From an uncultured Alphaproteobacteria bacterium (GTDB lineage: Bacteria; Pseudomonadota; Alphaproteobacteria; RF32; CAG-239): a stretch of 64,000 bases of DNA. How positions within the stretch are numbered: position 1 is the stretch's first letter; each line of letters opens with the position of its first letter. The DNA lies in NCBI GenBank assembly GCA_944393695.1, contig CALYAY010000010.1:994-64993 (forward strand), given 5' to 3'. This document shows positions 1-64,000 of the stretch, piece by piece. The position numbers and the translations under genes were made by a program. The notes below the pieces were generated by a model, which worked only from the letters and a program-made list of their open reading frames with translations, was not told where the DNA came from and searched no databases.

Positions 1-138
1 AACATTCTGGTAAAAAGTTCTTTTTTTGTATAAAAAATATTGTTTTTCCTTAAAAACTATGCTATTATGTACAAAAATTAGACTAATACACAGCGAGTGT
101 CGTGTGGAACTTGGTGTAATAAAAATGGAGTAAACAAA

Positions 139-3021
139 ATGGTTGAGAACGCAATTCCGGGAACTTTGGATGAATGGTTAAAAAAGCACCCCGATATTGA
201 ACGGGAATTTATCTCGGAAGCTCAAAAAAGAGTAGACACAGTCGGATTCGATGCCAAAGACATGGATAAATTTTACAATCGTTTTCAAAAACAGCAAAAA
301 GCCAAAAACAAACAAAACGAAAACACCAAATCCCGCGAAATCGCCCAAACGCTCAAAGCCGCGGAAGGCGACTTGTCAAAACTGAATTTTGACGAGATTG
401 CCGTTGCCTGGTCTGTATTGAAAGATGCCGGGGAAAAGGATAAAGACAAATCCAAACTCAGAAAAAAGATGGCCGATTTTGCCGAAACCAAAATGGCGGA
501 AATATCCCAAGACACAAACTTCCCCCTGTCCATGGCTAATGCACCGGAAATCTCCGAATGGCTGATTATCAGCAATGAAAACCAGACCACTGACGACAAG
601 CAAAAATCTGCCCGCAACGCTGCCCTCAACAAGCGTCTGACCTCCTTTTACCAAATCTACGACAAAAACAATTTCCTGGAAAATCTGCCGTCTGCCGAAG
701 ACATTATGGCTAACGACATTGAGCTCGACGCCATCAGCAAAAACTTTAACCCCGCGGAAAAAGACAAAGAAGGCAAAGAACTTTACCCGGAATACCTGCC
801 GGTAAAAACCTTTTACGATAACCTGATTATCGAAAACAACGGGGACAAAGCCGCGCGGGTAGATAAAAACACTTTCCGTGCCGACATGGATACCCTCGCC
901 CGGCAGGAAACCATCCTGGAATTAAGCATTAATCCGAAATTCAAAGAATTAAACCGGGAAAACAAAAAGCGCATTTTTGCCACCGGCTACTTTGCCCATA
1001 TGGAACAGGGCATACTTTCGCTGACCGCCACCCAGATGGCCGCCAATGCCGAAGCGCAAAAACCGGGAGGAAAATTCAACAAAAGCGAGCTGTACGAACA
1101 GGCCCGCGACTACTTTCAAAAAATTGCCGACGGCAAAGCCGGAAAAATATCTATCAGCAATGTCACGGCCATAGCCGTCCTTGCCGAAAGAACCTCTAAT
1201 CTGACAGCCAAAGCCAAGCGCATTGCCCAAAAGACCGGCGCCATGGCCGCTTGGAACCGGGTAAAACGCTTTGACAAGGAAATGACCCGAAAACATCCGC
1301 TGTTATACCCGGCGGCCAAAAGCTTTGCCGAAAGCGCCGCTATCGGCTGGGTAACCGGCGGCGTGGGCCTGACGGTCATGTCCGCAATCCATGCAGGCAG
1401 TGCCATAAATAAAAGCTACATAAATTACAAAAAAAACAATAACACCAACGAAAGCTATTTCAGCCACCTGAAAAAGAACAAGCTGGAAATGATAAATCTG
1501 GCTGCAGCAGTCGGAAGTGCCGCCATATCGGTCTACGGCATCAGTGTAGACGGCCTGCGCGCCAATGACTTTGGCAAACTCGGAACTGTCATAGCCGGTA
1601 ACACGCCTCCCCTTGCCGCTGCCACAACTTCTGCCGCCACCGGACTTTGGGGCGCCATCAGCGACAACCTGAAAAATCCGCAAAAACTGGCCCGTCTGGC
1701 TTTGAGTATCGGATCCGGCGTCAGCAAAGGAACCGTATATATGGCTCAGTCTTTTGCCGAAAAAGATGAAACAAAGAAAAAAGAATTGCGCAAAAAAGCA
1801 TACGCGGTTGCCGCCGGCAGCTTTATCGGTGCCTTTGTCGGCCTCACCGCCGGCCCCCTGCTTTCTGAGGGCACCAAAGCCGTTGGTGAAGGCATAGAAC
1901 TGCCCGATCCGGGCAAAAGCTCAAGCGCTGCTGATATTGCCGTGGAAGACTCCACAATTCTTGAACAGGAACCGGTCAACGGCCCCTCGGCTCCGGAACA
2001 TTTGGAAACCGGGCACGAACAGGAAGCCCCCCAAACTCCGGCAAGAGAGACACACACCGTCCATCATGAAGACCGGCAGGAAACCACCATCCGTAAAGAA
2101 CCCGAAAGCCAAAGTTCTCAGGTAAAAATCAAAACCGCACCGACACCCGCTCCGGAAACACCCGCAGCAGAAGTCGTTGTCGAAACGGTAGAAGTTTCCC
2201 ATCTTAAAAGTTTTGAAACCGGTGTAAAAATCGCCGAAGATTTTGAACAGAGCAACAATCTGCCCCGCTCGGCCGGAAAAATCCTTTCCGAAGAAATCAA
2301 AGCCGGCAATCTGACCAAAGCCGAAGCCACATCCATCCTTGACAATCTGAAAAAACATGCCGTCGAAGTCAAAGATTACAAACTCGGACTGGATAACTTC
2401 CTAAAAGAAGAAGACAGCCTGGCTTCCGGCGAACGCCTCCTTCAGGAAAGCGCCGAAGCCACCGTTCAGCCTGAACCTCCGGCTGCTTCTGCAGAACCGG
2501 CAACCGATGAAATTTCCGAACCGGTAAGCACCGTTCCCTCTCATCGCCAGATGTTTGAAATGAACGAAAAAGTCATCGAAGCTTATCGCCAAACCCAAAA
2601 CTTCGAAACATCCGTCATCGGCGTCCTCAATCAGGAAGTCGAAGCCGGTAATCTGACTGAAGCTCAAAAAAGCACTGCCGTCAAAATTTACGGTGAAGTG
2701 GTGAGCGACCATAACGGCAAAATCAAGAAAGCCTTGGAAGACATCCGCTTCAATTCGCACAAAATGGCCATTGAAGAAGAAGTAATTGCCGAGGCGAAAG
2801 AAAAAGACATTACGCAGCCTCATGAAGAAAACAGGCAAAACAAGCTCGACGAACTGCGCGGTATTGCCCAAACCCCGACAGACACACAAGCTCCGGCCGG
2901 CCAACCCCAGCAGACCAAAGACGGCGGATATATCGTTGAACAAAACGAAGCCGCCCGCAAAGGCGAAAAATTCGGCCGGGCCTATACCGTAAAGGTTCCT
3001 GCCGGAAAAGAAATCAGCTGA
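139..3021 (+). CDS. Large hypothetical protein of unknown function. Lys/Glu-rich N-terminus, central Gly/Ala-rich hydrophobic segments, Pro/Glu-rich C-terminal half with two repeated ~150-aa modules carrying an 'E[IV][KE]AGNLT[KE]A' motif. Likely membrane-associated or secreted.
   Basis: Long uninterrupted ORF 97..3021. A GGAG RBS about 8 nt upstream of the ATG at 139 makes that the likely start. Internal repeat 'EEIKAGNLTKAEATS' / 'QEVEAGNLTEAQKST' seen in the translation. I recognise no known family. Confidence 0.5.
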   Translation: MVENAIPGTLDEWLKKHPDIEREFISEAQKRVDTVGFDAKDMDKFYNRFQKQQKAKNKQNENTKSREIAQTLKAAEGDLSKLNFDEIAVAWSVLKDAGEKDKDKSKLRKKMADFAETKMAEISQDTNFPLSMANAPEISEWLIISNENQTTDDKQKSARNAALNKRLTSFYQIYDKNNFLENLPSAEDIMANDIELDAISKNFNPAEKDKEGKELYPEYLPVKTFYDNLIIENNGDKAARVDKNTFRADMDTLARQETILELSINPKFKELNRENKKRIFATGYFAHMEQGILSLTATQMAANAEAQKPGGKFNKSELYEQARDYFQKIADGKAGKISISNVTAIAVLAERTSNLTAKAKRIAQKTGAMAAWNRVKRFDKEMTRKHPLLYPAAKSFAESAAIGWVTGGVGLTVMSAIHAGSAINKSYINYKKNNNTNESYFSHLKKNKLEMINLAAAVGSAAISVYGISVDGLRANDFGKLGTVIAGNTPPLAAATTSAATGLWGAISDNLKNPQKLARLALSIGSGVSKGTVYMAQSFAEKDETKKKELRKKAYAVAAGSFIGAFVGLTAGPLLSEGTKAVGEGIELPDPGKSSSAADIAVEDSTILEQEPVNGPSAPEHLETGHEQEAPQTPARETHTVHHEDRQETTIRKEPESQSSQVKIKTAPTPAPETPAAEVVVETVEVSHLKSFETGVKIAEDFEQSNNLPRSAGKILSEEIKAGNLTKAEATSILDNLKKHAVEVKDYKLGLDNFLKEEDSLASGERLLQESAEATVQPEPPAASAEPATDEISEPVSTVPSHRQMFEMNEKVIEAYRQTQNFETSVIGVLNQEVEAGNLTEAQKSTAVKIYGEVVSDHNGKIKKALEDIRFNSHKMAIEEEVIAEAKEKDITQPHEENRQNKLDELRGIAQTPTDTQAPAGQPQQTKDGGYIVEQNEAARKGEKFGRAYTVKVPAGKEIS

Positions 3022-3033
3022 CGGGAAACCAAC

Positions 3034-3696
3034 ATGCTGGAAATCATATTAGACGGCAATCCGGGAAACACCTTTCTGCAACAGGAATACCCTGTTGCAG
3101 AAGTTGTGCCCTCTTCTTGGCAAACCTTCGACGATTATCGCCGGGAAGCCCGCCGGATAATAGAAAATCATGCAAATGAAAACGCCGTCATCATCCCTGA
3201 AAACGAACCCCGTTTTTCAATCAACAAACTGGCCGTCGCCTTGTTCATTGAATCTTGTGAAATTCCCAACCGGCTGGACTATGCCGTTTTCAAAGTCAGC
3301 GACTACAAGCAAAAAACCGAAGCCTACAAACCCTATTGTGCTTTAACCATAGCCATCAAATACGTAATGCGCCTGCTTCAGGACGACCCCAAAACCGCTT
3401 ACAAAGACATGGCCTGCCTCGGATATCTGGGCCTGAATATTAAACAGGACTATGCCAATGACCGGCTTCTGATAAACCTGCCGGGAAAAATTCCCCACCC
3501 CAAAATCACCGCTTCAGACTTTTCCGAAGCCCTGATCGCCATCGGCATCGCCAAAGCTCTCACTCTGGAGCCAACCGGCGATTCGCTTGAAATCGAAATA
3601 AACACCCTCGGCACCGACACCTCACTAAGCAAAAGGCAGATTATAAATGAAATCGTCAACCGGGTCATTCCGCTGATTGAAACACCGCAAAAATAA
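3034..3696 (+). CDS. Hypothetical protein (220 aa), probably co-transcribed with the upstream large ORF.
   Basis: ORF begins 13 nt after the stop of the 139..3021 gene on the same strand. No recognisable motifs. Confidence 0.4.
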   Translation: MLEIILDGNPGNTFLQQEYPVAEVVPSSWQTFDDYRREARRIIENHANENAVIIPENEPRFSINKLAVALFIESCEIPNRLDYAVFKVSDYKQKTEAYKPYCALTIAIKYVMRLLQDDPKTAYKDMACLGYLGLNIKQDYANDRLLINLPGKIPHPKITASDFSEALIAIGIAKALTLEPTGDSLEIEINTLGTDTSLSKRQIINEIVNRVIPLIETPQK

Positions 3697-3754
3697 CAAC
3701 AATATTTTTATTGACATTAATCCCCCGCTCGTATATAAAAGTTTTCAGTCCTGT

Positions 3755-3830
3755 GCCGACTTAGCTCAGCTGGTAGAGCTACTGATTTGTAATCAGTGGG
3801 TCGGGGGTTCAAGTCCCTCAGTCGGCACCA
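3755..3830 (+). tRNA. tRNA-Thr (anticodon UGU)
   Basis: 76-nt cloverleaf folded by hand. Acceptor GCCGACT/AGTCGGC, D-arm GCTC-AGCTGGTA-GAGC, anticodon arm ACTGA-TTTGTAA-TCAGT, T-arm GGGGG-TTCAAGT-CCCTC, discriminator A and encoded CCA. Confidence 0.85.
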
Positions 3831-3838
3831 GTTTTCAA

Positions 3839-3863
3839 GCCTCCCGTTGCGGAGGCTTTTTTT
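3839..3863 (+). terminator. Rho-independent terminator after tRNA-Thr
   Basis: GCCTCC-cgttgc-GGAGGC hairpin followed by TTTTTTT. Confidence 0.6.
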
Positions 3864-3876
3864 ACAACAGTACTAA

Positions 3877-3900
3877 CAAAAAAACCGCCATTAAGGCGGT
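3877..3900 (-). terminator. Rho-independent terminator of aspS (minus strand)
   Basis: ACCGCC-attaa-GGCGGT hairpin preceded on the plus strand by an A7 run (a T-run on the minus strand), 8 nt past the aspS stop. Confidence 0.5.
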
Positions 3901-3907
3901 CTTTCCT

Positions 3908-5668
3908 TTAATCCTTAACCACTTTGATATGCAGTTCGTCAAGCTGCTGCTGCGTCACCACATTCGGCGCCTGCATCATCAAATCCTGCGCCTTCCCGTT
4001 CAGCGGAAACAAAATCACATCCCGGATAATCGGCTCGTCCAACAGCAGCATAACCAGACGGTCAACCCCGTAAGCCGAACCGGCGTGCGGCGGCGCTCCA
4101 AACTTAAACGCACTGATCATACCGCCAAACTTGTTATCCACCACCGAATTGTCATAGCCGGCAATTTCAAAAGCCTTATACATAATATCCGGCTGATGAT
4201 TGCGCACCGCGCCCGACAACAATTCCACCCCGTTGCACACAAAGTCATACTGATAAGCCAGAATTTCCAGCGGATTTTTGTTCTGCAGAGCCTCCATACC
4301 TCCCTGCGGCATCGAAAACGGATTATGTGAAAATTCCACCGCACCGGTTTCTTCATTTTCCTCATAAAACGGAAAATCAACCACCCAGCACATTTTGAAC
4401 GAATTTTCATCAATCAGACCGAGTTCCTCACCAACTTTGTTGCGCAGCCGGCCGCTGAACTTGTCAAATTTCACGCCCTTACCGACAACAAACAAGATTG
4501 CATCACCGTCTTCTGCGCCAAACATCGCTTTAATTTCACTGACTTTGGCCTCGCCCAGCATACGCGAAATTCCTTTCACGCCGCCTTCTGCCCAGGCCAG
4601 ATAAGCCACGCCGCCCATGCCTTCTTCTTTGGCATAGCCGTCCAGTTTGTCAAAGAACGAACGCGGCTTGGCAGCGATTCCCTTCACCAGCATGCCTTTA
4701 ACCGTTTTGCCTTCCTTAACCAGATTGTCATAGACGCCGAAACCGCTGTCGCCAAACGCTGTCGAAGCATCAATCATAAACAGCGGATTACGCAAATCCG
4801 GCTTGTCCGAACCATACTTCAGCATGGCCTCTCTGAACGGAATATGCACATATGGAGCCTGATCAACTTTCTTGCCGTTGGCAAACTCGTTAAATATCGT
4901 ACCCAGCGTATGCTCAATCACCGCAAACACATCATCCTGCGTGGCAAAGCTCATCTCCATATCCATCTGATAAAACTCGCCCGGAGAACGATCCGCCCGC
5001 GGATCCTCATCACGAAAACACGGCGCAATCTGAAAATACTTGTCAAAACCGGCCACCATCAACAACTGTTTAAACTGCTGCGGCGCCTGTGGCAAAGCAT
5101 AAAACTTACCGGGATTCAGTCTTGAGGGCACCAGAAAGTCACGCGCCCCTTCCGGCGAAGAAGCGGTCAAAATCGGCGTCTGATATTCGGTAAAACCTTG
5201 CTCTCTCATCAATTCGCGCGAACGCTGAATCACTTTTGAGCGCAACAAAATATTTTTGTGAATCCGGTCTTTTCTCAAATCCAGAAAACGGTATTTCAGG
5301 CGCATTTCTTCAGGCTCACCGCCGTCCGAAGCCACCTGCACCGGCAGAATATCCGCCTCGGAATAAACCTCCAGCCCGCTGACCTTAATCTCAATATCCC
5401 CGGTCGGAATATGTTTGTTCACGCTCTCGCGGTGCACCACTTTTCCCGTAATGCCGATAACCGATTCCACCCGCAGCGCCTCAATTTTTTCAAACAAATC
5501 CGAGCTGCTGTCAAAAACACATTGCGTAATTCCGTAATGATCCCGCAAATCCACAAAACACAAATTTCCCAAATTGCGTTTACGATGAATCCACCCGGCC
5601 AGTTTCACTTCCTTGTCGACATCGGAAGCCCTGAGCTCGCCGCAGGTATGTGTACGATAGCTGCTCAT
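3908..5668 (-). CDS. aspS: Aspartate--tRNA ligase
   Basis: 586 aa. N-terminal anticodon-binding OB fold ([49 protein letters not shown]) and class II synthetase motifs (QSPQ.., [30 protein letters not shown]). Confidence 0.95.
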
Positions 5669-5867
5669 ATTTATCCTCTTTAATTATTAATACGGTTTTA
5701 TAAGTTCTACCCCTGTTTTCTTCGAAAAGCAAGTCCCTTTTAGCCTGCCGGCGCACAGATTTCCGCTTTCCGCAAAGTTTTGTTTCACAAAATGGAATAT
5801 GATATTGATATTTAAACGCAGAATACTTAAATTTAAAAACACGATAAGACTTTAGAGGACATAACTC

Positions 5868-6317
5868 ATGCAGGATAATCTGCCCCAGCTTCGTGACATT
5901 CATCTGCCCGACGGTGTTTCCGCCTGGCCCCCGGCTTACGGCTGGTTTGTGCTGGCTGCCGCCCTGATTTTGGCAATTGTTTTAATTCGCCTGACGCTCG
6001 TCCTGCGCCGCAAAAGCAAAAAACGTTACGCCCTCCGCCTGTTGCAAAACTTTCCTGAAAACAATATGCGCGCCGCCGTTGAAATGTCAGAAATCCTGCG
6101 CCGCATCTGCGTTTTGAAATACAAAAACGCCGCTTCCCTGTTCGGCCGTGCATGGATTGATTTTCTCAACGGCAAAACCAAGCATCCGCTTAAAGACAAA
6201 ACCGCCCGCCTGCTGCTTGATGCCCCTTATACCTCGTCCGCATCCCAAACCTACACGGCCGAAGACATCGCCGCTCTCCGCACTTTTTGCCAAAACTGGA
6301 TAGGAGAAAATCTGTGA
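5868..6317 (+). CDS. DUF4381-like small membrane protein that precedes batA in Bat operons
   Basis: 'LRDIHLPDGVSAWPPAYGWFVLAAALI' followed by a TM helix. Its stop overlaps the batA start. Confidence 0.55.
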   Translation: MQDNLPQLRDIHLPDGVSAWPPAYGWFVLAAALILAIVLIRLTLVLRRKSKKRYALRLLQNFPENNMRAAVEMSEILRRICVLKYKNAASLFGRAWIDFLNGKTKHPLKDKTARLLLDAPYTSSASQTYTAEDIAALRTFCQNWIGENL

Positions 6318-7318
6318 CACACTTCCTTCATCCCGAAATGTTTTGGCTCCTGCTGCTGCCGATATTATTCCGTTTTCTGCTGCCTGCTGCCCGCGGTCTG
6401 CATGGTGATGCCCTGCGCATTCCCTTTCTCCGCGACATTGAAAAAATCAGCATCAAATCCGGCAGCGTCTGGAAACAGTCTCTCCCGGCAAACAGCGGCT
6501 TCTCCCCAAAGCTGACCCTGTTATCCTTTATCTGGTTGCTTTTAGTACTTGCCGCCGCTCGCCCCCAGTGGATTGGCGAAGCCGTCCGTCTTCCGGAAAA
6601 AAGCCGCGACATTCTGCTGGTGGTCGATATTTCAACCTCCATGCTCGAACCCGATTTCAGCCTGAACGGCCGCCGCATTGACCGCCTGAGCGCCGTTAAA
6701 AAAACCGCCTCCGAATTTATGCGCAGACGCACCGATGACCGCATCGGACTGGTTCTGTTCGGCTCCCGGGCTTATTTGCAGGCCCCGGTAACCTACGACA
6801 AAAAATCGGTTGAAGAAATCCTCTGGAACGCCGACGCCGGCATGGCCGGAAACTCCACCTCCATCGGCGATGCCCTTGGCCTGTCACTCAAATCTTTGCG
6901 TGACGGCAACACTCCCGGACAAAAAGTCATCATCCTGCTGACCGACGGCGAAAACAACAGCGGCGCCCTGTCTTTGCCTCAGGCAGTCAAACTGGCCCGG
7001 GACGAAAACGTCAAAATCTACACCATCGGAGTCGGCTCCGACAATGCGTTTGTTAATTCCTTTTTCGGCATAAATCTGCAACGCACCCCGGGACTGGATG
7101 AAAAAAGCCTGCAAGACATTGCCCGCCAGACCGAAGGTACCTATTTCCGCGCCAAAGACACCGACAGCCTGGAAAAAATTTACACCCGAATTGACAAGCT
7201 GGAAGCGGTTGATCACGACGCCTCTTACATTCGTGAAACCAAAGAACTTTTTTACTGGCCGCTCGGCGCTGCCCTCGTTCTGGCAGCCGTTTTACTGCTT
7301 TACAGCCGGAGAAAATAA
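6287..7318 (+). CDS. batA: BatA-like protein with a von Willebrand factor A (VWA) domain
   Basis: N-terminal TM region, a metal-ion-dependent adhesion site (MIDAS) motif 'ILLVVDISTSM', and 'IILLTDGENN'. The true start is probably the GTG at 6314 (GGAG RBS) or the ATG at 6338. Confidence 0.75.
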   Translation: MPKLDRRKSVTHFLHPEMFWLLLLPILFRFLLPAARGLHGDALRIPFLRDIEKISIKSGSVWKQSLPANSGFSPKLTLLSFIWLLLVLAAARPQWIGEAVRLPEKSRDILLVVDISTSMLEPDFSLNGRRIDRLSAVKKTASEFMRRRTDDRIGLVLFGSRAYLQAPVTYDKKSVEEILWNADAGMAGNSTSIGDALGLSLKSLRDGNTPGQKVIILLTDGENNSGALSLPQAVKLARDENVKIYTIGVGSDNAFVNSFFGINLQRTPGLDEKSLQDIARQTEGTYFRAKDTDSLEKIYTRIDKLEAVDHDASYIRETKELFYWPLGAALVLAAVLLLYSRRK

Positions 7319-9013
7319 ATGGAAAACTTTATTGCCGATTTTCACTTTCTGCGTCCCTGGTGGCTGCTAGCCCTGTTTCTGCCCCTGATTTTTTACACCC
7401 GTTTTTCCGGCAGCGGCCGCAGCCTGTCCTCCTGGGTAAAAGTCTGCGACAAAAAGCTGCTTAAATTTCTGTTGGTAAAAGGCAGCTCCGGACAACGGCG
7501 TTTCGTGTCACTGATTGCCCTGACCGGTTTCATCGGTGCAATTTTTTCCCTCGCCGGCCCTTCCTGGAAAAAAACAGAAGTTCCCGGCCTGACACCCCAA
7601 AACCCGGTCATGCTTTTACTTGACATGTCGAGTATGATGAATCAAAAAGACATCACCCCCAGCCGCCTTACCCGCGCCAAATTCAAAATCGCCGACCTGC
7701 TGGAAAACCTGAAAGCAGATCAAACCGGCCTCATTGTCTACACCCGGGAACCCTTTCTGATTACCCCCGTCACCGATGACGACGCCCTGATTACCAACCT
7801 GCTGCCCGAAATCACCACCGACATCATGCCCGTTAACGGCAGTCGCCTCGACCGCGCCATAGACCTTGCCGTCGACAAGCTGAAAGCTGCCGGTTTCTCC
7901 CGGGGAAACATCATAATTTTTTCCGGAGACGAAGGCGAAAACGCCTCTCAAGCCCAAAACGCTGCCTCCCGTGCTGCCGACAGTGGTTATAACGTTTCCG
8001 TCATCGCGGTTAATGCCAAAGCTTCTCCCACTCTCCGGCAGTTGGCGGAAAAAGGCCGGGGCATCTTCACTCCCGTCACCGCCGGAGATGAAGACATTTC
8101 CCTCTTAAACAACTTTATGCAAAAAAACTTCAGCGAAGAATTAAAAAAATCGGAAAACATGCGCTCGGTCTGGCTTGACTATGGTTATTACCTGTTAATC
8201 ATTCCGCTTTTTTGCTGTCTTTACTTCTTCCGCCGCGGCCTGCTGGCCGTACTTATCCCCGCGCTGCTCTGCGCCGCACCCGCCCGGGCCTCGTTCTTTC
8301 TGAATGCCGATCAGGAAGGGCTCCGCGATTTTCAATCCGGAGATTACGCCGCTGCCGCACAAAATTTTAAAGATTCGCAATGGAAAGCCTCCAGCTTCTA
8401 CAAAGCCGGAAACTATGAACAGGCCCTGCGCGAATTCAGCAGGGAAAACACCGAAACCGCCCTGTACAATCAGGGCAACGCTCTGGCCAAAAGCGGAAAA
8501 ATCGACGAAGCCATAAAGAAGTATGAAGAAGTCCTGAAACAAAACCCCGGACACGAAGATGCCAAATTCAACCTGGAATATCTGAAACAACAAAAAAATC
8601 AACAGCAGCAAAACCAAAATAATCAGAACCGGCAATCTCAGGATAAACAAGACCGGAAACAAAACCAGTCTCAAAACGATTCGCAGAACGAACAACAACA
8701 AAATCCCGACAATCAGCAATCACCGTCCGGCAATGACAAAGAACAACAATCCCCTGATGAAAACCGGGATAATCAGTCGCAAGATCAAAACACCCCGCAG
8801 CAGTCTCAATCCCAAGCTGCTCCCGGAGAAGAGAACCGGGAAAAAAAGCCTCAACCTTCCGGCTCGGCCGAAGCCTCGGACGAACCCCGGCAAAAATACG
8901 ACGAGCAAGCCCAGGCCCGGGAACAACAATACCGTGAAATCCCTGAAGACCCGGGCGGTCTGCTGCGGGCTTTCATCAATAAAGAATATCGTAAAAAACG
9001 TTACAACGATTAA
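7319..9013 (+). CDS. batB: BatB-like VWA-TPR protein with an unusual C-terminal Gln/Asn/Ser-rich low-complexity tail
   Basis: 'FLRPWWLLALFLPL' N-terminus, MIDAS 'MLLLDMSSMM', TPR segment 'YKAGNYEQALREFS..YNQGNALAKSGKIDEAIKKYEEVLKQNP', then ~120 aa of QN-rich sequence. Confidence 0.75.
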   Translation: MENFIADFHFLRPWWLLALFLPLIFYTRFSGSGRSLSSWVKVCDKKLLKFLLVKGSSGQRRFVSLIALTGFIGAIFSLAGPSWKKTEVPGLTPQNPVMLLLDMSSMMNQKDITPSRLTRAKFKIADLLENLKADQTGLIVYTREPFLITPVTDDDALITNLLPEITTDIMPVNGSRLDRAIDLAVDKLKAAGFSRGNIIIFSGDEGENASQAQNAASRAADSGYNVSVIAVNAKASPTLRQLAEKGRGIFTPVTAGDEDISLLNNFMQKNFSEELKKSENMRSVWLDYGYYLLIIPLFCCLYFFRRGLLAVLIPALLCAAPARASFFLNADQEGLRDFQSGDYAAAAQNFKDSQWKASSFYKAGNYEQALREFSRENTETALYNQGNALAKSGKIDEAIKKYEEVLKQNPGHEDAKFNLEYLKQQKNQQQQNQNNQNRQSQDKQDRKQNQSQNDSQNEQQQNPDNQQSPSGNDKEQQSPDENRDNQSQDQNTPQQSQSQAAPGEENREKKPQPSGSAEASDEPRQKYDEQAQAREQQYREIPEDPGGLLRAFINKEYRKKRYND

Positions 9014-9031
9014 TTTAACCCAGGAGGTAAA

Positions 9032-10798
9032 ATGAAAAAACTTTACTTGTTTTTTGCCTTGCTCATGCTGGCGGCAGCGCCTGTTTCGGCAGCCGGTTTG
9101 ACCGCCTCGGTAGACAAGAGCGAACTGCCGCAGGGCGAAACTCTGACACTCACCCTCACCTACGACGGCGGACAAACTAATGAACAGCCCCAGCTGGATG
9201 TTTTAAACCGGGACTTTAACATTTTTTCCGTCGGCTCATCGTTTCAACACAACTACATTAACGGAAAAATCTCGCAAAAACAACAGTGGCAGGCCGTTCT
9301 CATGCCCAAACGCGAAGGAGAACTGACCATCCCGGCCGTCAAACTGGGCAAACTTACCAGCAATCCCCTCACCGTTAAAGTCGTCAAAGCTTCCCCCCAA
9401 AACCTCAACCGGGATTCTGATACCGCAACCGGCCGTCCGCGCTACGCCGTCGATGCCGTCGTTGACAATAAAAATCCCTATGTTCAGCAGGAAGTCAACC
9501 TCACCGTCCGCATTTACGACACCGGCGGCCTGCAATTGGAAAGAATTGTCCCGCTCGACAATGACGAAAACAACTGGGTAGTCAAATCTCTCGGCGAACC
9601 GGAAGTTGAAAGCAAAGTCATTGACGGACGCTCGGTACGGGTCATAAAAATCAGATTTGCGCTTTTCCCGCAAAAAAGCGGCCCCCTGCCCACACCGGAA
9701 TTCGTTGCCGAAGGTTTCTATCTCTCCCGCGGCGCTTCGCCCATGCAGCAGATTTTCGATGACACTTTCGGCACCCTGAACATCAACGGCCTGGGCGCTG
9801 ACTTTGCCGACATCTTTGCCGTTAAAAATACCGTGGCTTTATCTGCCACTCCGATAGACATCAACGTCCGTCCGATTCCCGCTCAGAATGACGGCGGCTG
9901 GTGGATTCCGGCCGAAAGTCTTGAACTCTATTCCGAATGGAAACCGGCTCCCCCGCAATTCAAAGTCGGAGAAGCCGTCACCCGCAATATTTACATGAAA
10001 GCCGTCGGCGTGGCAGACAATCAACTGCCCAACATCAGCTTCAAAGACAGCGGCAGCCTGAAACAGTATCCCGAAAAACCCGTAAGCGAGATGAAAAACG
10101 AAAACGGCAAAATCGCTTCCTACCGGCTGATTTCCAACGTCTACATCCCCGGAGCTCCGGGACAGGCCGTTGTACCCGAAATCAAAGTCAACTGGTTCAA
10201 CGTCAAAACCGGCCGCCCGGAAAGCACAACCCTGCCGGCCATGACCGTAATGGTCGCACCTAATCCTCAGGCAGCCCCGGCACCTCAGGCCCCCGCCGCA
10301 CCGGAAGCAACACCCCCGGTAACGCAGTCGCAGGCAGCCCCGGCTGAAAACTCACCGGCTGCCCCACAAACCGCCGCGTCTCACCCCGGATTATATATCG
10401 GACTGGCCTCAGCCGCCTTCTTGCTCGGCATTGGAATCAGCTGGCTGTTGTTCGGCCGCCGGGCAAACCGTTCGGAAACAAAACTCAGCGCCGGAGATTA
10501 TCGGAACGAAGTCATCAAAGCCGCCCGCAGCGGTCAGCTTAAAGAACTTCGCAACAACCTCATCGGCTGGGCAAAAGAATTTTACGCCGATGCCAAAATC
10601 AAAAACCTGAAAGACATTGCCGCCCATGCGCAAAACGAACGCTTTACTCAGGTTCTCGACAATCTGTCGTCCTTAATGTATGCGTCCAAATCCTCCCAAT
10701 GGGACGGCGAAGCCTTTATCAGTACCTTTGATGAGGTCAGCCGCAAACGCCGAACCGCGCCGCGCGCCAAAACGCCGCTGCCGGATTTATACGAATAG
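9032..10798 (+). CDS. batD: BatD-like 'oxygen tolerance' protein
   Basis: Signal peptide MKKLYLFFALLMLAAAPVSA, 588 aa and a C-terminal TM anchor (LYIGLASAAFLLGIGISWLLF), as in BatD. AGGAGG RBS. Confidence 0.7.
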   Translation: MKKLYLFFALLMLAAAPVSAAGLTASVDKSELPQGETLTLTLTYDGGQTNEQPQLDVLNRDFNIFSVGSSFQHNYINGKISQKQQWQAVLMPKREGELTIPAVKLGKLTSNPLTVKVVKASPQNLNRDSDTATGRPRYAVDAVVDNKNPYVQQEVNLTVRIYDTGGLQLERIVPLDNDENNWVVKSLGEPEVESKVIDGRSVRVIKIRFALFPQKSGPLPTPEFVAEGFYLSRGASPMQQIFDDTFGTLNINGLGADFADIFAVKNTVALSATPIDINVRPIPAQNDGGWWIPAESLELYSEWKPAPPQFKVGEAVTRNIYMKAVGVADNQLPNISFKDSGSLKQYPEKPVSEMKNENGKIASYRLISNVYIPGAPGQAVVPEIKVNWFNVKTGRPESTTLPAMTVMVAPNPQAAPAPQAPAAPEATPPVTQSQAAPAENSPAAPQTAASHPGLYIGLASAAFLLGIGISWLLFGRRANRSETKLSAGDYRNEVIKAARSGQLKELRNNLIGWAKEFYADAKIKNLKDIAAHAQNERFTQVLDNLSSLMYASKSSQWDGEAFISTFDEVSRKRRTAPRAKTPLPDLYE

Positions 10799-10813
10799 CT
10801 TCCCCGCGAAACC

Positions 10814-10853
10814 AAACGCCTTTGTTTTTGAACAAAGGCGTTTTTCTTTTTCT
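10814..10853 (+). terminator. Rho-independent terminator after batD
   Basis: AAACGCCTTTGTT-tttg-AACAAAGGCGTTT hairpin plus a T-run. Confidence 0.6.
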
Positions 10854-10923
10854 CTGCCAAAATTAAGATATTTTTTAGGATATTTTTTCAATAATAAAAC
10901 ATAATAATCACAACGGAACAAAC

Positions 10924-12492
10924 ATGTTAAAAACTCTGCTCAGTTCTCTTTGCTGCACCAACCTGCTGAAAACCGCAGTCTGGTTGTTGCCGGCCCTGCT
11001 GATTGCCGAGCTTCAGAAAGAGCCGCCGCTTTATTTCATGCTCCCGGTTCTGATTGCCGCTCTGTTGCTGCCGATTCTGATTTTTCCGCGGCAGATTCGT
11101 TTTTACATATTCTTCCTGGTCGTCTTCCTCTATCTCCCCGCCTGGTTCAACGGCGCTTATTACCTGTTGTTTCAAGGCTGGCCCGACACTTCCGCCTACT
11201 ACGCATTATTCTACACCAATTCGCAGGAAGCCGCTGAATTTGTTTCCGCCTATCTGAATCCCCTGCTGACAATTTTTTCAGGCCTCACCCTCGCCTGGAT
11301 AATCCTCGGCCTCATCGGAATAAAACCCGACGAAACACCTTATCCCCGCACATTACTGCAAATTTGTTTCCTTGCTCTGGTTATTGAACTTTTCACCGGT
11401 GCTTTCTCTTTTTTCGCCCGCCAAAGCCAGCTTCCGGCTTTCCGCACGGCCGACAAACTCTATGAACTCTACGACGATGAACAATACGTCACCCGGCTGC
11501 GCCAAAATGTAAAAGACATTAACTTCACCGACATCAAGTCAATTTTTCCCGCCACGGAAAAACAAACTTATGTCGTTGTCATCGGTGAATCTCAAACCCC
11601 CGACCGCATGAGCATTTACGGCTACCACCCCCGCCAGACCACTCCCCTGTTAAGCCGCATAAAAAACGAATTATTCCTGTTTGACAACGTCACCTCGCCG
11701 CATGCCGCCACCCTGCCCAGCCTGAGGGAAGCCCTCACCTTCATCAACAGCAACAACGAAAAACTATCCCAGGCCCGCGGCTCTGCCGTTGATTACTTTA
11801 ATGTTGCCGGCTTCAAAACCTTCTGGATATCCAACCAGTACCAGCGCGGAAAACTCGACGGCCTGATTTCACTCTGGGGCAATGCCGCCGCCCAAAGCAT
11901 TTTCATCAATCGTCACCACAGCGACAAAGAAAAAATGCAGGCTCCCTACGACGGAGAACTCCTGCCTTATATTGAACAAGCTCTCCAAGACCCCGCTCCG
12001 CGTAAAATCATCTTTGTACATCTGATGGGCTGCCACGCTGATTATAAAAACCGCTACCCGGAAGAATTCGGCCGTTTCAAAGATCCGAAATTCAACGTTC
12101 CCGGCCGCAGCGACCATTACGACAACGCCACTCTTTACAACGACTTTGTCATCAGTCAAATCTTGCAAAAACTCCGCCAAACCAATGACCAAACCGCCGC
12201 CTTTCTGTATTTCTCCGACCATGGCGAAGACACCACGCCCGACGGTTGTTTCTGCCATTCCATATCCATGGGAACCGCTGAAATGTATAAAATCCCTTTC
12301 ATTGTCTGGCTTTCGGATAAATACAAAGAAAAACGCCCGGACTTTGCCCAAAGCCTGCCGGAAAAAATCCACCGTCCGTTCAACACCCGCAACTTTCTGC
12401 ATTCCCTGGCCGATCTGACCGGTCTGCAAAGCCTCGATGCCAAACCGGAAAGAAGCGTGTTCTCCGACCGCTACAACCCCGGACTCTATTAA
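10924..12492 (+). CDS. Phosphoethanolamine transferase of the sulfatase-like superfamily (EptA/EptB/CptA family) with an N-terminal multi-TM domain
   Basis: About 5 N-terminal TM helices, then 'VVIGESQTPDRMSIYGY', 'HLMGCHADY' and 'YFSDHGED' motifs typical of lipid A / core PEtN transferases. Confidence 0.7.
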   Translation: MLKTLLSSLCCTNLLKTAVWLLPALLIAELQKEPPLYFMLPVLIAALLLPILIFPRQIRFYIFFLVVFLYLPAWFNGAYYLLFQGWPDTSAYYALFYTNSQEAAEFVSAYLNPLLTIFSGLTLAWIILGLIGIKPDETPYPRTLLQICFLALVIELFTGAFSFFARQSQLPAFRTADKLYELYDDEQYVTRLRQNVKDINFTDIKSIFPATEKQTYVVVIGESQTPDRMSIYGYHPRQTTPLLSRIKNELFLFDNVTSPHAATLPSLREALTFINSNNEKLSQARGSAVDYFNVAGFKTFWISNQYQRGKLDGLISLWGNAAAQSIFINRHHSDKEKMQAPYDGELLPYIEQALQDPAPRKIIFVHLMGCHADYKNRYPEEFGRFKDPKFNVPGRSDHYDNATLYNDFVISQILQKLRQTNDQTAAFLYFSDHGEDTTPDGCFCHSISMGTAEMYKIPFIVWLSDKYKEKRPDFAQSLPEKIHRPFNTRNFLHSLADLTGLQSLDAKPERSVFSDRYNPGLY

Positions 12493-12493
12493 A

Positions 12494-14263
12494 CTAACGC
12501 AGCTGGGCTTGATACAAAGCCGCATAAATGCCGTTTTCTTTTTTCAACAGCTCCTCATGCGACCCGACTTCAACAATCTCTCCGTAATTAACCACAATGA
12601 TTTTATCGGCGTTTTTCACTGTTGACAACCGGTGTGCAATAATCAGCACCGTCCGGTCTTTCATCAGATTGTCGATAGCCTTCTGCACCACCGCCTCCGA
12701 CTTGTTGTCCAGTGCGGAAGTCGCCTCGTCCAAAATCACAATCGGAGCATTTTTCAAAAAGGCACGTGCAATGGCAATTCGCTGCTTTTGTCCGCCCGAA
12801 AGCAAAACGCCGCGCTCACCGATTTCCGTTTGCAAACCTTTGTCCAGCGTAGCAATAAACTCGTCCAGACAGGCCATCTTAACCGCCTTTTCCACCGCCT
12901 CCTTCGAAGCGCTCTCATTTCCCAGCAGGATATTTTCCAAAATCGTCCCGTTAAACAGAAAATTATCCTGAAAAACCACCGAGATATTATCCCTCAGCGA
13001 ACGCAAATCAATATCCTTGATATTAACCCCGTCGATAAGCACCGCCCCGCTGTTGGCCGGCAAATCATAAAAACGGGGCAGCAGATTAACCAGCGTGCTT
13101 TTGCCCCCGCCGGAATTCCCCACAAAAGCGATTGTCTCACCCTTGGCAATTTTCAAATTAACATGTTTCAGCACCGGCCGGTTTTTCACATATTCAAAAC
13201 ACACGTCTTTATATTCAATGCCGTTTTGCAGTCCGTTCATCTTCACCGCATTCTGTTTGCTGACAATCGCCGGCTGCTTGTCCAACAGTCCGAAAACACG
13301 CTCCATGGCCATCAGCGCCATCTGAACATTGTTAAAATTATTGCCGATGGCCTTAATCGGGTTATACAGCATAATCAGCGCCGCGATAAACGACACAAAA
13401 TTACCGGCCGTAATCTCATGATGAACAATCAGATAGCTTCCGAACCAAATCACCAGCGCAATTCCCAGCGACACGATAAAATGCATCAGCGGCGACATCA
13501 GCCCCGTCCGCTGCACCATCTTGATACCCAGCTTAAATACCGTATGCAAAGTATTGCGAAAACGCTTGCTCTGATAATCATACAGATTATATGAAGTAAT
13601 AATGCGGTTGCCGCTGAACGTTTCGTTATAATGCATCATCACTTCCCCGCCGGAAAAAATAGTCTTGTCCATAATGCTCGTAATCCGGCGACGAACGGTT
13701 GTCAGCGGATAAAGCGCCCCCAAAAGAACAATCACCGCAATAATCGCCAGCTGCCATGAATTATAAAACAAAACCCCGATAAGCGACACCGAAGAAAAAA
13801 CCCGCGTGGTAAACAGCTTGAGATTTGACAGCAGACCGTTGCAGGCCATATCCACATCATTGTTAAAACGCATCAGGATTTCGCCGGAATTGGTCTTGTC
13901 AAAATAATTGGCGTCAAAAGTCATCAGCTTGTCAAAAAGCGTCATCTTGACGTCATTGGCAATCTTCCGCCCCACCCAGGTATTCAGATAAGTAGCAGTA
14001 TAGTTCAGCCCGCTTTGCAGACTGCTGAACAAAATAATCAGCAACGGAATATAACTTGTCGCCGCCGTGCTTTTTTCCACCATCACCACGTCCATATACG
14101 GCTGCAGCGACCAGGCAATCACCGCATCCATCGACCCGATGGGAATGGTAATCAGCACCGCGCACAACGCCCTTATCCAGTAAGGCCGGACATAAACCAT
14201 CATGCGCCGGTAGTTTTTAACGATATTCAAAGAATTAAATTTTTTAACGATAAACTGAAACAT
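12494..14263 (-). CDS. ABC exporter, fused permease-ATPase (MsbA-like lipid/LPS flippase family)
   Basis: Six-TM domain plus Walker A 'GNSGGGKST', signature 'LSGGQKQRIAIARA', Walker B 'ILDEATSALD'. Confidence 0.85.
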   Translation of the reverse strand: MFQFIVKKFNSLNIVKNYRRMMVYVRPYWIRALCAVLITIPIGSMDAVIAWSLQPYMDVVMVEKSTAATSYIPLLIILFSSLQSGLNYTATYLNTWVGRKIANDVKMTLFDKLMTFDANYFDKTNSGEILMRFNNDVDMACNGLLSNLKLFTTRVFSSVSLIGVLFYNSWQLAIIAVIVLLGALYPLTTVRRRITSIMDKTIFSGGEVMMHYNETFSGNRIITSYNLYDYQSKRFRNTLHTVFKLGIKMVQRTGLMSPLMHFIVSLGIALVIWFGSYLIVHHEITAGNFVSFIAALIMLYNPIKAIGNNFNNVQMALMAMERVFGLLDKQPAIVSKQNAVKMNGLQNGIEYKDVCFEYVKNRPVLKHVNLKIAKGETIAFVGNSGGGKSTLVNLLPRFYDLPANSGAVLIDGVNIKDIDLRSLRDNISVVFQDNFLFNGTILENILLGNESASKEAVEKAVKMACLDEFIATLDKGLQTEIGERGVLLSGGQKQRIAIARAFLKNAPIVILDEATSALDNKSEAVVQKAIDNLMKDRTVLIIAHRLSTVKNADKIIVVNYGEIVEVGSHEELLKKENGIYAALYQAQLR

Positions 14264-14278
14264 AATTGTTTTATCACG

Positions 14279-15298
14279 CTATTGTTGTTGATTCAGATAC
14301 CAGTCCAGCGTTTTGACTATTCCGGTATCAAAAGTTTCCTCAGCCTTCCATCCCAGTTCCCGACACAATTTGTCGGCATCAATGGCATAACGCAGATCAT
14401 GCCCCGGCCGGTCGGCCACAAAGCTTATCAGCTCCCGGTATAAACCGCCGTCTTTCCTTGGCCGGCGCTCATCCAGCAAGTCGCATATCTTATGAACAAT
14501 CTCAATGTTTGTTCGCTCGTTATGCCCCCCGATATTATACGTTTCACCGCTTTTTCCCTGATGAAAAATCAAATCTATCGCCCGGCAGTGATCCATCACA
14601 AACAACCAGTCGCGAACATTTTTTCCCTCCCCGTAAACCGGAATTTTCTTCCCGGCCAGGGCATTGGAAATAATCTTCGGAATAAGCTTTTCCGGATGCT
14701 GTTTCGGCCCGTAATTGTTTGAACAGTTTGAAACCGTCACATTCAGCCCGTAAGTCCGGCCGTAAGCCCTGACCAGAAAATCCGACCCGGCTTTTGAGGC
14801 CGAATAGGGCGAGCTCGGATCATAGGGCGTTTTTTCCGAAAAAAAACCGTCTTTTCCGAGTGAACCGTAAACCTCATCGGTAGAAATATGATGGAAACGG
14901 GCTCCCTCATATCCCGGACGCACCTGCCCCGGCGCCGTCAGCCAGTGCCTGCGCGCCGCATCCAGCAACGTAAACGTCCCCACCAGATTTGTTTCGATAA
15001 ACGCCCCCGGATTGGCAATGGAATTATCCACATGGCTTTCCGCCGCAAAATGAATAACCCCCGTCACCCGGTTGTCGGCAAAAATTTTCTCCACCAATGC
15101 TCCGTCGCAGATATCCCCCCGCACAAACTCATAATTATCCAGCCCGGCGCATTCTTTCAGATTTTCCAAATTCCCGGCATAAGTCAGCTTATCCAGGTTA
15201 ATAACATGATACTGCGGATACTTTGCCGCAAACCACGGCACAAAATTCGAACCGATAAACCCCGCTCCCCCGGTCACCAAAATACAGGCTTTGCTCAA
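14279..15298 (-). CDS. rfbB: dTDP-glucose 4,6-dehydratase
   Basis: 'ILVTGGAGFIGSNFV' Rossmann motif, short-chain dehydrogenase/reductase (SDR) YxxxK, 339 aa. Start overlaps the rfbA stop (ATGA). Confidence 0.9.
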   Translation of the reverse strand: MSKACILVTGGAGFIGSNFVPWFAAKYPQYHVINLDKLTYAGNLENLKECAGLDNYEFVRGDICDGALVEKIFADNRVTGVIHFAAESHVDNSIANPGAFIETNLVGTFTLLDAARRHWLTAPGQVRPGYEGARFHHISTDEVYGSLGKDGFFSEKTPYDPSSPYSASKAGSDFLVRAYGRTYGLNVTVSNCSNNYGPKQHPEKLIPKIISNALAGKKIPVYGEGKNVRDWLFVMDHCRAIDLIFHQGKSGETYNIGGHNERTNIEIVHKICDLLDERRPRKDGGLYRELISFVADRPGHDLRYAIDADKLCRELGWKAEETFDTGIVKTLDWYLNQQQ

Positions 15299-16185
15299 AA
15301 ACTTTCTCCCTTGTGATAATCATCATAAATCCGCTGCAGATAAGCCCGATAGCTGGTGCCCCGCGGCAGCTTGTCGATAATCCGGCACATCTGCTCAGAA
15401 TCAATAAACCCGCGGCGGTAGGCAATTTCCTCAATACAGGCGATTTTCAAATCCTGCCGTTTTTCGATAATACCGATAAAATTTGAGGCATCCAGCAGCG
15501 ACTGCGGCGTCCCTGCATCAAGCCAGGCATTTCCGCGTTTCATGGTCACCACGTTCAGCCGCCCCTCGTTCAGATATGCCTTGTTAATATCGGTAATCTC
15601 CAGCTCTCCCCGGGCAGACGGCTTCAGATTCCGCGCTTTTTCCACCACATCCGCCTGATAGAAATAAAGTCCGACCACCGCATAATTTGACTTCGGCTGC
15701 CGGGGTTTCTCTTCAATGGAAATCACCTTGCGGTTATTGTCAAATTCCACCACGCCGAACCTCTCCGGATCCGAAACATGATAACCGAACACCGTCCCTC
15801 CGGGATTATTTTTGATTTCATCGCGAAAATGCTGTATCTGCCCGCCCATATAAAAGATATTGTCTCCCAGAATAAGGCAAACCTCATCATTACCGATAAA
15901 ATCGGCCCCGATTAAAAACGCCTCGGCAATTCCCCGGGGAGCTTCCTGCACCCGGTAGCTGATATTCAGCCCCAGCCACGCACCGTCACCGAACAACGTC
16001 CGGATATTGGGCGTATCCTGCGGCGTTGAAATAACCAGAATATCCCTGATGCCAAACAACAAAAGTGTTGACAGCGGATAATATATCATCGGCTTGTCAT
16101 AAACCGGAAGCAGCTGCTTGCTGGTGGTTTTGGTCAGAGGATAAAGCCTCGTTCCCGAACCCCCGGCCAGAATTATACCTTTCAT
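15295..16185 (-). CDS. rfbA: Glucose-1-phosphate thymidylyltransferase
   Basis: 'MKGIILAGGSGTRLYPLT' signature, 296 aa. Confidence 0.9.
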   Translation of the reverse strand: MKGIILAGGSGTRLYPLTKTTSKQLLPVYDKPMIYYPLSTLLLFGIRDILVISTPQDTPNIRTLFGDGAWLGLNISYRVQEAPRGIAEAFLIGADFIGNDEVCLILGDNIFYMGGQIQHFRDEIKNNPGGTVFGYHVSDPERFGVVEFDNNRKVISIEEKPRQPKSNYAVVGLYFYQADVVEKARNLKPSARGELEITDINKAYLNEGRLNVVTMKRGNAWLDAGTPQSLLDASNFIGIIEKRQDLKIACIEEIAYRRGFIDSEQMCRIIDKLPRGTSYRAYLQRIYDDYHKGESF

Positions 16186-16274
16186 TTCCTTAGCCCGTAA
16201 CGGTTAACATTACTCCGAATATAAAACAGAGCCGCCGCCAAGGCAAGCAGATTTTGCCTTTTTTACAGAACCTC

Positions 16275-17702
16275 TCAGAAACGGAAATCGCGTTTTCCCA
16301 GCTCAATACTCTTCAGATTGTCAATCACCAGCCCCCGCACTTTCTCATTGGGAATATGCGTTAACTCTTTTTCAATCAGCTGTTCGCCGACCTTCCGGGT
16401 TTCCGGCGAGGCATAATCAATCAGATACTCTTTCAGGGTCATCAGCGCATTCGGCAGACAACAATTGTGAATCTGCATGTTTTTGCACAAAGCCATAAAG
16501 CGGTCTCCCGTTCTTCCCTCCCGGTAACAGGCCGTGCAAAAACTCGGAATATACCCCAGTTTCATCAGCCAGCAGACCACCTCGTCCAACGTGCGTTTAT
16601 CACTCACGTCAAATTGTTCCGACTTCTGGTCATCCTCTTCCGGCGCCACATATCCGCCCACGCTGGTGCGAGAACCGCCGCTGATTTGCGATATCCCGTA
16701 GCGCAGCACTCTTTCCCGGCAGGCCGGGCTTTCCCGGGTTGAAATAATCATTCCCGTATAAGGCACCGCAATCCGGATGCAGGCCACCAGTTTGGCGAAT
16801 ATCTCATCATCAATCCCGTTGTCAAAAGCCGAAGGATCAATGTCATCCGCATGCTTAATCCGCGGCACGCTGATGGTATGCGGCCCCACGCCGTGAACCG
16901 CCTCCAGATGTTCGGCATGCATCAACAGCCCGGCAAATTCATAGCGGTATCTTTCCAGACCGAACAAAACCCCCAATCCCACATCGTCAATTCCGCCTTC
17001 CATCGCCCGGTCCATCGCCTCCGTATGCCAGGCATAATTATGCTTCGGCCCCGTCGGATGAAGCTTTTCATAGCTTTCCTTGTGATAAGTCTCCTGAAAC
17101 AGGATATAAGTACCGATACCCGCCTCTTTAAGCTTGCGGTAATTCTCAACCGTCGTCGCCGCAATATTCACGTTAACCCGGCGGATAGCCCCGTTTTTGT
17201 GCTTAATGCTATAAATGGTTTTAATCGATTCCAAAATATATTCAATCGGGTTGTTCACCGGATCTTCACCGGCCTCAATCGCCAGACGCTTATGCCCCAT
17301 ATCCTGCAGCGCCGTCACTTCTCTGACAATTTCTTCCTGCGTCAGCTTTTTGCGGGCAATATGTTTGTTCTTTGCATGATACGGACAATAAACGCAGCCG
17401 TTAACACAATAGTTGGACAGATAAAGCGGCGCAAACATCACAATCCGGCTGCCGTAAAATTCCTTTTTTATCTGTTCGGCCAAAGCAAAAATCTCGGCAT
17501 TCTTGTCCGGCAGCTCGCAATCCAGCAGCAACAAAGCCTCCCGGTGCGAAAGCCCCTTATACTGCCGGGCTTTTTCCAACAATTGCCCAATAAGTTCGGC
17601 ATTATTCTTGTTTTGGTCGGCATACGCCAAAGATTCTAAAATTTCTTCATGGCTGATAAATTCCTCAGCCTTCATCGACTTGGGATCATACATAAAATTC
17701 AT
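16275..17702 (-). CDS. hydG: Radical SAM tyrosine lyase, HydG-type ([FeFe]-hydrogenase maturase family, ThiH-related)
   Basis: 475 aa. Radical SAM 'CVNGCVYC' cluster motif plus the C-terminal auxiliary-cluster motif 'CTAC...(22)...C' (CX2CX22C), which distinguishes HydG from ThiH. Confidence 0.7.
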   Translation of the reverse strand: MNFMYDPKSMKAEEFISHEEILESLAYADQNKNNAELIGQLLEKARQYKGLSHREALLLLDCELPDKNAEIFALAEQIKKEFYGSRIVMFAPLYLSNYCVNGCVYCPYHAKNKHIARKKLTQEEIVREVTALQDMGHKRLAIEAGEDPVNNPIEYILESIKTIYSIKHKNGAIRRVNVNIAATTVENYRKLKEAGIGTYILFQETYHKESYEKLHPTGPKHNYAWHTEAMDRAMEGGIDDVGLGVLFGLERYRYEFAGLLMHAEHLEAVHGVGPHTISVPRIKHADDIDPSAFDNGIDDEIFAKLVACIRIAVPYTGMIISTRESPACRERVLRYGISQISGGSRTSVGGYVAPEEDDQKSEQFDVSDKRTLDEVVCWLMKLGYIPSFCTACYREGRTGDRFMALCKNMQIHNCCLPNALMTLKEYLIDYASPETRKVGEQLIEKELTHIPNEKVRGLVIDNLKSIELGKRDFRF

Positions 17703-17789
17703 CTCTCTTGCTTCCGGGGCAGAACAAACTTACCCGTCAGGTTAAAACAACGCCACACAGTCTAAACGCTGCGGCAAAAAAATCAAGCC

Positions 17790-18047
17790 CTATTCCTCAG
17801 AAAAAAACGCTGAATAAGCCGTCTTACACGAAATCCCCTCCAGACGCCCGATTTGTCCCGTCAAGGCGGCAATCTCCTCTTCCGTTGCATCCACCGCCAG
17901 ACTGATAATATTAATTTTCTTGGCCCGATAAGGAATGCCCATCCGCCCGATAATACAATCCGCATATTCGTGCAAAATTTCGTTCAACCGGTTGACCGAT
18001 TCCTTGTTTTCCACAATAACCCCGATAACCGCAACCCGCGTCTTCAT
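17790..18047 (-). CDS. Small TM1266-like protein (putative [FeFe]-hydrogenase-system regulator family, ACT/NikR-C-like fold)
   Basis: 85 aa, 'RVAVIGVIVENKESVNRLNEILHEYADCIIGRMGIPY'. This family is typically adjacent to hydG/hydE. Called from memory of the family, not from a search. Confidence 0.5.
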   Translation of the reverse strand: MKTRVAVIGVIVENKESVNRLNEILHEYADCIIGRMGIPYRAKKINIISLAVDATEEEIAALTGQIGRLEGISCKTAYSAFFSEE

Positions 18048-19081
18048 AACCGCTTCCTTTCCCGCTTAAAAAAACTGCCGATATATTTTTCCGCCCGGAA
18101 AAACGTTGAAACCCCCAGCTCCCGGCACAACGGACTTTTCAGCATCCGGCGCACGTTTTGCGAATTCGGCTGCCGACGGACAGCCTTCCGGTACTGGTGC
18201 AAAATGATTTTTTGCGCCGTCGGCCAGTCAATCAGCGGATTCTCCTTAACTCCGGCAATAATCTTCAACAACCCGCTTTCCGCCGAAACCAGCTCCCCGG
18301 CCGCAAGACTTTTACGCAAAAACAGCTGCCCGAGATTCCGGCTTTGTTCCGCGCTCAACCCGAAAACATTCTCCCATGCCCTGACTTTGGCCATCATGGC
18401 TTTCTCAACCTGGGCCTCATGACGCGTAATTGAGATATTTCCTCCATGCCAGCGGTACAATGCCAGATTCTCCGGCAGATTGTCAAATTCACCAAGCAAA
18501 CTCAGCCTCACCCACAAGTCATAATCTTCCGCCGGCACCATGGTCTTGTCCCAGTTCAGCCCGTTTTCACTCAGCACCCGCCGCCGTATCATGGTTGATG
18601 ACATCAGAAACGGACAGTTGGCAAAAAGTGCAAACGCCCGCAGCCATTTCCGATCCGTTTTCGGCTTAAACAACCGCCCCTCCGGAATTCGCGTAAAATA
18701 CGACCCCACCACGACCACTTCCGGATTCTGCTGCAAAAACGCCGCCTCCTTGGCAAAACTTTCCGGCAACCGCACGTCATCTGAATCCAAAATTGCCACA
18801 AATTCGCCGCGCGCTTGTTTCAGAGCATAACTCCGCGCCCCGGCCGGCCCCTGATTCTTTTCCAGCCGGAAAAAACGAATGCGCTCATCGTCAAAAGACT
18901 TCATCACTTCCGCCACATAGGCATCCGAAGCATTATCAACCGCCAGCAGCTCAAAATCACCCAGCGTCTGATTCAAAACACTTTCCACCGCCTCACGCAG
19001 ATAAGCTTCCGGAGTATTGTAAATCGGCATAATCACCGATATCAGGGGAACATCAGACATCTTACTTTTTCCTGTTAACAC
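18044..19081 (-). CDS. Family 2 glycosyltransferase
   Basis: 'ISVIMPIYNTPEAYLREAVESVLNQTLGDFELLAVDNAS' GT-A fold with the DxD motif 'DSDD'. Confidence 0.8.
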   Translation of the reverse strand: MLTGKSKMSDVPLISVIMPIYNTPEAYLREAVESVLNQTLGDFELLAVDNASDAYVAEVMKSFDDERIRFFRLEKNQGPAGARSYALKQARGEFVAILDSDDVRLPESFAKEAAFLQQNPEVVVVGSYFTRIPEGRLFKPKTDRKWLRAFALFANCPFLMSSTMIRRRVLSENGLNWDKTMVPAEDYDLWVRLSLLGEFDNLPENLALYRWHGGNISITRHEAQVEKAMMAKVRAWENVFGLSAEQSRNLGQLFLRKSLAAGELVSAESGLLKIIAGVKENPLIDWPTAQKIILHQYRKAVRRQPNSQNVRRMLKSPLCRELGVSTFFRAEKYIGSFFKRERKRL

Positions 19082-19194
19082 TTCCTCCCACTATGAAAGA
19101 TTTTTTCCAAACTTTCAAGCCCCCTCCCGCTTTTCCTGTGTTTTTCACAAAAAAAAGAGCCTGTTTTTCACAGACTCTTCACATTTTTCCGGCC

Positions 19195-19719
19195 TCAAAA
19201 AGCCAGACAACGTACAGCATCATTCCATTTGTCAAAATCTGCCGCATACAACGGATTAATACATCCCAGAATTTCAACATCGTCACCACTTTCAAACAAA
19301 ACGGCATTCAGCGAAACTCCGTATTCGGCATAAACCCGGGCGGCCAAATCCCTCCAATAAAAAACTTCCCGTTCCAACCGACCTTCTTTCAGGCTTCCGG
19401 GAAACTTCACGCAACAGCTGAAACTCTTAAAAGGAGCCTCTTCATTCAACTGCACATTATACGTCCCGATACGCAGCCCCGGCTTCAAACACCATGCGGC
19501 CCGACGGCAGGAATCTTCGTCATGAAAATGCACGGCCCAACCTTTTTCGGTCTCCATTTCAATGCCTTTTTCGCCCTGCCGCACATCATAAACAGCCACT
19601 GCCCGGCACAAACCTTCAGGGGCAACTCCCGCGGCAAAAAGTTCTTCCAATACGTTCTCATCCGTAATTCCGTTGTCTTTCTCCGGCTTGTTAAAAGCTC
19701 CGACAAATAATGTATACAT
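19195..19719 (-). CDS. Hypothetical protein
   Basis: ORF 19195..19782. The likely start is the ATG at 19719 (MYTLFVGAF...). No recognisable family. Confidence 0.35.
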   Translation of the reverse strand: MYTLFVGAFNKPEKDNGITDENVLEELFAAGVAPEGLCRAVAVYDVRQGEKGIEMETEKGWAVHFHDEDSCRRAAWCLKPGLRIGTYNVQLNEEAPFKSFSCCVKFPGSLKEGRLEREVFYWRDLAARVYAEYGVSLNAVLFESGDDVEILGCINPLYAADFDKWNDAVRCLAF

Positions 19720-19866
19720 ACGCAAAAAATTATAAGTTAATAATAAAAAAACAGGCATAGTATAACAAACTTCAAGCCCCAAATCAAGCCATTATTTTTT
19801 AATTGCCAAACGCCCTTTCTGCCGCTACAATCTGAGTAATTTTTTAGCAAAAACAAGTAACGCAAA

Positions 19867-21027
19867 ATGAAGATTATAGAAAACACCAATTCTCTCGAAA
19901 AATTCTGCGCCTTTCTCGAAACGCAGCCTTTCATCACCCTTGACCTTGAATTTGTCCGGGAAAAAACTTACTACCCCGAACTCGGCCTCATTCAGGTGGC
20001 CTGTCCCGACGACGAAGCCGTCATCGACCCGCTGGCTCCGGATTTAAACCTCTCCTCCTTTTTCCGCCTGCTTGACAATCCGCAAATAATCAAGGTTTTC
20101 CATTCCTGCCGCCAGGACATCGAAATTCTTTACAAACTCTGCGGTTTCATCCCTCATCCGCTCTACGACACCCAGGTTGCCGCCCAGCTCTGCGGCTTCG
20201 GCTCCGCCGTCAGTTACGAAAACCTGGTGCACGCTGTCTTGCATATCGAGCTTGACAAAAGCTGCCGCCTCACCAACTGGTGCTCCCGCCCGCTCTCTGA
20301 GCAACAATTGCAATATGCCCTCTCCGATGTTACCCATCTGATGCACATCTACCGCCGCCTGCATGATGAAATCTCTTCTCTCGGGCGTGAACACTGGATT
20401 GACGAGGAAATGAAAATCCTCTCTGATCCCGAAACCTATATTGTCCGCCCCGAAAATGCCTGGCTCAAGATTCGCCATCATTCCCGCAACCGCCGTTTTT
20501 TAACCATTCTGCAAGCCCTGGCAGCCTGGCGCGAAACCCGGGCCCAAAATAAAAACCTGCCCCGCCAGACCATCATCAAAGACGAATGCCTGCTCAACAT
20601 TGCCGCCACCTGCCCGCACGATATTAAAGAACTGGCCCAAATACGCAACATGCGCGCCGACATTCTCAAAGGCCGTCTGGCGCAGGAACTGGTAGATATT
20701 GTCATCGCCGTCGAAAAACTTCCCGCCTCGGCTTACATAAAACTCCCGGCAGAAAAAAAGATTGAAACCAATCCCTCTCTTTTCGAGCTGCTGAAACTCC
20801 TGCTGAACTTAAAAAGCATTCAATATCACACCGTCGCCCACCTGATCGCTTCCGAAAACGAATTAAAACTTTTCTCTTCCGGACGGGACCGCGGCCTGCT
20901 TATGCTCAAAGGCTGGCGCCGCAATATTTTCGGAAACGACGCCCTGTTATTGCGCAGCGGCAATCTTTCCCTGAGCTACAATCCCTCAGCCAAAGACATT
21001 TGCTTTCGGCAAACCTCTCCCGGCTGA
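19867..21027 (+). CDS. rnd: Ribonuclease D
   Basis: DEDDy 3'-5' exonuclease motifs ('ITLDLEFVRE', 'YALSDVTHL') followed by an HRDC domain. 386 aa. Confidence 0.85.
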   Translation: MKIIENTNSLEKFCAFLETQPFITLDLEFVREKTYYPELGLIQVACPDDEAVIDPLAPDLNLSSFFRLLDNPQIIKVFHSCRQDIEILYKLCGFIPHPLYDTQVAAQLCGFGSAVSYENLVHAVLHIELDKSCRLTNWCSRPLSEQQLQYALSDVTHLMHIYRRLHDEISSLGREHWIDEEMKILSDPETYIVRPENAWLKIRHHSRNRRFLTILQALAAWRETRAQNKNLPRQTIIKDECLLNIAATCPHDIKELAQIRNMRADILKGRLAQELVDIVIAVEKLPASAYIKLPAEKKIETNPSLFELLKLLLNLKSIQYHTVAHLIASENELKLFSSGRDRGLLMLKGWRRNIFGNDALLLRSGNLSLSYNPSAKDICFRQTSPG

Positions 21028-21039
21028 TACCCTTTGCCC

Positions 21040-21318
21040 TTATTTATAAAACAGCTGCAACACTTCCACAATCTTCCGGGCCTGCTCACTGTTCAGCGAA
21101 TAAAATATATTCTGAGCCTCACGCCGCGTTTTCACCACTTTTTCCGAACGCAGCACCGCCAGATGCTGGGACAAAGCCGACTGGCTCAGTCCGATAAGCT
21201 CTTCCAGCTCATGCACTTTCAGTTCTCCGTCCATAAGATGACACACAATCGCGAGCCGCTTTTCATTGCCCAAAGCTCTTAATAATCTTGCACCTGATAC
21301 TACAGCTATGTTTTTCAT
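21040..21318 (-). CDS. ArsR/SmtB-family transcriptional regulator
   Basis: wHTH 'LRALGNEKRLAIVCHLMDGELKVHELEELIGLSQSALSQHLAVLRSEKVV'. Start chosen at 21318 (MKNIAV) because it is preceded by an AGGAGGG RBS. The ORF track extends to 21396. Confidence 0.8.
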   Translation of the reverse strand: MKNIAVVSGARLLRALGNEKRLAIVCHLMDGELKVHELEELIGLSQSALSQHLAVLRSEKVVKTRREAQNIFYSLNSEQARKIVEVLQLFYK

Positions 21319-21360
21319 ATTTTTCCCTCCTATTAGCACCTCATAATTTAACACACGATT

Positions 21361-21374
21361 CTCCCGAATGGGAG
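21361..21374. promoter_or_regulatory. Inverted repeat CTCCC-GAAT-GGGAG in the arsR / xseB divergent promoter region. Candidate ArsR operator.
   Basis: Perfect 5-4-5 palindrome about 45 nt upstream of the arsR start. Confidence 0.25.
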
Positions 21375-21610
21375 TAAGGATACAACTAATATTCATATAA
21401 ACTTTAGACTATACAAAAAATCATAATACAAAAACATTGCTGTGATGATTATAGCCAATCTAAAGACAAGTTTCATTATGCTATTTAATCTGAGGCCGAA
21501 AGTCAAATAAAAAATATCCCGATTTTTTCACTTTCCCTGTCAATAAAAGTTGCGCTGCGGCAAATAAAAGTATAGACTTTGCCTCAAAAGAATTTAACGG
21601 AGTAAAACAC

Positions 21611-21868
21611 ATGACCGAAGAAGAAATCCAACAGCTGAGCTTTGAAGAAGCCCTGCTCAAACTCGAAAACATCGTACGCGAACTTGAAGGCGGACGCATC
21701 AAACTGGACGAAGCCGTCACCGCCTACGAACAGGCCGTCGCCCTCAAAAAATTCTGCGAAAGCAGATTACAGTCTGCCCGGCTGAAAATCGAAAAAATCG
21801 AACAACAGCCCGACGGCAGCCTGTCCGTCGCGCCTCTGGATGCCGCCGGAGAAAACGCCGATGACTGA
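21611..21868 (+). CDS. xseB: Exodeoxyribonuclease VII small subunit
   Basis: 'LSFEEALLKLENIVRELEGGRIKLDEAVTAYEQAV', 85 aa. Overlaps ispA, as in the classical xseB-ispA operon. Confidence 0.85.
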   Translation: MTEEEIQQLSFEEALLKLENIVRELEGGRIKLDEAVTAYEQAVALKKFCESRLQSARLKIEKIEQQPDGSLSVAPLDAAGENADD

Positions 21869-22763
21869 TATATCAAATCTGCTTTCCCGTTTTTCGGCTG
21901 ATTTTAATGCCCGGCTGGATAACTTTTTCCCTCTGTCGGACAACCCCGAAAACCGCGTCATTGAAGCCATGAAATATTCCGTCACCAACGGCGGCAAAAG
22001 GCTGCGCCCGTTTCTGGTTTGCACATTGGCACGGCTTTTCGGCCTTGATTTTGAGGCTTCGCTGCGCCCGGCCGTCGCCCTGGAATGCCTCCATTCTTAT
22101 TCTCTGATACACGACGACCTCCCCGCCATGGACAATGACGATCTCCGGCGCGGAAAACCCACCTGCCACAAAGCCTTTGACGAAGCCACCGCTATTCTTG
22201 CCGGCGACGGCCTTCTCACCTATGCCTTTGAAATTTTATCTTCCCCCGCCACTCATGCCGATGCCGCCATCCGCAGCGAACTCTGCCTGCTGCTGGCCGA
22301 AGCTGCCGGAGCCTTCAACGGCATGGTTTCCGGACAAATGCTTGATCTTTATATGGAAACGCATCAAAAAGCCGGCTCGGAAGAAATCATCCGCCGCATT
22401 GAAGAAATGAAAACCGGACGCCTGATTCGTTATGCCTGTGAAGCCGGTGCCGTTTTGGGACGCGCCGCTCCTGATCAAAGGCAGGCCTTGATTTCTTATG
22501 CCCGGGGCATCGGCGTCGCTTTCCAGATAGCCGACGACATTCTTGACGTGGAAGGTTCTCCCGAATTGGTCGGCAAAACCCTGCAAAAAGATTCCGCACA
22601 GGGAAAAGTCACTTTTGTCAGCCTCTTCGGCCTGGAAACCGCCCGTCAAATGGCCGGGGATTACATTGCCGGGGCCAAACGGGCTCTTTCAATCTTCCCC
22701 GCCGGAGAAGAAATCGAAATTCTGCAAAACCTGGCAGATTTCATCATCAACCGGCGTTATTAA
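21840..22763 (+). CDS. ispA: Farnesyl-diphosphate synthase / geranyltranstransferase
   Basis: First Asp-rich motif 'LIHDDLPAMDNDDLRRG' and second 'FQIADDILD'. Confidence 0.9.
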   Translation: MPPEKTPMTDISNLLSRFSADFNARLDNFFPLSDNPENRVIEAMKYSVTNGGKRLRPFLVCTLARLFGLDFEASLRPAVALECLHSYSLIHDDLPAMDNDDLRRGKPTCHKAFDEATAILAGDGLLTYAFEILSSPATHADAAIRSELCLLLAEAAGAFNGMVSGQMLDLYMETHQKAGSEEIIRRIEEMKTGRLIRYACEAGAVLGRAAPDQRQALISYARGIGVAFQIADDILDVEGSPELVGKTLQKDSAQGKVTFVSLFGLETARQMAGDYIAGAKRALSIFPAGEEIEILQNLADFIINRRY

Positions 22764-22775
22764 AACGCCGGTTTT

Positions 22776-23825
22776 TTATTGAAAAACAATCTGGCGGAAT
22801 ACATTTTCCAAAAAGAAAAGCGATATAAAGCAAATACTTGCCGCAATAACCGGAGTCGCAATCCAGCCGGCGGCAATCTTCAGAATAACCATCCAGTTAA
22901 TCCCCCGGCCGCCTTTAGCCAGACCGATTCCCAAAATTGCCCCGATCATTGCCTGCGAACTTGAAACCGGCACCAGCGGCAGCGACGGCAGTCCGTAAGC
23001 CTCCAGCAGTCCCTTTAATCCCTGGGAAGCAAACAAAAACAAAACCAGCGACTGGGCAAATACGGCAATCAGGGCAATAACCGGCGTCATTGACATCAGA
23101 TTTTTTCCTACCGTTTTTATGGTTTTGTTAGAATAAGTAAAAATCCCCGCCCCGATAGACAGCGCCCCGATAAGAAACAATATCTGTTCCGGAGACAAAC
23201 TCAGCCATTCGGTTGAAAAAGCCGCAAAAGGCGAAGATTCCACAAACACGCCCATCACATTGGCAATATTATTCGCCCCCAGGGCATAAGCCCCGAACGC
23301 GGTCAGAAAGATTAACCCGCCCCGGATATAACTGTCCCGGCGCAGCAAATGCATTTTGGAATGCCTCAGCCAGAGTTTCACCAGCCAGTAAAGCACCATG
23401 GCAATACCGGCGCTCAGCAACGGACAAAACACCCACGAACCGACAATCACCGACAAAACATCCGTATTCGTCGGCTTATGGCTGTAAATATTCCAGCCGA
23501 TAATTGCCCCCACAATAGCCTGAGAAGTTGAAACCAGAATTCCCGAACTCACCATCCAGTAAACCGCCAATGCCGCCGACAGCGCCACCATAAACGCTCC
23601 CGCCACGGCGTTCACCGACCCCAGCGCATCAATCGTCGCCGTTGTCCCGCCGCCGGCACAAACCGCTCCCAGCACCACGAACACCGAAGCAATCCAGGCC
23701 GCCGTTCTGAATTTTATCATCCGGGTGCCGACAGCTGTTCCGAAAATATTTGCCGCATCATTTGCTCCCAGCGACCACCCCAGAAACAACCCGCTGCTCA
23801 GATAAACAAAAAACAAAATCTCCAT
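22776..23825 (-). CDS. pit: Inorganic phosphate transporter, PiT family
   Basis: 'GANDAANIFGTAVGT' signature repeated in both halves, about 10 TM helices. Confidence 0.9.
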   Translation of the reverse strand: MEILFFVYLSSGLFLGWSLGANDAANIFGTAVGTRMIKFRTAAWIASVFVVLGAVCAGGGTTATIDALGSVNAVAGAFMVALSAALAVYWMVSSGILVSTSQAIVGAIIGWNIYSHKPTNTDVLSVIVGSWVFCPLLSAGIAMVLYWLVKLWLRHSKMHLLRRDSYIRGGLIFLTAFGAYALGANNIANVMGVFVESSPFAAFSTEWLSLSPEQILFLIGALSIGAGIFTYSNKTIKTVGKNLMSMTPVIALIAVFAQSLVLFLFASQGLKGLLEAYGLPSLPLVPVSSSQAMIGAILGIGLAKGGRGINWMVILKIAAGWIATPVIAASICFISLFFLENVFRQIVFQ

Positions 23826-24484
23826 CAGATATCCCTTTTGATTGTAAATATCAAAAGCTCGTCGACACAGTCTTCCGCCAAATCCGCAATCTTCTCGATT
23901 TCATCAACCAGCGTGCTCAGCTGCAGTTTATTGGCCAGCGGCATGTCCGAGTCAAAAATAGCCTCCTTCAGCCGCCCCGAGGTCAGATCCGTTTCATGCT
24001 CCAGAAAATACACTTTTTGCGAATAATCGCGCACCAGGGTAAAATCCCTGAAAAAAGACCGCGAAGCAATGCTCATGTTTTCCGCGCATTCCGTCACCTG
24101 CCCGGTCAGATCAATAATTCTTGAATGATATATTTCCGGAATCTCCGGCCGCTCGATATAAAACTGATACGACACCTCGTCAAAACGGTTAATCACCTTG
24201 TCCAGATTTTCCACCAGTTCCAAAACATTTCCCCTCAGATCCGGAATCAGATTTTGCGAATACAGCCGGCTCTCAATCTCCCGCCGCAGCTGATCGGCAT
24301 CATGCTCAATCTGTTTCAGCTGTTTGTTCACCTTTTTAAAAGCCTCGCAGCGCCCTTCACTCAGATACACATGCATGGACTTGTTAAAAGTCATGGCCGC
24401 ATCAATCACTTTATCATGAAAAACATCAATTTTATTTTCCAGCGTTTTTGCTCTGGAAAACAACGAAATTTTTACGTTAAACAT
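23825..24484 (-). CDS. DUF47 / PhoU-like Pit accessory protein
   Basis: 219-aa helical protein immediately upstream of pit and overlapping it. This pair is a conserved arrangement. Confidence 0.75.
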   Translation of the reverse strand: MFNVKISLFSRAKTLENKIDVFHDKVIDAAMTFNKSMHVYLSEGRCEAFKKVNKQLKQIEHDADQLRREIESRLYSQNLIPDLRGNVLELVENLDKVINRFDEVSYQFYIERPEIPEIYHSRIIDLTGQVTECAENMSIASRSFFRDFTLVRDYSQKVYFLEHETDLTSGRLKEAIFDSDMPLANKLQLSTLVDEIEKIADLAEDCVDELLIFTIKRDI

Positions 24485-24664
24485 TCACTACAAACCTTTT
24501 TTTACCAAAATTGCTAATCTCTTTTATATCACATAAATATTAATAAAAATGTACTTTTTTGATAAATTATTAAGAATTAAACATTATTTTAGACTTGTAA
24601 AAAATAATGTTATTGGCTAGATTAAACCATGTTATGTAATTGCTTTTAGATTAAGGATATTAAT

Positions 24665-25411
24665 ATGAACAAAAATGCTCCTCTTTATATTTCGCTGATA
24701 GCGCTTGTGGCCTCTGCGGCTGCAGTTTTCATGAGCACCAATCCTCAGCCTGCCGCCCCGCAGCCGGCAGCAAACGCCGACACGGCATCGGTTGAAGAAA
24801 CATTAAACAATAATCCAGAGATTATTATCAATGCCATGCGGAATTATGAACAAAAGATGAGAGACGAAGCTGCAGCCAATGCTCAGAAACTCATTACCGA
24901 CAACATCGAAGCCGTTAACAACGACCCCGACACGCCGGTCATCGGCAACCCCGACGGAACCATCACCCTGGTTGAGTTCTTTGACTTCTCCTGCGGTTAC
25001 TGCCACAGACTTTATCCGACTTTGAAAAACATCATTGCCAAAAACCCTGACGTTAAAGTTCTGGGTAAGATGATGGCTTTCGTATCCCAGTCTTCCGACT
25101 ATGCCGCGAGAGCCGCTTTGGCTGCCAACGAACAGGGAAAATATACCGAAATGTATGATGCTTTGTTCACGTCCGAAGGTCCTCTGACCGAAGAATCAAT
25201 CAATGCCGCAGCCGTCAAAATCGGTTTGGACATGGCCAAATTCAATGCTGACGTAAACTCTGACAAGGTTAAAAACACCATGAGCAACTTCAGCTCTCTG
25301 GCTCAGAAGATTCAGGTTAACGGCGTACCTTCAATGATTTTGAACGGCAAAATGCTGCAAACTCTGGATGAAAGCGTCATTCAAAACGCCATTGACGAAC
25401 TGAAAAAATAA
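24665..25411 (+). CDS. DsbA-like periplasmic thiol:disulfide oxidoreductase
   Basis: Signal anchor plus a thioredoxin-fold active site 'CGYCH'. Confidence 0.7.
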   Translation: MNKNAPLYISLIALVASAAAVFMSTNPQPAAPQPAANADTASVEETLNNNPEIIINAMRNYEQKMRDEAAANAQKLITDNIEAVNNDPDTPVIGNPDGTITLVEFFDFSCGYCHRLYPTLKNIIAKNPDVKVLGKMMAFVSQSSDYAARAALAANEQGKYTEMYDALFTSEGPLTEESINAAAVKIGLDMAKFNADVNSDKVKNTMSNFSSLAQKIQVNGVPSMILNGKMLQTLDESVIQNAIDELKK

Positions 25412-25430
25412 TTTCGGTTCACCACAAATC

Positions 25431-25465
25431 CAAACTCCGGCTCCCAAGCTCCGGAGTTTTTTTTA
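25431..25465. terminator. Rho-independent terminator. Copy 1 of a repeated AAACTCCGG-N10-CCGGAGT8 element.
   Basis: AAACTCCGG-ctcccaagct-CCGGAGTTTTTTTT. Confidence 0.6.
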
Positions 25466-25527
25466 TTTCGCATATTGACTTTTTAGACAAAAAGAATAAA
25501 CTACCCTCAAATTAAATTATTATAGCT

Positions 25528-25935
25528 ATGGATAAAAATTATTTATTAAAAATTATCAAAAAAAATTTCATCATTCTCAGTAAAGATGAAATATCGGAAA
25601 AAATCGGAGAAATTTCTTATTTTGATCCTAAAAGCTTTCTGACCCAACTGATTCGGCAGCAAAACGACAAACTTAACGACGAACAATATCAAGGCGTACT
25701 TCATTCGCACTTTTTTGATATTGTTAACTGGCTGGTAAAGGATTTGATAGAAGATTCCTGCAAATTTGATCCCCGGACAGGAGCATGCGGCATATTCAAT
25801 CCCCAGAAAGCTGACCGGGCTGATGCCGCCCAACTGGTAATCTCGGTTTATTATCACTACCCGGCTATCTGCCTCCCCTCGTTGATGTATTCTTTCATCC
25901 GCCTGGTGCTGAAAGAAAAAATTCTCCTGGTTTAA
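25528..25935 (+). CDS. Hypothetical protein (135 aa)
   Basis: ORF only. AT-rich 5' end. Confidence 0.3.
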   Translation: MDKNYLLKIIKKNFIILSKDEISEKIGEISYFDPKSFLTQLIRQQNDKLNDEQYQGVLHSHFFDIVNWLVKDLIEDSCKFDPRTGACGIFNPQKADRADAAQLVISVYYHYPAICLPSLMYSFIRLVLKEKILLV

Positions 25936-25947
25936 TCCCTCTTCATC

Positions 25948-25984
25948 CAAAAACTCCGGCCGCTTCCGCCCGGAGTTTTTTTTA
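25948..25984. terminator. Rho-independent terminator. Copy 2 of the repeated element.
   Basis: AAAAACTCCGG-ccgcttccgc-CCGGAGTTTTTTTTATTTT. Near-identical to copy 1, including the flanks. Confidence 0.6.
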
Positions 25985-26281
25985 TTTTCCCTCACTAAAA
26001 CTTCAGAACAGACTGGAAAGAGAGCATATTCAAACAAAAATGTCCTCCTCAGCAGCTCCCTTTCACCCTCGGCCATTCTTTTCTGTCGTTCTCTAATTGC
26101 CCAGGAATCCGGGCACCCCCATTGTCATTACCATCCTCCCTGAAAACTCAGAGAAGGTTTCATTTTATTTAAACTATTAGCTAAGACTAATTTTCCGTCA
26201 TATAGCCAAATTATCTATTTACAACTATTTCGAATTTTGTTATCATAAGATTCGTGAAGACAACAATAGACAGGTGATATT

Positions 26282-28375
26282 ATGATGAAACTATCTAAAG
26301 CTTTAATGCTGTCCGTTTCCGGACTGATTTTCACGTCCAACGGCAGCGCCGCTTCAATGTATGATTCAACATCTTTCAATTCTCCGGATGCGATTACATT
26401 TGTCCACACACACACCTCTCATCCGGAAGAAATATTGTTGTCTTCACCCGATTTATCATTCCCGGGTCAACCCCTCATTTTTCTCCGACACGGGAATAAT
26501 TTATCTCAAAAAATGGAAGAAATAAAAACAGCCGCCACTTGTTTTGTGACCGACACCTCGGCCTGTTCGGGGAATGAGTTTGCTGGCAACAATGCCGATG
26601 ATGACGGTCATGGTGGTCCCGGTGGCCCCGGAAACGGTGATGATGACTATGACCTCGACAACGAAGAACGTTGCAAAAAAGAAGGATATACTATGACCTC
26701 CTGTCCGGAAGGACAAGAAGGTTCCAACTTCTGTCCTTATGACAGCAGTTATTTCGAAGAATGTGTAAATTCCTGTCCCTCAAATTATGTAACTTGTGAG
26801 AAACCCTATTACGGAGTTGGTGAGGCATGTGACGGCAAATATGCTTCTTGTGAAAAAGACACCGAACGCGCCTGTCAGGAATTAAACCCCCGTTATGTTG
26901 ATGAATGCGGCACCGGACAGCAATTAAGTGATGACAGATGTTCTTACGACAATACTTACGGCACCTGCTGTAACACCTGTGCCGGATATGATTATACCAC
27001 CATTCCCGAAGGATACGTTCAGGACGGAGAGGCCTGCACCGGCTGTGACGGACAGAAACATTACAAGATAAAGCCCAATCCCTGTGACGGATTTATGGAC
27101 TGCGGTTCTATGGGGCCGGATACAGGCGCAAAGACCTGCCTGTCGGGCTCAACCACCAAGTACAGCAACTGCAAGCCCTGTCCCAACCTCGGCACCCTCA
27201 CCAGCTGTCCCAGCCCGTTTACCTGCACCTACGAGGATTGCTCCGGTCTCTGGTACAAAACCGGTTGTCAGTCTGGCTACGACTGGAACCAAAGCGCCAA
27301 AACTTGTACCCAGCAATGCTCGGATAATTATAAATACACCTGTACGGGAAGCCATGAAACCGGAGGTTCCGGATCTGCCTGCGGCGGATTGTATAAAAGC
27401 TGTATCTGTGCAAGCGGTTATGCCTGGAGCGAGGGAAAATGCGTTATTGCAAATTGCCAATACACGGGAACAACCCACATCTCCGAAAAATATGATGAAT
27501 GTGACTGCACGGGTATTCTCACTTCACCCCCTGTTTACAGCCGCGTAATAACTTATTCTTCCATGTGCATTACATCAAATGGAATAAGAGGCGATTACAG
27601 ACGAGGCGTCAATCGGGAACAAAGCGGAAAATATGCATCAAGAGAAGAATGTATGGCAGATTGCGAATACGGCAGATCCCCCAGCGGTCCGGTAAATTAT
27701 ATATCAACGGGAAAAAGTTGTTCTTTCAGCACCAAATGTGAAACCGCCGTCTGGGGAGAATGTACCGGTTATGCCCAAAACTGCAATATCGGCGATATTG
27801 TCTACAGCGACGGAACCTGTGCTTCCACTGTCGTCTCCAACAAAACCCCCATCGCCGTTGTTGTCTATAAAAGTGCCGACGGAAAATGCGCTCAGGCTAT
27901 GGCACTGAAATCAATCGGTAACTATGAGTGGGGCGGATATGGCACGGATATATCCAGTTTAAACAACTTTGTCTTAGATAGCAATGCCGCAACAGATACG
28001 CAAAGCTGCCGCAATACAGACATCATTGTATCTGCCGGTGGGAAAAGTACATACCCGGCTGCCTGGGCTGCGCATGAATATAAAACCGTCGGAACGAATG
28101 CCGGTGACTGGTGCCTGCCGGCTGCTGGTATTATGGTGAGTATAGGAAATACAACAAATACAATAACAAATACTTCAGCAATACTTAAAAGCCTTAGAAC
28201 CGTTGGCGGAGAAGTGTTTGACATCGGAAATGGCGTAATTATTCCTAAGTATTGGACATCTTCTGAAAGACACACAATATTTTCTTGGGCTTCCAATGGT
28301 TATGGTAATATAATGGCTTTAAGCGATGACTCAAAAGAACAACATTATATGGTTCGCCCCGTCCTTGAGTTCTAG
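26282..28375 (+). CDS. Secreted Cys-rich protein with a C-terminal DUF1566 (Lcl C-terminal) domain
   Basis: Signal peptide MMKLSKALMLSVSGLIFTSNGSAA, and more than 60 Cys arranged in repeated C..C modules. The C-terminus has 'AAWAAHEYKTVGTNAGDWCLPAAG' and 'YWTSSE...VRPV', matching DUF1566 signatures as I remember them. Confidence 0.6.
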   Translation: MMKLSKALMLSVSGLIFTSNGSAASMYDSTSFNSPDAITFVHTHTSHPEEILLSSPDLSFPGQPLIFLRHGNNLSQKMEEIKTAATCFVTDTSACSGNEFAGNNADDDGHGGPGGPGNGDDDYDLDNEERCKKEGYTMTSCPEGQEGSNFCPYDSSYFEECVNSCPSNYVTCEKPYYGVGEACDGKYASCEKDTERACQELNPRYVDECGTGQQLSDDRCSYDNTYGTCCNTCAGYDYTTIPEGYVQDGEACTGCDGQKHYKIKPNPCDGFMDCGSMGPDTGAKTCLSGSTTKYSNCKPCPNLGTLTSCPSPFTCTYEDCSGLWYKTGCQSGYDWNQSAKTCTQQCSDNYKYTCTGSHETGGSGSACGGLYKSCICASGYAWSEGKCVIANCQYTGTTHISEKYDECDCTGILTSPPVYSRVITYSSMCITSNGIRGDYRRGVNREQSGKYASREECMADCEYGRSPSGPVNYISTGKSCSFSTKCETAVWGECTGYAQNCNIGDIVYSDGTCASTVVSNKTPIAVVVYKSADGKCAQAMALKSIGNYEWGGYGTDISSLNNFVLDSNAATDTQSCRNTDIIVSAGGKSTYPAAWAAHEYKTVGTNAGDWCLPAAGIMVSIGNTTNTITNTSAILKSLRTVGGEVFDIGNGVIIPKYWTSSERHTIFSWASNGYGNIMALSDDSKEQHYMVRPVLEF

Positions 28376-28392
28376 CGCAACCTCGTACCACA

Positions 28393-28425
28393 AAAAAACT
28401 CCGCCCGCCCGGACGGAGTTTTTTT
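28393..28425. terminator. Rho-independent terminator. Copy 3 of the repeated element.
   Basis: AAAAAACTCCG-cccgcccgga-CGGAGTTTTTTT. Confidence 0.55.
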
Positions 28426-28427
28426 CG

Positions 28428-28781
28428 TTACTGTTGTTTTTTATCCTCTGCGGAAACATGGTTTTCACGGATATACCCCATAGCCAGAAAACGCTCATAC
28501 ATTTCCACACCGAATTTCTTAACAAACTCGTCTTTGTTTCCTTCTCCCTGGCAGATAATATATTGAAAAGCCGCCTCCATTTCGTTTTCCGGAGAAAGAC
28601 TAAGCAGATTTTCCCGCACCTGGGAATTTATTCTTCTCTCGCGATAAGCTCTATACCAGGCAATGCCCAAAACCACAACGGCCAGCCCGACGGTAAACCA
28701 CGCAGATTTAACAACCGCCTGCACAAAGCAAAGCGCCATTAAAAACAACAAAACATAACTAAAAACAAGAATTTTTCTCAT
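28428..28781 (-). CDS. Small membrane protein (2 TM helices), hypothetical
   Basis: 117-aa ORF with two hydrophobic helices. Confidence 0.35.
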   Translation of the reverse strand: MRKILVFSYVLLFLMALCFVQAVVKSAWFTVGLAVVVLGIAWYRAYRERRINSQVRENLLSLSPENEMEAAFQYIICQGEGNKDEFVKKFGVEMYERFLAMGYIRENHVSAEDKKQQ

Positions 28782-28930
28782 AACATAAAAATTTAATTTA
28801 TAATAATCTTCAAACGCCTCTAATATAAAACAACATTTTCCGTTCCGTCAACAAATTTAATTCCCCCCTTGTCTTAAATGCAAATAAGATTAAAATGCTT
28901 TCCGTTCAAAAACAAACATCAGGCAAAATC

Positions 28931-31405
28931 ATGATAGATAAAATAAAAGTCCGCGGTGCCAGAGTGCATAACCTGAAAAATATTGACGTTGACATCCCTC
29001 TCAACCAAATTGTGGCTGTTGCCGGCGTCTCCGGCTCAGGCAAATCATCGCTGGCCCTGGGCGTTTTATACGCCGAAGGCTCCAGACGCTATCTGGAAGC
29101 GCTTTCCACCTACACCCGCCGCCGCATGACCCAGGCCGAAAAAGCCCTGGTAGACGAAGTATTATACATTCCGGCAGCTCTGGCTCTCCGCCAGCGTCCG
29201 GGCGTCCCCGGCATCCGCAGCACCTTCGGCACCGGAACCGAACTGCTCAATAGCCTGCGACTGATGTATTCAAGACTGGCCTCTCACCGCTGCCCCAACG
29301 GCCATTATCTTGCCCCCACCCTGGCCGTAGCCGCCGGTCAGGAACTCACCTGCCCGCAATGCGGCATCAGATTTTATGCTCCTTCCGCCGAAGAACTGGC
29401 CTTCAACAGTCAGGGCGCCTGCCGCACCTGCGACGGCACCGGCATCATCCGCACCGTTGACCAGTCCACTCTTGTTCCCGACGATTCTCTCTCCATAGAC
29501 GAAGGAGCCGTCGCCCCTTGGAACTCATTGATGTGGTCGCTGATGACCGACGTCTGCCGCGCCATGGGCGTGCGCACCGACGTTCCTTTCCGCGATTTGA
29601 GCGACCGCGAAAAAGACATCGTCTACCATGGCCCCGCCGAAAAGAAACACATTTTTTACAAATCCAAAAACTCCAACCAAGCCGGCGAACTTGATTTCAC
29701 CTACTACAACGCCTCCTACACCGTTGAAAACGCCCTGGCCAAGGTCAAAGACGAACAAGGCATGAAACGGGTGGAAAAATTCCTCAAACAGGAACCCTGC
29801 CCCGATTGTCACGGCAGCCGCTTGTCAGAAGCCGCCAGGGCTCCTCTGCTGCGGGGAATTGCCCTGGATGTTGCCTGTCAAAAACCGCTGTCCGAACTTG
29901 CCGAATGGGTAAACGGCGTCCCTGCCTCTCTGCCCGAAGCAATGCGCCCCATGGCCGAAAGCATTTGCGAAGCCTTTCAATCCACAGCCAGACGCCTGTT
30001 GGATCTGGGGCTTGGCTATCTCTCGCTTGACCGTGCCGCCTCCACCCTTTCCACCGGCGAACGCCAACGCATGCAGCTTGCCCGCGCCGTCCGCAACCGC
30101 ACCACCGGCGTTTTATATGTTCTGGACGAACCTTCCATCGGCCTGCATCCGGCCAACATCGTCGGTCTCAACGGCGTCATGCATGACTTAATCGCCGACG
30201 GCAACTCCGTTGTCCTCGTTGACCATGACACGCAGATTCTCGCTCAAGCCGACTGGCTGATTGAACTCGGCCCCCAAGCCGGCGCCAACGGCGGCAGAAT
30301 CATCGCCGAAGGCACGATTCCCCAAATCAAAAACAACCCCGCTTCCCAAATCGCCCCGTTCTTTTCAACCGCCAAACCGCTTACCCCAAAAAACGACAAA
30401 AACCAAATATTCGCCCTCGGCACCATCAGCCTTTCCACCGATCCCGTCCACACCGTTAAACCGCTGAATGTAAACATTCCCAAAGGCCGGCTGACCGTTG
30501 TAACCGGCGTTTCCGGCTCCGGTAAAACCACCCTGATTCTTGAAAGCCTGGTTCCGGCGCTTGAAGCCGCCGTTAATCACCAAAAACTGCCGCCGCATGT
30601 TATATCTGTCGATGCCCCGGGCATAAAACAGGTAAAACTCATTGACGCCACCCCCATCGGCATCAACATCCGCTCCACCGTGGCAACCTACGCCAATGTT
30701 CACGACGAGCTGCGTAAAATCTTTGCCAAAACCGACGCCGCCCGGCAGCAGGGTTTCAAAGCCGGTGATTTTTCTTATAACACCGGAAAACTGCGCTGTC
30801 CTGTCTGTGACGGCACCGGCATTATAAATCTTGACGTACAATTCCTGCCCGACGTTGAAATCCCCTGCCCGGAATGCCGAGGCTCCCGTTATGCCCGCCA
30901 GGCCGAAAGCATAAAATACACCGGCAAAAACGGCAAAGCCTGCTCACTGCCCGAACTTATGGACATGGATGTAAATACGGCCCTGAAAGCCTGCGAAGAT
31001 CTGAAAATCGTCCGCCAACGGCTGCAGATTTTACAAGAACTGGGCCTCGGCTACCTCACCCTCGGCGAAGAAACGCCCGGACTTTCCGGCGGTGAGGCTC
31101 AGCGCCTCAAACTTGCCGGCGAAATGGGCAAAACCCAGTCTGATTCTGTTTTTGTCTTTGATGAACCGACCATCGGCCTCCACCCGCTCGATGTCCAAAA
31201 TCTGCTCGGTGTTTTTCAAACCCTCATCAAACACGGCGCCACCGTCATCGTCATCGAACACGACCTCGACGTCATCCGCCATGCTGATTACATCATTGAC
31301 ATGGGCCCCGGCGGCGGAACCGACGGCGGACAAATCGTCGCTGCCGGCACTCCGGAACAAATTGCCGCCACCCCGGCCAGTATTACCGGCAGATTTTTAA
31401 AATAA
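28931..31405 (+). CDS. UvrA-family ABC ATPase, a short (class II-like) UvrA paralog
   Basis: 'IKVRGARVHNLKNIDVDIPLNQIVAVAGVSGSGKSSLA', Zn-finger CxxC pairs and two ABC modules. It is only about 820 aa from the Met at 28931, versus about 940 for canonical UvrA, which suggests loss of the UvrB-binding insertion. Confidence 0.8.
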   Translation: MIDKIKVRGARVHNLKNIDVDIPLNQIVAVAGVSGSGKSSLALGVLYAEGSRRYLEALSTYTRRRMTQAEKALVDEVLYIPAALALRQRPGVPGIRSTFGTGTELLNSLRLMYSRLASHRCPNGHYLAPTLAVAAGQELTCPQCGIRFYAPSAEELAFNSQGACRTCDGTGIIRTVDQSTLVPDDSLSIDEGAVAPWNSLMWSLMTDVCRAMGVRTDVPFRDLSDREKDIVYHGPAEKKHIFYKSKNSNQAGELDFTYYNASYTVENALAKVKDEQGMKRVEKFLKQEPCPDCHGSRLSEAARAPLLRGIALDVACQKPLSELAEWVNGVPASLPEAMRPMAESICEAFQSTARRLLDLGLGYLSLDRAASTLSTGERQRMQLARAVRNRTTGVLYVLDEPSIGLHPANIVGLNGVMHDLIADGNSVVLVDHDTQILAQADWLIELGPQAGANGGRIIAEGTIPQIKNNPASQIAPFFSTAKPLTPKNDKNQIFALGTISLSTDPVHTVKPLNVNIPKGRLTVVTGVSGSGKTTLILESLVPALEAAVNHQKLPPHVISVDAPGIKQVKLIDATPIGINIRSTVATYANVHDELRKIFAKTDAARQQGFKAGDFSYNTGKLRCPVCDGTGIINLDVQFLPDVEIPCPECRGSRYARQAESIKYTGKNGKACSLPELMDMDVNTALKACEDLKIVRQRLQILQELGLGYLTLGEETPGLSGGEAQRLKLAGEMGKTQSDSVFVFDEPTIGLHPLDVQNLLGVFQTLIKHGATVIVIEHDLDVIRHADYIIDMGPGGGTDGGQIVAAGTPEQIAATPASITGRFLK

Positions 31406-31486
31406 AAAAGCTTGCCTGTTTTCCCAAACAAGAGTAACATCGCCTCAAATAAAAATTATTGTTAAACTATTAAAAACCTTACAATT

Positions 31487-31915
31487 ATGAAAACAAAACT
31501 TTTTCTTGTTCCGATGCTGTGCTTAATCGCCTTATGTCTCGGCGGTTGTTCATGGTTTGACAGTGCGCCGGTTGAACCGCGGATTATCGGCTCCGGCCAT
31601 ATGAAATACGACCGCGGCATTTATTATGTGGAAATTGACTCCGTTCGCTACGCCCCCGTCAGAATTCTGACTGGAGAAAAAGAAGGCCGCACCGGTTCGC
31701 TGATTGAAGTTCCGCCCATCGACGGTATGCAGATTACCTGTTTTCGGCTCAAGGACGCCCCGGAAATTCAGGCCATCATCGGGCTTAAAAACCCCGGACA
31801 AATTGAAGCTCTCTTCCACAAAAATTATATGGGATCGGTAATCATCGGCTCAATCGCCATAATCTGTTTTATCGGTGTTATTATTCATGAATCCCAAACC
31901 CCGAAAAAACATTAA
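31487..31915 (+). CDS. Lipoprotein, hypothetical
   Basis: Lipobox 'LCLGGCS', 142 aa, followed by a GCCGTCT-ccgc-AGACGGC-T8 terminator at 31927..31952. Confidence 0.5.
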   Translation: MKTKLFLVPMLCLIALCLGGCSWFDSAPVEPRIIGSGHMKYDRGIYYVEIDSVRYAPVRILTGEKEGRTGSLIEVPPIDGMQITCFRLKDAPEIQAIIGLKNPGQIEALFHKNYMGSVIIGSIAIICFIGVIIHESQTPKKH

Positions 31916-32018
31916 TCTTAACCTCACGCCGTCTCCGCAGACGGCTTTTTTTTACATTTCATCATCCGGCAACAAAAAAAGACCTTTCTGTCAGCAGAAA
32001 GGTCTTTAATAAGCTCAA

Positions 32019-33449
32019 TCAGGATTTACTCTTTTTTTCAACTGAGCCCGATCCCAATTTTTTCAAAAAGGCTTTGCCTTCTTCTGATGTTGCAAGGGTT
32101 TCAAGCATTCCTGCCAGATTAAAACCGCCTTTGGGCGAAAACAAACCAACGGCACCGTTAACACCTTCCGCAACATTTCCGGCTCCGGCAATAATTTTAA
32201 TATCCGCGCCCTTAATGTTCTCGGCCTGCGTCAATCCGACTTTCTCATTAGCTTCAATCTGGCGAATCTGAATCAGATAACTCTGATATCCCTCGTTTGT
32301 ACCGATTTCGCTTGCCAGTTTCAATTGCGCCTCAACCGATGCCATTTGCATCTGCTTTTCGGCCGAAGCTTTGGCATCACCTTCCTGCTTGATACCTTCT
32401 GCCGATTTGGAAGCCGTAATCAAAGAACCTTCGGCCTTTTTGGTCGTCATAATCAATTCGGCTTCGGCATCGCGCTCGGCTTTTGCCTTTGCGGCATCGG
32501 CATTAATTTCGGTTTCACGTTTTTTGGCTTCGGCGGTAATAATGGTCTTTTCTTTTTCAATCTCGGCCCTTTTAACCGTTTCCACCCTTTGAACTTCCAT
32601 TTCCTTTTCCTTAGTCAGCTTGGCCTGTTCCTTAACGGCCTGAGAAGACTGTTCATCGGCAATGCCGACTTCCTTGGCAACCTCGGCCTTTCGCAAACCC
32701 ACCTGCTGATTGGCTTCCTGTTCTTTCAGATCAATCTGACGCTGGGCTTCAATTTCAGCTTCCTTGGCTTCCTGATTGTTCTTAGCCACAGCGACACGGG
32801 ATTCCTTCTCAATTTCTGATTTCTTTTTTCTCATAATATTGGAAATAACCTCTTCGCCATGAGCATCCCTGACATCCATCAACTCAATGTTTTTCACGGT
32901 TTCAACGCCCCATGATTTCAACTCATCCTTAACTTCGTCGGTAAACTGCTGCCCATACTTGGAACGCTCGCCCATAATCTCATTCAGAAAATCCTTGGCC
33001 AGAATAGAACGAACCGCACCTTGCACAATACTGAGCAACTGAGCTTTCAACTCGCCAATCTGACTGATGCGGGAAGCTGCAACCTCATAATCCGCGATAC
33101 GGAAAAAAGATTGAATATCAACGACAAACGGAACCCTTTCTTTATCAAAGGCATCATAATCATTAATATCAATGCCAAAGATAGACAAGGGCATTTTCGT
33201 CACCGTCACCCCCAGATACGGAATGGAAATAGGAAATTCATAATAGCTGTTGCCGCAAAACTGCTTTGCCTGTTCAGGATTCCCCTGTGCCGGAGTTCCG
33301 TACACCATGGTATTTTTTCCCCGTCGCACAATATGAACCTCATTTGTCGGAACAACCCGGCGGAGAGAAAAAATCCATCTGACAATCAAAATCACAACCA
33401 CTGCGCAAACAACGCAAATACCCATCACAACATAAGTCATTGCACTCAT
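32019..33449 (-). CDS. Flotillin-like SPFH/band-7 protein (YqiK family)
   Basis: N-terminal TM, an SPFH domain, and a long EA-rich coiled coil ('AEAKKRETEINADAAKAKAERDAEAE'). Confidence 0.85.
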   Translation of the reverse strand: MSAMTYVVMGICVVCAVVVILIVRWIFSLRRVVPTNEVHIVRRGKNTMVYGTPAQGNPEQAKQFCGNSYYEFPISIPYLGVTVTKMPLSIFGIDINDYDAFDKERVPFVVDIQSFFRIADYEVAASRISQIGELKAQLLSIVQGAVRSILAKDFLNEIMGERSKYGQQFTDEVKDELKSWGVETVKNIELMDVRDAHGEEVISNIMRKKKSEIEKESRVAVAKNNQEAKEAEIEAQRQIDLKEQEANQQVGLRKAEVAKEVGIADEQSSQAVKEQAKLTKEKEMEVQRVETVKRAEIEKEKTIITAEAKKRETEINADAAKAKAERDAEAELIMTTKKAEGSLITASKSAEGIKQEGDAKASAEKQMQMASVEAQLKLASEIGTNEGYQSYLIQIRQIEANEKVGLTQAENIKGADIKIIAGAGNVAEGVNGAVGLFSPKGGFNLAGMLETLATSEEGKAFLKKLGSGSVEKKSKS

Positions 33450-33701
33450 AATTTTTAAAATTTTAAATGAAACATATAGTTAACTGTAAAAATCACGATA
33501 AATGACCTGCTTTTCATAATGCATAGTCACAATAATATCAAATACAGCGACAACATATAGCATAACAAGTAAAAAGGCAAGACATATTTTGTCGTAAAAA
33601 ATCATAATTTTTGTCCTTAATTTCTCTTTTAAGTTTGCAACAATAAAAACTTTGTATTACCATACGACTGGTTCATAATAAAATACGGGAGTAAAAACAA
33701 T

Positions 33702-34391
33702 ATGGAAATCAAAAACATTTTTTGGGATGTTGACGGAGTTTTGGCAAATCTGAACTATGCCTATTATAATTTTCTCACCAAACATCCCAAATATGCGCCC
33801 AGATACGGAAATATCAAATGGGAAGAACTTCCTGAAGTACTGCCCATAGACCCCAAATACGGAGCTCTGGAACTCAAAACCCATCCGGAACTCGGAACAG
33901 AAATGGACTACGATTTCTGCCACTCTCCCGAATTTTTCTGTAATCGCCCTCTGTACCCAAACGTAATTAACGTCCTGAAAGAGCTGAATCAAAAAGGATA
34001 CCGCCAGTTTACAATGTCGGCAACTTTCGACGTCGAAACCAAGAAAAAATTCTTAAACACCCTGTTAAAAGACGTAACGGACTTTCTAACCATTGAATGC
34101 GTGCAGCACGGCAAATTTATGCATGACACCGCCAAAGAAGACATGCTGAAAGAATGTTATAAAAAATATGGCCTGAAAGCAGAAGAAACCGTATTGGTTG
34201 ATGACCGTATCTACAACCAGCAGGCTGCAATCAAAAGCGGCGCCCATCCTGTGCGTATGCGCTGCGAGTTTACGACAGACCTGCCCGAAGAGCTCAAATG
34301 GATTCCCGAAGTCAAAGACGTGGTCGAATTCAAAAACTGGCTGTATAAAAATACAACACATAACGAAAAAACAAACTCCTCACATACCTAA
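33702..34391 (+). CDS. HAD-superfamily 5'(3')-deoxyribonucleotidase-like protein
   Basis: N-terminal 'IFWDVDGVLANL' DxD motif I of the HAD fold, and 'LVDD' motif IV. Lower GC than the neighbours. Confidence 0.5.
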   Translation: MEIKNIFWDVDGVLANLNYAYYNFLTKHPKYAPRYGNIKWEELPEVLPIDPKYGALELKTHPELGTEMDYDFCHSPEFFCNRPLYPNVINVLKELNQKGYRQFTMSATFDVETKKKFLNTLLKDVTDFLTIECVQHGKFMHDTAKEDMLKECYKKYGLKAEETVLVDDRIYNQQAAIKSGAHPVRMRCEFTTDLPEELKWIPEVKDVVEFKNWLYKNTTHNEKTNSSHT

Positions 34392-34512
34392 TTAATCAAA
34401 TCCGGACAACACGGCAAATTTATCCGATAAAAATATTGATTTTACAAAAATTTTATCTTATACAGAGTATAAATAAGAAAAATTATGTCAAATTATTAAA
34501 AACTAAATTTTT

Positions 34513-34881
34513 ATGAAAAACGAAAAATTAATTCAGGCAAAAAACGAATTAAAACAGTATTTTGACATTGTGGAACATATCGGATGCTTGTTTTACTGCG
34601 AACAAATGTTCAACCACTGGGCTTACTTGGATATTTTATCCGACTTAAGAAAAAAGTTAAAACTGCCGATAAATCTGATTATACAAGGCCCGAACAATAC
34701 TCTTAACTACTATGGCGATTTGTATTTTGCCAAAAACTTGTCCCGCGAATTTCCAAGACCTCTCGGACATCCGCAAGAGGAGAGCTCTCTTGACAGCGAA
34801 CAAGGCAAAGTCTGGCGCTGGCACTCCGATTATCTGAAACAAAAAATGACTCCGAAAGAAATTTTCAACCTTGCAGTCTGA
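34513..34881 (+). CDS. Hypothetical protein (122 aa)
   Basis: ORF only. Confidence 0.3.
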   Translation: MKNEKLIQAKNELKQYFDIVEHIGCLFYCEQMFNHWAYLDILSDLRKKLKLPINLIIQGPNNTLNYYGDLYFAKNLSREFPRPLGHPQEESSLDSEQGKVWRWHSDYLKQKMTPKEIFNLAV

Positions 34882-34923
34882 AACGGTAGTCGCCGCACCG
34901 CTGATTTGAAAAATCACAACTTA

Positions 34924-34957
34924 CCAATAAAAAACCACCCGTCAGGGTGGTTTTTTA
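34924..34957. terminator. Bidirectional terminator: a perfect 17-bp palindrome CCAATAAAAAACCACCC-GTCA-GGGTGGTTTTTTATTGG
   Basis: GC-rich stem flanked by an A-run and a T-run, so it is functional in both directions. Confidence 0.6.
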
Positions 34958-35008
34958 TTGGTGTGATTTATAAAGAAAAAGTCGTCATTTCTGACGACTT
35001 GTTAGTGT

Positions 35009-35085
35009 TGGTCGGATTGACTGGACTTGAACCAGCGACCTCTTCGTCCCGAACGAAGCGTTCTACCAGGCTGAACTACAATCCG
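35009..35085 (-). tRNA. tRNA-Pro (anticodon CGG)
   Basis: 77-nt cloverleaf on the minus strand. CGGATTG/CAATCCG acceptor, anticodon arm CTTCG-TTCGGGA-CGAAG, T-loop TTCAAGT, encoded CCA. A GTCGTCA-tttc-TGACGAC hairpin lies just downstream (34981-34998). Confidence 0.85.
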
Positions 35086-35181
35086 TTCCGTCAAGCAACA
35101 GTATGTTTACCACATAAAAAAAATTTTACAAGCCTAAAATTCACTTTTTTTGCTTTTTTTCACAAAAACAAACAGATAAGC

Positions 35182-35496
35182 TCATTTTTCAAAGATACAT
35201 TTGCTGCTGTTATAATAACTGGCCCGCACCACACCGCGCACCACCATAAAAATCGTCTGACAGTACTTGGTGCCGTAAACCCCGCGCGACGCATCCGATA
35301 CATTGGTGTTATACACCACATAATTGCGCTCGTCTTCATAAAAAGTAAAATCCGGAAGCCCGAAAGCCGTAATCAGCTCTTTTTCCGGCAAACCGACATA
35401 TTCCGAAAACCTCGGCCGGTAATCTTCCGTCGGTGATGTCGTACAGCCGGCCAGAACAAACAAAAACGCTGCCGCCGCAAATTTCAGCTTTTTCAT
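35182..35496 (-). CDS. Lipoprotein, hypothetical
   Basis: 'MKKLKFAAAAFLFVLAGCTT' lipobox. Confidence 0.45.
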   Translation of the reverse strand: MKKLKFAAAAFLFVLAGCTTSPTEDYRPRFSEYVGLPEKELITAFGLPDFTFYEDERNYVVYNTNVSDASRGVYGTKYCQTIFMVVRGVVRASYYNSSKCIFEK

Positions 35497-35557
35497 TCAA
35501 TACACCCAAAGTCATAAACCTTTTTCCTGATGATAAGCCAAATACTTTAAAACAGGG

Positions 35558-36433
35558 TTAACATCCCTCTTTCCGCGAAGCCAGCATAATTCCGACAATA
35601 ACCATTCCTCCGCCCAGAACCTGAACCGCCGAAAATCCTTCATTCAAAAAATAATATGCCTCTATTCCGCTGAAAAACGGCAAAAGATAATAAATCACAC
35701 CGGCCTTGATACTGCCGATTTTGGTCAAAGCCCAGTTCCAAGCCAGATAAGCCCCCACCGAATTAAATACCCCTAGATAAATCAAAACCTCAATATCAAC
35801 CGGAGTCAAACTCAACAGTTGCTTTGCCCCCGTCTGCCACAAAGCCAGCGGCAGCAAAAACACAAGGCTCACCGCTGACGATGCCGCCAGCAGCGCCGTT
35901 TGCGAAACCCCGACCGGACGTTTATTCTGCAAAACCGAATAAACAGCAAAACACAAGGCATTAACCAAAATCAAAATATCTCCGCAAGAAAAATCCAATC
36001 CGAGCAAAATGCTCATTTTTCCCCGAGAGACAATCACCAAAACCCCGACCAGCGCCACAACAAATCCCCAAAACTGCGGCGGGGAAATCCTCGTCTTAAA
36101 AAACACTCTCGCCAGCAAAGCAATAAAAATCGGCGCTGTCAGACTCAACAGGCTCATATTCAGCGGCGTATCCTCCCGTCCGGCAAAATAAATCAGAGTA
36201 TTGTCCAATACCATACCGCTGACGGCCAATCCCACCAACAAACGCCAATTCTGCAGCAGAACACGCCTTATCCGTATCAACTCCCGCCACACCAACGGCA
36301 CCAAAATCAGCACCGCCACCAGCCATCGTCCGAATGACAGTTCATACGGCGTCAGCGAATAAGCAAAATAAGCCGCAATAATATAATTAAAACTCCACAA
36401 AAACACTGCCGCCAAAGCTGCCGCATATCCCAT
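35558..36433 (-). CDS. Drug/metabolite transporter (DMT) superfamily permease (EamA-like, 10 TM)
   Basis: Two EamA-type 5-TM repeats, 291 aa. Confidence 0.8.
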   Translation of the reverse strand: MGYAAALAAVFLWSFNYIIAAYFAYSLTPYELSFGRWLVAVLILVPLVWRELIRIRRVLLQNWRLLVGLAVSGMVLDNTLIYFAGREDTPLNMSLLSLTAPIFIALLARVFFKTRISPPQFWGFVVALVGVLVIVSRGKMSILLGLDFSCGDILILVNALCFAVYSVLQNKRPVGVSQTALLAASSAVSLVFLLPLALWQTGAKQLLSLTPVDIEVLIYLGVFNSVGAYLAWNWALTKIGSIKAGVIYYLLPFFSGIEAYYFLNEGFSAVQVLGGGMVIVGIMLASRKEGC

Positions 36434-36488
36434 CTGTTGTCACTCCGATTTTATGAACGTCATTTCCCTCACTCAATAAAATCCGGAC

Positions 36489-37169
36489 TTAGGCATCATA
36501 TTTCCGGGTGCAAAAAAACCAATCCTGACAATGCAGCGAATGATCACTGTTATCCGCCCGCAGATTCATTTCGTTCACGTTTTCCGGAGCCGAAGCCAAA
36601 ACTTCTTCTCCCGGCTGCCAGTCGGCCGGTGTCGACAGATCACTGGCATCCGTCATCTGCAGCGCTTCAATAATCCGTTTAATCTCCTTAAAATTCCGTC
36701 CAGTAGACAGTGGATAATACAAAATCGTCCGCACCTTCCCTTCCGGATCAATCACAAACACCGCCCGCACGGTTTTGTCGGAACTAAGTGCCTCATGAAT
36801 CATGCCGTACTTTGCAGCCACCACGCCTTTGACATCGGCAATAATCGGAAAATTTACCGACTGCCCCGTATAATCGTGAAAACGGATATGATCCTGAATT
36901 TCCTTCACCCAGGCCAGATGAGACGACGTGCTGTCCACCGACAATCCCAAAAGCACCGCATTGATTTCTTCAAATTCGTCCTGCATAGAAGCCAGAGTTG
37001 CAATCTCCGAAGTACAAACCGGCGTAAAATCAGAAGGATGAGAAAACAATACCACCCACTTCCCGGCGTAATCCTGAGGAAAATTAACTTTTCCCATTGT
37101 TGTCTCTGCGTAAAATTCCGGAGCTCTCTGCCCCAAAGAAGGAAAACAGACCCGGCCATTTTCACTCAT
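36489..37169 (-). CDS. 1-Cys peroxiredoxin (Prx6 subfamily)
   Basis: 'GKWVVLFSHPSDFTPVCTSE' peroxidatic Cys motif. Confidence 0.85.
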   Translation of the reverse strand: MSENGRVCFPSLGQRAPEFYAETTMGKVNFPQDYAGKWVVLFSHPSDFTPVCTSEIATLASMQDEFEEINAVLLGLSVDSTSSHLAWVKEIQDHIRFHDYTGQSVNFPIIADVKGVVAAKYGMIHEALSSDKTVRAVFVIDPEGKVRTILYYPLSTGRNFKEIKRIIEALQMTDASDLSTPADWQPGEEVLASAPENVNEMNLRADNSDHSLHCQDWFFCTRKYDA

Positions 37170-37313
37170 AACTTTTTCTCCTAAAATGTGAATTTCTGCA
37201 AAGACATATACTTTATTTTGTATTTTTCAAACAGATAAAAAGCTTTACTTTCTGTATTCAAAAAAAATCCCGCTGGCTCAAAACAAGCCGACGGGATAAT
37301 CACTAAAACGACG

Positions 37314-37898
37314 TTAAAAAGTCCAAACCGCACGAACCCTGTAATTGCCGTGCTTATAACCGGAAAGGCTTTTCTGACTGTTTTTACAGAATAAAACAGC
37401 GCGATAAGCATTCTTCTGAGTAGCCGTCCAATAACGTTCATCCGGATGCAATATCTCCTTCCCCAACTTTTCCAAAGCCGGATTTATCTCCTCAATGTTA
37501 TCAAAGATTTTTGAGTACTCATCCTTTGTCGGCATAAAAACTTCATCGCACCAGACACCGTCAAACGAATAACCGGCACACCATTCTGCCGCTCCGAACC
37601 ATGAGCATCGTGTTTCTTCCAAGCCTAAAATCAGCCCGTGCCGACCACTTACATCAACCCGGGCAACCACTCCTGAAACACGTTTGCTGCAATCAAGTTC
37701 CTCTGAAAATGTCAGACCCTCATAAGAAAAGAACCCTGCTTTCAACGGTTGGAGAAAAACACTTTCCTGTGGCAATCCCAGCAAATTCTGCAAAAACGTC
37801 GCGCTGACATCATGATTCAGATACCAGCCCTTAACAACATCTTCCACCGAAAGTCCCAGTTTTCCGGCAACATTTTTTAACTCATTTAATTTATCCAT
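37314..37898 (-). CDS. DUF1566 (Lcl C-terminal domain)-containing protein
   Basis: 'AEWCAGYSFDGVWCDEVFMPTKDEY', 'ERYWTATQ', 'YRVRAVW' match the DUF1566 signature pattern, which is also present at the C-terminus of the 26282..28375 protein. Confidence 0.45.
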   Translation of the reverse strand: MDKLNELKNVAGKLGLSVEDVVKGWYLNHDVSATFLQNLLGLPQESVFLQPLKAGFFSYEGLTFSEELDCSKRVSGVVARVDVSGRHGLILGLEETRCSWFGAAEWCAGYSFDGVWCDEVFMPTKDEYSKIFDNIEEINPALEKLGKEILHPDERYWTATQKNAYRAVLFCKNSQKSLSGYKHGNYRVRAVWTF

Positions 37899-38053
37899 AA
37901 TACTAAAAAAAATAATTGGTTTTCAACCGCATACTATAACTTTTATCTTTTCTGTCAAGCGCAAAAAAAATTCAGCTTTCCCAACCGGCCTGTCTGATAT
38001 CAATTCTTGAACAGATCACAAAACAATGATATACTGAAAGCAAAAATCAACTG

Positions 38054-38998
38054 ATGAAAGAACACCTTATGTACACACAACAAAGTTTCAACAACAAAGT
38101 ACTCAACACCATAGTCGCAAAAACCGGTTTCATCCCGACCGATGAAGAATGCAAAGCCGTAGCCCACCATATGGAATACAACATCCGGGCCGATAAAAAC
38201 TTTGCAGACAACGGCCATCTTAAAATCTCCACCACAGAATTAAGAAAACATATCATTGCACAAATAAACACCAATCTGCACGCAAACGACCTCCCCCGGT
38301 ATGTGGAACAATACCGCAGCTATAAGAAGCTCCAAAAATACAACCTGCTCACCGGAAAAGAAAAACAAGACATCGCCGACATCGCACTGGGTCGGAAAAA
38401 AATTTCCGACTACGACGATAAAGAATATCTGAAAAATATTTACATCAAATATTTCAACCAGTCCCTCATGCCCAAAATTGAAAAAATCTCACTGCAAAAG
38501 AAAAACAACCTGCAATATCACGGACTTTGGCACACGGAACAAGTTGCCCTGCTCAGCATCGACATCGCCCTCCGGGAAAACCTCAATCCCCTGCCGGTAG
38601 TTTTAGCCGCCGGCCTCCACGACTGTGCCCGCACCTCCGACAAACATGACCCCGATCACGGCATAAACTGCAAACCTCTTGCTGAAGAGTTTCTCCGGAC
38701 TTATCCCGACCGCAGCCTCATAAGCGCAGAAGAAAAAACGCAAATCATTGAAGCCGTCGTCCTGCACAATTCACCCCGCCCTCCCCGGAACAATCATATT
38801 CTCGACTGCCTGCAAGACGCCGACGGCATGCGCCTGCTATGGTCGGGACGCCAGCACTTCACCCCCAACACCGACGCCGGCAGAAAATTAGCCTCCTACT
38901 CTCCCCGGCAGCAGATAAAATACATGGCCGCCCTGATAGAAAAGACACGGGCCGCAACCCCCTCCTTTTACAACGGCGGCAACTCTCTGACACGCTGA
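38054..38998 (+). CDS. HD-domain phosphohydrolase-like protein
   Basis: 'GLWHTEQVALLSIDIA...AAGLHDCAR' H...HD metal-binding motif. Confidence 0.5.
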   Translation: MKEHLMYTQQSFNNKVLNTIVAKTGFIPTDEECKAVAHHMEYNIRADKNFADNGHLKISTTELRKHIIAQINTNLHANDLPRYVEQYRSYKKLQKYNLLTGKEKQDIADIALGRKKISDYDDKEYLKNIYIKYFNQSLMPKIEKISLQKKNNLQYHGLWHTEQVALLSIDIALRENLNPLPVVLAAGLHDCARTSDKHDPDHGINCKPLAEEFLRTYPDRSLISAEEKTQIIEAVVLHNSPRPPRNNHILDCLQDADGMRLLWSGRQHFTPNTDAGRKLASYSPRQQIKYMAALIEKTRAATPSFYNGGNSLTR

Positions 38999-39157
38999 TG
39001 CTCCGCGGCAAATTGCCGCCTGACACGACAAGACGCACATACTCCCTCTAAAAAATCACACATCTGATATTTTCAGATACTTCATATTTTTTACTTGACT
39101 TAGAGTAGACTCTAAGAATTACTCTGTAACAGAACTCATTTTAGAAGGAGGAACATT

Positions 39158-40048
39158 ATGAGCAAATCTGTTGTTTACTTCACCCGCAACATCACCCCCG
39201 ACAGCCTCGTCGACATTTACAACCGGCTGGGCCGCAAACTGGAAGGCCGTATCGGCGTAAAGATTTCCACCGGTGAACCCGGCGGACACAACTACCTCAA
39301 ACCGGAACTCATCGGCAAACTGGTCAAAGAACTTAATGCCGCCATCATTGAATGCAACACCGCCTATGCCGGCCGCCGCAATACACTGGACGCTCACCTG
39401 AAAACCATTGAAGAACACGGCTTCACCCAAATTGCCAAAGTCGACATCATGGACAGCGAAGGCGAAATCGAAATCCCTGCCAATGGTAAACATCTTGACG
39501 TTGACATTGTCGGCAGTCATCTGAAAGACTACGATTCCATTCTGAACCTGGCTCATTTCAAAGGCCATGCCATGGGCGGTTTCGGCGGCGTCATAAAAAA
39601 CCAATCCATCGGCATTGCATCCAGCAGCGGCAAAGCCTATATCCACACCGCCGGTGCCACCCGCAAGCCGGAAGAACTATGGGACAAACTCCCGGCTCAG
39701 AATGACTTTTTGGAATCAATGGCCGAAGCCGCCAAAGCCGTTGCCGATTATATGAAAGGCAACATCCTTTATATTGACGTCATGAACAACCTGTCAGTAG
39801 ATTGCGACTGCGATTCTCATCCCGAAGACCCCTGCATGGCCGACATCGGCATTCTTGCCTCGACTGATCCGGTAGCTCTTGATCAGGCCTGCATTGATAA
39901 GATCTGGTCATCAAACGATCCCGGCCGCGACCACTTCATCGCCCGGGTCGAACGGCAAAACGGACGCCATATTCTGCCCTATGCCGAACAAATCGGCTTA
40001 GGTTCCCGCAACTATGAATTAATAGACATGGATACCGGGAGACTTTAA
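39158..40048 (+). CDS. DUF362 family protein
   Basis: GGAGG RBS. 296 aa with the conserved 'VDCDCDSHPEDP' Cys-x-Cys cluster as I recall for DUF362. Confidence 0.5.
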   Translation: MSKSVVYFTRNITPDSLVDIYNRLGRKLEGRIGVKISTGEPGGHNYLKPELIGKLVKELNAAIIECNTAYAGRRNTLDAHLKTIEEHGFTQIAKVDIMDSEGEIEIPANGKHLDVDIVGSHLKDYDSILNLAHFKGHAMGGFGGVIKNQSIGIASSSGKAYIHTAGATRKPEELWDKLPAQNDFLESMAEAAKAVADYMKGNILYIDVMNNLSVDCDCDSHPEDPCMADIGILASTDPVALDQACIDKIWSSNDPGRDHFIARVERQNGRHILPYAEQIGLGSRNYELIDMDTGRL

Positions 40049-40050
40049 GC

Positions 40051-41067
40051 ATGAAAAAATTAACAAGCTTTATTATAGGAACCTTTTTGCTTTTAGGAGG
40101 AAACGCTATGGCTGATAATGCTTTGACTGCCAGACAAAAATCCATTGCCGAAGCAGCATCTTACGCGGCACGCGGCGACCAGACCGGCTTAAAACAGGCC
40201 CTGATTCAGGGACTGGATGCCGGCATAACCGTTAACGAATTCAAAGAAATCCTGATTCAGGCTTATGCTTATTGCGGTTTTCCCCACAGTCTGAACGCTC
40301 TCAACACCTTAATGCAGACAGAAGAAAAACGCGGCAACAAAGACCCACAAGGCCCTCTTCCCGGCCCCAAACCCGAAGGCACCAGCCTTGAATACGGCAC
40401 ACAAAATCAGACCAGCCTGATCGGTTCCCCCGTGTCCGGCAAATTATATGAATTTGCCCCGGCAATTGACGAATACCTGAAATCTCACCTGTTCGGCGAC
40501 ATTTTTGCCCGGAACAACATCGACTGGCAAACCCGCGAACTGGCCACCATCGCCATGCTCGCTTCCCTGGATGGCACGGAAAGCCAGTTAAACAGCCATA
40601 TTCAGATTGGCAAGCATAACGGACTGACCGATAATCAGGTTGCCGAAATTCTGCAAATTGCCGGCCGCACCGGTGCTCAAAATGTCCTTTTCGGTAAAGG
40701 CAGCGAAAACACCGCTTTCGCCCGGTATTTTATCGGCACAAGCTATCTTCAGCCGCTGACTCAGCAGGGAGTCGGCATTTCCAACGTCACCTTTGAACCC
40801 AAATGCCGCAACAACTGGCACATTCATCACAAAGGCGGACAAATCCTGCTTGTTGTATCCGGCCGCGGCTGGTATCAGGAATGGGGCAAACCGGCTCAGG
40901 AACTGCACCCCGGCGACGTAGTTAACATTCCGGCTGAAGTCAAACATTGGCACGGTGCCGCCAAAGACAGCTGGTTCACTCACATTGCCGTTGCCGTCCC
41001 GGCCGAAGGTTTTTTCAACGAATGGCTGGAAGCCGTCACCGATGAAGAATACAACAAACTGAAATAA
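40051..41067 (+). CDS. Carboxymuconolactone-decarboxylase (AhpD-like) domain fused to a C-terminal cupin domain. Secreted.
   Basis: Signal peptide, two CMD-like halves, then cupin 'HIHHKGGQILLVVSGRGWYQEWGKPAQELHPGDVVNIPAEVKHWHGA'. Confidence 0.65.
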   Translation: MKKLTSFIIGTFLLLGGNAMADNALTARQKSIAEAASYAARGDQTGLKQALIQGLDAGITVNEFKEILIQAYAYCGFPHSLNALNTLMQTEEKRGNKDPQGPLPGPKPEGTSLEYGTQNQTSLIGSPVSGKLYEFAPAIDEYLKSHLFGDIFARNNIDWQTRELATIAMLASLDGTESQLNSHIQIGKHNGLTDNQVAEILQIAGRTGAQNVLFGKGSENTAFARYFIGTSYLQPLTQQGVGISNVTFEPKCRNNWHIHHKGGQILLVVSGRGWYQEWGKPAQELHPGDVVNIPAEVKHWHGAAKDSWFTHIAVAVPAEGFFNEWLEAVTDEEYNKLK

Positions 41068-41110
41068 TTTTCAGAAAATCAAAGCCCCGGACACACACGG
41101 GGCTTTTTCT

Positions 41111-41974
41111 TTACTCCGCCTGCAAAAAACCGGCAATTGCCTTATACAAATCCTGACGATTCTGCCCGGTTTGAAAATTATGCCCGCTCTGCGGAACAAT
41201 CTCAAAACTCTTCTTTCCCGGCAACGCTTTATACAATTCTTCAACATCCCGGGGCCTTATGACATTATCATCCTCAGCCGTAACCAGAAGTGTATCCGCC
41301 TTGATTCCGCCTGCCAATTTCAAAGCATCATAAGCCTTGGCCTCTTCAACAACCGCATACGGAATAACCGCCGTCTGATAATTATAAAATCCGTTCTTTT
41401 TCCAGTTTTTGCAAAAATCCGTCATATTCGCCATACAGGAATCTTCCCACATCCGGCCGCTGACCACCGGGGTTATCGGCACCAGCCGCTCCACCATTGC
41501 CGGATTTTCCGCCGCATACAGCAAAACCGCCGCTCCGCCCAAAGAATGTCCGGCAAGCGCAAACGGTTCATGATAAAATTTCTGTTTTCCGGCCCAGTCG
41601 ACAACCATTTTTAAATCCTCTTCAAATGTCTGCAAACGAACCTTAGAAACATCATTCCCGCTCTTGCCCAAAGAATACCGGGCATCAAACGTAACCACCA
41701 CATACCCGTTGTCCAGAAAGGCTTTCTTTGCCGTCTGCACTGCCGGATGCTCCATATTTGACGCCAGCCCGTGCTGAATAATCGCCAGTTTTTCATTCCC
41801 CGCATTTTCCAAACCGTCAACCCGCAGATATACCGGCTCTTCCCGCGCATCTTTAATCCATGCTTCTTTCGGCGGCAGATTTTCTTTTGCACAAGCCGTC
41901 AGCAGCACCAAAACCGCAATGCAAAACCTTTGGACGATTCCTTTTTTCAATACTTTTCCTACCATTATTTTCAT
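41111..41974 (-). CDS. Alpha/beta-hydrolase-fold esterase, lipoprotein
   Basis: Lipobox 'LLTACAK', nucleophile elbow 'GHSLGG', 287 aa. Confidence 0.7.
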   Translation of the reverse strand: MKIMVGKVLKKGIVQRFCIAVLVLLTACAKENLPPKEAWIKDAREEPVYLRVDGLENAGNEKLAIIQHGLASNMEHPAVQTAKKAFLDNGYVVVTFDARYSLGKSGNDVSKVRLQTFEEDLKMVVDWAGKQKFYHEPFALAGHSLGGAAVLLYAAENPAMVERLVPITPVVSGRMWEDSCMANMTDFCKNWKKNGFYNYQTAVIPYAVVEEAKAYDALKLAGGIKADTLLVTAEDDNVIRPRDVEELYKALPGKKSFEIVPQSGHNFQTGQNRQDLYKAIAGFLQAE

Positions 41975-42156
41975 TGTCAGACCTCCCGGATTTCAACAAT
42001 TACCGCAGACATTTCACCTTCCGGACACCACTCACCCGCCGAACCGTAAAATGCCTTTAACTTTCTACACAACAACCGTTAAGATAGACTTAAAAACAAA
42101 AGGTTCCCGCATTTCTGCAAGAACCTTTACCTCCATCACTCAAACAATTTTTTAAG

Positions 42157-42699
42157 CTAAAAATATCTTTTGAGCAAAGCTTCCAAAGCCTTGCCGTGGC
42201 GGGCCTCATCGCGGGCCATCTCATGAACGGAATCATGAATGGCATCCAGATTAAGCTCCTTGGCTTTTTTGGCAATCGCCATTTTGCCGTGGCAGGCACC
42301 GTTTTCACCGGCCAGCATTTTTTCCAGATTCGCCCTGGTCGAATTTTCAACCAGTTCACCCAGCATCTCACCAAAACGGGATGCATGCTCGGCCTCTTCT
42401 TTGGCAATCTGTTCCAAAACCACAGCCACTTCCGGATATCCCTCGCGCATAGCCTGACGCGCCATAGCCAGATACATACCCACTTCGCTGCACTCACCGT
42501 TAAAATGATTACGCAAACCTTCCAAAATCTCGCCGTCTATGCCTTTGGCAATACCGATAACATGTTCGGCGGGCCAATTCAGAGCTTCTTCTTTATAAGG
42601 AACAACTTTGTCACCCGTTGCCTTGCAAACCGGACACACCGGGGTTTCCCCGTCGGCAACTTCAAACACTTGCCCGCAAACTAAACATTTGTACTTCAT
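42157..42699 (-). CDS. Reverse rubrerythrin (N-terminal rubredoxin-like domain plus a ferritin-like diiron domain)
   Basis: 'CLVCGQVFE...CPVC' at the N-terminus, then diiron ExxH motifs ([16 protein letters not shown]). Confidence 0.85.
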
Positions 42700-42823
42700 A
42701 TTTTGCCTCTTTCAAAAAAACTAATTAGTCCAATACGCCCCTTATATAGGAATTTTAGCCCCGGCAAGTCAAGCATCTTTGTCACCTTCCTCCATAAAAA
42801 CTCCGTTTTCTGAAAAAATATTA

Positions 42824-42852
42824 TTGACACATTAGACGAAAAGACCTATAAA
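42824..42852 (+). promoter_or_regulatory. Near-consensus sigma70-type promoter (TTGACA-N17-TATAAA) for the 42887 gene
   Basis: -35 TTGACA at 42824-42829, a 17-nt spacer, and -10 TATAAA at 42847-42852, about 35 nt upstream of the ATG. Confidence 0.5.
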
Positions 42853-42886
42853 TAACTGCATTATTTTTCAAGCATAGGATAAAAAT

Positions 42887-43861
42887 ATGACAAATAATGC
42901 AACCGACACCTCCTCAATCATCAAACAATTCATGAAAATCACCGGCGCTTCCGAAGTTTTTCTCTACGGTGGGGCTGCCATCGACCGCTATCTGGATCAC
43001 AATGCCAAAATCATGGACTATGACATTGCCATTTCCGACACCGCCGAATACACCCGGGCCATCAACAAACTGCGCCTGCTGGGCTTCGACGTGGCCAAAC
43101 CGCGCATCGCCCACAATTTGTCCACCGTTGCCAAACACAAAGACTACGGCACTTTTGACCTGGCCTGCATGAACATTGAACAAAACGGCATTTACAATCT
43201 CGAAAAATTTTATATTCAGTATTCCGCAAAATACCCCGAAGGACGCGCCGTCGACCGTTATCATACGGTACGGGCCATGCGCGAAGGCCGGCTCGAAATC
43301 GTCAACAATCCCGACAAGGAACCGGCTTATCATCTGCTGCGCCGTTTCTCCGTACTGGCCGGAAAATACAATCTCTCACTGGCGCGCAACGGCATCAACC
43401 GGCCGACAATCGACACCATTGAACGCCGCCTGACCGAAACCCCTTTAAGCAAAGAAAACGAACACGACCGCGTCCGCTGCCTGTCGCGTTTTCTGGGAGC
43501 AGTATTGCGGGCCAAAGACCATTCCGCTTACCTGGAAGGCATGGGACAGACAGGCTTAATGCGTTTTGCTTTTCCTCAAATCCAGGAACTTCTGACCGAC
43601 AAAAAATTCACCCGCAGCAAAGAAGTGCAAAACTCCAAAACAAAATTTGATTTGGTCAGCCTGATGTTGGATAATACACACAATCAAGACGGATTAATTG
43701 ACGAGATAGCCCTCTTGTCCAAACGGGAACCCGACCGCGAGGAGCCGCGTCTGATAAAAAAAATCAACACCGTCATCAACGCCCCGGCATCCAAAACGCG
43801 GATTGAACGTCTGCTAAATCCGGTATTTGCGCACATTATTAACAAAGGAAAAACTATCTGA
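42887..43861 (+). CDS. Pol-beta-superfamily nucleotidyltransferase (CCA-adding / poly(A) polymerase head-domain-like)
   Basis: 'VFLYGGAAIDRYLDHNAKIMDYDIAIS' resembles the GG..RD...(D.D) head motif of the tRNA nucleotidyltransferase family. 324 aa. Confidence 0.45.
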   Translation: MTNNATDTSSIIKQFMKITGASEVFLYGGAAIDRYLDHNAKIMDYDIAISDTAEYTRAINKLRLLGFDVAKPRIAHNLSTVAKHKDYGTFDLACMNIEQNGIYNLEKFYIQYSAKYPEGRAVDRYHTVRAMREGRLEIVNNPDKEPAYHLLRRFSVLAGKYNLSLARNGINRPTIDTIERRLTETPLSKENEHDRVRCLSRFLGAVLRAKDHSAYLEGMGQTGLMRFAFPQIQELLTDKKFTRSKEVQNSKTKFDLVSLMLDNTHNQDGLIDEIALLSKREPDREEPRLIKKINTVINAPASKTRIERLLNPVFAHIINKGKTI

Positions 43862-44625
43862 TGAAAATCACCGTCTTAGGCTCCGGCTCGGCTTATGGAA
43901 CACCAATGATACTCAACCGCTGGGACGGCTCCGATGCCTCCGATTCGCGCAACCGGCGCCTGCGGGCTTCCCTTTTTCTCGAAGACGAAGGCAAAAACCT
44001 GTTGGTCGACGCCGGCCCTGATCTGCGTGAACAGATTAACCGTGAAAATATCAATGATTTCAACGCCGTTTTCATCACCCACGCGCATTATGACCACATC
44101 GGCGGCATTCCCGAGTTGCCCCGCGCCTGCAAACTTCTGGGACACAAAATCGATATTTATGCCTCAGCCGCAACCCTGGAAGAAATCCGCCAATGCTATG
44201 CCTACCTCTTTTCCGGCAGCGGCGAACCCGACAGCGGCAGCCTGAACTGGCACGTCTTAACCGACGAACCGGCTGACATCGGCGGACTGAAAATGGATGT
44301 TTTCTTCGTCCCCCACCACCACATGCAAAGCTGCGGCTTCCGCTACAAAAATTTTGCCTACGTTACCGACTGGCAGGATTTGCCCGCCGCCGCGGCCAAA
44401 AAAATCGATGGAACCGAACTCCTGCTGGCCGAATGCAATAACGGCATGCAACCATCGGCAAACGGACACAGCAGCTGGCCGGAAATTGCTCCCCGGCTCA
44501 CCGGCTTAAACCTGCAACAGATTGTCTTAACCCACCTGGCTGCCAGAGTCGATTATCAGACTTTTCAAAATCAGCTGCCCCCAAATGTCCGGGTTGCCTA
44601 CGACCGCATGGTTATAAATATTTAA
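43861..44625 (+). CDS. Metallo-beta-lactamase-fold hydrolase (PhnP / RNase Z-like subgroup)
   Basis: 'FITHAHYDHIGG' HxHxDH motif. Start overlaps the upstream stop (ATGA). Confidence 0.75.
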   Translation: MKITVLGSGSAYGTPMILNRWDGSDASDSRNRRLRASLFLEDEGKNLLVDAGPDLREQINRENINDFNAVFITHAHYDHIGGIPELPRACKLLGHKIDIYASAATLEEIRQCYAYLFSGSGEPDSGSLNWHVLTDEPADIGGLKMDVFFVPHHHMQSCGFRYKNFAYVTDWQDLPAAAAKKIDGTELLLAECNNGMQPSANGHSSWPEIAPRLTGLNLQQIVLTHLAARVDYQTFQNQLPPNVRVAYDRMVINI

Positions 44626-44711
44626 CTTTCCTCATAATCAAATAGACAAAAAAGCATTGACGGCTTTCTTCAAAAAATATATAATCATTCCGTCAATAAA
44701 TTATTATATAC

Positions 44712-45062
44712 ATGAAAAATTTAATTATTCTCACAAACGGTTGGAATTCACCCCTGCCGCTGATTTTGATTGGTATTGCAATCATTGTTGTTATTTGCCT
44801 GACAAAACATATTCTCCGTGTACGGCAAAAAAAGCATCGGCAGCAGGCTCTGAAAAACTACGGCATTGCCCGACGTAATTTTTACTTCAATGAAAGGCTG
44901 AAAATCATGCAACATTACCGACAGCGCATCCTGGCCGGCACAATGCCTGTTGACGCCGCCTTAAAAGACGTCCGCATTCTCTTGGAAGCCAACGGCAACG
45001 ACGAATGGACCTGGAGAGAGGAATATCAAAAATTTGCCGAAGAAATGGAGACTTACCGTTAA
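44712..45062 (+). CDS. Small membrane protein, hypothetical
   Basis: 116 aa with one TM helix. Followed by an AAAGAAAGAGACT...AGTCTCTTTCTTT inverted-repeat terminator (45061-45109). Confidence 0.3.
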   Translation: MKNLIILTNGWNSPLPLILIGIAIIVVICLTKHILRVRQKKHRQQALKNYGIARRNFYFNERLKIMQHYRQRILAGTMPVDAALKDVRILLEANGNDEWTWREEYQKFAEEMETYR

Positions 45063-45168
45063 AAAAAGAAAGAGACTTTTTTCCAAAAGAAAATAGTCTC
45101 TTTCTTTTGACCGTAATGCAGATAGATTATTTAATCTGACAAAACAAAAAAAGAGAAAGTATAAACGC

Positions 45169-45714
45169 CTACCACGGGCCGCGGATAACTTTCCCCTTGG
45201 ATTTTGTGGCCTGGGAATCATCTGAAAAATCATCATCAAATTCATTTTCCGAATATCCCTGCTGAACATATGTTTGATCATATTCAGGCAATCTTGCGGG
45301 ATGATAATATTCCAGCTGTCCGAAAACATTATAACGCCAATTTCCGCATTCCTGATCATCAAGCAAAACCCGGCCATCACTCAGCGTATCGATTTTATTC
45401 GGATCAACGCCATAAGACATCGCAACATACAAACGCAATTCCTGTATCGTATTTGCCGTCAGTTCTATATGTTCCTGCCTCTCATACGCCTCTGCCTCTC
45501 GTCGTAACCTCTCAATATCCTCATAACTCAGTTCCGAACGCTTTAAATACTGCGTTCCCGGACCATAAGGCCGATTGTTTTTGGCGGAATTATTGTTCCG
45601 TACGGAAATGCTTTGAGGATTTTCCACATTATCGTCACGCTTTTGCGCCCCGTTCTTTTTTCCCAACAAACCGGCTATCACCACGCAGACCAGAATAAAA
45701 GCAACTATTTCCAT
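45169..45714 (-). CDS. Hypothetical protein with an N-terminal signal anchor
   Basis: ORF 45169..45738. Likely start MEIVAFILVCVVIAG at 45714. Acidic C-terminus. Confidence 0.35.
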   Translation of the reverse strand: MEIVAFILVCVVIAGLLGKKNGAQKRDDNVENPQSISVRNNNSAKNNRPYGPGTQYLKRSELSYEDIERLRREAEAYERQEHIELTANTIQELRLYVAMSYGVDPNKIDTLSDGRVLLDDQECGNWRYNVFGQLEYYHPARLPEYDQTYVQQGYSENEFDDDFSDDSQATKSKGKVIRGPW

Positions 45715-46109
45715 ATTTTTTCTTTTCACAAAAAACATTCATCTAAAACAACAGCTAAACTCAGGATACTTTGTTTATCAGCAAAAACAAGATATTTAAA
45801 AGAAAAATCCAAATTTTGGTATAGATTCAATTAAAATTTATATATATAAATAATCAGCAACAAGGAAGAATCTTTAATATTATTTAATTTCAATCATTGC
45901 CCCGAATTTTTACAGCTAAAACAAAAAGGGCTAGAAAATAATCTAACCCTTTGTAAATACTTGGTTGTGCTTTCAAGCCAAAGTGAGGAAAAATATAAGA
46001 AATAACCCCCTGATTTTGCATAATATTAAAAAATATCAAACCTTTACCTCAAATCCGCCACCTCAGACCCTTAAAATCTTAAGACATGGTCTGTGTTTCC
46101 ATATACAAT

Positions 46110-46976
46110 TTATTTTTCAGCAACTTGCAGGTTCTTAGTAATATCTATAAAGAAATCCTTACTCCACATGTCTAATTTATGGGGTTCGACAATAAATGGC
46201 AAAACATCTTGTTTGGCTTGCTCATAATTAATCATCTCAAATCGCTCTTTAAGCATTTCTTGAAGTTTTCCTAATGTCAACGTTTCACCGCTTTTCCAAG
46301 CACCGGAATCTTCCAGCCTTGCCTGCAAATGCGGCAGATTAACCTTTGCCTGCCGTGAGAGATAAAATACATAATCGTATAAATCCCGCCCTTTGACCCG
46401 ATTCCTCCATGAACGGCAAATAACTGCATGAATTTTTCCGGCAAATAAAGATGGCATGTCATAAAGCTTAACCTGATACGGCGACGGCAGCAGGCGGTAT
46501 TTATTTTCAAATTGCGCAAAAGCCGGCGGATTGGTATCAACTTCAAATTTTATTTTTATAACTTCATCAGGATTGATGCCAATATTCTGGATATCATAGA
46601 TATTTAAAATATGCTCTTTGGTATTTCCTTTCAAAAAGGCCGATTTTATAGCTGAATCAACCGTTTTTTGCTTTTCTTCAATCGAAAATTTCAATCCCAG
46701 CGCCGCCAATTCGCTTTCCACACCGGAAAAATAGCGATTAAACTGAAAATCCGGATTAGGCATGACCAATGAAAAATCCAGATCTTCGGAAAACCGGTCA
46801 AGCCCGTAAAAAATACGCAACGCCGTACCGCCGTAAAAAGCCACGTGCTTAAAAAATCCGGCCCGAGACAAACCGCACAAAGCCACTTCTTGCACGACCT
46901 CTTTCAGCGCATTTTTCTTTTCTTCAGTCGTATTTGTTTTGTAATTACCGAGCATCTGCTCCAAAACAGTCTGCAT
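46110..46976 (-). CDS. abiEii: AbiEii/AbiGii-family nucleotidyltransferase toxin (DUF1814), type IV TA system
   Basis: 'HVAFYGGTALRIFYGLDRFSEDLDFS' is the hallmark NTase motif of DUF1814. 288 aa. Its start overlaps the upstream AbiEi stop. Confidence 0.8.
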   Translation of the reverse strand: MQTVLEQMLGNYKTNTTEEKKNALKEVVQEVALCGLSRAGFFKHVAFYGGTALRIFYGLDRFSEDLDFSLVMPNPDFQFNRYFSGVESELAALGLKFSIEEKQKTVDSAIKSAFLKGNTKEHILNIYDIQNIGINPDEVIKIKFEVDTNPPAFAQFENKYRLLPSPYQVKLYDMPSLFAGKIHAVICRSWRNRVKGRDLYDYVFYLSRQAKVNLPHLQARLEDSGAWKSGETLTLGKLQEMLKERFEMINYEQAKQDVLPFIVEPHKLDMWSKDFFIDITKNLQVAEK

Positions 46977-47611
46977 TATTTATTTCTCCTGATTAACTTG
47001 CCTAAAAGTTTGAGATTACTTGCATGATATAACGGAGCCAACTCATTTAAGCTATTCATATTGAGCCTCCAAAATTCCTGCTCATCAATTCGCAAATCAT
47101 CAAATAAAAGAGCATGTAATTCGCTCAAATTTTTAGCCGGCGGCAAAGAATAAAGCTTATCGCACAAAGCTTTTTCAGGAGTAGCAATTTGATAAGAATA
47201 GCCGTTCTCTTCATGCAGCAAAATTCCCAACGGGTAAACTTCAAGCGGAATATCCCTATATGTAAAAATTCCAAAATGATTTTGATACTGCTTTGCTTTT
47301 CTTTTATTGAAAGTTGCCGAAGTATAAGTCCGATAAACCGCCTCGGGAATGAGCGAATACACGGCCAATGCATAATCAAAAGATAAATATGATGGCCCGA
47401 AAATTCTGCCGGCCAGATATTTTCCAGACGTATCTGCATCAGTTTCATAAAGTCCGCGAGCAACCTGTACAAGCCGTCCATCTCTTACTTCCCGCCGGAT
47501 CTTAGCTTTTATATTGCTATAATCATGAAACTTGAGTGTTAAATCATCAAACGAATATATCATATTTCCTCCAGATAGTTCCATAATACAGCACCTTTGG
47601 GAGGAAATCAA
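46976..47611 (-). CDS. abiEi: AbiEi-family antitoxin / transcriptional regulator (type IV TA system)
   Basis: About 200-aa protein directly upstream of and overlapping abiEii. 'RREVRDGRLVQVARGLYE' wHTH-like segment. The true start is probably an internal Met at 47584 or 47563. Confidence 0.65.
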   Translation of the reverse strand: MISSQRCCIMELSGGNMIYSFDDLTLKFHDYSNIKAKIRREVRDGRLVQVARGLYETDADTSGKYLAGRIFGPSYLSFDYALAVYSLIPEAVYRTYTSATFNKRKAKQYQNHFGIFTYRDIPLEVYPLGILLHEENGYSYQIATPEKALCDKLYSLPPAKNLSELHALLFDDLRIDEQEFWRLNMNSLNELAPLYHASNLKLLGKLIRRNK

Positions 47612-47665
47612 GGACTTTAAATAAAGTCTCCATCTTCCAACATATCCGTCATTCTTTTTCGGGCC

Positions 47666-48403
47666 TTAGAATACTTTCTTTAAGCATAATTTATTAATTG
47701 GACATTCAGCACAATGTTTTTGCCGGGCCATACAAAATTGGCTTCCCACATACCATAGAAAAGGATCAAGCATCCCCGGAAATTCTGGATAAATACTTCG
47801 AGCCCTGTAAATAATCATTTCATTTGACGCTTTTTCATCAATCAAACCTAAATTTATCATTATTTTTTTAACTTGAGAATCTGGAGAAATATCAACACTT
47901 TCCATATGTTTAAGCTTTACTTTCATCATTCTTGTTAGAATATTAACAGCCATTGTAGCAATTTTTATGCCACATCCTTTAAATGCCAAAAAGTTATAAA
48001 TAACGTCGGCACAATTTTCAGAACCTTTCCAGATACGTGATGCATCTCCTTCATACACTTCAACAATTTTTTTCACAGCTTCACAAAAAACATCAGACAT
48101 ATTTTTCTTAAAACGATGTTTAGTATGCTGCTTAAATATTGAAGAAATTGTCCCTGAAGAACATTTATTCCACTCGTTAATATCTGCTGTTCCAAGATGA
48201 TTTTCTACAATAAATGGAATACTCCAAGCATCATTTGCCCGGATTTGCCGATCCATTAAGCAACCAATTACAAAAAAGTGAGGATACTTCTTGTATTTTT
48301 TTAACTCTTCAAGAGGTAAACCTAAAGTCTGCTCTTTCTCATAATAATCCTTAGCTAATTTAACCAATGATTTTGTTACTTTATGCTCTTGAATCTTATT
48401 CAT
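47666..48403 (-). CDS. Endonuclease III-like HhH-GPD DNA glycosylase with a [4Fe-4S] cluster loop. Stand-alone and AT-rich.
   Basis: HhH 'FKGCGIKIATMAVNIL' (the Lys aligns with Nth K120), a downstream 'VDIS' Asp, and a C-terminal 'C-x6-C-x2-C-x5-C' (CMARQKHCAECPINKLC) Fe-S cluster loop. Confidence 0.55.
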   Translation of the reverse strand: MNKIQEHKVTKSLVKLAKDYYEKEQTLGLPLEELKKYKKYPHFFVIGCLMDRQIRANDAWSIPFIVENHLGTADINEWNKCSSGTISSIFKQHTKHRFKKNMSDVFCEAVKKIVEVYEGDASRIWKGSENCADVIYNFLAFKGCGIKIATMAVNILTRMMKVKLKHMESVDISPDSQVKKIMINLGLIDEKASNEMIIYRARSIYPEFPGMLDPFLWYVGSQFCMARQKHCAECPINKLCLKKVF

Positions 48404-48469
48404 AATCTTTCCTTAACTAAAATAAAAAACATTCACATTCTATTAGTTTATTTGCGAAATCTTCCATCT

Positions 48470-49870
48470 CTACCTCTCTTTCAAACTCTCATTCAGATAC
48501 TTCATCACCGGAGAGAGGAGATATTCGATGACGCGGCGTTTGCCGGTTTTGATTTCGGCGGTCACGCTCATACCGGGTTTGAGTTGAATAATCTGCCCGT
48601 CCGCTTTGATTTTGTTATCCAAGAGCGTCAGCCGGGCATTAAACACCAAACCGAGTTTCTCGTCCTGTATCGCATCGCCCGAGATATTGCGGACTTTGCC
48701 TTTGATTGTGCCGTATTTGGTGAACGGGAAGCTGTCGATTTTGATTTCCACATCCTGCTCCGGTCGTACAAAGCCGATATCTTTGTTCAAAATCTGCACT
48801 TCCGCCTCAAGTTTATAATCTTCCGGCACCAGGTTCATAATCGGCTTGGCGGTTTCCACCACGCCGCCTTTGGTGTGATAAACCAGCTGCTGCACATAGC
48901 CAGACAGCGGCGCCTTGACCACCGTCCGCTTTAACGCCTCCTGATATTTAATCAGCTCCTGCTGATAAGATTCCAGCTGTTCGCGGTTTTCGGTCAATTC
49001 CTGCATCAGGTCCTTGTCAAACTCGGCCAAATACTGACGCTTTTGCTTTTTCAGCGATTCAATATTTGCTTCGGTCTCCGCCATTTTCTTGACTTGTACG
49101 TTGCGTTGTTCCTGCAGGTTGGTCAGTTCTTCTTCCTGCTCCAGAAAGGTCAGCCGCGCCAGAAGCTTCTTATCCACCAAAATCCGCTTTTTCTCAATCC
49201 GCTCCTCAACGCTCGGCAGCAGTTTCTCAATCCGGTTCAGCTCGGCCTGAATGGTGTCTTTTTCTTTCTCGGCCTTTACGATTTGCCCATCCAGAACTTC
49301 AATCTGGGCTTTTTTCTCAGTCATCTGGCTTTTAAGCAGATCCTTGTGCATTTTAATCAGATATTCGTCAATCTCCGGATTATAACTGAAGTTCGCTTCC
49401 GGATTATCGGTCAGCAGGGCCTTCAGACGGGCAACGGCAATTTCCAGAGCCTCAATCTCGTTTTCCACCCGGCTGATATTGGCCAGCACTTCGGTCTGAT
49501 TAAATTTAATCAAATCCTGCCCTTCTTTCACATATTGCCCCTCTTGCACGTAGATTTCCTCAATCTCGCTGTCGGTCAGGGTCTGGATGGTCTTGATGTT
49601 TGAAGCCGGCATCAGCTTTCCGGCCGAAGTGGCGATAATATCGATTTTGCCCAGGATTGACCACAAAATCAGCACCGTAAACATCAGCATAATAACGTAG
49701 GTCAGCAGCCGCGCGGCATGAGACGGTGGCATCTCGGTTACTTCCAAGACCGCCGGCAGAAACTCTTTCTCATGCTCGTTCATGCCTTTGATTTTGCAGT
49801 CTTTGGCTGCTTTCTCCTGCAAAAGCGCCAGCTTGGCAATATCCCAATATCTTTTAAGTTGTTCCCACAT
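48470..49870 (-). CDS. hlyD: Type I secretion membrane-fusion protein (HlyD family)
   Basis: N-terminal TM, a long coiled coil, and a C-terminal beta-barrel. 466 aa, immediately downstream of hlyB. Confidence 0.85.
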   Translation of the reverse strand: MWEQLKRYWDIAKLALLQEKAAKDCKIKGMNEHEKEFLPAVLEVTEMPPSHAARLLTYVIMLMFTVLILWSILGKIDIIATSAGKLMPASNIKTIQTLTDSEIEEIYVQEGQYVKEGQDLIKFNQTEVLANISRVENEIEALEIAVARLKALLTDNPEANFSYNPEIDEYLIKMHKDLLKSQMTEKKAQIEVLDGQIVKAEKEKDTIQAELNRIEKLLPSVEERIEKKRILVDKKLLARLTFLEQEEELTNLQEQRNVQVKKMAETEANIESLKKQKRQYLAEFDKDLMQELTENREQLESYQQELIKYQEALKRTVVKAPLSGYVQQLVYHTKGGVVETAKPIMNLVPEDYKLEAEVQILNKDIGFVRPEQDVEIKIDSFPFTKYGTIKGKVRNISGDAIQDEKLGLVFNARLTLLDNKIKADGQIIQLKPGMSVTAEIKTGKRRVIEYLLSPVMKYLNESLKER

Positions 49871-49876
49871 TGTCCG

Positions 49877-52036
49877 TCACTCCGCCGCCACTTCATTCGG
49901 CACAATCGGCGCGGTCTGGCTGTTCCACAGATAAGCGTAACGTCCGCCGCGTTTTAACAATTCGTCATGCGTACCGGTTTCGGTAATCTCACCTTTTTCA
50001 ATGGTAATAATCTGGTCGCAGTCCCGCACGGTCGACAGCCGGTGCGCAATCATAAACACCGTCCGCCCCTTGCAGATGGAGGCCATATTCTGCTGAATAA
50101 TCCGTTCGGATTCATAATCAAGCGCCGAGGTTGCCTCGTCAAAAATCAAAATCCGTGGATTGTTAACCAGTGCCCGCGCAATGGCTATTCTTTGCCGCTG
50201 TCCGCCGGATAAAGAGGCGCCGCGTTCTTCAATAATCGTGTCATATCCGTCCGGCAGTTCGGTAATAAACTCATGCGCACCGGCCAGCTTGGCGGCGGCA
50301 ATAATCCTGTCCATCGAAATTGCCGGATTAGTCAGGGCGATATTTTCGCGCACGCTCTTATTAAATAAGTAATTTTCTTGCAACACCACCCCGATTTGAC
50401 GCCGGAGCCATGCCGTATCGACGGTGGAAATATCAATCCCGTCAATCAGCACCTTGCCGCTTTCGGGAATATACAGCCGCTGGATCAGCTTGGTCACGGT
50501 CGATTTGCCCGAGCCGCTCGGCCCGACAAAACCGATTTTCTGCCCGGCTTTGACTTTGAAGTTCATCTTTTTCAAAATCTCCGGACCGTTCGGCACATAA
50601 CGGAACGTAATGTCCTTAAATTCCACGTCGCCTTTAATCTCCGGCATCGAACCTTTGGACAGGGTTTCGGTATTTTCAGCCGGATTGTTGAGAATATCGG
50701 AAAGCTTTTCAATTGAGATTTTCGCCTGCTGGAAATTCTGCCACAACTGCGCCAGGCGTAAAATCGGCTGCGTTACCCGCCCGGACAACATGTTAAAGGC
50801 AATCAGCTGCCCGACCGACAGCTCGCCCTTCATCACCAAACTGGCTCCGATCCATAACGTCAGCGCCATGGTGATTTTTTGCACCAACTGCACGAGCTGT
50901 CCGGCAATATTGTTGATATGCGATGCTCTGAAAGAAGACCCGACATAAGCCGCCAACTGCTGCTCCCACCGCCGCTGCATCTGCGGTTCAACGGCCAAAG
51001 ACTTAACCGTTTCCACACCCGAGACCGCCTCCACCAGAAAGCATTGGTTCTCCGCTCCGCGCTGAAACCGCTCGTCTATCCGCGCCCGCAAAATCGGCGT
51101 AAAGAACAAAGACAGCAACACATAAAACGGAATGGAGAGCAAAACCAGCAGCGTCAGAGTTTTGGAATAAAAGAACATCACCGTAAAAAAGATAATCGTA
51201 AAAAAGAAGTCAATAATCAGGGTTAAGGTCGAACCGGTCAAAAAGTTGCGGATGCTTTCCAGCTCATGCACCCGCGCCACCGTATCACCGACCCGCCGCA
51301 CGCCGAAATAAGACAGCGGCAGCCGGATAAGGTGCTTGAATAAACTTGCGCCCAACTCTACATCAACGCGGGTGGTGGTGTGCGAGAAGGTATAAGTGCG
51401 CAGCCCGCCGAGCAGAGTTTCAAAAATACCGATGCAGATTAACGCTACCATCAACACGTCAAGGCTCGACAACCCGCGGTTAACCAGCACCTTGTCAATC
51501 ACCACCTGAAACAACAACGGCGATACCAGCGCAAACAACTGTAAAAAGAACGAGGCCAGAATAACCTCGCCGAACAGCCTGCGATATTTAACCACCGCCG
51601 GAATAAACCACGAAATGTCAAACTTGCGGTTTTTGCCGTTGATAAACTCACGGCAGGTCATCATCAAGAGCCTGCCGTTCCATCTGTCCATAAATTCTTC
51701 TTTGCTCAAAACCTCGGGGTGGTTGCCTTTGGCGGGATCTTGAATCAAAACTTTGTCCTCAGCAACTTTGCCGAGAATAAAATAAGCCCCGTCTTTGCTT
51801 TGGGCGATTGCCGGCAGCGCCGTCTTGTCCAGCCGTTCCCACTTGGTCTCGACAAAGCGGGCTTTGAATGAAAATTCTTTGGCCAGCTGCAACAATTCAT
51901 ATTCTTCAAAATGCGAATTCTGCCGGTCATATTTATGCTTGATTTGGTCAATCGACACTGGCTTCTCAAAATAATTGGCCATAATCGCAAAACAGGCTAG
52001 CCCGGTGTCAATGTCTTGAAAAGAAGTATTATCCAT
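49877..52036 (-). CDS. hlyB: Type I secretion ABC transporter (HlyB family), with an N-terminal C39-like domain that lacks the catalytic Cys
   Basis: Strong similarity to E. coli HlyB, from memory ('FDISWFIPAVVKYRRLF', 'FLQLFALVSPLLFQVVIDKVLV', 'SYFGVRRVGDTVARVHELESIRNFLTG'). Walker A 'GPSGSGKST', signature 'LSGGQRQRIAIARAL'. Confidence 0.9.
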   Translation of the reverse strand: MDNTSFQDIDTGLACFAIMANYFEKPVSIDQIKHKYDRQNSHFEEYELLQLAKEFSFKARFVETKWERLDKTALPAIAQSKDGAYFILGKVAEDKVLIQDPAKGNHPEVLSKEEFMDRWNGRLLMMTCREFINGKNRKFDISWFIPAVVKYRRLFGEVILASFFLQLFALVSPLLFQVVIDKVLVNRGLSSLDVLMVALICIGIFETLLGGLRTYTFSHTTTRVDVELGASLFKHLIRLPLSYFGVRRVGDTVARVHELESIRNFLTGSTLTLIIDFFFTIIFFTVMFFYSKTLTLLVLLSIPFYVLLSLFFTPILRARIDERFQRGAENQCFLVEAVSGVETVKSLAVEPQMQRRWEQQLAAYVGSSFRASHINNIAGQLVQLVQKITMALTLWIGASLVMKGELSVGQLIAFNMLSGRVTQPILRLAQLWQNFQQAKISIEKLSDILNNPAENTETLSKGSMPEIKGDVEFKDITFRYVPNGPEILKKMNFKVKAGQKIGFVGPSGSGKSTVTKLIQRLYIPESGKVLIDGIDISTVDTAWLRRQIGVVLQENYLFNKSVRENIALTNPAISMDRIIAAAKLAGAHEFITELPDGYDTIIEERGASLSGGQRQRIAIARALVNNPRILIFDEATSALDYESERIIQQNMASICKGRTVFMIAHRLSTVRDCDQIITIEKGEITETGTHDELLKRGGRYAYLWNSQTAPIVPNEVAAE

Positions 52037-52478
52037 GGTTGCTCACAAGTCAGTTGCAAAGCTTTAATGAAAAATATCATAAAGAGAGAAAAGCAAAAAA
52101 TAAAGCAAAAATTTACACTTATTGATAATTAGTTTCCGGCATAAGAATAATCTGAAGTTCTATCCACAGGATCAAAACAAGTATCACTAACGGTTTAAGG
52201 AGAAAACTAACAAAACATTAATAGAACGATAAAAATAAAAAATAATTTCCTTGCATAATTAAAGTTATAGAGTGAAACTTATTACAAAATTACTCTCAGG
52301 GAGTGCAATATGGCGCATAGAAGAGAATCGTGGAATAACGTTTCCCTCACCGGACTACCATCATCTTGCTTGTTTTTAGATGTTTCTCTTAGTGCGCTCC
52401 GGTTAAAATTTCCTTTTTCTCGATTCTTTTTTCTGGTTTTCACCTTTTGTTATCTGCTTTTAAGTTACGCTTTCCAAA

Positions 52479-53483
52479 GTGCTAGTTTGTGGAGTCTTAA
52501 TAATGACGATATCTAATATTTTATTTTTTCTATTCTTACTTCCATTTCTATTTATTTTCAAGTTAGGTGGAACCTATGGTAGCGATGGTCTAGGACAAGC
52601 TTTTTATTTACTCTACTATTACGCTATTGCAATTTGGGGAATAATACTCCTTATTTTACATAAAAATACAAATAAGAAAATAAAATACAATATTTGGGGA
52701 ATAATATTGTTTTTGTTTATTACGTCCCACTATATTACTCTTTGCCGCCATGGGATTAAAGCTTTAGACTATCTATTCCCTCTTATTTTATGGCCTCCAT
52801 TAACAATTCTTTGGATATTAGTAAGAAAATTAAAATTTCGATATTTTTATTTATTATGTTTTGTGGCAGTTCCGATTTTTTTTAGTATAAAAGATTTTAT
52901 AAAAGAACTACAGTTCTCAATGACCTGCGAACAGCAAACACCACCAATACAGTATAACCCGATATATCTGCCAGAAAAATTTTTTCATATGGCCAATGGA
53001 AAGCTTGAGGCTAATATTATTGAAGTTGACGGAAAATATAATGAGAAAAAAGAGTGGATATCATATTTAGATGAACGGTTATATGAAGATTATCATAATC
53101 AAATTCTTGTATACACAAGTTGTTCTGAAATAAGACACATCAAAAATATTTTAAAAAATATTTCTGTAAATAATGTAGTATTATGTCATGACAGATCCAT
53201 AAAAGAAACTTCTTCCGAAGTCCAACAAATTGTTAATACCATAAACCTTGTTAAAGACGGAAACAAAGAACCAATAGTTACAGACATTAGATTGCGTCTT
53301 GCTGCAAAACCCTTTATAGGCAGCTTTCTGGCCAAAAACGGTAAAAAAAACATAACTTTTTGCACTTATTCAGATTATGATCCTCAAAATAACACTCTGT
53401 GGAGAAAGATCAAAACAGATAAATCATATTCAAAATTTATTAAAATTCAAAAAACAACAAAAAACTTGACAGGAGGCCAGTAG
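52479..53483 (+). CDS. Uncharacterised polytopic membrane protein (about 5 N-terminal TM helices plus a ~190-aa soluble C-terminal domain). AT-rich.
   Basis: ORF immediately upstream of the giant RTX gene. The likely start is at 52503 (MTISNILFF). No family recognised. Confidence 0.4.
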   Translation: MLVCGVLIMTISNILFFLFLLPFLFIFKLGGTYGSDGLGQAFYLLYYYAIAIWGIILLILHKNTNKKIKYNIWGIILFLFITSHYITLCRHGIKALDYLFPLILWPPLTILWILVRKLKFRYFYLLCFVAVPIFFSIKDFIKELQFSMTCEQQTPPIQYNPIYLPEKFFHMANGKLEANIIEVDGKYNEKKEWISYLDERLYEDYHNQILVYTSCSEIRHIKNILKNISVNNVVLCHDRSIKETSSEVQQIVNTINLVKDGNKEPIVTDIRLRLAAKPFIGSFLAKNGKKNITFCTYSDYDPQNNTLWRKIKTDKSYSKFIKIQKTTKNLTGGQ

Positions 53484-53549
53484 CAAACATTTATCCACTA
53501 ATCAGTTCATACCACAATTACAATTTTCATCATTCTAAGGAGATTTAAT

Positions 53550-56500
53550 ATGACTACTTTATCCGATTCTTCAACAATCAACATCAGTGATGAGCATAAA
53601 TATGCAATTTTAAGTAAACTGGCATATGAAAATCTTTCTCCAGGAAATATAAACAGTTTAGATAGTGAATTTTCGGAAGTAGAAAAACAATATTTAGAAG
53701 GATATGAAGTATTAGATAAGATATCTTTAAACAATGGCTTTCAAGCTTATTGGTTAAGAGACAAATCTACAAAAGAAATCATTTATACAATTTCAGGGAC
53801 AGACAGTATCTTGGATGGTGGACACCTTGATTTCGGAGATGATATCTCTATCGGAACCTACGGCATGGCAATAGATCAATTTATCTCGGCCTATAATTAT
53901 TATCAGGAGATGACCCATAACAACGGCGATACAATTTATAAAATAGAGAAAAGTTTAAACGCCCCTGAAGATACTGCATATATAGAATCAGAAGAAGGAA
54001 ATTTAACTGTATACTATTTTTTACAAGAAACAACGAACACAAACAGTGCAGGCAATTCATCTTTTGCAAATGCTACATTAACAGGACACTCTCTTGGAGG
54101 ACATTTGGCGGGTTTGTTGTCTAAATTTACAGGGAATCAAGCATATGTTTATAATGCGCCGGGGTATAGTAATTTTTCTGTTGATGGAGCATTCTTGGAT
54201 TTAAGCTTTGTAACAGCAGATGGCGATTCTTCCTACTATTTATCTTATGTAAATGCATTTGCTTCCTTATTTAATAAAGATTTTGGGGATAATAATGTTA
54301 CACACATTCATACAGCAAATGGTTGGGATTGGGTTGCAGGAATAAATGATGATAAATGGTCTAAAAGTGATATTTATACTTTATATACAGGGCTTGACCC
54401 TCGAGATTACCATAGTATCAATGGAATATGCACGGCCTATTACGCTTATGAAACAATTAAAGATATTGCTAATGGAGCGGAAAGTTTTCACAACGATAGC
54501 ACGATAACTTCATTTAATGAAACATTTGAAAACGTTTACAAAGCCTATTGTCTAAATAAGGGAGAAGCCTATCAAGAGCTTGATTATTCAGAATATGCAA
54601 ATATCAATCAGATTATTTCTGACATTAATGAATGGTCAGAGACACAAAAAGCAAATGGAGGAGTAATTAAAGTCGATTCCTTTAACCATTCTACCTCTCT
54701 ACCAATAACTGGAACTGGCGGTGCAGATATATTCTATACCGGTGGCGGCAATGATACCGTAGATGCCGGAGCTGGAAACGATATTGTATATGGAATAGAC
54801 TTGAATGGAGATAATTCAGCCGCGGCATCCTCTACGAAAACTATAGATCTTGGTGCCGGTAATGACAAATATTATGGTTCAAACGCAAAAGACAACATTA
54901 ATTGTGGTACTGGACGAGATTATGTTGATGCAGGCTCAGGAGAAAACTATATCGATTTAGGTGCAGATAACGATAAAGATACCGTCATTATCAACAACAA
55001 CGCTTCTGGCGTAGATACAATTGTTAATTTTACATCTCAAGATGAAATCAACTGTATCGGAGGTTTTAATATCTCTTCGCTACAACAAATCGGAAATGAT
55101 ATGATAATTTATGGAAACAACGGAAACAAAATCGTATTCAAAGATGCCGTTGAAAAAAATTCAATGCCGATGCTAGTACAAAACAATGACACATTATTAT
55201 ACTGGGAAAATGGAAAATACAACGAAATAAAATATAATCCTTATGCTATGGAAAATCCGACAGAAGAACATATTTGTGCATTATTGAGTAAATTGGCATA
55301 CGAAGATTTAACAGTTGGATTTAATTTTGATAACCTGAGTAAAGACAGATTCGCTCCGGCTGAAATAGCCTATATAAAAGAGAATTTTGATGTTATAAAT
55401 GTCAAAAATGATATAGAAACAGGATTTTTCGGATGTTTTTTGAAAAATAAAAAAACAGGAAAAATTTATAATGCCATAAGAGGAATAGATAGTAATTCTC
55501 TTGATGAGAAAGATATCATTGCGGATAACGAAATCAGAAACAAAGGTATGGCAATTGAACAGTTTATTGCTGCTTATAATTATTACATTGAAGTTATGAC
55601 ACCTAGCGGAAGTGTGTCCAACAAAATTGTGTATAGTTCGCAAAAGCCGGAAGGTGAAACAAACTGTGTCGAAGATAAAACAGCAGGAAGATACTATTAT
55701 CTCAGACCTTGGAGCGGAACGTCTACTCTAGGCAATAATACCGAAATTATCATTACAGGGCATTCACTTGGCGGACATTTAGCAGGTTTAGTTGCAAAAT
55801 GTGTTGATAATCAAGCAATTGTTTTTAATGCCCCTGCCTATGGAGCTGTTAAACAACAAAGTAAAATAAATTATATTGCAGATAACGGTTATGTCTATCA
55901 AAATATAAATAGTCACTATCTAGCAATTATAACAAGAATGCTTGAAGGCATCAGTTCAAATTCCAATATACATGCTATATATAGTAATGACTATTCAGAA
56001 TTTGCAGATAATATATATAGTTTATGGTCGATAGAGAAAAGTCTTAATACCATTGCTTCCCAATCAAATCCATTATCTCAAAGCAGTATAAATGCAATAA
56101 GTGACACGTATTATATTTATAACACGATAAAAGGAATAATAAGTGGTCCAGATATTTTTAACAATAAAGAAAATATAACCATTGAAACAGCTTTTGACAA
56201 CGTTTATCAAGCATATTTACTAGCTCATGAAAAAGAAAATATTACAATACCTTACGAAAATTCATCTCAAATTAAGGAGTTTGCAGATGAAATTGCAATA
56301 TGGCGTCAAAAATACTCGGAATATAATATATTAATAGATATAAAGAATCAAGATTCAACAAAATCAGCTTCAATAAGAGCAGAAGATGGAAATAATTTGA
56401 TATTTATTAAGAATGGGAAAAATAGTGTTACCTTAGGAACAGGAAATGATATCGTGTATGCAACCAATATTGATAAAGAAATTGGTACACAAGAAACCGT

Positions 56501-59453
56501 TTCTCCAGATAATCGAGTGTATTTAGGAGCCGGAAACGACATTTTTTATGGCTTCAACGGGAATGATGTCATTGACGGCGGAAACGATAAAGATGCAGAA
56601 ACTGATAAAAATATAATTTATCTAGGAGCCGGAGATGACGACTACAATGGTGGGGATGGAGTTGACATTGTCGATGGTGGTTCTGGAAATACCGGAAACT
56701 TGAATAAAAATATTTATGGTAACCTGGAATATTTTATGACAGATTCTGAAACTAATATAAATGATGTTAAATTAGAGGGAGGTAATGATGTATACATTGG
56801 AGGAAAGGGCTCAGATGAAGTAGATACTACCTGGGGTAATGATATTATTCTAACCGGCAAAGGAGATGATTATATTTACACTGATTTTTTTGATTCGAGA
56901 GATACAGATAAAAAGATTATCTATTTAGGAGAAGGAAGCGACAAATTTAATGGAGGAGCGGGAGATGATATAGTCGATGGAGGTTCTGGAACTAAATATA
57001 TATTTGGTAATGATAACGATCAATATTTTGAAACATTCACCCAAGAAATGTTATTAGATAATGAAAATGATGTAAATACAATTAATCTTGGAGCAGGAAA
57101 TAATATATACATAGGAGGTACGGGAATAGACAACTTAATTTCCAGAAATAATGCAGGAGAAAAAAATCATATCTGGTTGGGGGCTGGAAATGATACTTAT
57201 GACGGAGGAAACGGAGACGATATAGTTGATGGAGGCTCCGGAACAATAGGAGAATTGTCTAATGTTTTGCCTTTTATTAACATTCCTGAAGATATATTGA
57301 AGGACAGCCCAGAAGATACAAATACAATTAATTTAGGTCATGGAAATAATATTTATTATGGCGGGGCTGGAATAGATGTTGTGACCAGTGGTAATGGAAA
57401 TGATATCATTCAAGGAGGAAAAGGTAATGATATCTTGAACGGAGGTTCTGGTAACGATACTTATATTTATAACAGCGGAGATGGTTTTGATGAAATAACT
57501 GATACCTATGGAACAAATGAAATTGTTTTGGGTGAAGGGGTGCAGAGAGAGAATATAACGGCTGAATCTATAGCATCAAACAAAATCAAATTATATTTTG
57601 ATAACAATTTACAAGAAGGCATTAGTTTTGAAGGAAACCTTTCTTCAACAAATTTAGTGTTTGCAGATAATACATCTGTAAAAATTTCAGATGCAGGTTT
57701 CATTTTCAAACAACAAGATACAAATGAGAATATAACAGGAACCAAAGGAAATGATATTTTCTATGGAAATGGCGGAGATGATATAATTAACGGAGATGCA
57801 GGAGATGATATTTATATTTGGAATTTGGGAGATGGACTAGATACAATTAAAGATAAAAAAGGAAACAATATAATAAGGTTTGGAAAAGGAATAAAACTTT
57901 CAGATTTATCTTTTTCTCAAAATAATAGAGACTTGACGATAAATGTAAAAGGAAATGCTTCTGAAGGAATAACAATAAAGGAATATTTTATTGATCCAAT
58001 TAGCTCTTTAGACACAATCATACTAGAAGATGAACAACAAACATACCAAATTAATAATCTTAATATTGAAATAGATCACCCTCAAACAACGGAAGATACT
58101 CCTATTTATAGCACAAATGGGAATAATATTCTACATAATGCTCCAGGAAATAATGTAGTTTATTTAAATAATGGTAGTAACACTTTTCTTTGGAATATTG
58201 GTGATGGTATGGATATCCTCAGATTTGACGATTGCAATACTGGTGGAAAATGCAGTATTAAATTTGGTCCAGGAATTAGTGCTGAAGATTTATATTTCTC
58301 AACTATTGGAAAAAATGGAGTTGACTGGGATTATACAGATTTAAAGATATCTGTAAAAGGAAATGAAAATCAAGGAATCATTTTAGATGAATTTTTTGAT
58401 AAAAAAGTAATTAATCGTTTAGAAAAAATAATTTTTGATAATGGTGACGAACTGGCTTTAACCGATATAAAAATACATACGGCTTCTTTTAATGGTTCAG
58501 ATTATAATGACATTATCCATTATACTGATGGGATATACGCTAGTCATGGTTATGAGGGGAACGATGAAATGCACGGAGGGGATTCTGAAGACCAACTGGA
58601 TGGAGGAAATGGTGATGATTATTTATATGGATATAAATCCAATGACTTTTTAGTGGGAGGGGCCGGAGATGATACATATATCTGGAATCTAGGAGATGGA
58701 ATGGATACAATTTCTGATACTGATGATAATATAGGTGATACAATTTCCTTTGGTTCGGGAATTACATTCGAAGATTTAAAATTTATTGGAGATTTTGACG
58801 GATTAAGAATAATTATCAAAAATGACGAAACGCAAGGAATATTTATTCGTAATCAAATGCAATATGGAGATGTCAGAAGTTTAGATGAAAAAGCAGGAAT
58901 TGAATACCTGAAATTTAATGATGGAAGTACTGTTAATATAAAAGAAATAGGATTAAATCTTTATACTACAGAAGGAAGAAGCATTGATGGTTCTCCTTTT
59001 GATGATATAATTAATGGAGCCGAAAATGCAACATTAAAAGGCGGAGCCGGAAATGATACATATACCTACAATTTGGGTATGGGAGATTGTTCAATTGATG
59101 ATACTTCTGGTGAGAATGATAAAATTAAATTTGGAGAAGGAATAAGTTTAGATCAATTAAGTTATCGCACATATAGAGACAATCTAAATATCTCAATTGG
59201 TGATGGTAACAATAATATCACAATAAATAATTACTTTAGCACTAAAGAAAATTACCAGGGAAAAATTGAAACTTTAGAATTTGCTGATGGTTCTCAAATA
59301 AGTACCGATGCTGCTTTACAGCTGATTCAGGCGATGAACTCTTTTGGAGCCGACACGTCTTCAACAATGGATGCATTGTCCAATCCGACAGAAAATGTCA
59401 GCGATATGTGTAATCTCGCTGCCGGCTCGGATTTGATAAAGAAAGCAATCTAG
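53550..59453 (+). CDS. Giant (1967 aa) T1SS-type secreted protein with two tandem lipase-family-I.3-like alpha/beta-hydrolase domains, each followed by RTX GGxGxD nonapeptide beta-roll repeats, and a long C-terminal array of repeated beta-roll modules
   Basis: AAGGAG RBS. Domain 1 'YAILSKLAYENL...IYTISGTD...LTGHSLGGHLAGLLSKF'. Domain 2 at about aa 575 'CALLSKLAYEDL...NAIRGID...ITGHSLGGHLAGLVAKC'. More than 30 'GGAGNDxxxG' repeats. Recurrent 'GxGIxxxDLxFxxxxxDLxI' modules. No Cys-rich regions. Acidic C-terminus. Confidence 0.85.
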   Translation: MTTLSDSSTINISDEHKYAILSKLAYENLSPGNINSLDSEFSEVEKQYLEGYEVLDKISLNNGFQAYWLRDKSTKEIIYTISGTDSILDGGHLDFGDDISIGTYGMAIDQFISAYNYYQEMTHNNGDTIYKIEKSLNAPEDTAYIESEEGNLTVYYFLQETTNTNSAGNSSFANATLTGHSLGGHLAGLLSKFTGNQAYVYNAPGYSNFSVDGAFLDLSFVTADGDSSYYLSYVNAFASLFNKDFGDNNVTHIHTANGWDWVAGINDDKWSKSDIYTLYTGLDPRDYHSINGICTAYYAYETIKDIANGAESFHNDSTITSFNETFENVYKAYCLNKGEAYQELDYSEYANINQIISDINEWSETQKANGGVIKVDSFNHSTSLPITGTGGADIFYTGGGNDTVDAGAGNDIVYGIDLNGDNSAAASSTKTIDLGAGNDKYYGSNAKDNINCGTGRDYVDAGSGENYIDLGADNDKDTVIINNNASGVDTIVNFTSQDEINCIGGFNISSLQQIGNDMIIYGNNGNKIVFKDAVEKNSMPMLVQNNDTLLYWENGKYNEIKYNPYAMENPTEEHICALLSKLAYEDLTVGFNFDNLSKDRFAPAEIAYIKENFDVINVKNDIETGFFGCFLKNKKTGKIYNAIRGIDSNSLDEKDIIADNEIRNKGMAIEQFIAAYNYYIEVMTPSGSVSNKIVYSSQKPEGETNCVEDKTAGRYYYLRPWSGTSTLGNNTEIIITGHSLGGHLAGLVAKCVDNQAIVFNAPAYGAVKQQSKINYIADNGYVYQNINSHYLAIITRMLEGISSNSNIHAIYSNDYSEFADNIYSLWSIEKSLNTIASQSNPLSQSSINAISDTYYIYNTIKGIISGPDIFNNKENITIETAFDNVYQAYLLAHEKENITIPYENSSQIKEFADEIAIWRQKYSEYNILIDIKNQDSTKSASIRAEDGNNLIFIKNGKNSVTLGTGNDIVYATNIDKEIGTQETVSPDNRVYLGAGNDIFYGFNGNDVIDGGNDKDAETDKNIIYLGAGDDDYNGGDGVDIVDGGSGNTGNLNKNIYGNLEYFMTDSETNINDVKLEGGNDVYIGGKGSDEVDTTWGNDIILTGKGDDYIYTDFFDSRDTDKKIIYLGEGSDKFNGGAGDDIVDGGSGTKYIFGNDNDQYFETFTQEMLLDNENDVNTINLGAGNNIYIGGTGIDNLISRNNAGEKNHIWLGAGNDTYDGGNGDDIVDGGSGTIGELSNVLPFINIPEDILKDSPEDTNTINLGHGNNIYYGGAGIDVVTSGNGNDIIQGGKGNDILNGGSGNDTYIYNSGDGFDEITDTYGTNEIVLGEGVQRENITAESIASNKIKLYFDNNLQEGISFEGNLSSTNLVFADNTSVKISDAGFIFKQQDTNENITGTKGNDIFYGNGGDDIINGDAGDDIYIWNLGDGLDTIKDKKGNNIIRFGKGIKLSDLSFSQNNRDLTINVKGNASEGITIKEYFIDPISSLDTIILEDEQQTYQINNLNIEIDHPQTTEDTPIYSTNGNNILHNAPGNNVVYLNNGSNTFLWNIGDGMDILRFDDCNTGGKCSIKFGPGISAEDLYFSTIGKNGVDWDYTDLKISVKGNENQGIILDEFFDKKVINRLEKIIFDNGDELALTDIKIHTASFNGSDYNDIIHYTDGIYASHGYEGNDEMHGGDSEDQLDGGNGDDYLYGYKSNDFLVGGAGDDTYIWNLGDGMDTISDTDDNIGDTISFGSGITFEDLKFIGDFDGLRIIIKNDETQGIFIRNQMQYGDVRSLDEKAGIEYLKFNDGSTVNIKEIGLNLYTTEGRSIDGSPFDDIINGAENATLKGGAGNDTYTYNLGMGDCSIDDTSGENDKIKFGEGISLDQLSYRTYRDNLNISIGDGNNNITINNYFSTKENYQGKIETLEFADGSQISTDAALQLIQAMNSFGADTSSTMDALSNPTENVSDMCNLAAGSDLIKKAI

Positions 59454-59463
59454 TCAATCAAAC

Positions 59464-59503
59464 ATTATCCGGTTATCAAGTTCTTTCTTGATAACCGGAT
59501 AAT
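59464..59503. repeat. Perfect 17-bp inverted repeat (ATTATCCGGTTATCAAG-ttcttt-CTTGATAACCGGATAAT) directly after the giant gene stop
   Basis: Read directly in the sequence. Not followed by a T-run. Confidence 0.7.
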
Positions 59504-59529
59504 CCCAAATCTAAAAAGGAAAAAAATTA

Positions 59530-60222
59530 ATGACCAAAAATAACAAATCAATAAAAGATAAAAGTATTGCTGTCAAAACAAACTTTTTTACACAAGTATG
59601 GAAAAATTTGCGTGAATATCCGCTAGAAGTTGTTTTATATTTTTCTTTTTTTCTTCTTACATTATTTTCCTCTAAAGCCAATCATCTTTTTCTTTTTCCC
59701 TCGATACATCAGATTTTGTCAATCTTAATTGCGGGAATCTTTATCTTTTTTATATTAAAATATAAGAAAAGTTTTTTTGATAAAAATTTTTTCTACGTTT
59801 TTATTCTTCTTCACATTATTTTCTCGATTCTTCTTATTTATAATATGTATAGTGTAAAAATTAGAGGGATTAATTTCTTTTTCTTTCCTGCATTTGCCTG
59901 CTTCATGTATTTATTATCCCTCTTTAAATGGTATTCTAAGCAATTTGTAGTTAAAGTTTCGAATTATATATTTCTTCTGTATATTGTAGGAATAATAATA
60001 GCATTCTCTGTAAATTCTTTTTTTAGTGGAATTTTATTTCTTTTTATCTGTGACTATTATGCTATTTTTATGCTTTTATTTTTAATATTTTCTTCTCCAA
60101 ACGAAAATTCAGATGAATTAAAAAATTTTCAATCTGTTTGTCTGTTTATCTTTGGAGGCATTTCATACCCCTTAGTCTTCTTATATTTGACACCATTGGT
60201 AGCAAATATGATTTCCGAATAA
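59530..60222 (+). CDS. Uncharacterised Phe-rich polytopic membrane protein (about 6 TM helices). AT-rich.
   Basis: ORF between the two RTX genes, AAAGGA RBS, extremely hydrophobic. Confidence 0.4.
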   Translation: MTKNNKSIKDKSIAVKTNFFTQVWKNLREYPLEVVLYFSFFLLTLFSSKANHLFLFPSIHQILSILIAGIFIFFILKYKKSFFDKNFFYVFILLHIIFSILLIYNMYSVKIRGINFFFFPAFACFMYLLSLFKWYSKQFVVKVSNYIFLLYIVGIIIAFSVNSFFSGILFLFICDYYAIFMLLFLIFSSPNENSDELKNFQSVCLFIFGGISYPLVFLYLTPLVANMISE

Positions 60223-60245
60223 TAAAACTTTAGAGGAGAAAATCT

Positions 60246-63200
60246 ATGATAAGCTATTCATTAAAAATGCATTCATATAATGTTTATGGTACGAATGGTT
60301 CTGTAATTGCTCGTCATACAGGGTATAACCTTGTAGTTACAGATGACAATGGAAATGCAACCATTTATGGAGTAGATTTAGGGCCGGACGTAAATAATCC
60401 AGATAAAGCGTATATTTCTATAACAGAATCTACTGCTAAAAAGTTTATTTTTGTCAACAAAGAAAATCCAAATATTACACAAGAAGCTTATTGGGCTTCT
60501 GATACGACACAAGAAGATATTAACAAGTATGAATTTTATAATTCTGAAGAGTTGGCCTCTGGAGATGAGGCTCTAGAAGCATTTAACAAGATCAAATTAG
60601 AGGCAGCTTTAACAAATCTTGTTAATCAAATTGATTATGAACTAGGAATCCCATGGATTGATAATGGCCGAGTTTGTAATACAGCAACAAATTATTGGGG
60701 ATTGGAATATATTCCAAATTTTGATTCAAGTATTTACAATGATTTACCATCAAATGGTGAAGTCGGTTATTGGGGACACAATGATGACTATATAAATGCG
60801 GCAAACTATGAGCAAGCCCAAAAATTAAAATTTATTAATAATATTGTGGAACAACTTAGTCAATTAAATGCTATCGATGACATTTTAACAGACAACTATC
60901 CTTTTATTTCAGAAAAATACTTACAAATTTTACAGCCTTATTTAGAACGTGATTTTTTATATAAAGGAGAAGATATAACAGATATACTGACTAGTATTGT
61001 TATTGGTACATTACCTTTATCTAATGTAATAAATCTTAGTTACGATATAAAAGATAGCATTCGGGAAGCATATACTACAGCCGAAATCACCCGTTCACCT
61101 TTAGTAATTGACTTGGACGGGAATGGAATTGAAACCAATAAAGAAAATTCCACAGTTCATTTTGACCATGATAATAATGGTTTTGCAGAAAGCACAGGCT
61201 GGGTTGGCAAAGATGATGGTTTACTGGTTCGGGATTTGAACAATAATGGAGAGATTGATAATGGAACGGAGTTGTTTGGCAATAACTCCGTTCTTTCGTC
61301 TGGAGAAAAAGCAGCCAACGGGTTTGAGGCTTTAGCTGATTTAGACAGCAACGGAGATAATATCTTTAATAACCAAGATGAAGCCTGGAATCAGGTAAAA
61401 GTCTGGCAAGACGCCAATAGCAACGGTGTCGTTGATGAGGGAGAATTACTTACATTAGAGCAAGCTAATGTATCAGGAATTAATCTGGATTACAACTCTT
61501 CTTCAACAACCGATGAAAACGGCAATCAACACAATCAAACCGGTACATTCATCAAAACAGACGGCACAACCGGTTCAATTCACGATGTCTGGTTTGACGC
61601 CGATTATGCCGATACAATAGATAAAACAGAAATAACAATTTCCGATGATATTGCGGTTCTTCCCAATATTTCAGGCTTTGGCAATGTGCACGATTTGCAT
61701 ACGGCAATGGCTTTGGACACTTCTGGTGAATTAAAAAACTTGGTTCAGCAATATGCTACTGAAACAAATGTGGATAATAGACAAGAAATTCTGACTAACA
61801 TCATTTATCATTGGGCTGGTGTTCAAGATATGAATCCTAACGGACGAAATCCATCTTTGATATATGGTAATGTTTTGGGAGATTCTCGTAAATTGGAAGT
61901 ACTTGAAGAATTTATGGGAGAGGATTACTTGGGAACCTGGTGTTGGGGAGAACGGGACCCAAACCCGCATGGGCCGGCAGCTCCCTTTATTTTACAAGCT
62001 TTTGAAGATCTAAAAAATTATATTAATCACCAACTTCTGTCTCAAACACATTATAAATCTTTATTAGAAAGTATTATTCTAACATATAATGAAGAAACAA
62101 AGCAATGGACAGCAAATATTGATACTGCGATAACGATATTGAAAGATATTTATCAGAAAGATAACGAACAAGGATTAAATACTTTAAAAGAATTTTCAGG
62201 CTTGGTAACTAATAATTTTGCTTCAATAGCAGATATTGTTGTGAATGAATTTAAAAGTAAAGGAAATGCAGAAGGAGATCTTTTTACTTCAGAACTTTTA
62301 AATTTTGGAAATTACGTATTCGTAGCAACAGATGGAAATGATATTTTAAATGGAACAGAAGGAGCCAATTATCTAGACGGATATGCCGGAAATGATAATC
62401 TATATGGAAATAATGGCAATGATGTTCTTGTTGGAGGAGAAGGTAATGACTACCTAAACGGAGGAAATGGCGCAGATATATATAAATTTGAAATAGGTTT
62501 TGGTAATGATACAATTGATAATTCAGATAATAACGCTTCAAAAGAAGAACCAGACATTATTCAATTCGGAGAAGGTATATTACCGTCCAAAACAACTTTA
62601 GGGAGACAAGGTTTCGATTTAATTATTACAGTTTCCTATAATCCGGATGAAGAAGGTAATGTCAGAGAAGATGATTCTGTCCGAGTTTACAGCTATTTTG
62701 ATAAGCAAGGAACAGCTAGTGCTACAGTTGATTTTATTCAATTTGCCGACGGCACAAGTTGGGATTATGAATATGTTATAACTCATTGGAACAGCGTTCC
62801 TGACGTAAATGGCGGAAAAACATTCGAAGGAGATAATAATTTCAACACACTCAATGGAACAGCATACAATGATATTTTAATTGGCAATGGTGGAAATGAT
62901 GTTATTGACGGAGGAAATGGAAATGATCGTTTACTTGGAGGGACTGGTAATGATTATCTAGAAGGAGGATATGGAGATGATGTCTATCTATGGAATCTTG
63001 GTGACGGGATAGATACAATTGAAGATAAAGGAAATCATGATAAAATTTCTTTTGGAGATGGAATAACTTTTAACGATCTGACTTTCCAATGCACTAATGA
63101 AAATGATTTAAAAATATTTATAAAAGACAATGAGGGCCAAGGCGTTATAATCAAAAAATTTTTCTCCAGTTCAAATTATAAGATTGAAGAATTAATTTTT

Positions 63201-64000
63201 TCTAATGGTACTCAGGTTCACTTATCTGAAATTGGTTTGGTATTAAAACAGCTTTCATCTGATGAAATTATTAACAGTACTGACTTCGATGATATTATCT
63301 ATGGTAATGGTGGTAATGATACAATCCACAGCTATGACGGTGATGATGTTATTTATGCTGAGGGAGGCAATGATTACGTTTCAGGTTACGCCGGAGATGA
63401 TATTATCTATGGTGGTGATGGTAATGATACAATTTATGGAGAGAGCCGCCACCGGATTTATGACGAAGATGTCGGCACCGGAAACGATACTTTAATCGGA
63501 GGGAAAGGTGATGATTACCTCCGGGGTGGAAAAGGGAATGACATTTATATTTATAATCTCGGAGACGGGTCTGACACCATCAACGATGCCAACGGTCAGG
63601 ATACACTCAAATTCGGAGAGGGAATAAGTTTTGATGATTTGAAATTTACTCAAACCGGAGACGGAGAAAAAGATTTTTATATGACAATAAAAAATGATCA
63701 AAAACTTCTTCTTCAAGATTTAACAGATACATCCCGGGGAATTGATATTTTAGAATTTGCAGATGGTTCCAGTTTCAATGTAAAAGAAAATGGATTAACT
63801 TATTCTCAAACTGATGAAGATGAAACGATAGTTGCTTCCGATTTTGATGATATTATTTATGCTGAGGGAGGCAATGATTACGTTTCAGGTTACGTTGGAG
63901 ACGATATTATCTATGGTGGTGACGGTAATGATACAATTTATGGAGAGAGCCGCCACCGGATTTATGACGAAGATGTCGGCACCGGAAACGATACTTTAAT
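60246..64000 (+). CDS. Second large RTX-repeat protein (more than 1250 aa; the 3' end lies beyond the window). Novel N-terminal ~700-aa domain with EF-hand-like DxDxNG loops, then RTX nonapeptide repeats and duplicated ~168-aa modules.
   Basis: GGAG RBS then the ATG at 60246. Open in frame to the window end. 'LVIDLDGNGIETN', 'DLNNNGEIDNGTELFG', 'DLDSNGDNI', 'DANSNGVVDEGEL' loops. 'GGEGNDYLNGGNGADIY', 'GNGGNDVIDGGNGNDRLLGGTGNDYLEGGYGDD' RTX repeats. Confidence 0.8.
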   Translation, partial: MISYSLKMHSYNVYGTNGSVIARHTGYNLVVTDDNGNATIYGVDLGPDVNNPDKAYISITESTAKKFIFVNKENPNITQEAYWASDTTQEDINKYEFYNSEELASGDEALEAFNKIKLEAALTNLVNQIDYELGIPWIDNGRVCNTATNYWGLEYIPNFDSSIYNDLPSNGEVGYWGHNDDYINAANYEQAQKLKFINNIVEQLSQLNAIDDILTDNYPFISEKYLQILQPYLERDFLYKGEDITDILTSIVIGTLPLSNVINLSYDIKDSIREAYTTAEITRSPLVIDLDGNGIETNKENSTVHFDHDNNGFAESTGWVGKDDGLLVRDLNNNGEIDNGTELFGNNSVLSSGEKAANGFEALADLDSNGDNIFNNQDEAWNQVKVWQDANSNGVVDEGELLTLEQANVSGINLDYNSSSTTDENGNQHNQTGTFIKTDGTTGSIHDVWFDADYADTIDKTEITISDDIAVLPNISGFGNVHDLHTAMALDTSGELKNLVQQYATETNVDNRQEILTNIIYHWAGVQDMNPNGRNPSLIYGNVLGDSRKLEVLEEFMGEDYLGTWCWGERDPNPHGPAAPFILQAFEDLKNYINHQLLSQTHYKSLLESIILTYNEETKQWTANIDTAITILKDIYQKDNEQGLNTLKEFSGLVTNNFASIADIVVNEFKSKGNAEGDLFTSELLNFGNYVFVATDGNDILNGTEGANYLDGYAGNDNLYGNNGNDVLVGGEGNDYLNGGNGADIYKFEIGFGNDTIDNSDNNASKEEPDIIQFGEGILPSKTTLGRQGFDLIITVSYNPDEEGNVREDDSVRVYSYFDKQGTASATVDFIQFADGTSWDYEYVITHWNSVPDVNGGKTFEGDNNFNTLNGTAYNDILIGNGGNDVIDGGNGNDRLLGGTGNDYLEGGYGDDVYLWNLGDGIDTIEDKGNHDKISFGDGITFNDLTFQCTNENDLKIFIKDNEGQGVIIKKFFSSSNYKIEELIFSNGTQVHLSEIGLVLKQLSSDEIINSTDFDDIIYGNGGNDTIHSYDGDDVIYAEGGNDYVSGYAGDDIIYGGDGNDTIYGESRHRIYDEDVGTGNDTLIGGKGDDYLRGGKGNDIYIYNLGDGSDTINDANGQDTLKFGEGISFDDLKFTQTGDGEKDFYMTIKNDQKLLLQDLTDTSRGIDILEFADGSSFNVKENGLTYSQTDEDETIVASDFDDIIYAEGGNDYVSGYVGDDIIYGGDGNDTIYGESRHRIYDEDVGTGNDTL
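63351..64000 (+). repeat. Intragenic tandem duplication: an ~150-nt near-identical segment (4 mismatches) repeated with a 504-bp period (63351-63500 and 63855-64000)
   Basis: 'atttatgctgagggaggcaatgattacgtttcaggttacg..ggaga.gatattatctatggtggtga.ggtaatgatacaatttatggagagagccgccaccggatttatgacgaagatgtcggcaccggaaacgatactttaat' occurs twice. The second copy is cut by the window edge. Confidence 0.85.

Follow-up and report, generated by a model that had tools for sequence, protein, structure and literature searches.

An AbiE toxin-antitoxin cassette and a putative restriction glycosylase, apparently independent, in a variable slot downstream of hlyBD

The stand-alone HhH-superfamily glycosylases Dag1 and Dag2, together with 17 others, protect against 7-deazaguanine phages. 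Homologues of the Dag type lie near mobile-element or defence genes in about 45% of cases, compared with 3.1% for housekeeping glycosylases, and reside in AT-rich DNA (bioRxiv 10.1101/2025.10.29.685425). In END nucleases, inactivated EndoIII domains sense hypermodified DNA (PMC12191111). A novel Fe-S HhH-GPD enzyme of the Crenarchaea repairs alkylated DNA (PMC11754123). The locus described here carries a stand-alone EndoIII-like glycosylase next to an AbiE pair and lies in a stretch of 64,000 nucleotides (the window), whose source is given as an uncultured gut proteobacterium. The features listed in an earlier note on this DNA were all found at, or a few bases from, the positions assigned to them (Table 1).

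Table 1. Positions of the features of the hlyBD-proximal locus, numbered within the window
Feature	Position	Strand	Description
Strain-variable filler	44632..45960		two orphan ORFs and a convergent hairpin
Small orphan ORF	44712-45062	+	116 aa, hydrophobic N-terminus
Convergent hairpin	45064-45108		inverted repeat I3
Small orphan ORF	45169-45738	-	189 aa, hydrophobic N-terminus
Intrinsic-terminator-like hairpin and T-run	45925..45952	-	AAAGGGTTAG...CTAGCCCTTT
AbiE cassette	45961..47618	-	1.66-kb unit with its own promoter; blastn homology to several contigs
AbiEii	46110..46976	-	DUF1814 nucleotidyltransferase toxin, 288 aa; Pfam PF08843, PADLOC PDLC02293
AbiEi	46976..47563	-	antitoxin/transcriptional regulator, 195 aa; PADLOC PDLC02230
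AbiE promoter	47583..47611	-	promoter scan; -35 TTGATT 47611-47606, 17-nt spacer, -10 TATTAT 47588-47583
Glycosylase cassette	47619..48458	-	840-bp exchangeable unit separating hlyD from the AbiE promoter; GC 0.32
Glycosylase	47666..48403	-	EndoIII-fold HhH-GPD, stand-alone, 245 aa; [4Fe-4S] cluster loop; predicted bifunctional glycosylase/AP lyase
hlyD	48470-49870	-	Pfam HlyD_3
hlyB	49877-52036	-	Pfam ABC_membrane, ABC_tran, Peptidase_C39
RTX protein	53550-59453	divergent from hlyBD	1967 aa

The slot and its AbiE cassette

The slot downstream of the RTX-export genes hlyBD is a hypervariable, strain-variable site for accessory genes, occupied by two unrelated, independently exchanged cassettes. 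The type I secretion genes hlyBD are its conserved upstream anchor and form the context outside the defence cassettes; the two proteins that they encode share 98.6% and 93% identity with their counterparts in the close relative L001. Below hlyD the minus strand carries the glycosylase gene, AbiEi/AbiEii and a terminator in that order, accompanied by two small orphan ORFs. GC across 44632-48458 is 0.29-0.44 compared with about 0.50 (0.32 in the glycosylase gene, 0.376 in AbiEi, 0.40 in AbiEii and 0.43-0.44 in the small ORFs), the MBL hydrolase gene and hlyBD having 0.49-0.54, and a Pfam scan of 10 ORFs from 42.9 to 53.5 kb found no integrase-type domain. Both the AT-richness and the lack of an integrase had been claimed before, and the reading of the stretch as foreign-looking DNA without an integrase is supported.

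AbiEi and AbiEii are almost certainly a canonical AbiE pair, a type IV toxin-antitoxin and abortive-infection system, as the earlier note had recognised. Both match PADLOC profiles (1.4e-60 for AbiEi, 3.5e-114 for AbiEii); AbiEii also matches its Pfam family (2.1e-30; 106.9 bits, cut-off 22.5) and shows the motifs FYGGTAL...SEDLDFSL in its translation, while AbiEi remains below threshold against Pfam AbiEi_4 (22.3 bits, cut-off 25). The ATG of AbiEii overlaps the TAA of AbiEi by 1 nt (TAATG). The AbiEi ORF was first called at 46976-47611 (minus strand); the TTG at 47611 was rejected as a start, being part of the -35 box of the AbiE promoter, and the start was moved to the ATG at 47563, which has GGAGG ahead of it. 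The resulting 195 aa are also the length given by gene callers on four other contigs (L091 and L093-L095), and the conserved start reads GGAGGAAATATG in the alignment of AbiE contexts. The -35 box, a -10-like element, the GGAGG ribosome-binding site and the ATG are kept in 7/7 aligned contexts, and the DNA 5′ of the -35 box is unrelated from one to another. By blastn the cassette has 72-93% nucleotide identity to six contigs, homology setting in at 47611-47622 depending on the contig and ending at about 45961-45984 in L118, L119 and L124 and earlier in L120, L121 and L151; a left boundary is also common to L090 (45961) and L001 (46002). In L001 the gene after AbiE encodes an AAA_15 (PD-T4-4_A/AriA-like) ATPase. 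If the pair behaves like its family, AbiEi would repress the operon and neutralise the nucleotidyltransferase toxin AbiEii, which would arrest growth once infection upsets the balance of toxin and antitoxin.

The filler beyond the cassette is missing from L001. L090 has 1.55 kb of another sequence in its place, flanked by an MBL gene and an AbiE block that are still homologous. Its two ORFs have no significant matches in Pfam, PADLOC, NCBIfam or PHROGs. The hairpin (11-pair stem with 4 GC pairs, 6-nt loop, then TTGTTTT) is the first terminator-like site downstream of AbiEii; the whole region has 4 such sites with 4.0 expected in shuffled sequence, which is no excess. The terminator and the two small ORFs, earlier counted as part of the islet, are present; the L090 comparison places all three in a strain-variable segment outside the conserved AbiE cassette, the terminator lying just beyond it.

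The glycosylase, defence and repair

Described before as a stand-alone EndoIII-like Fe-S enzyme, the glycosylase retains that assignment. Its AF2 model has a pLDDT of 91 and the family profile matches EndoIII and MutY in the PDB. In hhalign K147, D175 and four cysteines correspond to K120, D138 and C187/194/197/203 of Nth; the catalytic and cysteine residues are invariant among 25 homologues, the catalytic lysine being kept in 222/223 family proteins. On this sequence and model evidence the protein is likely to be an active EndoIII-type glycosylase/lyase. No PADLOC model matches it. The promoter scan detected none for its gene, which may depend on readthrough transcription from hlyBD.

The family is sparse: a search of 1.84 billion representatives gave only 412 clusters at E<=1e-30, and a collection of 185,579 species genomes contains 163 relatives, which come from archaea and many bacterial phyla. 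No member was found in 50,697 phage or 72,556 plasmid records, and 2.9 million viral contigs yield one match. Its neighbours include BREX, Type I R-M, AbiE (twice), AAA_15 and HNH+AAA_21, and further Mrr, NB-ARC STAND, an SLFN-like helicase, Dcm, a MutH-like protein and Cas9. Among 80 genome loci at least 15 carry defence genes and at least 17 recombinase or ParB-methylase markers, both counts being lower bounds from seed HMMs. One or the other kind was detected in at least 28 of the 80 (at least 26/59 among loci of at least 8 kb), and over half have no defence or mobile-element marker recognisable in the seed-based search. The immediate neighbours belong to 102 Pfam families, housekeeping FKBP_C and ACPS among them, and the distal control regions for neighbour enrichment are themselves R-M-rich. 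Homologues do recur beside defence genes (BREX, R-M, Mrr, STAND, Cas9), the question raised by the earlier note, but AbiE was detected beside them in only 1/80 genome loci.

Fusions point in both directions. In P0140, seen on two contigs, a glycosylase domain whose catalytic lysine is replaced by asparagine makes up the N-terminal part of an McrB, joined to MrcB_N and AAA_5, with McrC following 9 bp on in the same McrBC operon; the substitution suggests that here the domain reads modified DNA for a type IV restriction system. P0158 combines HTH, DUF4357 and glycosylase; DUF4357 occurs fused to GmrSD and McrB homologues (PMC4619093, PMC11090510). Two other family architectures carry DUF6884, a putative lesion-binding domain with a YaaA-like fold (PMC11701544), and point to repair-like biology.

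The glycosylase could instead be an accessory base-excision repair enzyme on mobile DNA, mending lesions of host or element, for example oxidised or alkylated bases, or deaminated methylated bases beside methyltransferases in the manner of Mig.MthI/Vsr. This is possible but rather doubtful. In its catalytic apparatus, with full dyad and Fe-S loop, the protein cannot be distinguished from the repair enzyme EndoIII, and its chemistry would suit accessory repair just as well; the closest structures are repair enzymes, and the DUF6884 fusions, the crenarchaeal enzyme and the housekeeping neighbours at many loci agree with it. Against it, the family is extremely sparse and phylogenetically scattered, near-identical strains differ in whether they carry the gene, its GC is 16-18 points under that of host genes, and relatives recur within dense defence islands and were recruited into McrB. 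Mig-type enzymes, moreover, reportedly lack the HhH lysine (Begley & Cunningham 1999, cited in PMC12191111), which this family retains in all but one member. Rarity and strain variability also argue against a housekeeping role. The suggestion of a defence function put forward earlier is thus plausible, and defence rather than repair is cautiously favoured.

Two neighbours in one hotspot

The earlier note went further and proposed that glycosylase and AbiE could form one composite anti-phage module, in which, for example, attack on phage DNA by the glycosylase triggers or complements AbiE abortive infection. The genes do lie side by side on one strand, with no terminator detected between them, and the arrangement is kept on 13/13 contigs with the exact glycosylase protein and in L001. 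The proposal nevertheless does not hold up against the boundaries, which are separate and sharp. L118, a 93%-identical relative, reads hlyB-hlyD-[470-aa orphan]-AbiEi-AbiEii: between breakpoints at 47618/47619 and 48458/48459, defined by junction alignments, the glycosylase segment is exchanged for an unrelated one of 1.44 kb with both flanks homologous. In at least five more contexts (L119, L120, L121, L124 and L151) the AbiE cassette, which brings its conserved promoter with it, stands without the glycosylase and below unrelated upstream DNA.

Searches from either side agree. Of 38 metagenome loci retrieved by a search with this AbiEii subtype, none contains the glycosylase, and AbiE went undetected by seed HMMs in 79/80 genome loci with the glycosylase, the exception being L001. 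Divergence is discordant (in L090 the glycosylase is 100% identical, AbiE 88-92% and hlyD 85-96%), as is GC (0.32 versus 0.38-0.40), and around glycosylase relatives of 61-77% identity the neighbour genes differ and nucleotide homology stops at the ORF. A second co-occurrence, in the P0023 lineage, has the permuted order AbiEi-AbiEii-gly, with a glycosylase 43% identical and AbiE 54-56% identical; since the AbiE subtype is the same, a loose association may exist. Strain variants of that lineage (L100, L105), however, have the glycosylase without adjacent AbiE, and two adjacencies in ~90 lineages are, by a rough estimate, about what chance would give for two defence-island elements. A composite module is therefore very improbable and already largely refuted. 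The two cassettes are, with high confidence, independent; having been independently acquired they are two neighbours and not a composite system, and they adjoin because both lodge in one variable hotspot, not because of joint function.

That the glycosylase is a co-regulated accessory or regulator within the hlyBD/RTX secretion operon, as its start 66 bp past hlyD on the same strand, the lack of a detected terminator or promoter between them and the single collinear block of hlyB, hlyD, glycosylase and AbiE shared with L001 and L090 might suggest, is hardly credible and effectively refuted by hlyBD without glycosylase in L118 and by the family-wide context, in which HlyD adjoins no other member in 80 genome loci. 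GC (0.32 versus 0.49-0.50) and a DNA glycosylase fold without link to secretion also speak against it.

The picture as a whole, a variable slot holding two independent cassettes, AbiE and a putative restriction glycosylase, is reasonably probable. The enzyme would flip a non-canonical base from the double helix, cut its N-glycosidic bond by way of a Lys-Schiff base and then nick the strand by beta-elimination. Context, fusions and precedent suggest that it may act on modified bases of foreign (phage) DNA. On the likeliest reading the protein would be a 'restriction glycosylase' like Dag1/Dag2 and the Brig enzymes, a single-gene system that is modification-dependent and directed at foreign DNA.

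Fold, predicted chemistry and spread of the glycosylase

Between the secretion genes hlyBD and the gene of an MBL-fold hydrolase lie an EndoIII-like glycosylase, an AbiEi/AbiEii pair and two small ORFs, and ORF, hairpin and domain searches recover them with the contents, order and strand described in the earlier note (Table). The AT-richness that it reported is equally clear, with a GC content of 0.32 in the glycosylase gene, 0.376 in AbiEi, 0.40 in AbiEii, 0.43–0.44 in the small ORFs and 0.29 in intergenic DNA, against 0.49–0.54 in the flanking hydrolase gene and hlyBD. Its statement that an integrase is absent also holds, since a Pfam scan of 10 ORFs from 42.9 to 53.5 kb found no integrase-type domain.

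Table. Features of the variable stretch downstream of the hlyBD genes (positions in the window)
Feature	Position	Strand	Remark
hlyB	49877-52036	-	upstream anchor of the variable stretch
hlyD	48470-49870	-	directly 5′ of the glycosylase gene
Glycosylase ORF	47666-48403	-	245 aa
AbiEi ORF as first read	46976-47611	-	start revised to 47563
AbiEii ORF	46110-46976	-	288 aa; ATG shares 1 base with the AbiEi stop
Terminator-like hairpin	45952-45925	-	3′ of AbiEii
Small ORF	45169-45738	-	orphan
Small ORF	44712-45062	+	orphan

The glycosylase has no direct match in Pfam, PADLOC or PHROGs and none to Pfam PF00730 or the NCBIfam nth/mutY models. Its sole NCBIfam match, to the hypothetical-equivalog HhH-GPD model TIGR03252 (residues 41-165), reaches 47 bits against a curated cut-off of 136.5, and membership was therefore rejected. 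The search for homologues returned 476 proteins, mostly of 240–250 aa. In an alignment of 25 of them K147, D171 and D175 are invariant, as are C224, C231, C234 and C240, spaced C-X6-C-X2-C-X5-C, and pocket residues including P41, H42, C48, M50 and D51. An hhalign comparison pairs K147 and D175 with K120 and D138 of Nth and the four cysteines with the Nth cluster ligands, and the profile/PDB alignment of isPDvHv with iaVDTHV independently supports the aspartate and the cluster loop. Below the best match, the fold search gives Qng1/DUF2419 (14.6), a queuine-salvage enzyme, followed by NTHL1 (14.5), the Mig thymine glycosylase (13.7), ROS1 (12.8) and MutY (12). The two-domain all-helical fold of the HhH-GPD/EndoIII superfamily is present, together with its HhH lysine, an aspartate about 20 residues downstream and, in the primary structure, the C-X6-C-X2-C-X5-C loop. 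Identity to solved EndoIII enzymes is only 12–16%, and the protein is longer in two places, with a helical extension of some 40 aa at the N-terminus and about 10 aa inserted between the lysine and the aspartate. Because of the fold matches, the K147/D175 pair and the cysteine alignment, it is classed as a predicted bifunctional Lys/Asp glycosylase with an EndoIII fold and an Fe-S cluster, which bears out the stand-alone EndoIII-like Fe-S enzyme of the earlier note.

A profile search of 1.84 billion representative proteins yields 412 clusters at E<=1e-30 and 1,813 at E<=1e-3. In a one-genome-per-species collection of 185,579 species, relatives are encoded on 163 stretches. The bacterial carriers belong to Bacteroidota, Bacillota, Fibrobacterota, Spirochaetota, Lentisphaerota, Elusimicrobiota, Desulfobacterota, Planctomycetota and Proteobacteria, the archaeal ones are Methanosphaera, a Pacearchaeota archaeon and an unclassified archaeal MAG, and the sources are mostly uncultured anaerobes from gut-, rumen- or digester-type metagenomes. 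A phage or plasmid origin was considered and rejected, as 50,697 phage and 72,556 plasmid records contain no match to the family, 2.9 million viral contigs (IMG/VR) a single one and BFVD only a weak one. This sparse, scattered, chromosomal spread is unlike that of housekeeping nth. A full-text literature search found no paper describing the family.

Genomic company and domain fusions of the family

Relatives of the glycosylase do stand beside defence genes. One (P0025, locus L004) is transcribed away from a neighbouring BREX locus that contains BrxB, PglX and a gene of BrxC size; another (P0023) is surrounded by a Type I R-M system, AAA_15, HNH+AAA_21 and two AbiE pairs. A third (P0067) starts 20 bp past an Mrr-type restriction gene (Mrr_cat + FtsK_gamma) in a run with NERD, a helicase, an NB-ARC STAND protein, a MazG-like gene, an SLFN-like helicase, Dcm, a MutH-like gene and Cas9. 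Seed HMMs applied to the best 80 of the 163 genome loci detect a defence or MGE marker in at least 28 of the 80, and in at least 26 of the 59 loci of 8 kb or more. At least 8 of the 80 have HsdM-, type IIG- or PglX-type methyltransferases, at least 5 HsdR, at least 5 Dcm, at least 12 serine recombinases and at least 6 ParB-methylases. Only these lower bounds are given, since the ORFs 6.5–10 kb from the glycosylase that were meant as a distal control include 5–6 Type I methyltransferases among 141 and are too rich in methyltransferases to serve as one. The immediate neighbours fall into 102 Pfam families without a constant partner, and this heterogeneity fits a function exerted by a single gene.

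Two of these contexts have features of their own. P0067, from a Muribaculaceae-like source, lies 90 bp upstream of a 104-aa MazG-like gene, with the Mrr-type gene, the glycosylase and the MazG-like gene all on one strand (L115 7124-9155); the three may form a lineage-specific operon. Seeds for Mrr and MazG found nothing in the best 80 of the 163 genome loci. A 359-aa Bacteroidota-like member (P0083, locus L114; 243 member sequences) has an N-terminal extension of about 110 aa and sits in a run of a dozen small ORFs of 64–136 aa, mostly on the same strand and with short spacers (L114 6659-13187). The run resembles a cassette array, and no integrase was seen in the 17 kb of that locus.

Fusions join the domain to other functions. 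In a 923-aa protein found on two contigs (P0140) it is combined with MrcB_N and an AAA_5 GTPase, and 9 bp further on follows McrC (DUF2357 + PDDEXK_7); the two genes make up an McrBC type IV restriction system. All but one of 223 family proteins retain the HhH lysine; the exception is P0140, with Asn in its place, and the loss of this catalytic residue suggests that its domain reads modified DNA by base flipping. In another member the fusion partners are HTH + DUF4357, the latter also known from homologues of GmrSD and McrB (PMC4619093, PMC11090510). Further fusions, to DUF6884, to Sel1 or WG repeats and to zinc ribbons, are neutral or lean to repair.

We incline slightly towards a defence role for the glycosylase, which rests on its genomic context, its fusions and the precedent of other glycosylases. 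The enzyme would scan DNA and flip a non-canonical base into its pocket; Lys147 would form a Schiff base with C1′ as the base is released, and the strand would be cut on the 3′ side of the abasic site. If a modified phage genome accumulated such lesions densely, its replication would be blocked. The high rank of the Qng1 fold among the structural matches is a weak hint of a 7-deazapurine target, and the match to ROS1 an equally weak hint of methylated cytosine. That the protein is instead an accessory repair enzyme seems unlikely; it draws on the DUF6884 fusions, this domain having a YaaA-like, putatively lesion-binding fold (PMC11701544), and stands against a genomic behaviour like that of defence genes and the fusion to McrB.

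The AbiE pair and the hotspot around it

The type IV toxin-antitoxin identity given to the AbiE genes in the earlier note is upheld by Pfam and PADLOC matches and by a 1-base overlap (TAATG at 46976). AbiEii matches PF08843 (2.1e-30, 106.9 bits against a cut-off of 22.5) and PDLC02293 (3.5e-114), and its translation contains the GG and DLD motifs. AbiEi matches PDLC02230 (1.4e-60, 27-209), with Pfam AbiEi_4 just below threshold (22.3 bits against 25). Like known AbiE systems, the pair is bicistronic, with an AbiEi antitoxin gene upstream of, and overlapping, that of a DUF1814 nucleotidyltransferase with GG...DxD in the same operon; it shows no notable difference from them and is, on sequence grounds, an ordinary system, a new allele of the known subtype PDLC02230/PDLC02293. 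Junction alignment in seven contexts shows homology starting at the -35 element TTGATT (47611-47606) and running through the spacer, a -10-like element (TATTAT in the window) and GGAGG to an ATG at 47563. AbiE therefore carries its own promoter and moves as a compact 1.66-kb cassette bounded by the -35 box; the TTG start first read at 47611 is this -35 element, and AbiEi has 195 aa. A short inverted repeat (47567-47604, minus strand) brackets the -10 region and overlaps the ribosome-binding site, with arms CTCCAGA...TCTGGAG in relatives and CCTCC...GGAGG in the window; its role could be that of an operator for AbiEi or, in the RNA, of a stem that hides the ribosome-binding site. The palindrome GACTTTA-TT-TAAAGTC (47628-47613) spans the junction between the glycosylase and AbiE cassettes.

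The exact glycosylase protein occurs on 13 metagenome contigs, all 13 with the order hlyD, glycosylase, AbiEi, AbiEii, and a related MAG of about 90% nucleotide identity (L001) has the hlyB-hlyD-glycosylase-AbiE block in common with the window between unrelated flanks. The two cassettes nevertheless separate. In L118, which is 93% identical across hlyBD (48459-51379) and AbiE (45961-47618), the 840 bp of the window at 47619-48458 are swapped for 1.44 kb with an unrelated 470-aa orphan; homology on the hlyD side stops 11 nt past the hlyD stop. Five further contigs (L119, L120, L121, L124 and L151) have the AbiE cassette at 72–93% nucleotide identity with wholly different DNA upstream. Identity profiles are discordant as well: strain L090 has the glycosylase at 100%, AbiE at 88–92% and hlyD at 85–96%, and L001 has 95–98%, 89–92% (most of AbiE) and 79–91%. 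Glycosylase relatives of 61–77% identity adjoin a GGDEF gene or other orphans, and their nucleotide homology ends at the ends of the glycosylase ORF. The glycosylase is present in none of 38 metagenome loci seeded with AbiEii and carrying the AbiE subtype of the window, and AbiE is detectable in one (L001) of the best 80 of 163 glycosylase-seeded genome loci.

Adjacency does recur in the lineage of P0023, where a 43%-identical glycosylase in a Firmicute-like context directly follows an AbiE pair 54–56% identical to that of the window (order AbiEi-AbiEii-glycosylase). Strain variants of that locus keep the glycosylase and lack the adjoining AbiE pair, and we read the co-occurrence as two frequent island residents meeting twice, with no functional pairing. 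The composite anti-phage module of glycosylase and AbiE proposed in the earlier note is thus very improbable, refuted by the cassette-swap variants, the near-absence of co-occurrence and the discordant identities, even though its description of the locus and its identification of AbiE stand.

The DNA around the two cassettes is variable as well. The segment 44632-45960, with the terminator and both small ORFs, is replaced by other DNA in L090 and absent from L001. Beyond hlyB, at 52296/52362, L090 carries an additional 1.8 kb (4304-6109), which encodes two orphans (186 and 376 aa), neither matched in PADLOC. This second insertion point lies between the hlyB upstream region and a 334-aa ORF, and the adjoining RTX side is 99.9% identical to the window. 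In L001 (12296-14299) a fragment of a second AbiEi (81 aa; 62% identical over 42 aa) comes after AbiEii, and then a convergent pair, a 419-aa AAA_15/AAA_21 ATPase that is AriA-like (PADLOC PD-T4-4_A, 3.6e-27) and a 179-aa orphan; with this pair beside AbiE, the hotspot there holds a third system. Terminal direct or inverted repeats and att-like sites were sought around the 6.3-kb block and each cassette, with short AT-rich chance matches as the only yield, and no recombinase gene that would explain the exchanges was seen. The simplest mechanism would be homologous recombination in the conserved flanks. The strain comparisons thus give a base-by-base view of a hotspot 3′ of a secretion operon that swaps single-gene cassettes without an integrase, a useful example of the turnover of defence hotspots.

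The slot 5′ of the AbiE cassette is filled by different orphans, of 470 aa in L118 (2914-4326), 259 aa in L119 (174-953), 268 aa in L124 (3549-4355) and 249 aa in L151 (3563-4312), none of them matched in Pfam or PADLOC. Because L118 and L119 have upstream DNA in common, the 470-aa gene may be present in L119 as a partial copy, the 259-aa ORF, and in L124 a PDC-S72/SoFic-like gene lies two ORFs further upstream. These slot-fillers could be defence genes that have gone unrecognised.

At the hydrolase end, a near-perfect 20-nt inverted repeat (45064-45108; 95% complementary, 5-nt loop) between the two convergent small ORFs is probably a bidirectional terminator. For the MBL-fold hydrolase (43861-44625, plus strand), an identical contig comes with the precomputed Pfam label Anti-Pycsar_Apyc1, and NCBIfam gives MBL hydrolases as the top matches, each below its cut-off. 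The hydrolase ATG shares sequence with the stop codon of the ORF before it (42887-43861, plus strand; 324 aa), which has no match in Pfam, PADLOC, NCBIfam or PHROGs and proved unrelated to the 324-aa ORF next to a 77%-identical glycosylase relative (L085). At the other end, divergent from hlyB, the AT-rich 334-aa orphan (52479-53483, plus strand) is followed by a 1967-aa RTX protein (53550-59453, plus strand), presumably a T1SS substrate because of its eight HemolysinCabind repeat matches, HCBP_related domain and class-3 lipase motif. The GC content of these two genes is 0.30–0.33 as against 0.49–0.50 for hlyBD, and HlyB has a C39 peptidase-like domain at its N-terminus.

Relation to known glycosylases and defence systems

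With a routine AbiE pair, the value of the locus lies in its neighbour, a compact, well-conserved and uncharacterised EndoIII-like Fe-S family of some 400 clusters. From context and analogy it is a credible lead to a new Fe-S family of defence glycosylases. Base excision has joined the known defence strategies only lately (Brig1 in 2024, the Dag preprint in 2025), with few examples so far, and a family that uses another cofactor and probably attacks another base would add to them. We put forward only tentatively that the glycosylase founds a class of [4Fe-4S] EndoIII-type "restriction glycosylases", single genes that would excise a modified phage base and nick the strand, distinct from Dag, taken as cluster-less, and from the UDG-type Brig enzymes, with the lysine-less form of the domain serving McrBC as a reader of modified DNA. 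If so, the modification attacked could be one that no defence glycosylase known so far recognises, and the enzyme would be the first Fe-S-dependent anti-phage effector of its kind, possibly redox- or oxygen-sensitive and concentrated in anaerobes. It might also serve as an enzymatic tool with which a particular DNA modification is detected or cut.

Endonuclease III (Nth) and NTHL1 share with the glycosylase the HhH motif G-x-G-x-K-x-A with its nucleophilic lysine, the catalytic aspartate and the C-X6-C-X2-C-X5-C loop, hence the same predicted chemistry of a bifunctional glycosylase/β-lyase. Nth is universal and core, whereas the glycosylase family is rare, strain-variable and AT-rich, with a set of invariant pocket residues peculiar to it. 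Orthology to nth was rejected on the missing PF00730 and NCBIfam matches, the low identity, the sparse distribution and the absence of the gene from the L118 slot; no canonical nth or mutY lies within the 64-kb window. Mig lacks a lysine at the HhH position and is monofunctional, whereas in the glycosylase family the lysine is conserved. Most family loci, moreover, have no Dcm nearby, a further difference from Mig.MthI (PDB 1kea).

The UDG-type Brig enzymes excise modified pyrimidines (PMC11078745, PMC13160076). The logic proposed here is that of Brig1, Brig2 and Brig3, in which one gene suffices to remove a modified base specific to the phage and so leave abasic sites, but Brig1 and Brig2 belong to the uracil-DNA-glycosylase superfamily and the glycosylase to HhH-GPD. 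A Brig-type UDG α/β fold was rejected, the significant structural matches listed being all HhH-GPD or other helical proteins and none a UDG. END nucleases combine a PLD nuclease with an inactivated EndoIII domain that senses hypermodified DNA (PMC12191111). Among such readers of modified phage DNA, END or McrBC, the parallel within the family is P0140; the window glycosylase, in contrast, is stand-alone, with both catalytic residues intact and neither a nuclease nor an NTPase as partner, so that any effect would have to come from base excision by the enzyme itself.

The closest comparison is with Dag1, Dag2 and 17 further integron families, stand-alone HhH-superfamily glycosylases active against 7-deazaguanine phages (bioRxiv 10.1101/2025.10.29.685425). 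Dag1 is bifunctional with an essential lysine (K118), and Dag homologues are found in AT-rich DNA, about 45% of them within 20 kb of MGE or defence genes as against 3.1% of housekeeping glycosylases (bioRxiv 10.1101/2025.10.29.685425). The glycosylase family is likewise stand-alone, single-gene, of the HhH superfamily, predicted to be Lys/Asp bifunctional, AT-rich and horizontally moved, and at least 35–44% of its loci are near such genes. Equal spacings from the lysine, K147 to D213/W217 and Dag1 K118 to D184/W188 (66 and 70 residues), were dismissed as numerology. The two differ in that the family can be linked by profile to EndoIII and HhH-GPD, unlike Dag1 as described, that the Dag paper (bioRxiv 10.1101/2025.10.29.685425) never mentions an Fe-S cluster whereas the glycosylase has an Fe-S loop, and that Vibrionaceae are absent from the best 80 of 163 carrier genomes. 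With its stand-alone HhH fold, a GC content of 0.32 against about 0.50, a strain-variable cassette and neighbours typical of defence islands, the glycosylase fits the recently defined kind of defence-associated HhH glycosylases as a candidate, set beside Dag by description.

Follow-up and report, generated by a model that had tools for sequence, protein, structure and literature searches.

What would lead a type I secretion system (T1SS) transporter of ordinary host composition to be accompanied by a run of AT-rich genes for large RTX proteins and polytopic membrane proteins? This question is raised by a stretch of DNA of 64,000 nucleotides (the window, W) from an uncultured gut alphaproteobacterium, which is examined here alongside related loci fetched for comparison (L001, L002, etc.). 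The two RTX proteins are referred to as lipRTX (the giant lipase-headed protein, 53550-59453) and RTX2 (the second RTX protein, 60246->64000), and the features of the locus are collected in Table 1.

Table 1. Features of the transporter genes and the AT-rich cargo block, in window coordinates.
Feature	Position	Strand	Description
hlyD	48470..49870	-	T1SS membrane-fusion protein, 466 aa, host-like GC; TIGR01843, Pfam HlyD_3
hlyB	49877..52036	-	T1SS ABC transporter, N-terminal C39-like domain, 719 aa; Pfam Peptidase_C39, ABC_membrane, ABC_tran
Conserved part of divergent intergenic region (cargo-locus leader/promoter segment)	52037..52296	.	delimited by blastn
Lipase cassette (exchange unit)	52362..54894	+	membrane-protein gene plus first ~448 codons of giant RTX gene; sharp blastn ends
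mem334, putative immunity protein of lipase head	52503..53483	+	~5 TM helices and ~190-aa C-terminal domain with 4 conserved Cys
lipRTX, giant RTX protein with two lipase-like heads	53550..59453	+	1967 aa
Lipase head 1	53550..54689	+	aa 1-380; GHSLGG with Ser181; conserved His288
Lipase head 2	55230..56429	+	aa 561-960; GHSLGG with Ser739; Pfam Lipase_3 2.7e-4
RTX / HCBP-related repeat body	56430..59270	+	Pfam HemolysinCabind (8 stretches), HCBP_related
C-terminal tail, presumed T1SS secretion signal	59271..59453	+	conserved in cargo proteins
Perfect hairpin, 17-bp stem	59464..59503	.	at boundary of the two modules
mem230, putative immunity protein of NlpC/P60-like domain	59530..60222	+	230 aa, 6-TM, Phe-rich
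RTX2 N-terminal domain	60246..61097	+	aa 1-284; circularly permuted NlpC/P60 / LRAT-like cysteine hydrolase fold
RTX2 FrpC-type self-processing module (SPM)	61098..61610	+	aa 285-455; cassette junction
RTX2 conserved middle region and RTX repeats	61611..64000	+	gene runs past window end

An AT-rich block beside a host-like transporter

An earlier note on this DNA had described a drop in GC to about one-third from about 52.0 kb, compared with about 50% elsewhere, and measured values confirm it. From 52.0 to 64.0 kb the GC fraction is 0.27-0.40 in 1-kb windows (0.31-0.35 in 2-kb windows), whereas it is 0.49-0.52 in hlyBD and 0.45-0.53 across most of the remaining window. Likewise, GC3 is 0.22-0.24 in the four cargo genes versus 0.63 and 0.64 in hlyB and hlyD, and the host value is 0.58±0.05 with a minimum of 0.45 (18 large ORFs, 1-41 kb). 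The departure of the cargo genes from host GC3 is far beyond chance. All four plus-strand cargo ORFs listed in the note are present, at 52479..53483, 53550..59453, 59530..60222, and 60246..>64000. Another AT-rich block, at 44.5-48.4 kb (AbiEi/AbiEii), lies on the opposite side of hlyBD.

The hlyB/hlyD pair, reported to diverge from the cargo at host-like GC, is genuine as judged by scores of 1045.9 bits on TIGR01846 (cut-off 725.55) for hlyB and 387.1 bits on TIGR01843 (cut-off 208.65) for hlyD. Identity is 79-100% for hlyB in about 30 gut alphaproteobacterial metagenome-assembled genome (MAG) loci, and 67-99% for hlyD among related gut MAG loci. In blastn comparisons, a core at W 48470-52296 is 92-94% identical to L003, L012, and L037, and similarity ends there; the segment at W 52094-52296 is duplicated in L012 beside another cargo remnant. 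No HlyC-type acyltransferase occurs among the real ORFs of 40-64 kb, as had been claimed for the locus. The accompanying proposal, that the system exports enzymes or adhesins and not acylated pore-formers, is supported as to enzymes, since a hydrophobic pore-forming domain is also lacking and the N-terminal domains are a lipase and an NlpC/P60-like hydrolase.

An abrupt GC shift at 52.0 kb in a metagenome-assembled genome could reflect an error of assembly or binning, or the recent insertion of a foreign island with no relation to the adjacent T1SS. Such an origin is very improbable, however, because the identical block and junction were recovered in five independent metagenome assemblies, the leader is conserved up to W 52296, and most related MAG loci of sufficient length likewise have AT-rich RTX/membrane-protein cargo next to hlyBD. 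Furthermore, the cargo proteins end in a clade-specific tail (..LQLIQAMNSF..NPTENVSDM..LA..DLIKKAI) that recurs in the full-length RTX cargo proteins encoded at 12 related loci, with 38-64% identity over ~107 aa (28% in L039). As judged from these sequence comparisons, the divergent AT-rich cargo is a hypervariable locus of a T1SS that is conserved across uncultured gut Alphaproteobacteria.

Two modules with hydrolase-like N-terminal domains

The first module begins with mem334, whose ORF has a GTG start at 52479, although homologues and some gene calls use the ATG at 52503 to give a protein of 326 aa. Its description as a polytopic membrane protein of unknown family holds: a hydropathy count gives five hydrophobic segments followed by a soluble C-terminal domain of ~190 aa, and neither Pfam nor NCBIfam returned a match. 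The soluble domain contains the conserved residues Cys142, Cys207, Cys228, and Cys287 and would be periplasmic. A structure model (pLDDT 76) yielded no significant fold match. Homologues are confined to five clusters among 5.8 billion sequences and to 14 distant representatives, and a lipase-head RTX gene always follows them immediately downstream.

The downstream protein, lipRTX, has exact copies on seven contigs and no established name in the sources searched. It carries GHSLG at residues 179 and 737, and it matches Pfam HemolysinCabind (1.3e-31) and Lipase_3 (3e-7). The earlier assignment of two lipase-like catalytic heads and an RTX region is right as to both GHSLG heads and the repeats, but head 2 lacks the conserved His. 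In the lipase-head alignment (A4), where the motif GHSLGGHLAG is invariant, head 2 reads 'SQSSINA' at the position at which other full-length members read 'HSI'; because this His is missing, head 2 may be degenerate. It is 32-34% identical to head 1, and its start resembles the N-terminus of stand-alone lipase-RTX proteins. A profile search with the lipase head gave 7ubz_B, a 'T6SS lipase effector', as the best solved relative (E=4.7e-5) and retrieved no family I.3 structure. The repeat body contains 31 GxGx[DN] motifs by motif count, and its NCBIfam RTX_toxin matches are partial. The hairpin sequence that follows the gene is also found after RTX genes in L012 and L037.

The second module begins with mem230, whose six hydrophobic segments and 16.5% Phe bear out its description as a Phe-rich 6-TM protein. 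It has no family match in Pfam or NCBIfam, and its homologues form 10 clusters and are located directly upstream of SPM-RTX genes with a matching N-domain. The adjoining gene, RTX2, had been described as encoding a second RTX protein of more than 1250 aa, and indeed has 1251 codons within the window and matches to HemolysinCabind (2.1e-43) and HCBP_related (2.7e-15); the copies in L002 (N-gap) and L001 (contig end) stop before the C-terminus. The best fold match for the RTX2 N-domain is the T6SS effector TseH (PDB 6V98).

The region that follows is a homologue of the FrpC SPM (PDB 6sjw_A, E=1.3e-43 with phmmer). Thus, the view that the locus resembles no described type has to be revised, since RTX2 is an FrpC-family SPM protein (PDB 6SJW, E=1e-43) in a layout that parallels frpDC of N. 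meningitidis. In both systems, the SPM precedes RTX repeats, an HlyB-type T1SS is nearby, and the RTX gene is directly preceded by a small gene. There are also differences, in that the upstream protein here is a 6-TM protein rather than an FrpD-fold lipoprotein, and the NlpC/P60-like N-domain is unrelated to FrpC residues 1-414. We know of no description of cassette polymorphism with orphan arrays for frp loci in the literature searched.

A canonical SPM releases the N-domain by Asp-anhydride cleavage (PMC7078468). The SPM of RTX2 has Ser284-Pro285 instead of the catalytic Asp-Pro and Asn at the position of FrpC D478, so this cleavage cannot operate as described, and the SPM starts with Ser-Pro in 33 of the 36 examples from the fetched loci. 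These substitutions bear on the possibility of FrpC-like 'clip-and-link' adhesion, whereby the N-domains would be retained at the surface or cross-linked to host or neighbour cells, and the upstream proteins would be anchors or receptors as proposed for FrpD. [quoted passage not shown] Yet it seems improbable. With the scissile Asp replaced by Ser in 33/36 SPMs of the clade, anhydride-based linking is not expected. Moreover, the partners are polytopic helical membrane proteins, not surface lipoproteins, which implies an inner-membrane location from which they cannot display a secreted domain at the cell surface, and both N-domains are hydrolase-like with conserved nucleophiles.

Pairing and exchange of cassettes

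Across the window and 30 species-representative loci, a co-directional ORF with at least one TM segment lies within 400 bp upstream of 23 of the 25 SPM- or lipase-bearing ORFs, compared with 101/360 for other ORFs (Fisher p=1.7e-10). The membrane-protein gene is upstream of its RTX partner, not simply adjacent as previously stated. Values of dN/dS are 0.21-0.30 for mem334 and 0.21-0.28 for mem230; this range (0.21-0.30) signifies purifying selection on real genes. The products are likely located in the envelope, in keeping with the four conserved Cys in the soluble domain of mem334. Identities of the membrane protein and its N-domain fall together, with pairs of 94/94, 73/81, 26/38-43, and 24/32% for mem334 and the lipase head, and of 100/100, 52/67, 22/42, and 15/40% for mem230 and the NlpC/P60-like domain.

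Identity among relatives changes at defined positions. N-domains are 14-100% identical, and in all relatives identity jumps to 74-92% exactly at the SPM start. Between W and L003, identity is 100% to ~aa 350 and 40-50% beyond, and lipRTX is 82-100% identical to its counterparts in L008 and L009 to ~aa 430, then mostly 15-45%. The lipase cassette as a whole is 92.0% identical by blastn in L008, 79.2% in L007, and 99.1% in L003. An insertion in L003, at the place corresponding to W 52296 to 52362, adds an orphan pair of 1.8 kb.

The history of the cargo also differs from that of the transporter. W, L012, L036, and L037 have HlyB proteins that are 100% identical beside different cargo. Between W and L008, hlyB has a dS of 0.71, compared with 0.15 in mem334 and 0.20 in lipase head 1; similarly, hlyBD is 93.6% identical between W and L003, as against 99.1% for 9.4 kb of cargo. 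On this comparative evidence, cassettes are laterally exchanged between lineages. The proposal that the whole block was acquired horizontally is thereby upheld for the cassettes (dS 0.15-0.20 versus 0.71 for hlyB) but not as a single foreign insertion, given that AT-rich cargo is a standing feature of most related loci.

Rearranged loci offer further clues. The same two modules, 99-100% identical, are found in L096 and L097 in swapped order, and in each locus the hlyB-proximal module is truncated within the SPM ('..NGIVDEAA*') and the distal one is fused to an RTX body. The distal gene encodes a full protein of 2182 aa in L097 and is cut by the contig end in L096. Further orphan cassettes on the hlyB-proximal side, in which truncated N-domain/SPM fragments keep a membrane-protein gene of their own, occur in L003, L012, L015, L018, L029, and L038.

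A candidate effector/immunity system of reversed polarity

The earlier note had likened the small hydrophobic proteins to toxin/immunity partners, and the co-variation, orphan cassettes, and switching seen by comparative genomics strongly back that comparison. Our favored explanation, which we consider somewhat probable, is that the block is a T1SS-exported polymorphic effector/immunity system with an N-terminal effector, and hence with reversed polarity. Because the secretion signal of a T1SS substrate is C-terminal, the exchangeable toxic domain would be N-terminal, here a Tle-like lipase or a TseH/PLAAT-like NlpC/P60 cysteine hydrolase. Next would come a junction that is conserved (the FrpC-type SPM in RTX2, an RTX-like linker in lipRTX), and then the conserved RTX beta-roll body and C-terminal tail. 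HlyBD would secrete these proteins, which would have to cross the outer membrane of target cells by some route and would exert antibacterial toxicity in the envelope. The upstream gene would encode a small inner-membrane protein that neutralises its cognate effector and so shields the producer envelope from effector delivered by sister cells. The immunity gene and N-terminal domain would move between lineages as one cassette, and switching by recombination in the conserved junction would leave truncated orphans toward hlyB. If this is true, a gut alphaproteobacterial T1SS carries swappable toxin/immunity cassettes with a polarity opposite to the published template.

That template combines a C-terminal toxin and a 3' immunity gene with T2, T5, T6, T7, or PVC export (Zhang et al. 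2012). Polymorphic toxins such as CdiA-CT/CdiI, Rhs, and MafB share with this locus a conserved body, an exchangeable enzymatic end domain, a co-varying linked small gene, a junction motif (cf. VENN, PxxxxDPxGL), truncated orphan cassettes, and lateral exchange. In contrast, the variable domain here is N-terminal, the presumed immunity gene is 5', orphans lie upstream, export is by a T1SS with a C-terminal signal, and the presumed immunity function falls to polytopic membrane proteins. The solved structures closest to the two N-domains are those of T6SS antibacterial effectors, a Tle lipase (PDB 7UBZ) and TseH (NlpC/P60, PDB 6V98), which are likewise envelope-directed hydrolases encoded beside a protective partner; however, the present locus has no T6SS marker or context, relies on T1SS delivery within a giant RTX protein, and encodes unrelated partners.

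Some existing proposals point in the same direction. One published hypothesis casts FrpC/FrpD as an antibacterial effector/immunity pair of a T1SS (PMC6759196), and another paper notes toxin domains on the N-terminal side of RTX repeats (PMC12419801). RTX bacteriocins exist, and Rhizobium RzcA provides a precedent for antibacterial RTX proteins, although mechanism and immunity are uncharacterised in this group (PMC3034196). Against an effector/immunity function, neither membrane protein has a match in a known immunity family, the Ser-Pro SPM of RTX2 could not free its N-domain by the canonical cleavage, lipRTX has no SPM, and its head 2 has no separate partner gene. Unlike the polytopic membrane proteins of this locus, the known Tli and TsiH-type immunity proteins are, to our knowledge, either lipoproteins or soluble proteins of the periplasm. 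Also, the FrpC family has been linked to host interaction, and deletion of the SPM from ApxIVA led to attenuation in pigs (PMC7078468).

The RTX proteins might instead be host- or diet-directed exoenzymes serving lipid or cell-wall scavenging, mucosal colonisation, or virulence, with the membrane proteins as accessory factors for maturation or activation, foldase-like helpers, or secretion regulators. Some lipases require a membrane-anchored periplasmic foldase encoded alongside (Lif), which counts for this alternative, and the small gene comes first in an order reminiscent of hlyC-hlyA. Moreover, the RTX lipases and proteases that a T1SS secretes are classical exoenzymes (PMC3034196), and the attenuated virulence of the ApxIVA mutant would fit such a role. 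Family I.3 RTX lipases (Pseudomonas/Serratia LipA, TliA, PML) share with lipRTX the GHSLG nucleophile motif, C-terminal RTX repeats, and T1SS export. However, they are 476-617 aa rather than 1967 aa with two heads, the catalytic domain of lipRTX is not I.3-type (NCBIfam PueAB matched the RTX part only), and I.3 lipases need no additional gene product (PMC3034196). T1SS substrates also bypass the periplasm, leaving a periplasmic helper with no obvious access to them.

An exoenzyme role is accordingly a minority prospect, and it leaves several features unexplained: the extreme strain-to-strain turnover of cargo beside an identical transporter, the antibacterial T6SS effectors as closest structural and sequence relatives, the orphan truncated cassettes that retain a membrane-protein gene, and the effector-less stand-alone copies and arrays of such genes. 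Homologues of mem230 stand alone in L093-95, and in L092 nothing more than an SPM fragment accompanies an array of at least nine small membrane-protein genes. The membrane-protein/RTX arrangement itself extends to distant Proteobacteria, where it is found in L047, L055, L064, L077, and L099.

A variable AT-rich cargo block beside hlyBD

The drop in GC content that the earlier note had judged by eye is borne out by 1-kb windows, in which GC, at 0.49-0.52 across hlyBD, drops abruptly at 52.0 kb and stays at 0.27-0.40 up to the end of the window, with values mostly of 0.45-0.53 elsewhere in the window. By codon-position count the shift is greatest at third positions, where the cargo genes have a GC3 of 0.22-0.24, compared to 0.63 for hlyB, 0.64 for hlyD, and a mean of 0.58±0.05 for 18 large ORFs elsewhere. 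All four plus-strand cargo ORFs are present as first described, as are the divergent minus-strand hlyB and hlyD genes, whose products exceed the curated cut-offs of the NCBIfam models for the HlyB and HlyD subfamilies of type I secretion systems (T1SS) (HlyB, TIGR01846, 1045.9 bits, cut-off 725.55; HlyD, TIGR01843, 387.1 bits, cut-off 208.65). HlyB matches the Pfam families Peptidase_C39, ABC_membrane, and ABC_tran, and the locus carries the components by which a T1SS is recognized, namely an HlyB-subfamily ABC transporter with an N-terminal C39-like domain and an HlyD adaptor. None of the source annotations names the proteins of the locus, no Rfam families were found in 44-64 kb, and a promoter scan returned a count not above shuffled expectation.

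Coordinates of features in the window and in comparison loci
Feature	Sequence	Coordinates	Strand
Second ABC exporter	Window	12494-14263	
Metallo-beta-lactamase-fold protein	Window	43861-44625	
Second AT-rich block	Window	44500-48403	
AbiEii toxin	Window	46110-46976	
AbiEi-like antitoxin	Window	46976-47611	
245-aa protein of no assigned family	Window	47666-48403	
hlyD	Window	48470-49870	-
hlyB	Window	49877-52036	-
Lipase cassette	Window	52362-54894	
mem334	Window	52503-53483	+
lipRTX	Window	53550-59453	+
lipRTX head 2	Window	55230-56429	
17-bp-stem hairpin	Window	59464-59503	
mem230	Window	59530-60222	+
RTX2	Window	60246->64000	+
RTX2 scissile site	Window	61095-61103	
Orphan pair	L003	7066-8830	
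Cargo remnants, one side of hlyBD	L012	7129-9536	
Cargo remnants, other side of hlyBD	L012	15941-17732	
Membrane-protein gene array	L092	3869-15593	
Two-module region	L096	10001-14635	
Two-module region	L097	860-10142	
Distant pairing locus	L047	14609-22115	
Distant pairing locus	L055	16599-22100	
Distant pairing locus	L064	16689-22124	
Distant pairing locus	L077	6119-7407	

The block is identical in five independent metagenome assemblies and is thus not an assembly chimera. These assemblies, together with clade-wide synteny, exclude the reading that it is an artefact or an unrelated island, to which we assign only a very small probability. A scan for HlyB (one genome per species) found approximately 30 loci with HlyB proteins 74-100% identical to that of the window, all in assembled genomes of uncultured (gut) Alphaproteobacteria with titles such as 'Azospirillum sp. 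UMGS63' and 'Proteobacteria bacterium CAG:495' or from a water-deer rectum. Loci at ~60% identity belong to environmental Alpha- and Gammaproteobacteria. Where related loci reach far enough, most show AT-rich cargo clustered next to hlyBD, and the cargo differs even among strains with 100% identical HlyB (the window, L012, L036, and L037). The initial interpretation was therefore largely right but needs revision on two points here: the block is a standing hypervariable cargo locus instead of a single horizontal acquisition, and its HlyB relatives place the organism among gut Alphaproteobacteria, where only 'Gram-negative anaerobe' had been offered. A tblastn search with the N-domains (the variable N-terminal parts) of both RTX proteins against 72,556 plasmids gave no matches.

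Sedimenticola and other distant Gamma- and Alphaproteobacteria also have, beside HlyB-type transporters, a small gene with 1-4 transmembrane (TM) segments 2-16 bp 5' of an RTX gene that is lipase-headed or carries an FrpC-type self-processing module (SPM).

The RTX proteins and their membrane-protein partners

The 1967-aa protein lipRTX is composed of two lipase-like heads, RTX/HCBP repeats, and a C-terminal tail that recurs, conserved, in every full-length cargo protein of the clade and is presumed to be the T1SS secretion signal. The heads are 32-34% identical, and each carries GHSLGGHLAG, which is invariant in the lipase-head alignment. The Pfam family Lipase_3 matches the whole protein (E=3e-7, 30.8 bits, cut-off 22), with the isolated heads scoring a sub-cut-off 15.4 and 21.3 bits, and the best solved relative of the head profile is 7ubz_B, a 'T6SS lipase effector' (E=4.7e-5 over 72 residues). 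The start of head 2 resembles the N-terminal ends of lipase-RTX proteins that stand alone, and this head retains GHSLGG, with Ser in place of the 'HSI'-motif His that is conserved in all other full-length heads. Head 2, we infer, was once the N-terminus of an RTX lipase, ahead of which a second cassette was later fused in frame, and it may be inactive. There is no SPM in this protein. The hairpin that lies 10 bp past its stop codon, a perfect inverted repeat, recurs in sequence 3' of RTX genes in L012 and L037 and probably acts as a common terminator where the modules meet.

Some established RTX classes were considered and rejected. For a family I.3 RTX lipase, the NCBIfam model PueAB matches only aa 1256-1327, within the RTX region, and the head profile retrieves no I.3 structure at E<=1. 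For an HlyA-type pore-forming cytolysin, there is no HlyC family match among real ORFs of 40-64 kb, which upholds the earlier report that hlyC is missing; no TM segment is predicted in either RTX protein, and the NCBIfam model RTX_toxin reaches only 224 and 205 bits (cut-off 1000). For a MARTX toxin, a Pfam scan of both RTX proteins found no CPD autoprocessing domain or MARTX-type repeats.

The N-domain of the second RTX protein, RTX2 (aa 1-284), was modeled by AlphaFold from 14 sequences (pLDDT 73.8, pTM 0.79). The model has the features that mark the permuted NlpC/P60 (LRAT/PLAAT/TseH-like) group: a papain-like fold, His on N-terminal strands, and Cys at a helix N-terminus. Further fold matches within the permuted NlpC/P60/LRAT set are Aichivirus 2A, the cysteine peptidase 3kw0, YiiX, CLN5, PLAAT4, and PPPDE. 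Across the family, Cys144 at the helix N-terminus is invariant and His9 and His24 on the first strands are near-invariant, and this modeled arrangement is the catalytic layout expected of a permuted NlpC/P60 fold.

Residues 285-453 of RTX2 match the FrpC SPM (6sjw_A, E=1.3e-43) and are homologous to FrpC residues 415-591, so the locus, once thought to be of no recognized type, is related to the FrpC/SPM family. The scissile site in the window is Ser284-Pro285, with no Asp-Pro. Among related loci (L001-L038 and L092-L098), 33/36 SPMs start with Ser-Pro; Asp-Pro is kept there only in L009 and L011, and also in L099. The junction consensus in the clade is TAExx[RS]-S|PL[IV][IV]DLDGDG. In RTX2, the equivalent of FrpC D478 is Asn and that of D579 is retained. 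The canonical FrpC mechanism has the side chain of Asp414 attack its own carbonyl to form an anhydride (PMC7078468). Because this anhydride requires an Asp side chain, which Ser cannot supply, FrpC-type cleavage is not possible as described. Either cleavage by the Ser-Pro SPM has been lost, which would leave it the roles of Ca2+-folding hinge and recombination junction alone, or release would rely on other chemistry or a separate protease. An FrpC-like adhesion or clip-and-link system is improbable because the scissile Asp is missing and the partner proteins are of inner-membrane type. The full length of RTX2 was not recovered, owing to a scaffold gap at the repeat in L002 and a contig end in L001.

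These partners are encoded by mem334, 5' of lipRTX, and mem230, 5' of RTX2. The mem334 product has ~5 TM helices and a C-terminal domain of ~190 aa with four conserved cysteines and the motif TCExxTPxxEYNPIYLPxxFFH; its K/R-rich loops suggest that this domain faces the periplasm. Its predicted structure has a pLDDT of 76, and a Foldseek search against the PDB gave nothing at E<=0.001. The mem230 product has 6 TM segments, 16.5% Phe, and very short loops. Both genes are under purifying selection (dN/dS 0.21-0.30). Homologs of mem334 form 5 clusters among 5.8 billion sequences (14 representatives in an exhaustive profile search), and those of mem230 form 10 clusters. Nothing meaningful was matched by Pfam and NCBIfam in either protein, or by Pfam in 17/17 members of the mem334 alignment. 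A scan of species-representative genomes for the mem334 family returned no matches because the representative with 100% identical HlyB (L012) has only orphan remnants at this locus.

Pairing, switching, and lateral exchange of cassettes

Membrane-protein genes and RTX genes are paired. Of the 25 SPM- or lipase-bearing ORFs, 23 have an ORF in the same direction, with one or more TM segments, <=400 bp upstream, compared to 101 of 360 other ORFs (p=1.7e-10). A mem334-type protein is always 5' of a lipase head, and paired identities run in parallel (94/94, 73/81, 26/38-43, and 24/32% for membrane protein/N-domain); one remote pair in the series is that of L099, in which the RTX protein carries a canonical Asp-Pro SPM. 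Similarly, mem230-type proteins lie 5' of the NlpC/P60-like domain, with paired identities of 100/100, 52/67, 22/42, and 15/40%. At least two further module types recur, in which a ~305-aa single-TM or a ~283-aa 5-6-TM protein is followed by an N-domain of ~180-200 aa.

The variable and conserved parts of these proteins meet at sharp boundaries. N-domains range from unalignable to identical, and identity rises to 74-92% at the SPM start in all comparisons. RTX2 of the window and its counterpart in L003 are identical to ~aa 350 and 40-50% identical beyond, and lipRTX is 82-100% identical to the proteins of L008 and L009 up to ~aa 430, then mostly 15-45%. At the DNA level, the conserved core ends at window position 52296 and the lipase cassette begins at 52362; exactly between these positions, L003 carries an extra 1.8-kb orphan pair. 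Its membrane protein is mem334-like and 376 aa long, and its lipase fragment, of 186 aa, breaks off immediately past GHSLGGHLAG.

L096 and L097 show cassette switching directly, for they share two membrane-protein/N-domain modules, 99-100% identical between them, whose order is opposite. In both loci, whichever module is nearer hlyB is cut short within the SPM, at one shared residue ('...NGIVDEAA*'), and the distal module is joined to the RTX body, giving a full 2182-aa protein in L097; the distal gene of L096 is cut by the contig end. Lateral exchange is also evident. Between the window and L008, dS is 0.71 for hlyB and 0.15-0.20 for the cassette, and between the window and L003, nucleotide identity is 93.6% for hlyBD and 99.1% over 9.4 kb of cargo.

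Truncated, or orphan, cassettes occur in L003, L012, L015, L018, L029, and L038. In L012, truncated cargo remnants flank hlyBD on both sides, the second cluster adjoined by a copy of window positions 52094-52296, and no full-length RTX gene was found near hlyBD. Homologs of mem230 stand alone in L093-95, and in L092 nine or more small AT-rich genes for membrane proteins, mem334-like and mem230-like ones among them, form an array in which the SPM is represented only by a 236-aa fragment and hlyBD is absent within 10 kb. By analogy, the stand-alone genes and the L092 array resemble orphan immunity genes and immunity islands. If the RTX proteins were instead host- or diet-directed exoenzymes, with the upstream proteins as accessory factors, then the orphans, the stand-alone membrane-protein genes, and the turnover would be left unexplained, and we consider this reading unlikely.

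Known systems and a candidate function

The locus displays hallmarks of polymorphic toxins, namely a conserved delivery body, an exchangeable terminal domain, a sharp junction, a co-varying adjacent small gene, and orphan cassettes with switching. We propose that it would be an N-terminal polymorphic effector/immunity system, with export of the putative toxins, to which gene adjacency and the conserved C-terminal tail point, dependent on HlyBD. Since the presumed T1SS signal is at the C-terminus, the exchangeable toxin would have to be at the N-terminus; in turn, the immunity gene would lie upstream, where displaced cassettes would also collect. The membrane-embedded or periplasm-facing partners and the lipase and NlpC/P60-type hydrolases suggest that the effector would act in the envelope of target cells, and the proposal presumes both such targets and a route of entry into them. 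RTX proteins fold in a Ca2+-dependent manner, which would keep the effectors inert in the cytosol of the producer. There is, in our judgment, about an even chance that the RTX proteins exported by T1SS, those of FrpC/SPM type together with their lipase-headed relatives, make up a widespread, unformalized class of polymorphic interbacterial toxins. The architecture of this class would be inverted, with an N-terminal toxin, 5' membrane-embedded immunity, and an SPM that serves as the recombination junction for switching, its Ser-Pro variant in this clade having altered or lost cleavage.

The closest known system is frpDC of N. meningitidis, where the small frpD lies upstream of frpC as the membrane-protein gene lies upstream of the RTX gene here, and FrpD binds the FrpC N-terminus (PMC5233953, PMC5472700). 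However, the scissile site of FrpC is Asp-Pro, whereas that of the window's SPM is Ser-Pro. Bayer-Santos et al. (2019) hypothesized that FrpC/FrpD is a T1SS antibacterial effector/immunity pair, and showed that a T4SS antibacterial effector shares homology with the N-terminal ends of 221 RTX proteins (PMC6759196); our findings offer independent comparative support for this hypothesis. In the published template of polymorphic toxins (CDI, Rhs, and MafB), the toxin is C-terminal and the immunity gene 3', and the present locus is its mirror image, with the variable end N-terminal and the small gene 5' of the effector. RTX bacteriocins exist, although their mechanism is uncharacterized (PMC3034196), and a passing remark in 2025 places toxin (Min-Wnt) domains N-terminal to RTX repeats (PMC12419801). 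A paper on Rickettsia CRCT/CRCA, which names the T1SS only as a possible export route, is not comparable. The literature searched contained no description of T1SS polymorphic cassettes, or of T1SS/RTX loci in which cassettes are polymorphic, switch, or leave orphan arrays, the nearest being the FrpC/FrpD hypothesis and the Min-Wnt/RTX remark.

Polymorphic toxin/immunity systems are central in bacterial competition and are exported by T5, T6, T7, and related systems. If our proposal is true, the T1SS, among the commonest of Gram-negative secretion systems, would join this repertoire with inverted polarity, and the long-enigmatic Neisseria FrpC/FrpD pair would gain a function. To our knowledge, the role of FrpC and FrpA has been unresolved since the 1990s. 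An upstream small gene plus an RTX N-domain would mark a cassette, an annotation rule that could aid thousands of 'RTX proteins of unknown function'. The carriers, uncultured Alphaproteobacteria of virtually uncharted ecology, are found in the gut metagenomes of humans and animals. Furthermore, the Asp-Pro SPM is used as the 'NeissLock' tool, and its natural Ser-Pro variant is therefore of interest to protein engineering.

On the opposite side of hlyBD lies a second AT-rich, strain-variable block, with an AbiEii toxin, an AbiEi-like antitoxin, and a 245-aa protein that has a C-terminal Cys cluster and a GC3 of 0.24. Parts of this block are common to L012, L013, and L003, and the remaining relatives have other genes. 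Two further genes lie at host GC and probably belong to the ordinary chromosomal complement: one encodes a metallo-beta-lactamase-fold protein, with Anti-Pycsar_Apyc1 in its precomputed Pfam list, and the other a second ABC exporter that shares 32% identity with HlyB.

Follow-up and report, generated by a model that had tools for sequence, protein, structure and literature searches.

Lipases of family I.3, such as PML of Pseudomonas sp. MIS38 and LipA of Serratia marcescens (PDB 2QUA), are proteins of ~600 aa marked by the motif VTLVG, a C-terminal DGIVA and a lack of cysteines (PMC7745013). They use a GXSXG motif and a Ser-Asp-His triad, carry RTX repeats, and are exported by a type I secretion system (T1SS). 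The Tle lipase effectors (the 'Tle6' group; PDB 7UBZ and 9CYS) are delivered by the T6SS and have a C-terminal lipase domain with a Ser/Glu/His triad; activation through an AGE crosslink is a Tle feature, and immunity to Tle is provided by an ankyrin-repeat protein of the periplasm, whose gene lies downstream. The class-3 lipase fold is represented by eukaryotic class-3 lipases and plant PLA1 (Rhizomucor miehei lipase; CaPLA1, 7X0D) and by the EDS1/PAD4/SAG101 pseudo-lipases, while RTX proteins of the FrpC/ApxIVA type contain a self-processing module (SPM).

The window analyzed here, by which we mean the whole 64,000-nt stretch of DNA from a gut alphaproteobacterial metagenome-assembled genome, encodes an RTX protein that differs from all of these: it has two N-terminal-type lipase-fold heads, one with all conserved catalytic positions and one that is a probable pseudo-enzyme, and its gene follows that of a membrane-anchored partner.

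Architecture of the two-headed lipase-RTX protein

The gene occupies positions 53550–59453 of the forward strand (stop codon included) and, from the ATG start in the ORF list, encodes 1967 aa. An identical protein, with the same neighbors, is encoded on seven independent metagenome or genome contigs, and the arrangement is therefore no assembly artefact. Pfam recognizes HemolysinCabind, HCBP_related and Lipase_3 in it. A family HMM bounds head 1 at aa 1–375 (53550–54674) and head 2 at aa 565–931 (55242–56342), both on the forward strand, as are all parts of the gene given below. The segments aa 11–457 and aa 569–1015 align over 462 columns with 33% identity (E = 3e-55), bearing out the original prediction of tandem heads derived by module duplication; the LSKLAYE helix and GHSLGG motif that it had noted in both heads lie at aa 21 and 579 and at aa 179 and 737, respectively.

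Between the heads, internal BLAST located a degenerate RTX-like block (aa ~385–500) and a short cap-like segment reaching to aa ~555 (together 54702–55214). The block is 33–38% identical to later RTX blocks of the same protein, and the equivalent region of the relatives P0002, P0004 and P0005 is matched by Pfam HemolysinCabind. Among two-headed orthologues this inter-head region (aa ~385–555) is 78% identical, above both heads. Head 2 is followed by an RTX nonapeptide block of three ~85-aa units (aa ~950–1300; 56397–57449), delimited by regular expression, internal repeats and Pfam, in which canonical GGxGxDxUx cores begin at aa 1034; the protein as a whole holds 12 such cores by regular expression and nine HemolysinCabind stretches (E = 1.3e-31). 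Then come five modules of ~120–130 aa, each an RTX turn with an HCBP_related-like beta segment (aa ~1284–1920; 57399–59309), the HCBP_related match itself falling at aa 1878–1919. These repeats, mapped by masked sliding-window BLAST and Pfam, make up ~1000 aa of beta-roll modules past head 2 before the C-terminal tail. An RTX block behind each head and a body of this length had both been anticipated, and both are present, with the block behind head 1 degenerate.

The last ~47 aa (59310–59450) lie past the last RTX module and lack repeats. This tail, near-identical in the orthologue P0009, is presumed to be an uncleaved T1SS secretion signal, a role we assign to it from what is generally known of RTX proteins.

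The very long repetitive beta-roll body, and a BapA prefix-like hit at aa 507–554 that is weak and falls below threshold, would also suit a surface-retained adhesin or matrix protein whose lipase-like heads are chiefly binding modules. We regard this as extremely unlikely, given that the protein has no LapA-type N-terminal retention module, that no LapG or LapD genes were seen among the Pfam results of the locus, and that head 1 keeps every conserved catalytic position.

The heads have a class-3 lipase fold and do not belong to family I.3

We reject membership in family I.3, to which the heads had originally been assigned. Sequence searches with each head, and with a family profile built from 31 sequences, matched no I.3 lipase structure even at E ≤ 10, leaving no detectable sequence homology between the catalytic domains, and the hallmarks are missing from the protein: VTLVG and the C-terminal DGIVA are absent, and 12 cysteines are present. 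At 1967 aa, versus ~615 aa in the I.3 lipases, it differs further in its two heads, its conserved membrane partner gene and its cassette and array organization. It has in common with them RTX repeats and, as predicted from the adjacent ABC transporter and membrane-fusion genes, export by a T1SS. For the nucleophile and triad, head 1 offers Ser181, His288 and, tentatively, Asp260, and head 2 offers Ser739 with no His.

The match to the Pfam Lipase_3 profile lies above the gathering score, and the fold is of the class-3 lipase type. The heads belong to a large family of N-terminal domains, with more than 3000 (~3200) representative clusters in the Proteobacteria, almost all of whose members are annotated as 'hypothetical'. 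A word-indexed search with head 1 alone returned six relatives; an exhaustive profile search brought out the whole family. In precomputed annotation PF26363 ('Phospholipase-like') is marked 'faint' for this protein and is listed without that mark for many relatives, and a separate Pfam search gave no PF26363 match to the two-headed protein.

Among characterized proteins, the probable nearest relative of the heads is Tle of Enterobacter cloacae, a phospholipase A1/A2 that the T6SS delivers as an antibacterial effector. The best PDB sequence match of the head-family profile is Tle 7ubz_B (E = 1.1e-5), a likeness that rests on ~55 aligned residues around the Ser elbow and includes a common GHSLGG-LA and downstream fNA-G motif. 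A Foldseek search with the head 1 model gave significant matches to just two families, that of Yarrowia Lip2 and that of the T6SS Tle from E. cloacae (9cys_A; E = 1.2e-4, TM 0.38–0.49). In contrast to Tle, the lipase domain is here N-terminal and is joined to RTX repeats and a predicted T1SS route, and the partner gene lies upstream and encodes a polytopic or 2-TM, Cys-paired protein; Pfam annotation of the neighbors revealed no ankyrin or T6SS genes in the part of the window from 40 to 64 kb. Identity to the class-3 lipases, plant PLA1 and EDS1-type pseudo-lipases is 13–21%, and the heads differ from all of these in being bacterial, RTX-fused and, by prediction, T1SS-secreted.

Catalytic positions in the two heads

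Head 1 has Ser181 at its nucleophile elbow (codon 54090–54092), His288 (54411–54413), an RGT-like oxyanion motif with Thr84, and Asp260 as candidate acid (54327–54329). Across 80 family heads the Ser181 column is invariant (100%), the His288 column is His in 77 (96%), and the Thr84 column is 95% conserved; the Asp260 column is Asp or Glu in 62% only, and adjacent columns compete as the candidate acid. In an AF2 model of head 1 (pLDDT 81.5, pTM 0.85), Ser181 follows the strand 176–180 and His288 follows the strand 271–275, which is the class-3 lipase order. The triad arrangement was judged from this secondary-structure order together with conservation. With all conserved catalytic positions kept, among them the family-wide Ser and His, the evidence speaks for catalysis, and we predict that head 1 is a competent phospholipase or lipase.

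Head 2, a paralogous lipase-fold domain by family HMM and alignment, retains Ser739 (55764–55766) in the elbow GHSLGGHLA, with the longer motif GHSLGGHLAGL intact, as well as an NAP motif and Glu817 at the candidate acid column. However, Ser845 (56082–56084) stands at the conserved His position, with no alternative His nearby in the sequence, and Ile646 (55485–55487) replaces the oxyanion Thr, turning RGT into RGI. The only three exceptions to His among the 80 family heads are the second heads of the three two-headed proteins: this one has Ser there, and the other two orthologues have Gln. In those two orthologues the elbow His has changed too, giving GTSLGG and GNSLGG. Head 2 is 43–44% identical to its orthologues and head 1 44–47%, and between P0008 and P0009 head 2 is the better conserved (73% versus 51%). 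Since head 2 is as conserved among orthologues as head 1, it appears to be a pseudo-lipase maintained under purifying selection, and on these residue losses we consider it a probable pseudo-enzyme.

These results bear directly on the original prediction of a bivalent lipase or phospholipase, which had left the intactness of the residues undecided and had taken the loss of a catalytic His from one head as decisive against bivalency. Ser and His are both in place in head 1; in head 2 the Ser is kept and the His is gone. With this loss kept among orthologues, a bivalent enzyme is unlikely. The conserved elbow, NAP motif and Glu817, and the purifying selection, could be accommodated if head 2 worked by a non-canonical mechanism such as a Ser-acid dyad, or borrowed a base from elsewhere, for instance the RTX linker or head 1. 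We hold that to be highly improbable, considering that none of the three two-headed orthologues has the His in its second head, the elbow His is changed in two, and the oxyanion Thr is lost here. Loss of the triad His generally leaves an alpha/beta-hydrolase inactive.

Export genes and the second RTX protein

Upstream, and divergently oriented on the reverse strand, lie genes for a HlyB-type T1SS ABC transporter with an N-terminal C39-like domain (49877–52036; Peptidase_C39, ABC_membrane, ABC_tran), a member of a 1663-member 90% cluster, and for a HlyD-family membrane-fusion protein (48470–49870; HlyD_3 and HlyD_D23, with AprE/CyaD-type labels). As these genes adjoin its own, the two-headed protein is evidently a T1SS substrate by prediction; it shows the traits of RTX proteins exported in this way, with nonapeptide repeats N-terminal to the predicted signal and adjacent ABC transporter and membrane-fusion genes.

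Downstream on the forward strand, a 6-TM membrane protein recognized by hydropathy (orf230; 59530–60222), with no Pfam match, is encoded between both RTX genes, a position conserved in L001–L004; it is a possible partner of the following gene. The latter (RTX2; 60246–64000) belongs to the same low-GC cassette and encodes another large RTX protein, at least 1251 aa long and extending past the window end, that consists of an unassigned N-terminal domain, an FrpC-type SPM (E = 4e-44 to 6SJW) and RTX modules. RTX2 and the two-headed protein have in common a body of RTX and HCBP_related modules. The SPM of FrpC/ApxIVA-type proteins is shared by RTX2, and by several head-bearing relatives, but not by the two-headed protein, whose heads are therefore presumably not clipped off. 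The cassette cargo is compositionally foreign (GC 33% versus 48%), with the same contrast at L006. A promoter scan of 51900–60400 gave matches no commoner than in shuffled sequence. DNA uptake sequences of Neisseria and Kingella, sought as a clue to the host, are absent.

The upstream partner gene and cassette organization

Directly upstream of the two-headed gene, on the forward strand, orf326 (52503–53483) encodes five TM helices, predicted by hydropathy, and then a ~190-aa soluble domain with four invariant Cys. Its start is the ATG at 52503 according to gene callers and the GTG at 52479 in the ORF list. It has no Pfam match, and its structure prediction from a five-sequence alignment reached pLDDT 41 and pTM 0.27. 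The K/R-rich loop between TM1 and TM2 places the soluble domain of the partner outside the cytoplasm. In L009, L008 and L006 a homologue of orf326 immediately precedes the lipase-RTX gene, and a paralogue occurs in L003.

Similar pairing is found throughout the head family. Among 91 ORFs upstream of heads, 82 form one family, and the partners in the clade of this protein form a second; orf326 matches the general, ~200-aa partner family weakly by hhalign (probability 48%), at the Cys motif after the TM segment. Partner proteins carry invariant Cys pairs. The gap from partner to head has a median of 3 nt, with overlap in 27 of 70 pairs; in this window it is 66 nt and the genes do not overlap. 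In nearly every case across the family, an upstream gene for a membrane-anchored, Cys-paired partner is translationally coupled to the lipase gene. Of 55 loci, 12 hold tandem arrays of at least two cassettes, and the partner is kept beside 16 truncated heads. This organization matches that of polymorphic cassettes in several ways: tight linkage, arrays, orphan modules, and heads that vary more (44–47% identity) than the scaffold (78%).

This family-wide coupling and the arrays suggest T1SS-delivered phospholipase toxins with immunity proteins, and orf326 would be a periplasm-facing protein with an immunity or accessory role. For a membrane-anchored partner, a part in folding or in export is just as plausible. 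An immunity gene upstream is the reverse of the order in most polymorphic-toxin loci. T1SSs release proteins outside the cell, and we know of no route into the target periplasm for the head family. Within the collection of literature searched, no account of T1SS/RTX lipase-immunity systems or of PF26363 turned up.

The partner would have a different meaning if the protein were a nutritional extracellular lipase or esterase, acting on dietary or host lipids in the manner of I.3 lipases or polyurethanases, with orf326 as a Lif-like foldase or export accessory. This seems unlikely to us. The heads have neither the catalytic-domain homology nor the hallmarks of family I.3, arrays of divergent cassettes and truncated heads with intact partners are unexpected for a housekeeping lipase, and bodies of 1000–4000 aa, as found in the family, are excessive for digestion. 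Moreover, T1SS substrates bypass the periplasm, the site at which a Lif-like foldase acts.

Distribution and proposed function

RTX repeats are present in 68 of 77 long family members, and 35 of 78 family loci have a HlyB-like ABC transporter within 8 kb. The head/partner cassette is abundant in free-living Proteobacteria of sediment and groundwater and in sulfur-oxidizing symbionts; gut commensals and chemosynthetic symbionts also have family members. This distribution bears on whether the target could be the host, with an RTX phospholipase acting on gut epithelial or protist membranes while the partner shields the producer's own envelope. Giant RTX proteins are, in the classic cases, toxins aimed at a host; the head fold is of phospholipase type, and the source is a gut alphaproteobacterium. 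We nevertheless think a host-directed cytotoxin decidedly unlikely. The same cassette abounds in those environmental and symbiotic Proteobacteria, Pfam detected no pore-forming hydrophobic domain, and no HlyC-type acyltransferase gene is found among the neighbors. A dedicated, co-diversifying partner in arrays better suits kin protection in bacterial antagonism.

The suggestion in the original prediction that the protein could be a toxin remains viable. The explanation we favor, to which we give an even chance, is a T1SS-exported RTX phospholipase toxin with an active head 1, a pseudo-lipase head 2 and orf326 as immunity protein, directed mainly against bacteria. The two-headed protein would be a type I-secreted, Ca2+-folding RTX giant, in which internal duplication of a unit of head and RTX block gave rise to head 2. 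The adjacent HlyB/HlyD system would export it with the C-terminus leading, binding of Ca2+ would bring about folding outside the cell, and the protein could then attack membrane phospholipids. Head 2 would most likely be a non-catalytic pseudo-lipase that binds lipid or target, or is regulatory. With its polytopic membrane part and disulfide-type extracytoplasmic domain, orf326 would be the cognate immunity protein, and the locus a T1SS-delivered toxin/immunity cassette deployed chiefly against rival bacteria.

More tentatively, and with considerable doubt, we extend this proposal to a widespread class of T1SS antibacterial effectors, each with an N-terminal phospholipase, an RTX delivery body and a coupled, upstream, periplasm-facing immunity protein, organized in polymorphic arrays. 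In this class the gut alphaproteobacterial duplicate would have turned into a conserved non-catalytic pseudo-lipase with a new role, for example binding of a target membrane or receptor, or as an immunity decoy.

RTX lipases are usually treated as simple secreted enzymes, and the T1SS is rarely considered in connection with interbacterial toxins. Residue losses and missing homology correct the annotation of this protein as a bivalent I.3 lipase. It provides a clean natural case in which a duplicated catalytic domain has probably become a conserved pseudo-enzyme within one polypeptide, and could help to show what purpose lipase folds serve once catalysis is lost. Judged by its gene organization, the cassette is toxin/immunity-like and recurs widely in bacteria, and its head family is uncharacterized; if the toxin/immunity pairing is true, the more than 3000 representative clusters of that family would constitute a large class of T1SS antibacterial effectors.

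Architecture of the two-headed protein

The ORF at 53550-59453 on the forward strand, called with the correct coordinates in the original prediction, encodes a protein of 1967 aa that carries the two tandem lipase-like heads claimed for it, each with one GHSLGG (aa 179; aa 737) and one LSKLAYE (aa 21; aa 579). The alignment of residues 1-560 with 561-1200 spans 462 columns at 33% identity (E = 3e-55), placing the head duplication far beyond chance; the duplicated unit comprises the catalytic head and the first stretch of the repeat block behind it. A masked sliding-window self-comparison, together with Pfam and with head limits from the family HMM, gives the order head 1 (aa 1-375), a degenerate RTX-like block (aa ~385-500), a cap-like segment (up to aa ~555), head 2 (aa 565-931), an RTX block of three ~85-aa units (aa ~950-1300), five RTX and HCBP_related-like modules of ~120-130 aa (aa ~1284-1920), and a C-terminal tail without repeats (the last ~47 aa). 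The RTX block behind each head and the long, repeated beta-roll body described earlier are both seen. Seven independent contigs encode an identical protein with the same neighbors. Among the 150 family representatives with the best scores, the two-head tandem plan, which we count as new, is seen in just three 50%-identity clusters.

A separate lipase-fold family

The heads had been assigned to the family I.3 secreted lipases, and this assignment fails. In sequence, neither head detectably resembles any solved I.3 lipase, a 31-sequence family profile searched against solved structures matched no I.3 lipase at E<=10, and the hallmarks listed for I.3 (VTLVG, DGIVA, no Cys, a length of ~617 aa; PMC7745013) are absent from the giant protein. 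The top sequence-level match of the profile is Tle, a T6SS phospholipase effector of E. cloacae (7UBZ_B, E = 1.1e-5). Head 1 gave a confident AlphaFold model (pLDDT 81.5, pTM 0.85), whose only significant Foldseek matches are Yarrowia Lip2 and Tle (9CYS_A, E = 1.2e-4). Because both searches lead to Tle and none to I.3, we regard the heads as lipase or phospholipase-fold domains of a separate family, nearer to effectors of the Tle type than to the I.3 family. The overall plan of alpha/beta-hydrolase, RTX repeats and T1SS is shared with the I.3 lipases, where it was already known; the head fold is likewise known from class-3 lipases and Tle, and pseudo-lipases of the same fold from the EDS1/PAD4/SAG101 group.

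At E<=1e-3 an exhaustive profile search with the head returned 3198 representative clusters, of which 835 reach E<=1e-10. The domain is nearly always located at the extreme N-terminus, in proteins of 300-4100 aa, and RTX repeats are found in 73 of 79 long family representatives; of the long ORFs at the loci, 68 of 77 have them. Public annotation of these proteins is "hypothetical" with hardly an exception; precomputed Pfam labels point to PF26363, "Phospholipase-like". A search of the available literature for T1SS/RTX lipase-immunity systems and for PF26363 found no description, and the head family and its conserved membrane partner (see below) are new, being uncharacterised so far.

Active sites of the two heads

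We assessed active-site conservation in an alignment of 80 full-length family heads. The nucleophile Ser181, together with the G-H-S-L-G-G-H-L-A around it, hardly varies, His288 is 96% conserved, and Thr84 of the "RGT" motif, the oxyanion-hole position in class-3 lipases, 95%. In the head 1 model, Ser181 is at a strand-helix elbow directly behind strand 176-180, and strand 271-275 is followed by His288 and a long helix; the modeled order of the two residues is canonical, and their spacing, 107 residues, equals that in Tle. The catalytic His is missing in only three aligned heads, each the second head of one of the three two-headed proteins: its column holds Ser845 in the giant and Gln in the two orthologues, P0008 and P0009. 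No other His is present near Ser845 in head 2 of the giant, where Ile646 also replaces the conserved Thr, and the elbows of the P0008 and P0009 second heads have changed (GTSLGG, GNSLGG). This loss of His, consistent across the two-headed proteins as judged from their alignment, we count as new.

The proposed bivalent lipase is accordingly not supported: Ser181 and His288 are in place in head 1, but of the two Ser-Asp-His triads whose integrity had been in question, that of head 2 lacks its His. Head 2 nevertheless shows no decay: its identity to the orthologues (43-44%) about matches that of head 1 (44-47%) and, between P0008 and P0009, is 73% vs 51%. We conclude that head 1 is the predicted catalytic module and head 2 a putative maintained pseudo-lipase. 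The triad acid is uncertain. The candidates Asp260 (head 1) and Glu817 (head 2), five residues past strand 250-255, lie in a "D-hydrophobic-V" context resembling the class-3 "D-I-V-P" motif; their column is only 62% acidic in the 80-head alignment, and columns 256-258 and 228 compete.

Conservation within head 1 (53550-54674) is mosaic. Among gut-clade first heads the C-terminal helical subdomain (aa 281-375) is 74-93% identical and the N-terminal and middle parts only 32-53%, which hints at recombination or at differing constraints within the head.

A conserved membrane partner upstream of the heads

Among the 78 genomic loci of the head family that were recovered, an ORF of ~180-260 aa almost always precedes the head gene, and 82 of the 91 ORFs in this position belong to one homologous family, whose members begin with two TM helices and share a D-x8-C-x2-aG-x2-Y motif and two almost fully conserved Cys (99% and 98%). 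The median distance from partner stop to head start is 3 nt (<=20 nt in 57 of 70 pairs, with overlap in 27). Two or more tandem cassettes of partner and head-RTX gene are found in 12 of 55 loci, and an intact partner is retained beside 16 truncated head ORFs. The arrays reach five cassettes (L039, L016, L029, L049 and others); their hosts are Beta-, Gamma- and Deltaproteobacteria, Ca. Thiodiazotropha symbionts among them.

In the window, the gene upstream of the giant, orf326 (52503-53483), encodes five TM helices and a soluble domain; homologues are immediately upstream of lipase-RTX genes in three other gut alphaproteobacterial loci (L009, L008, L006). Members of the orf326 group share five TM helices and four invariant Cys, and the group matches the general partner family weakly (hhalign 48%) at the equivalent post-TM Cys motif. 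Neither partner family matched any Pfam model. The Cys pairs, the K/R-rich TM1-TM2 loop of the general family, and two basic loops of orf326 (HKNTNKKIK and VRKLKFRY), which a topology predicted by eye places on the cytoplasmic face, point to an extracytoplasmic soluble domain. In a variant of the window locus from another metagenome (L003, 7066-8830), the ABC gene and orf326 are separated by an additional cassette remnant. This comprises a 376-aa orf326 paralogue and, behind it, a truncated head ORF of 186 aa, and resembles an orphan partner with a decayed toxin.

Genomic context

Upstream of the giant gene, and transcribed divergently, are genes for an ABC transporter of the HlyB type that has a C39-like domain (49877-52036) and for an HlyD membrane-fusion protein (48470-49870). 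At the place of "IDYGL" in HlyB the transporter reads "IDTGL"; like RTX exporters, it would thus lack the C39 catalytic Cys. The 90% cluster of the transporter has 1663 members, while the giant is alone in its own: a conserved exporter beside variable cargo. GC content falls from 48% to 33% at ~52 kb, the T1SS genes themselves being 49-50%, and the low-GC block (~52000-64000) holds, in order, orf326, the two-headed gene, orf230 and RTX2. L006 (6922-10460) has the same contrast, with cargo at 33% vs 46-49%. This suggests that the cargo cassette is exchanged horizontally next to a resident exporter.

The downstream gene orf230 (59530-60222, forward strand) encodes six TM helices without a Pfam match. 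It sits 23 nt upstream of RTX2, a position kept in L001-L004, and, in a mirror of orf326 and the two-headed gene, could act for RTX2 as a second partner or immunity gene. RTX2 (60246-64000, forward strand), the second RTX gene, runs off the window end and encodes at least 1251 aa: an unassigned N-terminal domain of ~260 aa, then a self-processing module of the Ca2+-dependent FrpC type (PDB 6SJW, E = 4e-44). Its autocleavage may be lost or altered, because a Ser precedes the conserved Pro ("TRS-PLVIDLDGNGIET") where FrpC has the scissile Asp. Such modules also occur inside other head-bearing giants (L030, L024, L009).

The 76-nt gap between the giant gene and orf230 contains a perfect 17-bp inverted repeat (ATTATCCGGTTATCAAG...CTTGATAACCGGATAAT; 59464-59503), 11 nt past the stop codon, which could act as a terminator, as an attenuator or as a hairpin that stabilises the mRNA. 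A promoter scan of 51900-60400 gave matches no commoner than in shuffles. Just past the T1SS genes are an AbiEi/AbiEii-type toxin-antitoxin pair (46110-47611, reverse strand) and a metallo-beta-lactamase-fold protein labelled Anti-Pycsar Apyc1-like (43861-44625, forward strand), and with these the region resembles a defence/competition island. The remaining window is ordinary chromosome (AspRS, MsbA, CptA, HydG, UvrA), and the closest loci are from gut Alphaproteobacteria MAGs; with the names in the HydG cluster, they identify the host as an uncultured Alphaproteobacteria MAG.

A possible toxin/immunity system

Tight gene coupling, tandem arrays and orphan partners, heads that diverge faster than their scaffold (two-headed orthologues share 78% identity in the inter-head region), and the foreign base composition of the cargo, here and in L006, together form a signature of toxin/immunity cassettes, though not proof. 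Possibly the partner is instead a foldase or export accessory. In the proposed mechanism, the giant would be exported by HlyB/HlyD, C-terminus first, as the family and gene context suggest. Its beta-roll modules would then fold outside the cell on binding Ca2+, as is established for RTX proteins in general. Head 1, judging by its fold and by Tle, would hydrolyse membrane phospholipids, probably at sn-1 or sn-2. Head 2, having lost its His yet retained its conservation, may serve in non-catalytic lipid or target binding or in regulation, and orf326 would act on the periplasmic side to shield the producer cell and its kin. The weakest link of this mechanism is the passage of a T1SS-released protein into the target periplasm. 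The T1SS toxin/immunity reading, if true, would hold family-wide.
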